DNA of 48,525 bases, the filler included, from Ionaspis alba (taxonomy: Eukaryota), in NCBI GenBank assembly GCA_964255285.1. It is 2 parts of 2 records of this genome, joined end to end, with 100 filler letters (N's around TTAATTAATTAA, not from the genome) between each part and the next. Parts side by side here need not be neighbours in the genome. Positions count along the whole stretch, not along the records: positions 24,340 to 48,525 come from CAXUUL010000175.1; 1 more part is not named here. One strand, 5' to 3'. How positions within the stretch are numbered: the stretch's first letter is position 1; the number at the start of each line of letters is the position of its first letter. The translations under genes were made by a program, and so were the position numbers. Under the pieces are notes generated by a model that saw nothing but the letters and a program-made list of their open reading frames with translations, searched no databases and was not told the origin of the DNA. This document shows, in pieces, positions 1 to 48,525 of the stretch.

Positions 1-162
1 ACCCAACGCCGCACGAATATGATGCAGCAACAGCAGCAGTAGCATCGGTGCCCATGCGAGCGGAGGAGTATAATTCCTGCGAGTCATGAACTCTTCTTCG
101 AAGGATATTCCAGCACGCCGGCCATCTATCTCATTGGGCAACACCTTCGCCAAGGGGATCAT
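1..162 (-). CDS. Possible 5' end of a secretory-pathway protein gene running off the window edge, divergent from Hsp70
   Basis: Minus-strand frame is open from ATG 162 (in-frame ATG 87) to base 1: MTRRNYTPPLAWAPMLLLLLLHHIRAALG..., which resembles a signal peptide. It is not in the ORF track because it has no stop inside the window. Confidence 0.4.
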   Translation of the reverse strand, partial: MIPLAKVLPNEIDGRRAGISFEEEFMTRRNYTPPLAWAPMLLLLLLHHIRAALG

Positions 163-400
163 GGAAGGAGATGGAAAAGCGCCGCTCCGCTCCGGCCGGC
201 AAAGAAAAAATGCGCTAAAATTTCGACCTTCATCATCTCATATTGCTGCCATTATTGCTCTCGCCGCGACTTTTTTCTCTCTTACCCTCTAACCAGTCCA
301 CAACTCCCATCCTCATCTCCAATAACCACGCTTCATTGTGAAGTCCTCAGATCATCGAGCTTCTCTTTGAGATCTCTGACTTCTCCTTCTCACGTTCATC

Positions 401-2616
401 ATGTTGTCCTCAAAGCTCTCGAGATCTGTGAGCTATTTCCTCTTTGCCCCATACATCAGTATCTTTACTGACGTATCGTGCTTACAGCTCCCTCGCGCAA
501 CCTCTGCCTTCAGTCGGATGTCAAGTCGCCTCCCCTCCACTTCTTCATTTGTTAGATATCAGTCAAATGGAGGGGAGGAAAAGGTCAAGGGGCAGGTCAT
601 CGGTATTGATCTCGGTATGCGCCAGTTCTTTCATGCAAGTCTGGAAGAACGATCGTCTAAGTACAATGGACTATAGGTACTACCAACTCTGCAGTAGCAA
701 TCATGGAAGGCAAAACACCCAAAATAATAGAGAATTCCGAAGGTACTATTCTCCCTCGTGTCCCACACCTCATCCAAATACAGACTGACGTGAGCCGTTC
801 TCCAGGAGCCAGAACGACACCTTCCGTTGTTGCATTCGCACAAGACGGAGAACGTTTAGTTGGTATCTCAGCCAAGCGACAAGCTGTCGTCAATCCAGAA
901 AATACCCTTTTTGCCACCAAGCGACTTATTGGCCGAAGGTTTACGGATCCAGAATGTCAGCGAGATATCAAGGAAGTGCCATACAAAATCATTCAACACA
1001 CTAATGGAGATGCGTGGGTGGAAGCTCGTGGCCAGAAATACTCACCATCCCAAATTGGTGGATTCGTCCTCCAAAAAATGAAGGAAACGGCAGAGGCATA
1101 CCTCAACAAAAACATCAAGAACGGTGTTGTTACCGTTCCTGCTTACTTCAATGATTCTCAGCGTCAAGCTACGAAGGACGCTGGACAGATCGCTGGACTC
1201 AACGTACTTCGAGTGGTCAATGAGCCCACCGCCGCGGCGCTTGCCTATGGGCTGGATAAAGAACAAGATCGAGTCATTGCCGTATACGATCTTGGTGGAG
1301 GAACCTTTGATATCTCCATTCTGGAGATTCAGAAAGGTGTCTTCGAAGTCAAATCGACAAACGGTGACACCCATCTTGGCGGCGAGGATTTCGACATCAG
1401 CCTCGTCCGCCACCTTGTCCAACAATTCAAGAAGGATTCTGGTATTGACCTCTCGAACGATCGTATGGCCATCCAGCGTATTCGCGAAGCCGCGGAGAAG
1501 GCGAAGATTGAGCTCTCGTCATCTCTCCAGACGGATATCAACCTTCCATTTATCACTGCAGACGCGTCGGGTCCTAAGCACATCAATCAGAAGATGACGA
1601 GATCACAGCTCGAAGGATTGGTGGATCCGTTGATCAGCCGGACAATTGACCCTGTCCGGAAAGCGTTGAAAGACGCTAACCTCCAAGCAAAGGACATCCA
1701 GGAAGTCATTCTTGTTGGTGGCATGACTCGTATGCCCAAGGTCGCCGAATCCGTTAAGAACATCTTTGGCCGTGACGCCGCTAAGTCGGTTAACCCAGAT
1801 GAGGCAGTCGCCATTGGTGCCGCCATTCAAGGGGCTGTCCTGGCAGGCGAAGTAATGGATGTTCTACTACTCGACGTTACCCCGTTATCTCTTGGCATCG
1901 AGACACTCGGTGGTGTCTTCACTCGCTTAATTAATCGAAATACCACTATTCCCACCAAGAAGTCACAGATCTTTTCGACCGCCGCGGACTTCCAAACTGC
2001 AGTGGAGATTAAGGTCTACCAGGGAGAGCGTGAGCTTGTACGAGACAACAAGCTCCTAGGCAATTTCCAGCTTGTTGGCATTCCCCCTGCACACCGCGGT
2101 GTACCTCAAGTAGAAGTCACTTTTGACATCGACGCCGACTCCATTGTGCACGTTCATGCCAAAGACAAATCCACAAATAAGGACCAATCGATCACGATTG
2201 CTTCTGGATCCGGTCTTTCGGACGCCGAGATTCAGGGAATGGTTGACGATGCCGAAAAATACGGCGAGTCAGACAAGGAGCGAAAGGCTGCTATCGAGGC
2301 CGCCAACCGTGCCGACAGCGTTTTGAACGACACGGAGAAGGCCCTGAAGGATTTTGCCGATAAGCTTGACAAGACAGAGGTTGACCAAATCAAGGAGAAG
2401 ATCGAAAAGTTGAGAGAATTTGTGGCCAAGAACCAGAGCGGAGAAGGCACTGCTACAGCTGCCGAGCTTAAGGAGAGAACAGACGAGCTCCAAACCGCCA
2501 GTCTGACCCTATTCGATAAGATGCACAAGGCCCGGTCAGAAGAGCAGAACAACCCACCTCCAGGCAACGCAGGAGAAACTCCAAAGGAGGATGCAGACGG
2601 AGAAAAGAAGCCATAG
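401..2616 (+). CDS. SSC1: Mitochondrial Hsp70 chaperone (mtHsp70/DnaK family)
   Basis: Exons 401-427, 488-614, 677-742, 806-2616 (GT-AG introns). Ser/Arg-rich presequence, [35 protein letters not shown] and [10 protein letters not shown] motifs; no C-terminal EEVD or HDEL. Confidence 0.97.
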
Positions 2617-3189
2617 ATGGTCTTGAGCTGATTAAAAGCGTTTTCCTCAAATTTTGTTAGGCCCCTAACTAGACGTCGTTTTCTCGGCACTCCTCTTGTA
2701 CTCATATTCCCCTTTAACGGTTGCCACTTCGACTCGCTGTCTTCTTATATGTACAGGCTCTGGAGATCATTGGGTGGAACGGCTAAGGTTCTTGTAATTA
2801 CATAGCTTCATGGGAATCAATAAAGGACATTCTCCTCTCGATGTTTTCTGTACTCCTTCAACACTGAAATCTTGTCGTGTATTACCGTCCACTACGGAAG
2901 GTTGTAGACTTATATCGTACTACCACTGATGAGTGAAACACTGAAGACATCGACAGCCTGAATACCCAAGGAGTATAGAGAAGACTTGTTCGTCCAAACT
3001 TCAGGTCGCGATCATAGAAGCCTTTTCACCAGCGGTCATGGGCATGAGCTGACGAATGCGGCATAGTTGGGGCTTGGCCAATTCCCTACGATTGACCGGA
3101 CAGATGCTTGTGATTTGCTCATCAGATCATAACTATCAACAACTTCTTGAGACCAGGACGATTAAACCAGAGATAAAAACACAGTAGCT

Positions 3190-4461
3190 ATGGATAAAGT
3201 GCAAGCTTTCGGGAAGAACATCTCGTACGTTCTGCAAATTTCTAGCAATCTTCTCTTTCAGAGATGGAGATACGGCTTCCACAGCTCTGTCGACTAACGG
3301 TTCCCCCGCTAGAGCTTCCTTCACACCTTTTGCTGCTCGAACCCAGCAATATGTCAAGGAGCAGCTTGGACAGGCAGACGAAAAGGTACCAGCTCCGAGT
3401 TGATCGCACGATTATCTTTGGACTCTTTTAATGCATTGAGCTGCAGACACAACTACCCCCAGATTATATAGAGCTCGAAAAGAGAGTTGATGCCCTCAAG
3501 CAAGTCCACCAAAAGCTCCTGTCCGTTACGTATGTCCGAGATTGTCCCCTTCTGCCAGTTTGTACTCATGCTTCATTAGCTCATCATACTCCAATGAAGC
3601 ATACGACTATCCTGCCAATATCCGCGAATCCTTCAATGATCTCGGTCGCACCATATCAGAGAAGGTTCACCTACTCTCTAATGCCAGCTCTCCTGCCGAA
3701 GCCCAAGCAGCCTTCACAGCACCCCCATCTGCAAAACCCCAACCAAAGACATTCAGTCATGCGATCGCGCGTGCTTCCCTTGCCGGCTCTCAGCTCTTGA
3801 ACCAATCCCACACTGGTGCTGGCGAAGACCCTTTGGCAACAGCTCTCGAGAAATACGCGCTGGCGGAAGAGAAGGTAGGAGAGGCTAGACTGGCACAGGA
3901 TGCACAGATCCAAACTCGGTTCTTGACTGGCTGGTCCACAACACTGAATACCAACTTGATGTTTGCAACGAGGGCCAGGAAAGGAGTCGAGAATGCGAGA
4001 TTGAGCCTTGATGCTACAAAGGCCAAGTCGAAGAATCTTGGACGCGGCATGAATCCTGACGAAGCATCTCTCACTGAAGAGCACAGAGCGGAGATTGAGC
4101 ATAAGGAGGATGAATTTGTGGGGCAGACGGAAGAGGCTGTGGTTATCATGAAGAATGCACGTTACTAAATGTCTATGATTCGAACATATTATGGCTGACA
4201 ATGGCAGGTTCTTGATACTCCCGAACCGCTTCGCAACATCGCAGATCTCATCGCAGCTCAACTTGAATACCACAAGAAGGCTTATGAAATTCTAAGTGAG
4301 CTGGCGCCCGTCGTGGATGGCTTGCAGGTCGAACAGGAGGTCAGTCACCAAGAGGCCCTTCGTTCATATTCGCTGCGTACGTTGCGCTCTTGAATATCTA
4401 TCCATACTGACTGCGCCAATCTTTGCAGGCCAGCTATCGAAAGAATCGTGATGGAGCATAA
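3190..4461 (+). CDS. GVP36: BAR-domain Golgi vesicle protein (Gvp36-like)
   Basis: Exons 3190-3224, 3313-3385, 3447-3529, 3580-4156, 4208-4339, 4429-4461. Spliced product reads MDKVQAFGKNI...QLPPDYIELEKRVDALKQVHQKLL...YDYPANIRESF...PKTFSHAIARA...MKNVLDTPEPLRNIADLIAAQLEYHKKAYE, typical of fungal Gvp36. Confidence 0.88.
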
Positions 4462-5414
4462 AATCCTCCTGCCTCGATTTCTAGTTTGGTGAGACTAAGA
4501 TTTAGTCACTGGAGTTCTGCTACTCATTCTTCATACCTTATGGTTGGAGGATCTGCTAGCTAGTCTAGCTGGCATCACGCGGCGTGGGGAGGGCATACAA
4601 ATTAGATATCCCTGTTTTACCTTCTCCTTTGTAGGCAAAATTGAATTGCTCTTCTCAAAAAAATGGAAGTTCTACGTCTGCAACCGGTCTTGGCAGTTCC
4701 TCTGAAATTGCTCTGGACGCAAACTTTCCCCTTGTACTATTCAGTACCAGCCGAGTTCAACAAGAGCCGGTCTGCTCTTCTGGCCAATTCCTCTTCAACC
4801 ATGGCCATCTGTGAACGTGCATTCAGGACTCAGTCTAAAGCCTCCATATCGAGTTCCGGTCATTTTTCCTAACAACATTATGAAATCTCGCGCACTTAAA
4901 ACTGTGTGATCGCATCTTCATAAACTCGGATGCCACGCCATGACTCTTTACAGATCTATCATACCTGGTACCCAGTCATTTTGCTCCCCTTAGAGACGTC
5001 AGGAGACTACGAGACGACGAACAGATAGAGCGGAAGATGGCCTTGCACTAGGGTCGGGCCAACATGAATGGTTGACGAGGGCTCGGATTTACGGGCTGGA
5101 ACTCAAAGAAGAACTCTGATCAGCATGAGTCAATCACTGATAATCGTTCCAAAACAGATTCACTGATTATATTAGAAGGATCAATGGAGAGTATAGGCCA
5201 CGACAAGCACACTTCTTTCAGGACACGATTTTCAGAATCTAACAAGATCACATTTGCGGATTGAAATTGGTCATCAATCATTGAATTAGGCATTAGTGAT
5301 ACCGACCAGTTCAGAACCACATCATCTGCACCTGCCGAAAGCCAAGATGAAAAGAGAGATTCGCCTGGAATCACCCAGACTGACTTGTTTCCTCTCCCTC
5401 TCTTCGTTGCTTCC

Positions 5415-6200
5415 CTACCGCACGGTCTTGCGCCACGGGAGTCGAAAAACCCATGGCTCCCCTCGGCGACCCTCGACAGTCCTGCTCTCCCTTGGCACCC
5501 TTCCAATACCACCAAGCGCTTCGCCCTCTCCCTCGCACTCGTACTCGACGGGCTCTTCCTCCGAGCTCGCTGTGCACCAGACCTCGCTGCCCGAGTCCCA
5601 GAGGCTCGAATCGGACCGGGCAAATGCGTCCCGGGAGTCTAAAGGGTAGCTAGCAGCACGGTCTCTAAGCCTCGCCTTCATAGCGCCGAGCGTAGCGAAG
5701 ATACCGCGTCCGATCTGGGTAATGGTGTTGGGAATGTTAGCTAGAGCTGGGCGGAAACGGGGGCGACGAACGATCGGCTCAGAAGCCGCGCGAGGGCGGA
5801 AGAGAGGAGCGTCGTCTGATGGGATGGCATCGAAGTCCTGGGCGCCAGGGTGAGGTGACTGGAGTTCGGTACGCTCTTCCCAGCCCACCACGGCTGGCAG
5901 GACTAAGAAGCCAGAGTCATAGCTGGCTGCAGAGGTAGTTGAGTGGGAGTAACTGCTCTCCGTGGGGCTGCTGAAGCGTATCGACGAGGGAAGCGACGTG
6001 CTCCTGTTAAGAGAATAGGTTCGACTTCTCTTAGAGCTATCGGTTGTCCAGCATGCCTCCTCGGAGCTTGTGGGTACATCCGCTGAGAGGAATGGGTTGG
6101 GAGGTAAAGTGATACCCCTCGGACTATTGCGCATCACTTCGACTGAAGGACGATTGAAGAGAGAGGGCGGGACGATAATAGTCAACTTGGGGCGTACCAT
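5415..6200 (-). CDS. Hypothetical Ser/Pro/Arg-rich protein (~261 aa), probably disordered
   Basis: Single long ORF from ATG 6200 (MVRPKLTIIVPPSLFNRP...) to stop 5415. No recognisable domain. Confidence 0.5.
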   Translation of the reverse strand: MVRPKLTIIVPPSLFNRPSVEVMRNSPRGITLPPNPFLSADVPTSSEEACWTTDSSKRSRTYSLNRSTSLPSSIRFSSPTESSYSHSTTSAASYDSGFLVLPAVVGWEERTELQSPHPGAQDFDAIPSDDAPLFRPRAASEPIVRRPRFRPALANIPNTITQIGRGIFATLGAMKARLRDRAASYPLDSRDAFARSDSSLWDSGSEVWCTASSEEEPVEYECEGEGEALGGIGRVPRESRTVEGRRGEPWVFRLPWRKTVR

Positions 6201-9200
6201 CTTGTCTCTCCGGATGGTGGATTGAGAGGATACTTTGATCACAGACCTGTGTGATTTCGAGGTTCGACTCTGAATTGAAGGAAAGTTCTGAGATTCAAGT
6301 TGAGTCTGCTATCTTCTTCCGTGTGGATCCACGAGCTGATGTCAAACTAAGCACGCTGACTGGAGGCTATTTAACATCATAGAAAGGTGGAAGACAATGC
6401 CGTTGTTGAGAGACTAAGACATTATTCACAATAAAGGCGGTGGAATCATGGCTAGAGCCAATGGCTTGTTGAGTAGACAATCGAGAGATAGAAATTCATT
6501 GTTCTGTTTCTTCAGTCGCATTCATTGAAAAGCTAGATAAGGCCCCAAAAAAACAACTCAGTAAGATTGAAACCTTTGTCTTGTTGCTGGTTACAATGTT
6601 TCGAGATCATCCGGGCGAAGCGTTGAGAACAAACAAAGAGGCTATCGTTGGTCATTTCGCTGTCTGAGCAGTCCTCAGCAGCATCTTGACAGTGGCCTTT
6701 GAACTCCTGGCGTCGACAATGGAACGCTGCAAGTTGACAGCAGTTGCCATCAAGTACCACGCAGAAGAGCATGGAATGGATCTTTCAGTTGCCGCTGTTA
6801 GCGAGCCACGACATGGTTTGGATGGTTCTTGTGGTCAACAGATTTATGGTTATAGTGCAATCGCAATGGCATGAACTTCTTTACTGTAGATCCGTGCACT
6901 ACAGCTCAAGTCACCCGACCACAATCAATTTTCGTAGCTCTAGCTTGTGATTTTGAGCTCATCAACAATTTCAACGAGTGATTTCCTTGGAGAATGCTGG
7001 TGGGAACGTGCAGATGAGCAGGACAGACCAGCTTCAATTGAGCTATTAGCAACAAGAGCTGTAGGTCAGCCGGGGATCTCAGCTTCATCGATGCTCGGCA
7101 TATTGAATAGTGCGGTGATATCAGCCGATCGTTCCCACACAATATCTCTACATTCTTGGGTACCGCCAGAGACAAGAGTAACTTCATGAGAGCACACCTT
7201 GCCAAAATCCAAACTTTGAAGTTGACAAGACGAGCCAGTCGACGTTGCGTGTACAAGGCGTTCCTGGATGAAAGGTATGCTTAGTACAATCAAGTCGAAA
7301 TAGTTGATAGAGCTACTAGAACAAGAAATCCTCAGCAATAACTGCAACGAAATTCGAGATAAAAATGCGGCCTTGTATGTCAGTTCTTGCCACAAGAACG
7401 AAGAGTTTGCTTAACAAGATCAACACGATATCACGACTTTTTTTGCGAGCAGTGAGTCTAAGTCTATCACACCAATCGCCGTTGCCAGTAGTGTGCGCTC
7501 AAACTCAACGGTTTGTGTTGCGTTCCGTCAAGATGATGACTCTTCTCGAGCAAGAGCCTTCCATAAGACTATTGGGACAGAAGGCAAAATATTGGAGAAC
7601 AATCCACAGAGTCCTACTAGACTTGGTGGTTGTCCGGCCATAACCTACGAAAAGGGTAGGACCGGAAAGTTTATATTGAAAACTCTCTTTCTCCCCGCGG
7701 AAGATGCGTTGCTTTCCAAAGAAACCTTTCAAAGCAACAGAAAGCCCAGTGACTATGGAGTACGAAGGCATGAGAGAGACACAATCAACCACGTCAAGTC
7801 AATACGATGAGCTGGGATGCCTCTTTGCCGCCGTCTTCCAATTACAGGATGTTTCGAGCAATTGTAAGGGGGGCAGCTAACAATCGTGGCTGACCATCGA
7901 CAAATGCATGACATTGATAAAGGTGTGCCAACATGGGATGATCGGCTTCCTTCGACCTCGTTGCACCCCAAAGCAGCAAAGGAAGGGAACAAAAGTCCCC
8001 AATATCTGCATTGGAGGGATTCAGCTCAACCATGGCTCGGTAAAGGCTTGACGACGATTCCGTGCCAATCAAGCTCCTCTGACCATTGAATCGATCGGAT
8101 CTCTTGAGATCGCATAAGAGATATGCAGAGAAAAACTGCAGGCAATGCCTTCAAGGATTCTTCAGACCTGACTGTGGTCTTGGTGACACCTCAGCATCGT
8201 CAACACTGACAGTGTTGTGGGGAAGGAGTGCTGTCAGTGGAGACAGCCGCTTGTACGACGTCCATTCACCCGCCTGCAACGATCTCGTATACTCAGAAAG
8301 CAGGAGACCCTCGCGAAGACGAACTGGTGGTCCATGCGCCAATGTCCACCGAATGTCACCGATCTTTGTCTTCAGACCTGGAGACCAGGTTTCCGAAGCA
8401 GCGCACGTTGGTCAACCGAGGAACGGCACTTGCTCGCAGGCCTTTCATTCGTCGACGTACTTATCGTATCCTATGTCTGCCGAAAAATCGTGATCGAGCG
8501 AAGGCAAACAGGATTGAGGAGAAGAAAGGAGAACAACTCAACCAATACGACGCATAGACTTCGATCAGCGGCTCATGCTTGACGGAAAGCTGCAGAAAAG
8601 GTCACAATGAGGGAAAGAACCAGTGGCATGGAAAGTAGGTGGGGATGGCCCCCACAGATTGGCTCTTTGACCTGCCTGGTGCTGGTCAACGGCAACGCCG
8701 TCAAACGTTACTCGAAGCAGAACGCTTTTCCTGATCAATGCAAGGCATGCAAGTTCCCGCTCTACTACGGCCCTGTGCCAGATATTACGCAACCTCATCT
8801 CTGGCACGGGCATAGGGTTGGTGCAGCCAGAGGTTGTGATTATCGTGGGTGGGTCGCACAACGTCAATTAATGACTTGCTCTACGCCACAGCTCAACAGC
8901 ACAACCATCTCAACCTTGTGGCCGTGCGCAGGTTGGAATGGCCTCGTCCTGCTAGGGCATCAATGCCTTGGTGCCAATCTACGGCCCGAGCCGTCACGTT
9001 CGATGAGGCGGTATTGTGGATGTAGGTCTGCTGGTCTTCCGGTTTTGCATGATGCCTTGGGATTGTTCTTGTCCAGTCAAGGGTCTTCACAAGAGTGTCC
9101 CATGAACTTGATTGCTCTCATCTCCAACAGTCTGGACAACGACGTCGTCCTATCGTGGTTGCATGACTACCAATCGGCCGAAAGGTGCGTCGAAATCGTC

Positions 9201-12200
9201 CTATCAATAGTCCAAGGGCAACAATAAACGAGTCATTCAGAACGGCTTTCGGCCGCACGGGAATAATGCTCTTCAAAGCCCCCCGGGAAATAGACGGTCA
9301 TACTGCAGACTCTGAAACGATTCCTTGCTTACATGTCAGCGTAAATGCTGGGCTCTCACAGTCAGCACAGCGCAAGGCTTCATTATCACTTGGCGTGGTC
9401 GCAGGGATGTTGTGCAGATTGGAAACTCGATTTAATGGCTCAGAGGGTACATGCAGCTTTCCGACGGGGTTCACGGAATTGGCAGTATTGTCCTGCCACC
9501 AGCTTGACTACACTCATAGAACAAAATGTTCGGGCAATAGAGAAAAAACAGAACATTGTCTAGTGTTTGACTGGTCAACACTGTCTGGTCTTTCCATCGA
9601 GCTCTAGCAGGGTATGCAAAGTCTCCAACAACCTGCTGCTATATTGAGGGGAAAGACGAAACGCTCGGTACAATAGACCATCACTGCAGTAGATGATAGG
9701 TGCGATCATATGTTGGAACCGAAGCACAAACATTTATCAAGCGCTTCTCATACTTGGCGATCTTGATTGAAGGAATTCGAAGCTTTCTTGAACGTTAGGT
9801 CATGCATTGATCCTAAACTTGCCACGCCGTTTATGAGTAGGCACAAGAGCACGCTATCGGAGATGCAAGGTCGTTTGGTTGTGTCTTAATTGGAGACATT
9901 GACAGTAAAGCTTCGAAACTCAGCGGATACCAAGTCTGCAAATGTCAATGCAACTTCTCTTCAATACTGGTCTCGTAGCTTCAAAAGGGTGCGGTAAGGT
10001 TCCGAGAGGACAGTCTCTACACACCAGACGTAGATAGGACAAGGACATCGGCTCAACGGCAGGTCTCTCACGTAGACGAAATTGATGCCCCTACAAAACT
10101 CGCCCAGCTCCCAAAATGGATCTTGTTACCATGAAATCGATATTAGAGGTCGAAAGAGCGCAAGGTTTACCCTCCAGAGACGACGGAAACTGCTGAGATA
10201 GGCTCCATTATTGGCGGGGGTGTGAAAGTTTTGAAGTCGTTGCTCGAGTGGTACTAGGCTATAAATGCATTTCGATTCAGCAGGGGTTCTCCCAAGTAAG
10301 CATGAGGATTGAGACATGGCCGATGTTCACGGTCGCCTGGACATGCGGCAGTGATGTTATGTTCGTTGATGTTCGGCTTTGTTCGTTGCGAAGGCCTCAA
10401 AAGGTCATCCATTCGATCAGGGCATCCGGATGTGCTCCTAGCCGCAACTCACACCGTACGTACACGCCGCCGTCGGAATGGGCCATGGATCATGCTAGAG
10501 CAAAGGGAAGCCCTCAACAACAAGTAATCTGACGGTGTGACCGTTTATCTTGCTCATGGTTCCTTTGTCGATGGACTTAAGCGTCGAAGAAAGTCAAAGC
10601 TGCTCTGACGCTTCGGCCTTAGCCTCAGACTTAGACCTCCGGACCGCTTTCCCCATGACAGGTTTGCCCCCTTTGTTCTCAATCGCCGTTGTCACGTAGA
10701 GCAAGGATAGCAATCAAAAGGTGAACTCCACCTCTACCGGCCAACGGGCACGAGTACCGTGGGTCTGGGCGTCAGGACAGATCACATCCGGGGCCCACGC
10801 AGAAGATCAGCTGGCTTGCAACGACAAGAGCACGTCCAGCGGCGGTCGAGTCCGCAAATAGCTCCCTCGACATGACATGTTGCTGCAGCTGCTGATGATG
10901 TTGATACTGCACCATGCCGCATCGAACCAGCGCCAACGTGGAGACTGCTGGAGGCAGGATCCGAATGTTGCGGCGTGTTCCTGCATCGAATCAGGAGCGA
11001 GGAGGACCAATGGAGGCGGGATCGACACCGGCATTTAGGACGCTGTCGCGACATGGCCGTCCCTCGGCCATGATGGACGAGGTGGGTTGGAGGGAGGAAA
11101 CCTCTGGCAAAGCAAGAGGCTCGTTTTCGGACACCTTCGGTCACACCGTTTGTGAGGGTCAGAAACCGCCCCCGAGATAAGCGGCCTCGGAAGGCACATC
11201 TCTGGCCCAATCTCTGCCATAGGCCACGGAGAGGCAAGTTTCATTCATGTTCCTGCATCCTGCTGCACGGCAACACGCTATTGTCGTTGGGTGGACATGA
11301 CAACCCTGAACGGGGCAAACACGAGCCCACGACCTCCTCGAGCAAAAAGGAAATAAGAGCGCAGCGATCTTCGAGCCATGCCACTGTCAGCTCCAGAATC
11401 GGATATAAACGAAACTTTCATCGGCTTCACCTGTCCCAAGCGCTCCAGGCGCCTTTCAGAGTAGCAGAGCAGAGTTGGATTTCCGAGACGGCGGCAGCAC
11501 TTGGCCTGATCCTACGACACCCTCTTCGCTTCCGAATGCAGTTGTTGTCCAGACCCTGCTCTGCCCGCGGACCTCGAGCATAAACGCTCTCCCTGTGTCG
11601 ATTGCTTTGCTGCTTTCTTTGAAGAGCCCAGTGGCGGCCAAGTCTTCCCAGGCTGACCAGTCCCGACAGCTCGTTCCCAGTCACAACTGCCTTTCCCAGC
11701 CTCTGCTTTGTCTCCGCCGTTGGAGGAGGTCTGATCGGAGACTTAACGTGGAAGTGAATCATCAGAGTGAGTGAGAAGTGCCGCAGTAGTCTTCTTTGCG
11801 TCTTTTGCATGGACCGGTGTGCAACGGCCGCAACCCTCGGATATACCCTTTGAGGGGCGTCCTCCATTGGTATATGTACACGGAACCTCGCCAGCAATTT
11901 TTCAGACATCGATTGTCGTTTTACCTGGACAGCTGGATATGTGAATGCAGCATTCATTCACACGCTCGCAGACGCTTGGTTGAATTGCCCAAAACTGTTC
12001 GGAAGATATCCTTCATTCTGAGCCACCAGTCATCCGAAGCCAACAAAAGCCTCCCACACGGCACGCCCACGAAACGACGACACTCTGCCTTCCCATTTGC
12101 CAGGCTCTACGCTCCCGCCAGATCTCCCCACACTATCTCTCGTGAGCAAGCAAGGGAGTGCTTTCTCGTCCCAGTCAGCCCTGGTTGATTTGCGCAGGAT

Positions 12201-13008
12201 TCACAGCACATCCGTCAAATCCGCCATTTCATTCGCTGTACACTACGCGGCCCGCCCAGTGCATCGTGCATACATTACCTGCATGGGAGGACGTGGGTCT
12301 CAACAAGGCCTACGAGATTTTTCCAAGGCAGCAGATCTTCCAGCAGCCACCTAATTCTGTATGTACATTCTGTTTTCGGTTCTCGCACACGATGTAATCA
12401 CAGCCGGCTACAGTCTTCATTGTTGTTTGGAATTGCCTAGGGAATAGCCTGACAAGCAACACAACCCTAGCCCCGGGGGATGGGGGGGCGGAAATCCCTC
12501 CGACGTGGGAGGCACCAGCGCTGACCTCGATGTTCTAGTGGCCGCTTTTAGTTGGGTCAGCAACGGCCCCGGAGACCCTAACCCTTAATCTTCCCGCTGT
12601 TTTGGCAGCTAAAGCGCGCCAACTTCGCGGCCAAGTCTAGGACCGAACAGTCGACGAACGAGTGGCAGACATTGGATTGTGGTCTCTACTGGAGACAGTG
12701 TACTGGCAACCTGCTGCAAGACAATCTGCCTTCTCCGAAAGGTAAACAGAAGTGTCTTTTAACCCCCAAAACCTCTCAATCCAGCTAACGCGATTGCGGC
12801 AGGTCCTTGACCACCTCCATCTGAATCCAATGAATCAATGTAAGCACTTCTCTCCTCTAGCATCAGAAAAAGCATTGATGTGGCATTTTACTCCTTGCAT
12901 CCACCAAATGCTGCGTTGAGTGCGTCCGTCATTTCCTTTGGTCGACCAGTGAGCTTTTTTGCTTTTTCAGCTCTTCCTTCTTCCTTCACAAGCGTCAATT
13001 TGCAGACA

Positions 13009-15926
13009 ATGTTTGGCAGCCAATGCTTTTGTCTCCCCCTCCTGGGCCTTGCTGGACCCGACACTCTGGTCGTGCAGTGCAGCCCACCTCATTCTCCCTC
13101 TCCCCCTACCGTTCCCCCCCTCCTTTGGCCCCCAGCAGATATACAGCGCGCAGGCAGTTACGAGGCCCAGCATTATTGCTTGCTTGAGAACGCCTCAAAG
13201 ATTGGTATTATGTGCATGATGAACCATGAACTGAAACCCGTGCTTAGCGCTCCTGCACTCGTTCGAATATCCACTCCAGAGCGAAAGCGACTGCGAGTCA
13301 TTGGATCAGCCTCGGGCTTTTTCCTCCCATCCGCCCTTCGAGAACGAGGGGTCGACCTTTCGGCCTGACGTCTACACCACCCTCAACCAGTCGACCTTAC
13401 ACCCGCTACCCCTACCTTCCGTCAACGGTCTTGATTACAGACCACAGGCCACGATCCCGGGCGGCGGCGGCGGCGGCGGCCATGATGCATCGTAAGTGCC
13501 TGTCTCTGCGTTCCGACCTAGCTTGCGGCGTTCTCGAAATCCTGATGCAAGCCATTTTGCCTTACCGGCCCTCGCATCGCCTACTTTTCTTCACCGATAT
13601 GATCACGTTGTCCCACGCTTTTTCTGTGTACGGTTGTCAACCGATCATTGGCACCAGCAACCTATAATGCCAACCCGTCCTCTCGAGCCCCCTCCTTTTT
13701 GTATGTTGCACAAACGCATCCGGCAGTGTGGATCGTGCCATTGATCACAAGATGATTGTAGCACATTTCTCTATGCATGGGTCATTATTCAGCCGTTCGA
13801 TCGCCGTCAACTCGCTCGGAAGCACATTTCTATCTGAAGCTACCTGGAAGCGCTAGCAAGGGAGAGTTGCTAATCCGATAGATGAGGTGATAGGTTCCAG
13901 CCTGGTCCTGGAATATCCATGAGTCCATTAACTTCGAGTCGCGGCTCCTCGTCCACTAGTCCCAGTTCAGCCGCGTCCTCCTTCGCATTCATACCTCAGA
14001 ACCCGTATCACCCAAGTGCGAATGTATCGTATCACCTGGGTGGCTATTCGACCGCAGCTTCGTCCCTATATTCGCCGAGCGTGAACTATTCGCAGTTCGT
14101 GCAAGGACCGCTAGAGATTAGGTCTCGGTTATCAGCTATGTGTGTTGCCTTCTCGCAGTTTTCCCATTTCGTGACACTCTAGGAATGCCCTCCTCTAATT
14201 CGCATCGTCGAGAGCTAGACCTTCGGCCACGGGCATGCCGCCACCCTCACGATCGTCGACCAACACTAGTCCAGTGTCACCACTCGGGGCCAGCACCGCA
14301 CGGGACAATTATTCCACGTCCATACCTCATACGACACGGCACACCTTTTCCCATCACGGTAGTATCCATCATATTTCCACTTCGCCTCATTCGCCATTAT
14401 CAACCATGTCCAGGAGCATCGACTCCTCTGTCAGCCGCGAATCTCCGTCTTCAGGCCATTCCCTTCATCTAGCGACGACCCCAATGCAATTAGATACCGG
14501 CGCCACGTACTCCTTGGGCTCCCAGCCTGTGCCACCTTTCGAAGAGACGAAACCATTCTATTCCATCTGTGACGCCTCAGGTACTCCTATCCATCCCGAG
14601 ATCCAGGCCAAGATCGACAAAGGATTCTTCAAATCCGAAGAGAACTGGACGTGCTACCGTCGTAACTACTTCTCCGTGGCGTGCTGTTATAGCCTCAAAC
14701 CTGACGTGGATCCTTTGAGTGAGCCACTCTTCCTAAGTCGGAACAATGCGAATAGGGAACAAATCCGATCCTTCTCTATCTGCATCACAGCCAAGGTTGA
14801 TGGCGAAGATGGAAAGCAAATCGATCTTGTCCAACATACACCCAAGCGAGACAAAGGTCCGATGTGCCAGCCAGAAATGACTGACCTGCTCCCTCACCCT
14901 TCGGGAAATTTCGGTATGTTTCCTGGTACTGCTTCTGGATTTAGTTCCGGCTCCCAGTTATCACCGGATTTTGAACAAGCTCAATACGCTGGCTCGGCCC
15001 AGAGTCAGAATATTGCAACCTTCGAACGAATACAATTCAAGAAAGCTACGGCTAATAACGGGAAGCGAAGGGCAGCCCAGCAGTACTTTCACATCGTGGT
15101 CGAACTCTTCGCGAAAGTTCCGCGAGGAAAATCATCGGAACTCACGCCTGTCATGATCGCTCACAGAGTCTCTGCTCCTATGGTAGTTCGTGGAAGATCT
15201 CCGGGGCATTATCAGGATGAACGCCGTGGAAGCTCGACGAGCATGGGCCCGGGTGGTGGTGGAGGCGGATCCAATGGCGAGGGAGGCCCAGGGAATAGGG
15301 AATCAGGCTCTGGTGGACCATCTGGAGAATCGCACAGTAGCATGTCCGGTCTGTCATACTCTAGCTCCGGTCGCATTGGAAGCGGAGGAGCCTATCAGGT
15401 ACACCAGCTGTCTCTGGCACAATCGCCATCAGGCAGCCATTCCGTGCCTTCATCTTCGACATCATCAAGCCTGGGAAGCACGGGTCCAGCTTTCGTCGAT
15501 AGATCTTCGGATCCCGTTCTTACATTGGAGGAGGCCACGCATATCGAGGAGTACCCGGGATACCAGTACTACCCAAGCACACTATTTGAGAACCAAGTCA
15601 GCTCAGTACAATCGCGACCCAGTCTACCTCCTGTTCGCACGGCATCATTCAAGCATGAGTCCCAGCCCTCGAGCCAAGAGACTACTTTTCGATACAGCGC
15701 AGTATCACCTCGAACTCAAACCCCTCAATATTCATCAGGGGATCCTCGGAAGACGGACCTACCACGTACTTCTTCGCACAGTCACCAAGCAAATCAGCCA
15801 TCCAGCCACGGCAGTAATTGGTACACTGGCCAATCGAGTGCTCCGGCAGTCAGTCCAAGAGATTGCAGACGATTCCAGGGCATGGAAACGAGCAAGGGCT
15901 TCTATCCAGCTATGCCGGCGCTGTGA
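13009..15926 (+). CDS. Ndt80/PhoG-like DNA-binding transcription factor (probably VIB-1/XprG-type rather than meiotic Ndt80)
   Basis: Main exon 14219-15926 has KGFF..NWTCYRRNYFSV, LVQHTPKRDKGP, FERIQFKKATANNGKRRAAQQY and PMVVRGRSPGHY. Frame-consistent upstream exons are 13894-14139, 13248-13491 (GTAAGT donor at 13492) and, tentatively, 13009-13204. The 5' end is uncertain. Confidence 0.9.
13460..13480 (+). repeat. (GGC)7 microsatellite encoding poly-Gly in a predicted upstream exon of the Ndt80-family gene
   Basis: ggcggcggcggcggcggcggc read directly from the sequence. Confidence 0.85.
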
Positions 15927-17462
15927 ATGCGCAAGGTATCTACATGAATTGTGCTTCAGCCATGCCCTGCTGAGATCTCGATCTCAAGCCTATCCTTCCG
16001 AAACACGACGCATACCTATTCAGAAGCGACGAAAACGAAGCGGAACTTCGAATCTGGTATCTAAATAATAGTGACGTCTTCATCCCGTTGTCGTTACATT
16101 AGAGCAGGAGTGCTCGATGCACTGCTCCTTGCCTCTACGCTGCACACCTTTCTTTCGGGTACCCTCGAGACAGAAAGGCAACCACGAACACTCATTCACT
16201 TCATGTCGCGAAAATCATACATCTATTTTAATATCACTCTTGCTTTTCTTTCCGGCGTTTGGGATTGCGGATGATTACGGGAACCTACGGGTATCTTCCG
16301 GCGAAAAAGGGAAAGGACAACAGACATGGAAGGGAGGAAAATTGGGTACGGCTCTGCAACGGACATTGTGTCGGCGCTCTATACCTCAGGTAAGGAAAGG
16401 AACAAATTGGATAGCACTGGAATTTGCAATCGGGATTCGAGCGGTTGGCGCACCGGCGTTCCCGTAAGATGCAACGAACACGACTGGTCAAGTATCTGGG
16501 AGCCTTGGTCATGGAATAGGAACTTGAATTGGGTCCCAGAGGATTGACAGCATTTGAACCTCAGAAAACGGGGTATAGTTGGAGTGGTAGAAGGGGGAAA
16601 TGGGACATTCTTTGGAGGGAGCGGCATTTTGTCTTGGCCGGGAGCGAAGTAGACTTTTTAGGGTTTTAGAACGGCTGGAATAGATATCTTGGATCGATGA
16701 CTTTCTTCATGATCTCACTCTCTACTCTCAAGAAGATACCATGACGTGCTACGAGAGAAGCTTGATAAAAAATGCGTGATGACATGAATCGGTGACTCGA
16801 GTATATATATGCTGCGGCCGTGATTGATTCTTGGAGATCTGGACTGACCGTCATCGAGTGGAGACATGCCGCAGCATTCCCTCGACTTGCTGACATAGCT
16901 GATGCATTTTGAGCCAGACTACCCTCTCTTCATGGATATATTGACCGTTTTCTATCGACTTGAGGTTAATGTCAAAATGAGTGTCAAGCGGCAATGATGG
17001 CTTGATAGGCCAAGAGTTGTTGCTCTCGCACTCTCGCGTAGGCAAGGGCAGAAAAAAGCGCCCCTCACCACTCGGACGAGGCCAAGCGTCATCATCGTCA
17101 AGCTCCAACTTGCTTCCCTCCCTGCCACTTCACCGGCCATCATATTGCAACCTCTTCGCTCCATAACCAATATGGACTCACTCCGCCATCACGCTGAACA
17201 TTAAATAGAACTTTATGCCAATCTACTTAGCTCTCAGCCTGCCTTTAGAAATTAGGAACAACCACTGAGCTCGCCTAATTACTCTCAGCCGTCCCACAAA
17301 GACGTATTCTTACGCTGAACAATCATCTATCGCCATCGCAATCAACCTCCTCTCAACTCACAAATCGGCTTGCGTTGTCTACGCACCAACTTCCTCGATA
17401 ATTCAGTCAGCAAGAATCGCCGTCTTGTAGCAAGTCTTCCTACCACTGAACTCCAGGCTCCA

Positions 17463-19087
17463 ATGTCACGCTTTGGTGGTTACGGTGATCCACGTGGAGG
17501 AGGAGGTGGAGGCGGCGGCGGCGGCCGCTGGGATCCCGAACGCTTCAGTCGCGAACGAGAAAGAGTCGAACGTCTCCGCGGTCCACCAGTCATTGAGCGC
17601 GACCGATTCGAAGAGCACGAACGTTACGAAGCTCCACGTCGCCGCGATCACTCAGCCGATGCATTCTACTATGGCGGACGCCAAGCCCCTACCCGCTACG
17701 AAGAGCAAGACCGCTATATCTTCGAGGAGAAGTTTTCACAGCCGATAGCCAGGCGCCCGAAAGGTGGTCCGGGCAGGTATTATGATGAAGATGTGGATAG
17801 TTTCGATGATAGTCCTTCAAGAGGCGGGCAGATGGTGCCGTTCGAGAGAAGAAGGGAGAGTGTCGCTGATAGGGGATATGGTCCTCCTTCTATGAGGAGC
17901 CCGCCAAGACCTGGACTATTGAGGAGGCAGAGTTCACTGGATACTTTTGATCGCAAGCCGATGCCGAGATATCCTCCACGTCCCAGGGAGCCGCCAGAGA
18001 CTATTGTCATTCCGTCACGGCCAAGGAGGCGTAGCCCTCCGAGATATGTCGAGAGGGATTTTGAAGAGATTAGGGTTGCGGAGCCGGACTTCTATGGAGA
18101 CGACGAGTATAGAGGCTACCGAGAGAGGGAAATCAGTACCGTCAGAAAAAGACGTGCAGATAGCGAAGTCAGGGAGAGGGAAGTCTACGAGGAAAGAGAG
18201 GAGATAGTTGAAAGGGAGTTCCCGAGACGTGGGAAAACGAGGATGCCTATGCGACTGGTAAATCGGCGAGCTGTCATTGAACTCGGTTATCCCTATGAAG
18301 AAGAGGTTTGTCATTTACGTCTTTATTGATATAAGGCCTCCCAGTTGATGTTTGATAGGGCGATACTCTGATCATCTTGAAAGCTCTTGGTAAGGATCAT
18401 ATCGACGAGGTCATCAGGATCAGTCGTGAAATGAATGCAGCTGGCTCAAGTGGAGCAAGAGAAGAAAGTACGTCATTTGAACGCCATTTCTCCTTCAGCG
18501 AAAATGTTCTGTCCATGCCAGAGATTTGCTTGTGCTGATCCACTAAAATAGGTCGAACGACCTACATGATTGAAGCCCCCTCGGCCCCACCTCCACCCCC
18601 TGAGCCGCAAGTGATCGAGCGCCGTACCGAAATCATCCACACCACTGGTTCCCCAGCTCCCGAAGTTCCTCGCTCTGTACGCGATTGGGACGCACACTCG
18701 AAGCGTAGCGAGCGCCACCGTTCGCCTTCACCTTCCCATGCCTCGCACCGTCACCACTCCCACTCACCGTCACCCCGCCGTGAGATCATCATCGACGACG
18801 GCCGCGAGGAATCCGCCAGCGTCCATCACGGTCCAATCACAGCGCTTGTCATCCCAGATCAGCACCGCCGTGACGAGCGCAGCATCAAAGCTGAGATCCG
18901 GGCCCTGGAAGCGGAGAAGAAAGCCCTCAAGCGAGAGAGGGAGATGGAGAAGGAGTACCGCAAGGCGGATCGGTACCGCGAAGGCGGTGGGGAGGTCATC
19001 ATCGAGAGGGTCGTGAAGGAAAGAGACAAGGACGTGGTGAAGATTGAGAAGGATAAGAAAGGTAGGATGAGCTTTGTTCGGTCATAG
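17463..19087 (+). CDS. Conserved fungal hypothetical Arg/Glu/Pro-rich protein
   Basis: Exons 17463-18305, 18359-18467, 18552-19087 join in frame. Blocks RPGLLRRQSSLDTFDR and FPRRGKTRMPMRLVNRRAVIELGYPYEEE|GDTLIILKALGKDHIDEVIRISRE resemble a recurrent uncharacterised Pezizomycotina family. Confidence 0.85.
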
Positions 19088-19821
19088 GGGAGGAAGAGGG
19101 GGCTGATAATTCTTTCTTCCTGCTAGCTCCGGATCCGAGGATCATTCGTGCCATGCTGGCTACGCTTACTTGAGGCCGTTTACGATGCGGGCCGACTTCG
19201 GATACACTCTTTTCGACTGTTCTGCACGAAGAACGGCCACACTCCAATATTGTGGCAATCATTCAGCACCTGTCGCTATAAAATTGGTAACTGCAGTAGT
19301 ATTACGACTACTCTCGTGGAATGGATATTTTGACCACTTTCGATCCGAGAATTTTTGAACATTTGATGAGCAGCACGTGGAGGGTCTGACAATTTTCTTT
19401 CTGTACTTCTCCATGCTGAATATTGGGGTTTCCTATTCCCTTGGTGGTCAGTTTGGGAGTATCTAAGCGTGCGAATCTTGTGAATCTGATCCATGATAGA
19501 TATGCCCTTCATAGTTACGAATCTCCTTGTCTCTCAGTCTCTTGAGCAACGTCCAACGTGACAAGAACGAGGGAAGCTGTGTGCCGTACGCAGTTTCTGT
19601 AGGTGTGCCTTTTTACGTAAACTCCGTGAAGAACCAATGACACCAGCAACAATTGGTAAAAGGCTTTTAAGTTGACTGATATATACTTGACTAACCTTTC
19701 CCTCCGCTTAATCCATGATTCTGCCCTTCATGAGTCTTTTGAGCTGACTCACTCCTAGGGACACCGAAACTGTCCCAGAACCGCATCCAGTACCGTGTAA
19801 CACTCCGAACCCCTATCATTA

Positions 19822-22057
19822 TCAATCCAACCGCTCCTTCCCATCCGCCCAACTAGTCCCCACGCCCGCACAAACCGCGGCATAATCCATAAATAGTTCC
19901 CTATCTCCCACCCCTTCCGTCGTCCAAAACATCGTCCAACCCTCTCCCCTTTCCGTCGGAATCTTCCACATCCCCCTCGCCCGCTCGAAATACCACTTAT
20001 TGACCGGATTTCCCCTGCGACTACGCCACACCACACCTTTCGGGAAACACTCGCGAACCATGGCACTGAAGACGATGTCGGCCACTCCGCCCGCTCCTTG
20101 AGACCGTCTGAGTACAGCGAATTTGTCCAGGTACGGGACAAGACGGGAGGTATGTTCAGGTGTTCCCGGGAGTAGAGTGCTGGGTAGGGAGGGCGGCGTC
20201 TCCCATGTCAGAATTGCAGCGCCTTCGTATTCGCCAGCGATGATAATGCCGGCCAGGGATGTGGATAACCGGGCGAGGTAGTGCTGGACGTCGAGTTTTC
20301 GGCCGAAAGAGTCCTCGATGAGGTGGACGAGTCGCGGAAGGTCGATTCGTGGGTCGGACATTTGCAGTGCAGATGAGGTACTGGAGGGTGCCTCCCAGGG
20401 CGCTTTCTGTGGACTGGGAATAATGGTAACGGGCATGCCTCGTTTGAAAAACGTGGGCGGAGAGGGCGTGTTGTGGAGCAAGGAGTTTGATCCTGATACC
20501 CGAGTCTGTGGGAGCGAGGAAGAAAATATGGGCTTGTCGGTCAGGAGGTTGTGTATCAGTGCGTTCCTTTGACTGCGGGTGCCTACGCCTGGTGTGGACG
20601 GCGTTGTATGTTGCGAGGAGTTGGCGGCCTCCTGAGGGGTAATCAGAATGGCAGAAGATGATGGCGGCAGAATAGCCAGTGTGTTTTTGACAAGCTCCAT
20701 GTTTTCGAGTGCAGCTTCTAGGTGGAGGGTTTGGCGCTGGGACGAGGCCACTGCACTTCTATCATTCACGTTGGGATGAATCAAGTTCTGTGGTTGCACA
20801 TGACTCTTCAGTTCTTCGTATATCGTATGATACTCTTGCTCGAGATTTATGAAGATATGCGGTCTTTGGCCCTTGTCCATCGAAGGAATGCCGCCACTAG
20901 GATCCAGCACGATAACACGATCGAGAGAAATCTGATTCTGTGCAGCATTGATCCTTTCGGCTGTTTCCAATGGATCTTCCTCTGAGGTCGGGCTCTGAAC
21001 AATGCCTGCAAACTCACGTGCTAGAGCAAGGACGACTTCGCTAGCTTCGACCTGCCCTATCTTCTGCCCTTCGATAGTGTAACCAATCGGTGCAATAACT
21101 GGTATGAGGCCCCTTCGAAGAGGGGTGAGGAGTAGCTTCCGATTCGCAATTTGTGTTCTTCCTCGTACTTTCACTGAGTGTGCGAAGTAGTCGTCTAATG
21201 ACATGATCGCAACTACACTGTCCAGTCTTCTAGCTCCATGTTTGCTGTGTAGCTCTATCCCCGCTGCGACTCGATCTGCTTGTTCAAGAGCTTTGTCACG
21301 CCATGCTAGGTTATGCTTGTTCGATGCCGTGTTTTCCTTCTCCTGTTCTGGTCCAGCATCGACCACGACAACACAGCTGAGACCGAGAGTGGTAAGCTGG
21401 GATAGGGTACGACCAATGCCTCTCAAGGTCTCGTCTTCTATCGAGTCTGTAGATCTGAAGTGCACAAGGGCGACGTGAAGAGGACCAGCGAATGGATCGA
21501 CAAATGTCTGGATAGGGGCTATTTGATTGAAGACCGGGCTCTCATCCACAGCTCTTATTGGTAAGAACAGGCTTCCCAGATTGACACCATGGCAGAGATC
21601 CGCCTTCTTATTAGAAACCGCTTTTGGTTGGATATTATTTGCTGCTTTCGGCTTCTTGCTAGGCTCACTGAACCTCGAAAGGTACGACTTCGCCTCTCTT
21701 TTGCTGGAAGTCGAGCTCAGAACGTCGAACAAAAGATGCTGTGACGTATTAATTGATTTCAACTTGACCTCTTCAAATACTCACCCTGTCAGTCAGCTGT
21801 TTTTGGGCAAGCCCCGTAAGTCGCTGGCTCTGCTGTTTGCCCTTTTGTGAGGGAAGAGCTTGATGGCTGTCGGAGTCATTGGATACTAGACTGTTAACTG
21901 AGGAGTATGACTGTAGCTGCCGACCGCATTCGAGAGGAGAGCATAGAAGTTTCTGCCACTTTAGATCAGTATGATCAGTAGCATTGGGCTAAGGGATTCA
22001 GACTGTAGCACTGGCCAAATCCCTGCCTCCAGTCAAGGCCAAACTCGGCGATTTCAT
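19822..22057 (-). CDS. ARG2: Mitochondrial amino-acid N-acetyltransferase (N-acetylglutamate synthase)
   Basis: KREAKSYLSRF, NALIHNLLTDKP.FSSSLP, YLDKFAVLRRSQGAGGVADIVFSAM and WRSRRGNPVNKWYFERARG motifs. Two short 5' introns; the inferred start is ATG 22057 (MKSPSLALTG...) and that N-terminus is tentative. Confidence 0.93.
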
Positions 22058-22723
22058 GTCTCATCCTTCGCTGGGAAGGATGTTTCTGACGGATAATACC
22101 AATGCATGAAAGAAAGACAGCTCTAGCTTAATTGAAGCGGGCAGAGACAAGCATACGCAGCAAAACTCGAAGCAATTGCGGAAGAGAAATCAAGAAATGC
22201 TGCAGGCGTGTGACTCGTAAGAACCGAAATCCGGGGAAAATATGCCAAGCAATGGATAAGAAGGTCGTGGCGAGAGCGATACCGGTAGTCGCTGTGTTAG
22301 CGCGGACGATGGTCCTTCTTCACTATATTGATCCACTAGAATTGAAACGTCGCTGTAATCTTAGGAAAAGGCGCCCCACCCGAGTAAATTGCTTCTATAT
22401 AGCCGTTGTCGAGCGGCACCACGAGTCCTTGTCTTCGACGACAATTGAAGGAATTCTCCGAAGAATACTGTATGAACGCTAGTTATAGCGCCTACAGATC
22501 GGAGCATTCTAGAGACTAAACGCGAGGCGCATATTTCGTGCCGGTAATTCCGACTTTAAAATATGTCAGATAATGGTGATGCTTATAGAGCAGCAACGTC
22601 ATATCGTCAACGAGGAAAGTGGAGCATCTATTTGGATTGCAATTGCACGGAATTCCCTTTTTTTCTTTCTGAATTCTAAGTAAAGCTATAGATGCGCATC
22701 ACAAAGTGGTCCATCACAGAAAC

Positions 22724-23823
22724 ATGGCACCTCAATTAGCATGGATAGGTCTCGGTAATATGGGCCGAGTACGCTACGAATATAGTAATCATCAATTGCA
22801 TGATGGTGACTGAACTTCAATTAGGGCATGTGCAAGAATCTTGTGGAGAAAGGCAACCTCGATAAACCCTTGATCATTTTCAACCGAACCATCAAGAAAG
22901 CCACAGATTTCGAAGCCAAGCTGCCACAAGGCAAGTCGAAAGTCGCTAAGTCGTTGGGTGAAGCAATAGCAGAGGCAGGAATCATCTTCACCTGTCTCGG
23001 TGATGATGCAGCAATCACGGATACCATAGAATCAGCCGTGAAAGTTGATGTCAAGGGAAAGCTCTTTGTTGACTGCTCGACGGTTCATCCGGACACAACC
23101 AATGCTTTGAACAAGACAGTATCTGAGAAGGGTGCTCATTTCGTAGCATGTCCAGGTATGTGACAGCTAGGTGTAAGCCCATGGATACAAAGCATACTGA
23201 GAAGTCCATCGCACAGTCTTCGGTGCTCCAGCCATGGCTGAGAACGGGCAACTTGTCTGTGTTCTCGCTGGTCCGGCAGCAGACGTGGAGAGAGTCAAGC
23301 CTTACTGCAAAGGTGTGATAGGCCGTGCAAATATCGATTTCAGCGATCAGGAGCCTGGTAAAGCAACACTTCTGAAAGTTATCGGCAACACCTTCATTCT
23401 CAACATGATCGAGACCTTGTCCGAGGGCCATACCATAGCTGAGAAGAGTGGACTGGGCAACGACAACCTACATCAGTTCATCGAAACCATGTTTCCAGGC
23501 CCATATGCAGCATACTCTGGACGCATGATGAGCGGAGACTACTACAAGCGTGATGAGGTATGAAAAAGTCAAGAATTCAGGAACCCAGAATCGACAGAAG
23601 CTGACTGGAGAAGCCCCTGTTCGGAGTCGACCTGGCCCGAAAAGATGCTAAGCACGCCCTGAGTCTTGCAAGAGCAGCAGGAACAAAGATGAAGGATGTC
23701 GAAGTGGCTGATGGTCATCTCGCAGATATTCAGAAGCATATGGGGTCGAAAGGTGATATTGCAGGAATATATGGAGCAGTAAGACAAGAGGCTGGACTTC
23801 CATTCGAGAACCAACAATCGTGA
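22724..23823 (+). CDS. NAD(P)-dependent beta-hydroxyacid dehydrogenase (3-hydroxyisobutyrate/6-phosphogluconate dehydrogenase NAD-binding family)
   Basis: Exons 22724-22768, 22825-23155, 23217-23557, 23614-23823. WIGLGNMG Rossmann motif, FNRT, VDCSTVHP, ACPVFG, LLKVIGN and LARKDAKH. Confidence 0.92.
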
Positions 23824-23985
23824 GAGGTAGCTTGATCTAGCCACAGTAGGAAGGGTGTAAAACAAGAATATTGATAGTTCTCTACGCCACGATGGGCATC
23901 TCTCGAACGTTGTATTCCCTCGATCAAGATCTGGTGAAAGAAATCTACTTTAACGCGAGCAAAATCACTTTGAAGGATTAGCTAT

Positions 23986-24239
23986 CTAAGCCAGATGAAG
24001 TGATTCCGATTCTTCGCGATTCCATGCTTGAGATGACTTACTAACAGCGGATCGGGGACTCAGTGGTCGCCTCCGTTCACCCCGGTTTCTGCCCAAAATG
24101 GCTAGTGCACGATTTGCCGCACGTCCACTATCAAAAGTTTCTAAAACATCTGAATCCTCGACAAGTACAGCAAGACAAACACACCCATAGCCATCATGTC
24201 TAAGATAGCAAAGTAGGTGTTCTAAAGTCTCCCCCACTC
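23986..24239 (-). CDS. Possible 3' end of a gene cut by the assembly gap
   Basis: Frame is open from the contig edge to stop 23986 (...DSDVLETFDSGRAANRALAILGRNRGERRRPLSPRSAVSKSSQAWNREESESLHLA). No domain recognised. Confidence 0.3.
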
Positions 24240-24339
24240 NNNNNNNNNNNNNNNNNNNNNNNNNNNNNNNNNNNNNNNNNNNNTTAATTAATTAANNNNN
24301 NNNNNNNNNNNNNNNNNNNNNNNNNNNNNNNNNNNNNNN
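24240..24339. other. Artificial 100-bp contig spacer: 44 N + TTAATTAATTAA + 44 N
   Basis: TTAATTAATTAA at 24284-24295 gives stops in all six frames and is symmetrically padded by N, as expected of an assembly linker. Confidence 0.95.
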
Positions 24340-24600
24340 AATTAAATATTATATAAATAAACGTTTAACTACAGTTTTTTATTTTTTATTTTATTTTATA
24401 TTTTATATTTATATTTTATTATAAAATTCAAAAATATTGGCTATCTATTTTAATTTGTAATTAATAAGGTTTAGCTACCTCTTGCTCGACATTGACATTT
24501 TTAAAATATTTATTTTATAACTATAAATTTTTTAAAAAATATATATTATTAATAGGCTTCTACCTTGTTTATCAGGAAAATAATGAACGGTTTTAACGAT
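24340..24600. repeat. Extremely AT-rich tract, probably a RIP-degraded repeat or transposon relic at a contig end
   Basis: Long T/A runs, abundant TpA and very few G/C, grading back to normal composition by ~24.9 kb. Confidence 0.6.
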
Positions 24601-25253
24601 AGTAATAGCAGTAGTTGAAAGTTGTAGTGAGAGTAACGTATTAATGGGAACTGCAGCTATATTCGTGATCCTTGGTTGCAGAAAAGGTGCGACAACGATT
24701 GTTCAAGTTGCGCGCCCTAGTTCAATAGCTTTAAAATGTTGATAAGGGCGCTAGTTTATTTTCAGTAGATACACTCCGATCTACCGAGCAAATGGGCGAC
24801 TACTAGTACCTAAGGTTTTTTAATCTTGGCAACGCTGAAGTAACTTACTCTTTTAAATCTATCTGCTCCCACATTCCGATTTATATTGGCATCTTTCACT
24901 GCTCCTTCAGCATGGACTTGGACCATTTCAATGCCACAAACGAAGACATTGTGGATTGGTGCCGCTCAAATAAATGAAGTTTGTCGTCACACCTTGCAGA
25001 TGACCGTTCAGTAGTCACGCCAACCTTGAACCTCCTTCTTAGAACCTGCGAATCACTGGCGGGGAAGATGTGTTTTATCTTCCAAATGCAATTCATCCAA
25101 GGTACCAACCTGTCAGCAGTTCCACCTGAAGAATGATCGCAATATTGTGACAAGCTTGCTCGAGCAACATATGAAAGGTTTCTTCTCAAAATTAAGATAC
25201 CTCGTCCTACAGATGGTGGTGAGCCGCTCGGCAATATCTAGGCTCCTCAATAC

Positions 25254-25496
25254 CCGTTGGCGACCAATGGCGCGGTATGATTCAATAACGCATTCGTTGC
25301 AGGGCCGTGGTGGTCATGTGCGAGAGTTTGTACGGTTGATCCAGCGAGGCTGCCCAGCAGCATAGCTGAAAGCTGCTCTGGAGAACCACGAGGCTGAGAG
25401 GAGTGTGGTGGCGGTCGACGTAGGGCGAGGCAGATGGTGCAAGAAGTGTGAGGCCATCAAGCCGCCTCCTGCACACCACTGCCGACAACGCGGACG
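25254..25496 (+). pseudogene. PFA4: Degenerate fragment of a Pfa4-type DHHC palmitoyltransferase
   Basis: Reads PLATNGAV*FNNAFVAGPWWSCARVCTVDPARLP, then after a +1 frameshift AA*LKAALENHEAERSVVAVDVGRGRWCKKCEAIKPPPAHHCRQRGR, ending at a GTGAGT donor (25497). This resembles the Pfa4 WFN...YARAC.TDPG and RWCKKC...KPPRAHHC segments. No downstream DHHC exon was seen. Confidence 0.75.
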
Positions 25497-25795
25497 GTGA
25501 GTCTCCTCATGACCCTACCAATCGTCCTCCATGTGGAAGAAGGCAGAGTTGGTGTCCATGGGGTTGATGGGAAAACCCCATCGTTCTGATCTTGTTGCGA
25601 AACCTACGTACTTCGTATCTCTGGCCACATTAACGAGCAAGAAGTCCCATATCCATAGACGTGGACATTCTGCATAAGATAATGATTGGGTTATGGGGTT
25701 TCTCATCTAATATATGATGGTTTTTGACTCTTCTAAATTTGAAACAAACGAAATGCACGATATGTGCGCGTCTTGGCCATTAAACTGCTCTGCTA

Positions 25796-27097
25796 TCAAC
25801 ATACTGTACTTTTCTCTTGAGGCTCTTGATCTAGGATATGAATTTTGACAGCATTTTTAGTACGATCAGCTGCAGTCTCTAACGCATTTACAGCCTCATC
25901 GAGTGTGAAAGTATGTGTAATCAATGGCCTCAAATTGATATATCCCGACTGCAACAGACGGATTGCATACGGCCAGGAGTGGTGGTAGCGATTAATGAAT
26001 TTGATGTCAATCTATAGCCATACGGTAAGCGAATTTCTTCTGAAGGGGGTCGTATAGCTGTCTTGAACTGGAAGAGACATACCTCAGCCAGCGAAAGGTG
26101 CATAAAAGGTAACCCATCCATAATTGCTCTCCCAACCCCAATAACCATAACTTGTCCACCCCTCCGACATGCGTAAGCTGCAGTATGAACGCTACTGTGC
26201 ACGCCCGAACACTCGTACACAATACTTGGCTGCTCGCTATTGAGCACTTCTGTAAACATAGCCACAATCTCTCCAGCATGCGTCTCCGGCGTGCCATCTA
26301 TTGGCGTCAAAAAGACCTCACACTCGGGCACAAATATCTTCGCGAACTCCAACCTCGCAGCGTCAATATCCGTGACCACCAGCGGCCAGGCCCCACTCGC
26401 CTTCGCCGCCGCCAACGCAATCAGCCCGATCGGACCGGCGCCACATATCAACACGGGCTGGCCCAACCGCAGCGGCGCGCGTTCAATCGCATGCAGCACG
26501 ACGCTCAGGGGTTCCAGCAACGCGCCATCACTAAACGACAATCCCTCCGGCATTTTATGTAGGTATTTCGCGTGGTGGACATGATACCGACGAATCGAGC
26601 CGTGGAAGGGCGGCGCGCCGGAGAATTTCACATCCGCGCAAAGATTGTACTCGCCCGTGCTGCAGTTGTGACATTGATGGCAGGGCACGCCAGGCTCGAT
26701 GGCGACGCGGTCCCCGGGCGCGAGATGCTTGACGTTGGACCCGGTGGAGAGGATGACGCCGGCGCCTTCGTGCCCGAGGATGTAGTCCGAGGATACGATG
26801 CAGGTGCCAATCTCGCCGGCTTTCCAGAAATGGAGATCGGAACTGGGGAGGAATTTAGGGTGGGTTCGGAGTAGAGGTTGGGAAGAAGGTGTGATTGACT
26901 TACCCGCAGATGCCGTTTGCGCGGACGTGTACAATGCAGTCGTCGGGCCCGGGAGTTAGGGGGGTTGATGATGCACTGTAGATTCTGTGATCTTTTGTGG
27001 TGTAGAGCGCGGGATTGGGAAGAGGAAGAGAGAAAGACCCGGCTGGGTTTTGCTGTGTGGCGCGTGGCATGTTGGCACTGGTTGCAATTGCAGTCAT
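25796..27097 (-). CDS. Zinc-dependent polyol dehydrogenase (L-arabinitol 4-dehydrogenase/galactitol dehydrogenase-like, MDR family)
   Basis: Exons 27097-26904, 26842-26083, 26011-25796. GICGSDLHFW, LGHEGAG, structural Zn motif CHQCHNC...C, LEPLSV, GAGPIG and IDIKFINRY. Confidence 0.93.
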
Positions 27098-27486
27098 GAC
27101 AAACGCAGTAGCAACTGAAATGTAATCTAGGAATTAATTGCTTTATAAATATTAGTAGTTCTTGCACTTGTTTGCCCACCAGGGTTGGTTTCCTCTCTCC
27201 CTTACTGGAAAGTTACCAAAACAGGTGATATTAAACGCTTTTGTAATATTTAGTTCTCCTCTGCCGATCCTGGCATGCTTAACAAACAACTTTGATGTGG
27301 ACATTACAGAGTACTCCTTCCGATCAATTCTGGTCTATTAGGAGAGGACAGTACGTTAGAACAGTAGCCACACTATCTGGAATTATTTTTAAATCACCGT
27401 CTACTGGCTTCTTCGTAGCCCAATCCACGTTGGAAAGACTCGATCTCTACACGCAATTATTGGGTAGGGAATCAATGATGTAGTTA

Positions 27487-27509
27487 TCTCGGAGGAGTAG
27501 CCTCCGAGA
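27487..27509. promoter_or_regulatory. Perfect 9-bp inverted repeat containing CGG-N11-CCG (Gal4-type Zn2Cys6 site geometry)
   Basis: TCTCGGAGG-AGTAG-CCTCCGAGA, about 390 bp upstream of the polyol dehydrogenase ATG. The palindrome is certain; its function is inferred. Confidence 0.35.
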
Positions 27510-27511
27510 AG

Positions 27512-27611
27512 NNNNNNNNNNNNNNNNNNNNNNNNNNNNNNNNNNNNNNNNNNNNNNNNNNNNNNNNNNNNNNNNNNNNNNNNNNNNNNNNNNNNNNNNN
27601 NNNNNNNNNNN
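27512..27611. other. Scaffold gap (100 N)
   Basis: Run of N. Confidence 0.99.
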
Positions 27612-27932
27612 AGTCTGATTGGTCCTCGCTAAGACTATCTCTCAACGTCATTGTCGACTATTTTCTTTGTATCCCGGTCTATGTCTGACAGTGTGTTTCT
27701 TGGTACTCCCCACTGAAAGACGTTTGTATCGTCGTCATCGTCGCCGCTGTTCTATTCTGCTTTCTTTGCATCCCTTTCTGCCTCTTCCGGTTTCTTTTGC
27801 TTCTCCTCCTCCTCTGTACCCATACTAATATCCGGAGTATCAATCTTGGAGCTTAGATACGAATGGTTTGCGTGCGTCTACCGCTTGGCACTGCTTTACA
27901 CGGACTGCCGGTAGTCTACGTCACTGCAGTTT
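27612..27932 (-). pseudogene. Stop-riddled relic of an unknown acidic/charged protein exon
   Basis: After a CTAAC...CAG acceptor (27933) the frame reads NCSDVDYRQSV*SSAKR*THANHSYLSSKIDTPDISMGTEEEEKQKKPEEAERDAKKAE*NSGDDDDDTNVFQWGVPRNTLSDIDRDTKKIVDNDVER*S*RGPIR. All five stops are TAA/TAG. Confidence 0.5.
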
Positions 27933-28315
27933 CTGAAGCATATTGGTGTTAGTCTGAGTCAACCAACGATAGGGCTTATCATAAGCTGAGCATTGCTTTC
28001 TCCTCCTTATGTCACGCTGAACAAGACTGTCCCCTCCTTAACAGCGTCATCCGTTTTATGTTTGCCCTAGAAAAGTCCGGCAACGATGGCCGGCACCTTA
28101 ATTTCCATCTTCATAAACTCCACGATCACTTTAACCTCACAGTACAGGCATCATCTTGATCCAGAATTTGTCGTTGACTTTATCACCGCGCGAGAAACCA
28201 GAGTCAGCAGAGTTATTCGTCTTCTTACAAATATCAGAAGTGCATGGATATATTTTGAGTCATCAACAGGGAGATATCTTTTGAAAGTCATTGTATTGAA
28301 AATTGCCAAACGACG

Positions 28316-30156
28316 TTACTGATAGACAGAATGTCCGATTGGATGCTGATCAGATGCCTTCACAAACTCCGTATGGTCAGACGAAGCTTTGACGGAAACG
28401 TTGCTCTGCATGCTGGAGATGTTTTTCGTAGAGCCCTTTGTTGTATGCCATCCCTGAAAGTCATTTGATACGCTGGTATCGAGGGCTTCCTGATACGCCG
28501 GAAGGCCACCAGACCTGCAGATGAGTACGTCAGTTGCGTAAGATCAAAAGGATATCGCCGAGGAAACTTACCAATTTAGTGGCTCTATTTTTCTCCCTGG
28601 AATGTTTGCACCTTGATACCACGACTTTGCTTGTGGGAACAATGATGCATCCCATTTCTCTTGCATCTGTTTGCACCAACTATCTTCTTGCTCTTCTGTC
28701 GCCTCAAGCACCTCGATATTTTCCTCCATGCACTTCCTGATTGTGCTGTCCACCCATAGTGCTTGAATGTGTACAGTGCTGGGCCCATTGGAGAAAGCGG
28801 TCGGAGCTTGGGGACCATAAAGGAAAAACATATTGGGGAACTTGGGGATCGCAATCCCAATACTGGTCCGTGTACCATCTGCCCAGTGCTCTCCGATGGT
28901 CTTTCCATGAGTTCCCCGGATGTTGAGCTGGCCCAAGCTGCCGGTGACGGAATCGAAACCGGTGGCAAGAATGATCACGTCAACATCAACTGTACCAGCA
29001 GTCGTTCGCAGCCCGGTGGGTGTCACTTCGATGATGGGGGTTTTGTTGACGTCGACGATGTCAACGTTGTCCTCGGAAACGACCTCGTAGAAACGTTGCT
29101 CGAGACTGGGACGCTTCGTACCCCATGGGTGAGGCTTTTGTTCCGGTGCGAGAAGTTCTGCTTTCTGTGGATTCGAGATGCGCTTGAGGACTTGTCGCCT
29201 CCAGAATTCGTACGCTTGCGCATTGGCCTTCTCATCGAAGAGCATATCTTTGTAGGTTGCGAGCCAGTATCGGAAGCCACCTTGCTCCCACAACTTGGCG
29301 TAAAAGGCTTCGCGTTCCTCCGGGCTATCGTCGAAAGTGTTTTTCTCAGCAAAATCGAACAGGAAACCTGCAAATGTTGTCGGAATGAGGTCGAACTCTT
29401 TCTGATAGGTGCCGTCATCCTTTCTGGCTTGTTCTTCAGCTGGTTCAAGTTTTGCTTGTCTCATGGGTAGACACATGTTCGGAGTGCGTTGAAACAGTGT
29501 GAAGTGCTCTGTTTGAGGAGCAACCTCCTGGCAGAGTTGAATGCCCGTTGCGCCAGTACCAATCTGTGCAACCCGTTTCCCTCTCAGATTCACACCATAT
29601 TGAGGCCAAACAGCAGTGTGATAAATGTCGCCTTTGAAATCGCCAAGATTCTTGATCGGAGGTGTATAGCGCTTTGCAGCGAAGCCAATGCATGGAATAA
29701 ACCACTTCGCATAGATGTATTCGCCGTCAGAAGTTTCGACGAGCCACTTGCCACGTGCTTCGTCAAAGACAGCTCCATCAACATGCTTGTCGTAAACGAT
29801 GTCCTTCTTCATGTCCCACTTTTCTTGCACGTAATCAAAGTATCGCTTGATTTCCTTGCCACTAGGATATCTCTCAGTGAAAGTGAAATCTCGCCAGAGT
29901 TCCTCATCGTAAAGCTGGTAGATTGGTACAGCACTGTCCACGCGAGCGCCAGGATAGCAATTCCAGAACCAGATTCCGCCACTAGCAGATCCTTTCTCGT
30001 AGATTTTGCACTTCAAGCCCTGCTTGCGAAGCCTATAGAGGATTAGTGACGTTGTTCGCCGGGAAGTCACGTGACGTACTTGTTCATAACCGAAAAGGAG
30101 CCAAAGCCGGCCCCTACGAGAAGGGCATCGACTTCGGGAATGCTTAATGAACCCAT
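28316..30156 (-). CDS. Type I Baeyer-Villiger monooxygenase (cyclic ketone monooxygenase family, FAD/NADPH)
   Basis: Exons 30156-30080, 30032-28572, 28514-28316. GAGFGS, GGIWFWNCYPGARVD, BVMO fingerprint FKGDIYHTAVWP, IGTGATGIQ, FQRTPN, ATGFD and SWYQGANIPG. Confidence 0.95.
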
Positions 30157-31195
30157 TGTTGAAAGTCTCTTGGTGTGCGTGTTCCAGGACTGCTTTTCTA
30201 CGGGAAAGGAGACGGTGGTATTTGTAAATAGCCAGCAATGCCTCTGTAGCATAAAGGGCTAGGATGTCCCTACATCCGACACCGCAAACGCGGTTAACCC
30301 ACGCTTGGAACACCCCACACTTCCAAGCAAACCAGGCACTCATGAACTAAGTCATTCCTGACGACGCATCTGATCAACTGATTCTCGGGAAAAAAGAAGG
30401 TTGGCGCTGGGGATCTCCATCTGGTCCGAAACAGGAAATTCTGAGCGCGAGTTGACGTTACTAGATGCGCTAAGCTGCGCACGCCGCGATCACTTCATCT
30501 GCAGACTCGCAATCGAATGATTAGACTTTCGAGCATCACTCGTACTAAGCGCTCCTCGGTTCATGACTTTTCAGTTCTACGGCTCTCGTTCTGCGAGTCC
30601 CCAGCTTCAACCGCTTCGAATCCCTGACTGCCTATGTTCTTGCTCGTCGCGAGGTGACGGGAACACGGTATTGCGCATAGGACATCGGATCCCTCAAAGC
30701 AAAGGCTGGGCTCATTGTTTATATGGCTGAGAATTTCCCCACAGTGCTCGTTCGGAAGCAAATGTATTGTTTACATTGGGCAGTAGTTTGTTCCATCTTC
30801 CTAGTAATGCAGACTGTTACTCGCGCATATTCTAGACACTTAGCAAAACATGATGAGGTGGATATACTCTGCAAATTCTCCAGCACTGCCTCAAAAGTAT
30901 GGATTGCCCTGTTTAGAAGTCCGAAGCTCTCAACATTTTTTTCATACTCCCTTGCTCCTCCTGGCTCCCTCCACTTCATTCATGTGCCGGTTGGTGGCAC
31001 CAAAACAAACGCCTCTGTGTTCTTTATCCTAGGTCGGAAGATGTGTTTGTGCAAGTGATGGAGACGAGGAAGAGGGTGCTGGGGACGGAGCATCCAGACA
31101 CGATGGATTGAGCAGACCACTCCGGGATTCATATATCGAGATCAAAACTTTTAGGACTCTTTGATGACTGTACACCTCAATCTGATATTCCTCCC

Positions 31196-32116
31196 TCAGT
31201 CGTGCTTCCCAACAAATCCCAACACCTTCTTTACAAAGTCCTGCGGATTCTCCTCAGCAGTCCAGTGCCCACTCTTATCCACCGTCACAACCTCTACACC
31301 CTCATAGAACTCCCGCGTCTGCTCCTCCGCCACTTCAAGCAGCAAACTCATCTCCCCACACAAGGCGGCTGCGGGCATCTTCAACTGCCCACCTTGGTCC
31401 AGCTTCGCGCGATTGTCTTTGGCGTCCTGCGGAAAGGCGCGGTAGAGCTCGAATCCAGCTCTCATGCCACCCGGCTGGGCGAAGCTAGCCGCGTAGTGAT
31501 CCACGTCTCGCGGCGTGATGCCAACGGGGTTGAAGCAGAGGCGGTCGTAGAAGTGCTTGATGTAGATCTTCTCCCGACCTTGAGTGAGTAATTCGGGGAG
31601 GTCGAGTTGTTGTTGGAAAGTGAAGTGCCACATGCCAGGCGAGTTCTTGAAGCCGGATTCGTAGGGGGTTGCGCCGGGTAGAGGGCATTCCCCGAACATC
31701 ACTGAACGGGTGTGGTCGGGGTGGGAAGCTGCGTAGGCGTGGGCGATCATGCCGCCTATGTCCTGGCCGACGACGTGGAGGGGAGCTGTTACGCCAAGGT
31801 GATCGTGGGCTACTTTGTACAGATCGTTGGCTATTGTGACTTTGTCGTATCCTGATTTGGGATGTGATGAGTCTCCTGCTCCACGGTAGTCTGGTGCAAT
31901 CACTCTGTATCCGGCCTTGGCGAAAGGAGTTATGACGTGCCGCCATTGGTAGGAGGTGTTGGGGTAACCGTGAATGAGTAGGATCACGCCCTTTTCGGTC
32001 CCACCGAGAGATGGACAGTCGATGTAGTGTATTCGAGCTTCTCGAGCATCATCTACAAATGCATGGCCGTGCTGCCAATCTTTATCGTCAATCTCCGTTG
32101 GGTTGAGGGACGGCAT
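31196..32116 (-). CDS. Alpha/beta-fold hydrolase, soluble epoxide hydrolase/haloacetate dehalogenase-like
   Basis: Intronless, 306 aa from ATG 32116. HGYP oxyanion motif, PDYRGAGDS, Asp nucleophile elbow GQDIGG and SGHW catalytic His. Confidence 0.9.
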   Translation of the reverse strand: MPSLNPTEIDDKDWQHGHAFVDDAREARIHYIDCPSLGGTEKGVILLIHGYPNTSYQWRHVITPFAKAGYRVIAPDYRGAGDSSHPKSGYDKVTIANDLYKVAHDHLGVTAPLHVVGQDIGGMIAHAYAASHPDHTRSVMFGECPLPGATPYESGFKNSPGMWHFTFQQQLDLPELLTQGREKIYIKHFYDRLCFNPVGITPRDVDHYAASFAQPGGMRAGFELYRAFPQDAKDNRAKLDQGGQLKMPAAALCGEMSLLLEVAEEQTREFYEGVEVVTVDKSGHWTAEENPQDFVKKVLGFVGKHD

Positions 32117-33299
32117 GTTGAGATGTGTGGTCAAGCTGGGAGCTGAGGAAGCTGTTATAATGAATGATTGAATTGGTAGCTATGTGGAAGGAAGAGTTTC
32201 AAGGAGGTGATAACTCTGATTATATGCTATCACACTAATTCCAATGGGAAAGCCACGGTTATACCAGTATAGAAACTACCCACTGTAATCACTTTCTACC
32301 AACAGAAGGAAGATGTCAAGATTCAAGTTTCTGATGTCTCAGCACGCACCCCGCTTCGATGTCATTGCCGTCTTGGCGCGGATGGTAGTTCTAGACGCAC
32401 TAACAGAACGTGGGGAGGGGGTTAAGCGCTAACAAACGCGCAAACTTGCGGCTCTGAAGCTCGTTCTGCTGCCGAACGTTTTGAAAATCTCCACACAAGA
32501 CTTTCTGGAGTAAAGGTACCGGAGCAATGGCTCCGTTACCCCAACGCTACCGCAACGCTAATCCAACGCTACCCCACAGCATGGCAGAGGCAGGCCCTGA
32601 TCATGTCGTTCAAGCTAAACCCAGGCGCCTACCGCAGCTTCTGGAGCCTATACGTCATCTATTACATGATTCCCAGCGCCGCTCACGGTCATCTCCACCA
32701 ATTCAGGTTAGCGAGGGTGTGTTGCCCTACTCCAAAAGCATTTCCGTCCCGCGGAAATGTCATGCTTGATGGGATTTATTCTAGATGAAGAACTGAAGCT
32801 ACTAGACTGAGAGCTACTGTAATCGAAAGAAAACGGGCCGGTCCCTAGCGTTCTGGCTGTTCCGTGTCAGGAAATTTAAAACGCCCCTCAAGCTAAGCTC
32901 GCCTTCCCGACCTGCTCGTCCCGAATCTCCATACTTCGCTCGTGGCTTGCCTGCAGTACCCAATGCTTCTCACGCTCCATCATTGCATTACTGCATGTGC
33001 TCCACAGATCGCCTTGGCGCCGTTAGCAAATAGTTCGAACACCTCCGCCTCGTTTATAGTTCCCTGTGAGAGGAATATCTTGCCGATGCCGAGCACCCCA
33101 TCCGAGACGCATTCTGATCCCGGCTGCAGGGTTGCAGTATAGTTGTGCGATACGCCGCTATCCCGCTGAACAGACTAAATGCATACAGAGTGAGAGCAAC
33201 ACTTTCGATGACCTTGGCCATTCTCAGCTAGTTCACACGACGTATAAGTTCCGCATGCTTCCAGGTAGTCTTCCGAGTATTCATAGTGCATACGGAATC

Positions 33300-34454
33300 A
33301 TGTCTGGAGAGATCAAACCATTCAAGATCGATATCCCCGAGCGAGAAGTCGAGAGGTATTACCGGAAGATCAAAGATACACGAGTACCTACCAAAGACAT
33401 CGTCCCCAATGCCGGGAGTGATTATGGCTTCACCACCGAGTGGGCCACAGAGCTTTACAGCACCTGGACGGACAAGTACCACTGGCACGAAGAACAGAAA
33501 GTAATGAATCAATGGCCCCATTTTACGACGGAACTCGAAGGCCTCAACATCCACTTCGTCCACCAGCGCTCCGAATCCCCATCCGCGTACCCACTCCTCC
33601 TCGTTCATGGCTGGCCAGGCTCCTTCTATGAGTTCAGCCGCATCATCAACCCTCTCACCAACGCCAACTCCCCCCTTCCATTTCACTGTGTCGTGCCCAG
33701 CCTTCCCGGCTTCTGCTGGTCCTCTGGTCCGCCGCGCGGCTGGACGCTACAGGACACGGCGCGCATCTTTCACGCCCTGATGCTCCGCCTGGGCTATAGC
33801 CAATTTGCAGTCCAGACTGGCGACTGGGGCCATTGGGTCGGGCGCGAGCTCGGTGCCCAATACGCCGACTCTTGCAAAGCTGTGCATTTCAACTTCGCCC
33901 CCGCGCTCTTGCCCGAAGGCGCAGAGCTGACGGAGCGGGAGGCCCAAGTCCAAGACAGAGTAGACGATTGGCTGAAGAACCATATGGGCTACGCGGTCAT
34001 GATGCGCACTCGTCCGCACACGGTCGGGTGGATGCTGCAGGACAACCCTGTCGGAATGATGGTCTGGCTGGGCGAGAAATACAACGAGGCGGCGGATCCG
34101 AAGAAGCAGCAGGTGGAAGAGTGGAAGACTCATATCCTGACGACGGTGTCGCTGTACTATTTCAGCAACTGTATCATGACGTCAAGCCTGCCGTACTACG
34201 AGAACATCCGGCATGAGAATTTTGCGGAGTTTGCGATGAGGCCGAAGAATAGGATCAAGTGCCCGTTCGGATATACGAGTTTTTACTGGGACACGGAGCC
34301 GAGTTCGAAGCGGGCGGTGGAGAGGACGGGGAATCTGGTGTTTTATCGAGAGAGGAATGATGGTGGGCATTTTGCGGCTGTAGAGTGTCCGGAGGGGCTT
34401 GTCGAGGATGCTAGAGAGTTGGTAGGGATAGCACTGGGAAGAAGTTCTTCTTAG
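33300..34454 (+). CDS. Microsomal-type epoxide hydrolase with EHN N-terminal domain
   Basis: Intronless from ATG 33300: IKPFKIDIP, IHFVHQRS, LLLVHGWPGSFYEF, VVPSLPGFCWS, GDWG nucleophile and GGHFAA. Confidence 0.93.
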   Translation: MSGEIKPFKIDIPEREVERYYRKIKDTRVPTKDIVPNAGSDYGFTTEWATELYSTWTDKYHWHEEQKVMNQWPHFTTELEGLNIHFVHQRSESPSAYPLLLVHGWPGSFYEFSRIINPLTNANSPLPFHCVVPSLPGFCWSSGPPRGWTLQDTARIFHALMLRLGYSQFAVQTGDWGHWVGRELGAQYADSCKAVHFNFAPALLPEGAELTEREAQVQDRVDDWLKNHMGYAVMMRTRPHTVGWMLQDNPVGMMVWLGEKYNEAADPKKQQVEEWKTHILTTVSLYYFSNCIMTSSLPYYENIRHENFAEFAMRPKNRIKCPFGYTSFYWDTEPSSKRAVERTGNLVFYRERNDGGHFAAVECPEGLVEDARELVGIALGRSSS

Positions 34455-36171
34455 AGCAATGATGACGTGGAGACTGATGTACCATCGTTGAGTTGGCACA
34501 ACGCGAGCCTTGTTTCGCAGGCCATCATATAGGTAGACTTCTAGGCTTGGTGCATGTTCCGCCATTTCCTGCCTTCACTGCTCAAGGAATGGGAAGCGAT
34601 ATGAATTGAGCGTTGCGGACGAGACCTTCAGTGGATTGGTTTCTTCAGGTAAACCACCTTCAACAAAGTTGTCGTCTATGCAGGCACACTAAAGCGATCA
34701 TCTCAATATTCTTACCGAAACCCATCGCCTCTCCAAGTATGCCACCACGGCCTGGTCCAAATCATGACTGCATAGCTGGCAGATCCGATGAAACGACCCT
34801 CAATGCATGACTGACATGATCTTCACTGTAATAGGTATCTGTGCTGGTCTTAAAGCCCTAGGGCGAATTCTTCTCTTCTCATTCTCCATTGGCCATCACC
34901 TGGCCGGCTCCCGCTACCTCGACACCTTCTCTTGCAAGGAGCCAGTTCACAGCTCGATGCTGGAACGGGAACAGACGACATTGCAGCAGGCTAATCTCAA
35001 TCCAATCAGAGACTGTGGAGGATTTCTCCGGCACGTAAACGTTGTCATAGAACTCGCGAGGATGCCATTTTTTCGGGATGTATACGGTGTCTCACTACCT
35101 TATGGCTGGTATCTCCTCAACACATCAGACGAGTGTCGTGATAATCTTGTCCTGTGCTTGCACGCTATCTTGCCACAGTAATCTTCAGGCGCAGGCTGTA
35201 TGCCCCACCACGACTGCGGGCTAATACTGCATGCGGGCAGAGCAGAAGATATCTTGCAGGCCCCTTACTGGTCCTCCAGATCGACTAATCTGCGCAGCGT
35301 CCTGGAGTCCAGCTGTGATTTCTCCATGATGAGAAGTGTCGAAGGTATACCGGAAATAAAGGCGGAGAAATCTTTTACTGGTAGGGGCGATCGTGGTCAC
35401 GAAGCCATCGTCGGGAAAGTGCAAGTCCGTGATAACGACCTCCACCGCATCTGCAGCACCTATCGCGTCCTGTAACTGCTTATCGTCATTTTGCTGTACT
35501 GATAGAAGACCACGGGTACTTCAGGAAGCAAGGTCTGCAATTGGTATGAAGGATGGATGAAGGATTCACCCCCTGAACTAAACTAATATACAAAGCCACT
35601 AGGCCTAATCGAGTGACCCCCGTTCTCTCTGGTCTTAAGGTCGGTGCCGTAGCGGCAATCGCAATAATATACTTCTGCCCGGTTGCAGCATCGCGGATAG
35701 CGGTCCGTGTATCAGACACTCGGCGACGCTTTGCTGGTTGCCCTTGATAATAACCAGCGTCCGCCATGTCCACACCTCTGTCCCAGGAATCAACACAAGG
35801 ATGCAGGGACGTGGAGAACAAAACAATCGGCAGAAGAATCGTTCAAATTGAAGATGGAGTACTCGCGGCGCCCCGGAAGGCGCTCACGGCCGACATTTTG
35901 GACGTGCAACATGTCGCGAATTGCGATTCTTGCAAGCATGCGGTTAATCCTAGTAGGGCGACCTCAGCTTCGTGGTGGAGGTCCGGATGCGCAGCAACAC
36001 GAAGGCAGTTTGAGGCAGGGAAAATGATTAAATATGGGCAGATGTTTGGATCTCACAATACTCAAAGCAATGACAGTGACATGTTTGATTATGGACAGTT
36101 TGATGATCTTCTCGCCGCACTCCTTTCGCGATAAGATTGCCCACCTCAGGCTAGTATCAACCACCTTCATG

Positions 36172-36207
36172 CTCTAGAACTGAAACCTCCTCTAGAACTG
36201 AAACCTC
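36172..36207. repeat. Perfect 18-bp tandem duplication (CTCTAGAACTGAAACCTC x2) just 3' of the transporter stop
   Basis: Read directly from the sequence. Confidence 0.85.
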
Positions 36208-36245
36208 CTATCTCCTCCGGCCGCTTATCTCACTGTGTATTGGCT

Positions 36246-38158
36246 CTACACCTTCTCAGTATGGATGTGATAATCCTTCGTAGAAATTGCTGAAGCTCGT
36301 CTGCCCAGAGATCCGGCAACTGATTGTCTACGTCCAGTCATATTCTGCTCCAACCTTTCGCGAACCTCTGGCGAACGTGCAAAAAGTACATCGATCTCTT
36401 CCAGTGTTTTGCCGGTTGCTAAAATGTGGAAGGAAATGATTAGTACTGATCTCTAATTTGGTGGTAGTACACATGTCTTTGTACGGAGATTTACGGGTTG
36501 AAGACTTACTCTCAGGGCAGAGGAAGTAGACGTAAGCCGCAGCAAGGAAGCAGCAGAGCAGAGGCCAGATGAAGATCTTCGGACCAACGGCATTGATGCC
36601 AGTTCCGCCTCCGAATACCATGATCCAGGTAGAGAACCATTCGCCCGCGGCACCAAGACTACCGGCAACGTGTCGATACTTCAATGGCGCAATCTCAGGT
36701 CCATATATCCAGCAAGTTCCAAGCCAGCCAAAGGCAAAGACGACTTCGTAGAGGATGATAATTACCACAGATGCCCAATTGGTCCCAATGTTGCTCATGC
36801 TAGCCGGCAGAGTTGTGAGAACAATATAGATGAGCATACAAACACCGCAGCCAAGGGCAGACCTAAGACCGCGAAAGATACCGAGTCAGTAAATGGTCCC
36901 AAGGAGAAGCGAAAATCGCTGTAAGGGTGTGAAAGGCCGCTATCCTGTGTTACTCACCAAATCATCATGGCTCGGCGCCCAACTTTTTCGATGTACCAGA
37001 TCGGAGGGTATGATGCGATGGCGAAAGCGGTGTTCAGCACGCCGGCTAGGATTCCGGATAGCAGAGGCGAGTAATGAAGGTTAGAGAAGATCGTGGTGCT
37101 GAAATACACTAGCATGTTGATTCCTAGAAACTGTTGTGCCTGATGGTTTGTATGATCAGCAGATATCCAGGACGGAGATATGTCTTCAGAAATGCACCTA
37201 CCCAATTGATGAGGAAGGAAGTTCGAAGACGACGGCCGAACTGAAGCTCTGTATTATCCCACAACAGACACCACCAATTGAGATTTTCTTCGCCGTCTTC
37301 TTCCTTCAGAGAAGCAAGAATTTCCGACCTGACAAGCTGCACGGCCGGATGATCGACCGGCAAACAATGAAGACGAGCCAACACGTTGTCGCCTCTGTCA
37401 GAGTGACCTCGCGCGTAGTACCAACGGGGAGTATCGGGTAGCAAGAACAAAAGACATGCGGAGAAGATTGCGAAGCAGCTTTGCATCGCTAATGGGATAC
37501 GCCAGAGCCAAGGATACCGGTCAAGGCCTTGTACAAAACCCAGGTCAACCCAGTACGCTAGGGCGACACCAGTGATGAGAAGCGCAAGCTGGTAGGAAAC
37601 TTCGGGTCCTCGTTCTCGAGCTTCCAAAGACATCTCGGCCTATACAAGCAATATGTCATTAGCACATATCCAATACAGGGACATTCGCCATGAGGAGCAA
37701 TACCATGTAAGTTGGAACGGCGGAAGCAATGCAGCCAATGCCCGATCCAGTGACAATCCGCCCAACAATGATCTGAGCAACGGAATAAGTCGAAGCTTGG
37801 AGAAGGGCGCCAATGCAGATCAAAAGACAACCGAGAAGGATAGTGCCCTTCCTGCCAATCTGCATACCGAAAGAACTGACACAGAGCGACATGATGCCGG
37901 CAGCGAGGTTGTAGATTGATGCGATGACCGGAATAATCTGTGGCCCCGTTGGATTACCAATTGCCTCTAGAAACTGGGGCGTCGCTTGGATGCCACCAAG
38001 AACGCCTGGAATTCTGGTCAGACAAGCTCGGAGAAAGCAACAGGTACGAGCTTACCAGCATCCCATCCATAAAGCATAAACGCAGAGCCGCACGCCGCGC
38101 TCATGAGGCGATAGAGCGTCTTGCCCTGGACATTGTCGAGAGCGCCAAGTATCGCCAT
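36246..38158 (-). CDS. MFS sugar porter (STL1-like sugar/polyol transporter group)
   Basis: Exons 38158-38056, 38005-37704, 37639-37202, 37139-36958, 36862-36510, 36418-36246. YGWDAG, IGRKG, GRIVTG, PTYMAE, PDTPRW, QQFLGIN, VGRR, YGPEI and PETTGKTLEEID sugar-porter motifs. Confidence 0.94.
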
Positions 38159-39037
38159 TATCGAGTGGGATTGTCTTTCATTCAGCAATAGAAGCACGGA
38201 AATGCTCCAATGTAACTCAAATCAAAGAACTTTATAAAGCAAGAGAGTGGATAATCTTGACTTTGACTTGATCTTGAGAGAAAGATAAAATAAAACTTTC
38301 GACCTCTAGCATTGGGTGAACCGGGGACATGACCTCAAACTATATACCACACAGCTCGGTACCCCTTGCACAACATCAAGCGAAGCAACAAAGACAGAGG
38401 AGTGGATGGAAGACAGGAGGTGTAAACGGTAGACAAGAGGACTAGTCGGAAGACAAAAGGACCAAGCAGAAGAGTATGAAAGGCGGGTGGGGCGCGTGTC
38501 ATTTCCATCTTTGATGGCTCGATGCCTCCAGTAGGCTCCTGGAAACGACGAATGACACCAAGGTAAAGAAGGGTATTTGAGAAATCAAGCGATGGCTTTC
38601 ACACTCCTTCCAGCCGAACGAAGTAGTATTGCTAGTGCTGGGACAGAGAACGAGATCTGATTGTTGTCTGATGTTATTCTGCAGTCGGTCAAAAGGGCCG
38701 GGGAAAGGAAAATGCCACGCGCTAGAAAATTCCTGTTTCGGCCATTGCGGCTAGTTAATAGTGGTCTACCGGAGTTGTGCTCCGAGGTACATCCCGAAAA
38801 CGATCCCTCCTTGCAAGATCCCGACCCGGTAAATTTTTCCCGATCTTTCGATTGGCTACCAGAACGTTTATGATGGTTTCCACCACGAGGTTGAACCAAG
38901 CAATGGCTTGTCTATCATCCTACAGGGTACCATACAGCATGAGCGAAAAATTGGCCTGGCCTCCTCTTCGTAGGATCTGTGTTTGACCTCCCTTCCAAAG
39001 TGCTGTTGATCACTGCAAAATTCATCTCTTAACCGCC
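38159..39037. promoter_or_regulatory. Divergent promoter shared by the transporter and the SDR
   Basis: Head-to-head genes. SYGGRG (CreA-type) matches at 38321, 38487, 38698 and 38769; GGCTAG at 38749; CGGAG-N5-CTCCG at 38770-38784; CGG-N10-CCG at 38827-38842. Confidence 0.55.
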
Positions 39038-40062
39038 ATGCAACGAGTGCTTCTCCGTCACAACGCAGCTCGGCTTGCTGTCGACTCTCGCAAGCCCTCA
39101 TCCTGTCTCTTCCAATCTACCACGACTTTCCCTTCAGAATTACATAGGTCAATCGTCCCAGACCACGCTCTTCCGCCCAACGATGTCCAAGCACGTCAAC
39201 CTGCAAGAAGGACGTCTATCAAGGACCTTTTCTTGTTGGGAGAGAGAACAGTTGTCGTAACTGGCGCTGGGCGAGGTCTGGGGATAACCCTCGCCTCCGC
39301 TGTGCTCGACGCTGGTGGGGATGTTGTGTGTCTCGATGTGCTACCGCGACCAAGTGAGATGGATTGGGCCGGTATCACGAAAATCGCAGAAGAAACAGGT
39401 AGACATGCGACATACCACCAATGCGACATAGCTCGAGAGGAGCAGGTCCAGGCTACTCTGGCAGACGCGGTGTCTCGGGCGGAAGAGAGAAAGAAGCCTG
39501 TACGTGGTTTGATCAGTTGTGCTGGTATTCAGCAAACAGTTGATGCAATGGATTATCCCACCGACGGCTTCAAGAGAATATTGGACGTGAACGTGACAGG
39601 CAGCTTCCTCGTTGCCAAACACACAGCGCGCCTGATGAGAGACGCAAAGAACAGCGGAAGCATTGTTTTTATAGCATCCATGTCAGGACAGATAGCCAAT
39701 CGGGTACGCTCTCACGACTACCGTAGACGCCGCTGACAGGGCTATAGGGTATTCATTGCTCAGCATACAACACCTCCAAAGCTGCAGTACAGCAAATGTG
39801 CCGTTCTCTATCCATGGAATGGGGGCGTTATGGCATCAGGGTTAATAGCCTCTCGCCTGGCTACATTCGCACCGCAATGACCGATCAACTTTTGGCAGAG
39901 AAGCCAGAGATAAAAGATGTATGGATGGCAGGCGCATTACTTGGTCGTCTGGGTTCCGTAGAGGACTTTAAGGCGCCTGCGGTGTACCTACTTGCCGACG
40001 GGGCGTCTTTCATGACTGGGGCTGATTTGAGGGTTGATGGAGGTCATTGCGCATCTGCGTAG
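39038..40062 (+). CDS. Short-chain dehydrogenase/reductase, D-arabinitol 2-dehydrogenase/sorbose reductase-like
   Basis: Exons 39038-39703 and 39748-40062. TGAGRGLG, CAGI, NVTG, IASMSGQIANRG, catalytic YNTSK, IRVNSLSPGYI and MTGADLRVDGG. Confidence 0.92.
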
Positions 40063-40594
40063 TCGTTCCACGTTCTATAATATTGAAGGTATGGTATACT
40101 AGATAGGGTTTACAATGCCCCGAAATTCACAGCACAGCTAATAGCTTCCCTTCATGATCACAGAGTGTTGTATCGCATGCATTCAAGATCCCAACAATAA
40201 TAAGATCCTGTCCCTGTCACCTCGAAACAAGAGGGAGCGCTGCCCATCACACATCAGCACCGTATTACCTACACTTCTATAAAAGGTCCGCAACCCTATA
40301 TAAAGTTACTGGTGAATTGACAATGATGGACGCACTTGAGAGACATCAGGCAAAAAATCACAGGTATCATGCCGAAAAGATGCCAAGCGGTTTTGGCGTT
40401 TTGCACTTGAGAGTTTTTCCCCGCACTTCTTCTTCTCTAACCTGAACGGCCTGAGAAGTTAGTGTCAATATTGCCTGTCTAAGTCGTGGCCGTTGAAATA
40501 ATGCTGAGACTGGTAGCATGGTGACTGACCTAGGAGATCCCTTCACCATCATAGCTTTACCCCAACGATGATTTTTCGCGATTAAAGCCATCTA

Positions 40595-43054
40595 ATGGCT
40601 GAACAAGAGCTCTCGGTGGAGAGCAATAGTAATATGCAACCGACACCCTCGAAAAGAGACAGGGGCTTCGCCGTCTCGAAACGTAGCAGAGGCAGAAGCG
40701 GATGCTTGAATTGTCGACGCCGCAGAAAGAAATGTTTGTTGGACCAGTCACTACTTTCAGGAAGCTGACCTCCCGAAGGCGACGAAGGGAAACCGGCGTG
40801 CGCGAAATGCACCGCGCGCGGCGAATCTTGCGAATGGGACACCAGGATTACCTTTCGATTGAGTGGGATTGGCACCTATCATCCCTCCATGGTCCATTCA
40901 AGGAATTTGAAGACCCATAGTGATTACCAGGTTAGTTTGCATTGATGTGCTTGCCCCATGGACTAATGTATGTACGCGTAGATCATGAATGTCACTTTCG
41001 ACGATAGTACAGGTACCTCGCAGCATGTCTACCATGAACAGCCAGACGCGATGTCCCAACATTCTTCGACGTCGTCCAATGAGCAGAGCGTGTGGGATGT
41101 GCAAGAGAGCCACTCCAGTCGCAACGTCGCTTTACCCGACAATGAGCAGACCTTGAGACCTTTGTCAATAGAGAGTGGCGCTTTCTCGACCCATAGTGCG
41201 ACCATTACAGGCTCTTCTTCCGAGAAGCATCCAAGCACCCAGGCGATCGAGAATTCCACTCGATTTCATGTTTCTGACGGGTTAGTAGGCTCAACGGCTG
41301 TCAGTCTGAAAAACAATAGCAACGGCAACCCTAACGACCGCGAGGGAAATATTGGCACTTTTCCAATCTCACGACCTCACATCAGTGCAGCCGATTCCAC
41401 GATTGAGATGGCAGATTTGCCATCTCAAATGGCAACAACGCCGAGGTTCAGCTGCTTAGATCCATTCAACGGTGAAACGAGTGCCCAGGCGCAGCCTGCA
41501 ACGACATCTTCGGAGCTCGAAGCGCTCGACTATCTCACAAGCCAGCCAAATAATATCGATTTCTTCGCATCTGCGGCGCAGCAAGGTGGATCGTTGCAAT
41601 GCTATTCCAGGAGCAACTCAGATCTCCTACATCCCCCTTTCACGAGTGAATCAGCTCTGGCTGATACTCCTGACCTAAACACTGTTTGTTATCCCAATGT
41701 TACATATCAGGACTTGCACACAACTTTGTATTATCACATGGTGGAGACGGCGCGGAACACTGCTTTAACACGACAGGCTTCGCCGGATCCATATGCTCAG
41801 GAGGCTCCTCCCATTGCGCATGATGCTTCGCCCTCTCCATCAAATATCAACGAAATACGAACACAGATCCGAGAACCTGGTCTGCGACTTCGATCATTGA
41901 AATCCGTGAAATTGACTCAGCGAAGACAGCTCGAACTTTGGCGTAACTATCTCGACGAAATTGCCGTCTGGCTGGACATGTTTGATAATGACCGACATTT
42001 TCAGTTCAAGATACCACTTCTTGCAAAATCGGCCGACCATCTTCACTATTCCATCTTAGCACTTTCCGCGCGACAGATGGAGAGAAAGGGTCCCGGTAAA
42101 CCATATACTGAATCGTTGGGATTGTATCAAGAGGCGATTCAGCTCATAGTCAAGGAACTCCATACTCTGGAAACCACTGTGATCGCTTCCTGTGTCTTGC
42201 TGTGTGTCCTAGAAATGATGAGCTCTTCGCCAAGAGCCTGGTGTCATCACCTAAACGGTTGCGCCATGCTTCTTGAGGCAGCCGGCGTGAATGGCGTCGT
42301 TGGCGGAGTTCGACAATCGCTGTTTTGGTGCTTTGCAAGAATGGATGTCTGGGGAGGATTCCTCGAAGATACACCGACCAAAATCCCAACGAACCGATGG
42401 TTTATTCCAAGCGGATCCATGATTGAAACGGTGACTCGTTTCAAGGCAGGTCCTGGAAGTCACAGTTATGCCAACTATGCTGTTTTTCTTTGTGCCAGTG
42501 TCGTCAATGTGATATCTAACAAGACTGGCTCCTACGTAGGTCAGGCTGAAGTGGACTCTGTCCGGAAAGCCACCTATTCGGCTCGATGGAAGGCGTTGTT
42601 TGACTTGCTGGAAGACTGGTATAACAATCGACCGGAAGAAATGCAGCCACTCATGGCATATCCTTCAGGTTCCGATGAACCTCGAGAGCCATTCTCGGTC
42701 GTGCTCTACGGCAGTTCGCCAGCTGTCAACGGAAACCAGTTGTATCATGCGGCTGCACTCATGATGTTACAGGACAAGCCCAAGGACATTCGTCTCTCCA
42801 AATCTCCGAAATCAATCTTATGGCATGCTCGTCAAATTTGTGGTATCGCTGTATCGAACAGTGATCACGGTACCCGGATCAATAGTTTGCAACCACTCTG
42901 GATTGCTGGCAAGATCATGTCACATGAAACCGAACATCGAGCCATTCTCGATCTTTTGGCACAAATCGAGAGCGATACCGGGTGGGCCACTGCATGGAGA
43001 GCGGAGGACCTCAGGGATTATTGGGGTGATGCGAAGTGTTCAGAGACGCATTGA
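40595..43054 (+). CDS. Zn(II)2Cys6 transcription factor with fungal-specific C-terminal regulatory domain
   Basis: Exons 40595-40733, 40779-40930, 40982-43054. Splicing restores RSGCLNCRRRRKKCDEGKPACAKCTARGESCEW. C-terminal IAVWLDMFD, ILALSARQ, FWCFARMD and QPLWIAG. Confidence 0.93.
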
Positions 43055-43498
43055 GGTGCAGTCCTTTTAAAGGCGTGAAACTCAACTATGTCTGTTCCTC
43101 TGCCCCGGAAGGAGAATTAGCAAAGAAGTTGCGTGACGACGCCAGTTCTATCCCAGGCGGAAGAAAGCTCCTAAAGTGGGTACAGATATTTTGCCTTTAC
43201 CATAATTCCAAATAAGGTAATCTCAAACGCTGCGCTTGACAATCCGAGACATTGCCTCAACATGAGACTTCCACACAACGCATGACCGGAACCTACCACA
43301 AGGATAATCGAATTTGAGAAGCATAGCTATGTTATGGCGTGAAGGATGCTTTGGTCAGACTCGCGCCCTCGAAGATGTTCAAGCCACTTGAACCTGAATC
43401 AAAATAAAACGACCATTTCTGACTATGTCCGGCGGCGCCAGCAGCTCGAAATTCCATAAAGTGTTGAAGGACCGGTGGAAAGTTCCCACTGTTCGTTC

Positions 43499-45301
43499 AT
43501 GTCCGCCACTGCCCTCCTTAATATGTCTCCTTCTGAGACCTTAAAATTTGTCAATCGACATTATATCGGACAATTCCCACGTGAAACAACCAGATTACAG
43601 CAGTTTCGACTCGATACAGGGCTCTCTCAATCTACCAGGACATCGAAGCGCGAATTTCCGGACGACCATGAGCGCATGTCCCTGCCTACGCGTTCATTCT
43701 CTCACAGCCCAGCTTCGTCTGTGGCAATACTCGATGAAGTCGGTTCACAGAATGATGCAAGTGCAAAGTTGATCATTGTCACGGTCGGTCTGCCCGCTCG
43801 AGGCAAAAGTTATGTGACGAAGAAGTTATGCAGATATTTGAATTGGTTACAGTATGACACCAGGATTTTCAATGTTGGAGACAGGCAGCGAAAGCTTGGA
43901 CGACGTCCCATACTCTTTCCCCTCGAGGGACCCCATCCCGTGACGGTTACACAGGCAGCAGATCACTTGAACGATCATTCTGCCAACTTTTTCGATCCGG
44001 AAAATGACGAAGCAAAGAAACTACGAGAAAAGGCTGCCATGGAGACATTGGACGAATTGCTCGACTATTTGATTCACGACGGCGGCTGTGTTGCGCTCTT
44101 TGATGCCACGAACAGCACCATTGAACGTCGAGATCTCATCATACAGAAAGTCAGAGAACGAGGACCGGAGCTTCGAGTCATGTTCTTGGAGAGTCAATGT
44201 TTTGACGAAAGTGTACGTTTTGCGTCAAAATTCGCAGTGTTCTATTGACTCTTGCCTAGCTACTCGAATCAAACATGCGTCTGAAGCTATCAGGACCAGA
44301 CTTCAAGAACGAGGATCTAGTTTCTGCTCTTGAAGACTTCAAGAAACGCGTAGCCATGTACGAGAAGAAGTATGTGCCACTCGGAGCGTCGGAGGAACGC
44401 CACGGCTATTCATATTGCCAGATGATTGATGTGGGACGAAAATTTGTCATTCACAATATCTCTGGCTTTTTCGCTACCCAAGCCGTACACTATCTTCAAC
44501 ATTTCAATCTTCTTCCAAGACAGATATGGCTCACAAGGCACGGAGAATCCTACGACGATGTTGCTGGTCGAATTGGGGGCGACGCTGAACTTACCCCCTT
44601 CTTTGGGGTCAAATATGCAGCAGCATTGTCAAGATTCATCGATTGCCAAAAAGAAGCATGGAAAATATTGTAAAAGGGAGAAGATAGTCGTAACAAGAGT
44701 TCTTTCCCTGATGCGCTGCAACGGGCTGCTCCCGCAGGCCAGGTGCCGAAGACATTTCACATTTGGACATCAATGATGCGAAGAAGCATGCAGACAGCCC
44801 GATTTTTTGCGACGCCAGACTACCAGACGAAGCATTTACGCATGCTAGACGAGTTGAATGCGGCGTTCTCGAGGGTTTGACACGCGAGAAGGTCAAAGAT
44901 TTCTATTCAGATTGGTACAACGAGCGACAAAAAGATAAGTTCCGCTTCCGGTATCCTGGCACTGCTGGTGAAGGGTATCTGGATGTCACGAATAGGCTGA
45001 AGTCGGTCATACTTGAAGTGGAATCTGTGACGGATCACGTCTTGCTGATTTCTGGTCTGGCTGTCACACGAATCCTATTGGCCTATTTTAGAGGCCTTCA
45101 TAGAGACGAGATCGTTGATTTGCATGTCCCCCTCGGCGCATTGCACGTGCTCGAACCGGTAAGGGGATCCATTGTCGCAAATTACGTATGAACGGCGTTT
45201 GGGCTGACCAAGGTGTATCGTAGAAACCGTACGGCGTTGGCTATCGGGTGTATGTATATAATGCAGCAACGGATTGGTTCGACCTCAGTAAAGAAGATTG
45301 A
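43499..45301 (+). pseudogene. 6-phosphofructo-2-kinase/fructose-2,6-bisphosphatase; kinase domain intact, phosphatase domain disrupted (pseudogene or truncated kinase)
   Basis: VGLPARGKSY P-loop, YLNWL, FNVG, FDATNST; intron 44213-44259; LTRHGES. In-frame TAA at 44671-44673, after which the same frame continues as HIWTSMMRRSMQT...MLDELNA. A 1-nt frameshift near 44860-44862 precedes GVLEGLT...RYPG..GEGYLD. Last intron 45159-45223, stop 45301. The start could also be 43523 or 43676. Confidence 0.85.
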
Positions 45302-45899
45302 TTTCGCTTCTATCAGCAACTTGACTGTGGCAAACGTCAATGGCTGAGACAAGGAAGTGTATAGCAAAGGCACAAACTTTTCGCTTTCGAAGTCGTTCTC
45401 ACATGATCACACATCGTGTGCTGATTGAAATCCACGATCCAGAGCAGTTAGGCTCACTAACAGAATTGTTAAATCTACCCACGAGCTGCTTCTCTGCCAA
45501 ACGTCATCCCTATCTCAACTCCCGAGTTCACACACATGAAGTTCGTGGCATTGGTGACCCCCCGGGCGCATGAGCAGGAAACACCCAGATCACGAGGGGA
45601 AAGGCCCAGAGAGCCCCACTGCCGGAAATCCGTGACCCAGAGCCAGTATTGACCCACTCAAAATTACACCCAAAGGGGGAATTCTCGGCGCTTCCATGTT
45701 GATTGCTGATCACTTCTAGGCGCTTCGCTCTTCCAAGATAGATTAGCGCGACGAGAGCACATCATTTCTCCATCCACTGATCTATCCTGTCAGACCTGCA
45801 CGATGAAACGATATATTGCAATGCCTCTGCACCACTTCCAGGCACTCTATCAGAAGCAGTTCCGGATTCCCCTGTCGAAACCCCGACCGCCTGGAAGCA

Positions 45900-48260
45900 A
45901 TGGCTCCATCACTTGCAGACTACGAAGACGCCGTGTCCTTGCAGCCCGTCAAGGTCCACCAAACGAAAATCGGCGGCTCGAACGGAATTAATTCGGTGCA
46001 GCCTCGGGAGAGTGAAAAACATGACTTGGTTCTCCGGGTCTTCAGATGTCTGATCGCAGACTTGTGCGAGCAATTCAATGGTGGCCATCCTGGGTCGGTA
46101 TGAACTCATCACAAGTCGCTCGTTTGCTGATGATAGCAGTGGTGCAATGAGCATGGCGGCCATTGGCGTTTCACTCTGGAAATACGCTATGAAGTACTCT
46201 CCAAGCAATCCAGCCTATTTCAACCGCGATCGTTTCGTGCTCTCTAATGGTCAGCCATTGTACACAGAATTACGGTTGTGGAAGCTGACAAATCACAGGC
46301 CACACTTGTCTCTTTCAATACACATTTATGCATCTTGTTGGCTATAAAGCCATGACAATCGAGCAACTGAAATCATACCACTCTAAACGGACAGACTCAA
46401 TCTGCCCAGGGCATCCGGAAATTGAACATGAGGGCATTGAAGTCACGACAGGCCCACTTGGCCAGGGCGTCGCGAATGCTGTCGGTCTTGCCATGGCTAC
46501 CAAACAGCTTGCAGCCACGTACAATAAGCCAGGATATGCCCTTGTAGATAATATGACTTGGTGTATGATAGGCGATGCCTGCTTACAAGAAGGCGTCGCT
46601 CTAGAGTCTATCCAGCTGGCAGGCCACTGGAGACTTAACAACCTGGCAATCGTTTACGACAATAACCAGATTACTTGTGACGGGTCTGTCGATATGGTGT
46701 GTACTGAGGATGTCAACGCAAAGATGCGAGCTTGCGGGTGGACTGTCGTTGACGTCTTCGATGGAACGTCAAATATCCAAGGTATCACACAAGCACTCAT
46801 CAAAGCCCGCGTAAGTGCGTTGCCGACCTTTATAAATATCCGTACCGTTATCGGCATCGGTAGTGCCGTAGCAGGTCAGGCAAAGGCTCATGGTGCTGCT
46901 TTTGGTGCTTCTGATGTCGCCAATATCAAGCAACTCTTCGGCATGAACCCCGAGGAGCATTTTGGTATCCCAGATACGGTATACGACTTCTTCCATGAAG
47001 CACGATCCCGGGGTGAGAAATATGAAGCAGACTGGTCTGCTTTGGTCGAGTCCTACAATCGAGAATTTCCTCGAGAAGGTGCCGAGTTTCAGCTACGGGT
47101 CCGTGGCAGAATGCCTCAGGACTGGACTCAGTTCATTCCAAACAGAGAGAGTCTTCCCACTGGACCAACTTCATCCCGCAAATCTGCTGGCATTGTATGC
47201 AACCCTTTGGCAGAGAACCTGAAGAACTTTATGGTCGGCACGGCAGATTTGTCTCCATCAGTCTGCATGGCTTTCAAGAATCAGGTGGATTTCCAGAATG
47301 TGAGTTAGTCCTCCAACAACTATTCGGGCAGTCAATAATAGCCTCTAGCCTGAGCTCAAGACAGCTTGCCGTCTAAATGGCACTTATGCCGGTAGGTACA
47401 TTCACTACGGAATTCGCGAGCACGCCATGGCATCCATTTCCAATGGGCTCGCTGCATTCAACAAAGGCACTTTTTTGCCCGTCACCTCGACCTTCTTCAT
47501 GTTCTATCTATACGCTGCACCTGGAATCCGTATGGGGGCTCTCCAAGGTCTTCAACAGATTCATATCGCAACTCATGACTCGATTGGTACTGGTGAAGAC
47601 GGGCCAACTCATCAGCCTATCGCCCTAGCAGCCTTGTATCGTGCGATGCCGAACCTGCTATACATTCGTCCTTGCGACACGGAGGAAGTAGCCGGTGCTT
47701 TTATCATTGCTCTCAATGCCTCCTCCACTCCTAGTATGATTTCATTATCGCGCCAAAATCTAGTCCAATTTCCGCAGCACTCATCCCGTGATGGTATACA
47801 GAAGGGTGCATATGTGTTCATTGAACAAGAGGAAGCCGATGTGACGATCATTGGCGTCGGCTCCGAGATGGGTTTCGCTGTCCAGACAATGGAGGTCCTC
47901 GCGCGCGACCACAACATCAAAGCGAGAGTAGTCAGCTTCCCCTGCCAGCGTCTGTTCGATCAGCAGAGCAAACAATACAAGCAGAGTGTGCTCCGATACA
48001 AGAGCAAAGCGCCACTCGTGGTGATCGAAGCATATGTCGCTCACGGATGGGAGAGATACGCTGATGCCGGAATAAGTATGAGCAGCTTTGGCAAGAGTTT
48101 GCCGGGTGCCGAGGCATACAAGTATTTTGGGTTCGAGCCTCCAGTCATGGCCAAGAAGATCAAGGATCTTGTTGAGGAAGTGCAGCGCGAGGGGATTGAA
48201 TCGTTGAGAGGGGACTTTAGGGACCTCAACGGAACCCTGGCTTATGGATTCGAGCATTAA
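45900..48260 (+). CDS. Transketolase-family enzyme, dihydroxyacetone synthase (formaldehyde transketolase)-like
   Basis: Exons 45900-46093, 46140-46249, 46299-47299, 47349-48260. ADLCEQFNGGHPG, NRDRFVLSNGHTCLFQY, GHPE, TTGPLGQG, ThDP motif GDACLQEG...DNN, GIREHAM and THDSIGTGEDGPTHQP. Confidence 0.93.
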
Positions 48261-48525
48261 GGAGCGTAGGCCTGTGCTCCTTTGTTTGTCAGAGTTCTTA
48301 GACCGGTGTTCGTGAGGTCTGGCATCCTGGATTGTTTATGCGTACTAGTAGTCAGGGCTTTTCGTCACAGAGGGTCTTAATCTGAAAAGAGTTTACGTCT
48401 TGGCATTACAAAACGATGCCCCTTTTGCGAGGTTTTATTATTGTCTCTATCTCTGGTGCAGCACAACGGCATATACATAGTTAAAGTTTCATCTTAGAAC
48501 CCCAGGCGCGAGTGGTTTTGACCAG

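Follow-up and report, generated by a model that had tools for sequence, protein, structure and literature searches.

A nine-gene cluster on an Ionaspis alba contig that probably digests a small oxygen-rich compound and has likely moved between fungal classes

The window, that is, the whole 48,525-nucleotide stretch of Ionaspis alba DNA analysed here, consists of two contigs joined via a linker; the cluster lies on the second contig (C175), which ends at position 48525. Five consecutive carbon-metabolism genes had been predicted, and all of them are located in the order and orientation claimed: a sugar porter, an SDR, a Zn2Cys6 factor, a PFK-2-like protein and a transketolase. The cluster extends 10 kb leftward of these genes and fills the contig, adding four genes at 25.8–34.5 kb: a zinc-dependent polyol dehydrogenase (MDR), a Baeyer–Villiger monooxygenase and two epoxide hydrolases (EH2 and EH1). 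There are thus nine cluster genes in total, eight intact and one (PFK-2/FBPase-2) broken. An AT-rich degenerate repeat common to other contigs of the assembly occupies the left end of C175 (24340..24500), and a scaffold gap of 100 N (27512-27611) parts the MDR from the remaining genes. No promoter motif common to the cluster was found clearly above shuffles.

The sugar porter (MFS, PF00083; 36246..38158, − strand) is intact, its spliced model with five introns encoding 516 amino acids without a stop, and its orthologue in the metagenome locus L014 is 65% identical. It stands head to head with the polyol-type SDR (39038..40062, + strand; 326 amino acids, PF00106/PF13561), as had been described, with 879 bases of divergent promoter region between the two starts (38159..39037). 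The SDR carries a basic N-terminal extension that appears to resemble a mitochondrial presequence. It is 83% identical to its Exophiala viscosa orthologue, for which the closest PDB entries are gluconate, galactitol, mannitol and sorbitol dehydrogenases (best E-value 5e-36). Its head-to-head partner varies between loci (the MDR in L014, the transketolase in L020 and another porter in L019). The Zn2Cys6 regulator (40595..43054, + strand; 787 amino acids) has a PF11951 domain and shows its six cysteines after splicing; it sits in a 14-row clade (support 100/99) containing every row marked as epoxide-hydrolase-linked.

The PFK-2/FBPase-2 gene (43499..45301, + strand) is present as predicted, but it does not encode a working bifunctional enzyme. 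Its kinase domain is open, whereas the phosphatase half is disrupted by an in-frame stop (44671-44673) and a one-base −1 frameshift at 44860, and no open frame spans both domains. Sequencing run X1 (116x) matches the window at 44860, where the relatives X3 and X7 have one base more, and in the host paralogue on C302 the frame is open through both lesion positions. The cluster copy may be a dispensable accessory in decay.

The predicted MDR (25796..27097, − strand, limits set by eye; PF08240 and PF00107) has L-arabinitol 4-dehydrogenase as its top PDB match (3m6i, E-value 8e-70) and keeps Phe59, which we take to be diagnostic of that enzyme. Its orthologue in L014 is 71% identical, and a separate 51%-identical paralogue lies elsewhere in the host. 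For the type I Baeyer–Villiger monooxygenase (28316..30156, − strand; predicted gene model, limits set by eye), the top PDB matches are 6jdk (E-value 2e-160) and 5j7x (E-value 7e-145), the latter being BVMO AFL838, an enzyme with a preference for aliphatic ketones (PMC4966971). Its relatives (90-96% identity) lie on contigs equal in size to those bearing the regulator or EH1, and it was found in none of the 16 metagenome loci carrying the cluster regulator.

The two epoxide hydrolases, both intronless, are arranged head to head and, judging by sequence, belong to different classes, each with a full catalytic set. EH1 (33300..34454, + strand; 384 amino acids, PF06441) has the predicted microsomal-type set of an EHN domain, an HGxP motif, an Asp nucleophile, a Tyr-Tyr pair and an Asp-His pair. 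It shares its fold and catalytic residues with the microsomal-type enzyme of A. niger (PDB entry 1qo7, E-value 2e-69): the nucleophile, both tyrosines, the acid and the histidine align, and presumably play the same catalytic roles. It is 91% identical to the E. xenobiotica protein and 84% to that of Oculimacula. EH2 (31196..32116, − strand; 306 amino acids) has Cfl1 of Burkholderia cenocepacia as its top PDB match (7jqx, E-value 5e-60), with the same fold and conserved catalytic positions; relative to the available description of Cfl1 (PMC8244358), it has the predicted Cif-like set of an HGxP motif, an Asp nucleophile, a His-Tyr pair and a His base. Its identity is 93% to E. xenobiotica LTR67_004020 and 81% to the L014 copy. 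No link between either class and sugar-alcohol catabolism was found in the literature searched. Because the epoxide hydrolases and the monooxygenase belong to the cluster, the question of the substrate has changed.

The paralogous ‘DAS-like’ transketolase (45900..48260, + strand; 738 amino acids, three introns) is intact and 88-89% identical to that of E. xenobiotica; the canonical transketolase of the host lies on a separate contig (C633). The ThDP active site is intact and all of the phosphate-binding residues are retained (equivalents of yeast H30, H69, H103, D157, H263, E418, D477, H481, R359, H469 and R528). A cysteine replaces yeast Ile191 in 120 of the 120 matches listed, a change that may widen the donor pocket. 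The protein ends in Phe-Glu-His, and no peroxisomal-type C-terminus was found among the 12 commonest endings of the 120 homologues listed; a C-terminal peroxisomal targeting signal is expected for the dihydroxyacetone synthase of methylotrophic yeasts. The Ionaspis enzyme resembles dihydroxyacetone synthase (EC 2.2.1.3) of the xylulose-monophosphate pathway and A. niger TktB/TktC (available text of PMC7918591 and PMC6231085) in being a paralogous ThDP transketolase alongside a canonical one, and homologues bear the DAS name. The Ionaspis enzyme, whose formaldehyde activity is putative, differs from dihydroxyacetone synthase in having neither a linked alcohol oxidase or DAK nor a peroxisomal-type C-terminus. 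A. niger scarcely expresses tktB when given xylose, arabinose or sugar-beet pulp (PMC8552599), and such paralogues therefore seem to await a different inducer.

C175 terminates 265 bases past the transketolase, and since it ends at 48525 the sequence to the right of 48.5 kb is unreadable. The kinase that had been predicted there was not found linked to the cluster: the host genome has one DAK (C383, flanked by LSM and CBS genes), one RpiB (C953, at the contig end), one TIM (C574) and three FGGY kinases, all on other contigs, with unrelated genes as neighbours of the first three. The long ORFs of C175, which stops right after the transketolase, include no kinase or isomerase domain. Among 11 related loci scanned, a DAK domain occurs in one (L024), next to a 38%-identical regulator.

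The erythritol cluster of Yarrowia lipolytica likewise groups genes of polyol catabolism in a fungus and includes a dedicated regulator and a polyol dehydrogenase, a likeness at the enzyme-class level only. The available text of PMC5992420 gives EUF1, EYD1, EYK1, the RpiB-like YALI0F01628g and the TIM-like YALI0F01584g, that is, a kinase and isomerases, and names no transketolase, porter or epoxide hydrolase as a member. In contrast, the Ionaspis cluster has a transketolase, a porter, two hydrolases and a monooxygenase, and is without kinase or isomerase: a Yarrowia-type DAK erythrulose kinase is absent from C175, whose right flank lies beyond the contig end, and RpiB-like and TIM-like isomerases are absent from the cluster, the host copies being those on C953 and C574. 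The oxidoreductive pentose pathway of moulds (LadA, LxrA, XdhA and XkiA) also interconverts polyols and ketoses by MDR and SDR enzymes before the pentose-phosphate pathway, but its genes are dispersed and it ends in a xylulokinase, whereas the Ionaspis genes are clustered paralogues. In the bacterial D-apiose route, an apiose isomerase and an apulose kinase are linked to the transketolase; it requires both, and the Ionaspis cluster has neither. A dedicated transketolase splits an unusual ketose in the bacterial route (PMC13753588), as one would in the Ionaspis cluster.

The proposal of a regulator-containing catabolic cluster combining polyol oxidation with a paralogous transketolase is borne out by conserved linkage in related loci. 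Consecutive accessions or locus tags link the regulator–SDR–transketolase core across Pezizomycotina (E. viscosa, E. sideris, E. xenobiotica, Neodothiora and Coleophoma), and the cluster is common to distant black yeasts and plant fungi. The regulator is accompanied in 16 metagenome loci (ten shorter than 6 kb, some near duplicates) by the SDR six times, the transketolase three times and PFK-2 twice, and in one by the porter, both epoxide hydrolases and the zinc dehydrogenase; this association exceeds chance. The hydrolases are linked, in rearranged gene order, in E. xenobiotica, E. viscosa, Oculimacula and a deeply diverged metagenome contig. L014 holds the porter, EH1, EH2, the MDR, the SDR and the regulator within 12 kb in a different order; synonymous sites are close to saturated there, and dN is 0.13-0.30. 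EH1 lies one to three genes from the regulator in five of the seven named assemblies where both were seen, and on a different contig in the other two (E. xenobiotica LTR46 and Neodothiora); L020 has the core with no hydrolases within 10 kb on either side. Hydrolases and core can therefore function apart. L025, a distant sister module, comprises an aldo-keto reductase, an MDR, a transketolase, a porter and a regulator. That the functional cluster is real we regard as highly probable.

The block probably digests a small oxygen-rich compound via an undescribed route. Our best explanation, to which we give a probability of roughly 45%, is a co-regulated cluster that feeds a small polyhydroxylated C4–C5 compound to the pentose-phosphate pool, its own kinase being absent. 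Gene content, catalytic residues and conserved linkage are seen directly, and from these we infer the pathway steps. The Zn2Cys6 factor would induce the gene set and the porter would bring the compound into the cell. Both epoxide hydrolases would open epoxide isomers to tetrol-type polyols, although the chances that they supply a polyol branch are even. The MDR and the SDR, stereochemically complementary, would oxidize the polyols to a free ketose, from which the transketolase would pass on a C2 unit; glyceraldehyde 3-phosphate or ribose 5-phosphate would serve as the phosphorylated acceptor. The monooxygenase, or else enzymes of the host, would clear the remaining small carbonyl. Free L-erythrulose can act as a donor for transketolases, and we lean slightly towards a kinase-free step; a phosphorylated donor would be just as compatible with the retained phosphate-binding residues, and elsewhere in the genome there are three FGGY kinases and a DAK.

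Those same residues and kinases would fit ordinary catabolism of erythritol, threitol, ribitol or arabitol, in which the dehydrogenases would yield a ketose phosphorylated by an unlinked kinase before the transketolase acts, the hydrolases and monooxygenase being a travelling detoxification module. We consider this rather unlikely. Many fungi have the regulator–SDR–transketolase core without hydrolases, but the hydrolase linkage outlasts both rearrangement and saturated synonymous divergence and coincides with a single supported regulator clade. The host looks lichen-forming, which would suit photobiont-derived polyols, but this idea is weakened by the closest named carriers being non-lichenized. 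E. viscosa uses ribitol and mannitol, yet despite having the core it grows weakly on erythritol (score 1.7-2.0 of 5; PMC10411609), which weakens erythritol as a substrate. A separate arabinitol-dehydrogenase-like gene and a canonical transketolase are, moreover, already in the host.

The most daring reading, improbable as it stands, concerns isoprene epoxydiols and the 2-methyltetrols formed by their hydrolysis, with the pathway spread sideways among surface-dwelling fungi, the lichen fungus included. For these atmospheric oxidation products, partitioning into leaf wetness has been suggested (PMC11082906). The hydrolases would open the isomers, the two dehydrogenases would converge on a methyl-branched tetrulose, and the transketolase would remove a C2 unit from it to leave hydroxyacetone. 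This product would be turned by the monooxygenase into acetate and formaldehyde, a cleavage of acetol with bacterial precedent (PMC9300024), and the same transketolase may refix the formaldehyde. This reading gives each intact gene a putative role. Against it argue carriers from roots and stem bases, the habitats of Cadophora and Oculimacula.

Similarly improbable is a detoxification and C1 cluster, in which volatile or xenobiotic epoxides and ketones would yield formaldehyde, fixed by the transketolase as a true dihydroxyacetone synthase. Many homologues bear that name in databases and A. niger TktB/TktC are given EC 2.2.1.3 in a network (available text of PMC6231085), but these are automatic or network assignments. 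The monooxygenase is closest to aliphatic-ketone enzymes and PFK-2/FBPase-2 could adjust acceptor regeneration; nevertheless, the cluster has no alcohol oxidase or DAK, the 12 commonest homologue endings include no peroxisomal type, and the sugar porter and two polyol-type dehydrogenases indicate a polyol. A route for branched plant sugars or polyols (apiose/apiitol or 2-C-methylerythritol), with oxidation to a branched ketose that the transketolase would cleave to a ketone such as dihydroxyacetone, would draw on sister modules L025 and L024 (the latter with its DAK), a donor pocket possibly enlarged by the cysteine and the bacterial apiose precedent (available text of PMC13753588), but is equally doubtful given that the cluster has no aldose reductase or isomerase, that two epoxide hydrolases are left unexplained and that beet pulp, although rich in pectin, elicits little tktB expression (PMC8552599).

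The host Hsp70 groups among Lecanoromycetes, whereas the cluster proteins are 75-93% identical to those of Exophiala; horizontal transfer is therefore indicated, and the block probably entered the lichen-type lineage, or left it, in this way. We hold transfer to be reasonably probable as against misbinning, in which C175 would come from a co-occurring Exophiala-like black yeast and no transfer would have occurred. Misbinning, although unlikely, would account for a contig without an intact housekeeping gene in a small and fragmented assembly (18.3 Mb, 1282 contigs), for a transketolase nested within Exophiala sequences at 100/100 and for the lack of any Lecanoromycete name among the 120 matches listed in either of two protein searches. 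However, the repeat at the end of C175 matches seven other host contigs at 75-93%; the five of these that were tested score 100-169 bits, where shuffles reach 41 at the most, and two of the matching contigs bear Tra1 and Med12. TIM, DAK, RpiB and the canonical transketolase were each found once, and the stretch is covered 116x in run X1. The regulator clade also reaches Leotiomycetes, so that a patchy spread persists even with a misbinned C175.

A primary-metabolism cluster has thus likely moved between fungal classes. Moulds that show no growth on methanol commonly possess DAS-like transketolases, whose role there is so far putative, and the cluster places these enzymes in a setting open to testing, together with a regulator, a porter and five upstream enzymes. 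Biocatalysis could also draw hydrolases, dehydrogenases and a transketolase from it. If the substrate were indeed an isoprene oxidation product, surface fungi would be an unrecognized sink in a major atmospheric carbon flux.

The five consecutive carbon-metabolism genes of the original prediction belong to a real, conserved and uncharacterised catabolic cluster, which is larger than first noted, with further genes to the left of the sugar porter. Within the row of five, the spliced models of the porter (516 aa), the polyol SDR (326 aa), the Zn2Cys6/PF11951 regulator (787 aa) and the transketolase (738 aa) are intact, with GT-AG introns throughout, whereas the PFK-2/FBPase-2 gene is broken. Its kinase domain is open (Pfam positions 6-220 of 223); beyond it come an in-frame stop at 44671-44673 and then a -1 frameshift at 44860, both at places through which the host paralogue on contig C302 runs in a single frame. 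An intron over the stop was rejected: the sole frame-keeping candidate, found by eye, is just 30 bases long, and the host paralogue lacks an intron at that place. Assembly error as the cause of the frameshift was also rejected, since sequencing run X1 (116x), which may be the source sample, agrees with the window at this site; run X2, at about 3x, probably represents that same DNA. The relatives in runs X3 and X7 (approximately 90% identity) carry one extra base at 44860, and the X3 copy has 2-base and 36-base deletions of its own. Over 5.1 kb, X1 differs from the window at one site, 43928. PFK-2 directly follows the regulator in two metagenome loci (L012 and L026); E. viscosa and E. sideris have no PFK-2 between regulator and transketolase, whose accessions there are consecutive. 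PFK-2/FBPase-2 is an accessory member of the cluster and is in decay in this genome; a kinase-only product may still be made from it.

The genes to the left of the porter encode a zinc dehydrogenase (MDR) nearest to L-arabinitol 4-dehydrogenase, a Baeyer-Villiger monooxygenase nearest to aliphatic-ketone enzymes (a preference described for one such relative in PMC4966971) and two epoxide hydrolases arranged head to head. EH1 is of the microsomal type with a Tyr-Tyr pair; EH2 is Cif-like with a His-Tyr pair, read against the Cif-like enzymes in an excerpt of PMC8244358. The exon limits of the MDR and monooxygenase genes were set by eye, and both are likely to be intact at their ends. An Atlas search with EH2 returned the alpha/beta hydrolase family and nothing narrower; its predicted single-sequence fold was discarded (pLDDT 39). 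At curated cut-offs, NCBIfam gave no match for the SDR, MDR, EH1, EH2 or monooxygenase. An acidic residue after strand two of the SDR is typical of NAD-dependent enzymes. Oculimacula and E. viscosa share the N-terminal extension of the SDR (39038-39230), in which Arg, Ser and Leu are abundant; import into mitochondria would be an unusual feature for an enzyme of polyol catabolism. Inside the cluster there is also a broken helicase remnant in several frames (34850-35770, minus strand), probably of SNF2/RING type to judge from its homologues. As it is only 44% identical to the intact host copy on contig C2, and up to 67% identical to other proteins, it may have arrived together with the cluster block.

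The linkage expected in other genomes was found: the regulator-SDR-transketolase core is linked in several fungi and metagenome loci. In Exophiala, regulator and transketolase lie at most three genes apart in E. sideris (KIV85359-60), in E. viscosa (KAI1617685-87, where the SDR joins them) and in the E. xenobiotica assemblies LTR46 and LTR67, and are separated by seven genes in LTS15; the close spacing recurs in Neodothiora (000738/000739) and Coleophoma (01353/01356). Among at least 16 metagenome loci with the regulator, drawn from at least 599 pattern matches (10/16 are shorter than 6 kb, and three pairs, L013/L014, L018/L020 and L022/L023, appear to be duplicates), the SDR is present in 6/16, the transketolase in 3/16, PFK-2 and MDR in 2/16 each, the hydrolase pair in 1/16 and the monooxygenase in 0/16. 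Within 12 kb, locus L014 has the SDR and regulator together with the porter (65%), EH1 (79%), EH2 (80%) and MDR (71%), in a changed order; 0.64-0.78 synonymous differences per site from the window and a dN of 0.13-0.30 show an old linkage of conserved genes. EH1 is one to three genes from the regulator in five of seven organism-labelled assemblies (two strains of E. viscosa, Oculimacula, and E. xenobiotica LTS15 and LTR67, with EH2 adjoining in LTR67); Neodothiora and E. xenobiotica LTR46 have it on a separate contig. Records of equal length, each set presumably a single contig, unite the regulator with EH1, MDR and porter (18,467 bases), with EH2 and porter (19,207 bases) and with EH1 and monooxygenase (50,501 bases), and EH1 with the monooxygenase (8,068 bases). 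In an unrooted regulator tree of 31 sequences hand-picked from the matches, every hydrolase-linked row falls inside one 14-row clade (100/99) of Chaetothyriales, Leotiomycetes and the Ionaspis alba genome. Across 15 promoter regions, the top 7-mer occurs in 8/15, equalled by 1/50 shuffles, and no 8-mer rises above shuffles. We found no description of the cluster in the open-licence literature; expression data on the core may sit in supplements or subscription papers.

The kinase predicted to be linked, with RpiB or TIM, was not found on the contig. Over cut-off, the genome holds three FGGY kinases and a single gene each for DAK, RpiB and TIM, all on contigs other than that of the cluster (C175, 24340-48525), and DAK, RpiB and TIM have unrelated genes as neighbours. 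The sole RpiB (L033:5619-6076, on contig C953 of the assembly, G000) stops at the contig end and adjoins a NUDIX gene. C175 terminates 265 bases past the transketolase stop, and the X1 assembly halts at the same end, at a fork; this end has no match in the rest of the genome (18.3 Mb in 1282 contigs). C176 was rejected as its right neighbour, since contig numbering follows length. Across the linker (24240-24339), contig C174 carries ordinary host genes: mitochondrial Hsp70 (661-2616), an NDT80-like regulator (14199-15926) and acetylglutamate synthase (19822-21780), the last two by eye. Eleven related loci of at least 3.5 kb were scanned with Pfam on 125/225 ORFs, those left out being mostly on genes already identified or duplicated; the scan gave a single DAK domain, in L024, whose regulator is 38% identical, and found neither FGGY nor RpiB nor TIM. 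A kinase linked beyond the right end of C175 is unlikely. In L024:1174-8457 the distant regulator and DAK accompany an RTA1 protein and an L-threonate-dehydrogenase-like gene (NF043037, E 6e-89, below cut-off), a set that may form a fungal four-carbon acid pathway. The whole of L025 is a sister module of MDR, aldo-keto reductase, DAS-like transketolase, sugar porter and regulators, in which no kinase domain was seen.

We propose, at a probability of roughly 45%, a route with no linked kinase, on the basis of enzyme classes, catalytic residues, linkage and the lack of a linked kinase on C175. The porter would take up the compound, the epoxide hydrolases would open an epoxide to a tetrol-type polyol, MDR and SDR would oxidize this to a free ketose, the transketolase would move C2 to a phosphorylated acceptor and the monooxygenase would clear the leftover carbonyl. 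A conventional polyol route that draws on an unlinked kinase, with the hydrolases as passengers, is a distinctly less probable account; kinases do exist on other contigs, and the growth of E. viscosa on erythritol, scored 1.7-2.0 of 5 in part of PMC10411609, counts against that polyol. The nearest described system, the Yarrowia erythritol cluster, uses a kinase and isomerases according to sections of PMC5992420, and the present cluster, having neither, does not belong to that type. Up to the ketose it resembles the oxidoreductive pentose pathway and, at the cleavage step, the DAS and apiose transketolase routes outlined in portions of PMC7918591 and PMC13753588. A branched plant sugar as substrate is improbable.

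The cluster transketolase is a paralogue (the canonical enzyme is on contig C633) and retains the residues by which the yeast enzyme binds ThDP, performs catalysis and binds phosphate; the yeast Ile191 position is Cys in 120/120 matches listed. The name 'dihydroxyacetone synthase' for its homologues is a database name and, in extracts of PMC6231085, a network assignment; formaldehyde fixation by this enzyme is an improbable reading. For tktB, which may not be the cluster orthologue, published data show hardly any expression on xylose, arabinose or beet pulp in A. niger (PMC8552599) and, in A. sydowii, an increase with salinity that did not follow polyol levels (PMC8228332).

The mitochondrial Hsp70 on C174 groups with Xylographa, Alectoria and Letrouitia (87-91% identity; four NCBI members among the best 15 of 121). 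Identities to E. xenobiotica are 75-78% for the regulator, 88-89% for the transketolase, 91% for EH1 and 93% for EH2, and the transketolase is nested in Exophiala sequences (100/100; unrooted tree of 29 rows). Either the block would have moved between fungal classes or C175 is misbinned; the left-end repeat of C175, common to seven other contigs, two of which bear Tra1 and Med12, favours transfer.

For the proposed kinase-free route, isoprene epoxydiols and 2-methyltetrols are speculative candidate substrates, unlikely as a specific assignment. A modelling study cited in a passage of PMC11082906 puts these compounds in leaf wetness, and PMC9300024 cites Mycobacterium as cleaving acetol to acetate and formaldehyde. 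If isoprene epoxydiols were indeed the substrate, all eight intact genes of the cluster would be accounted for.
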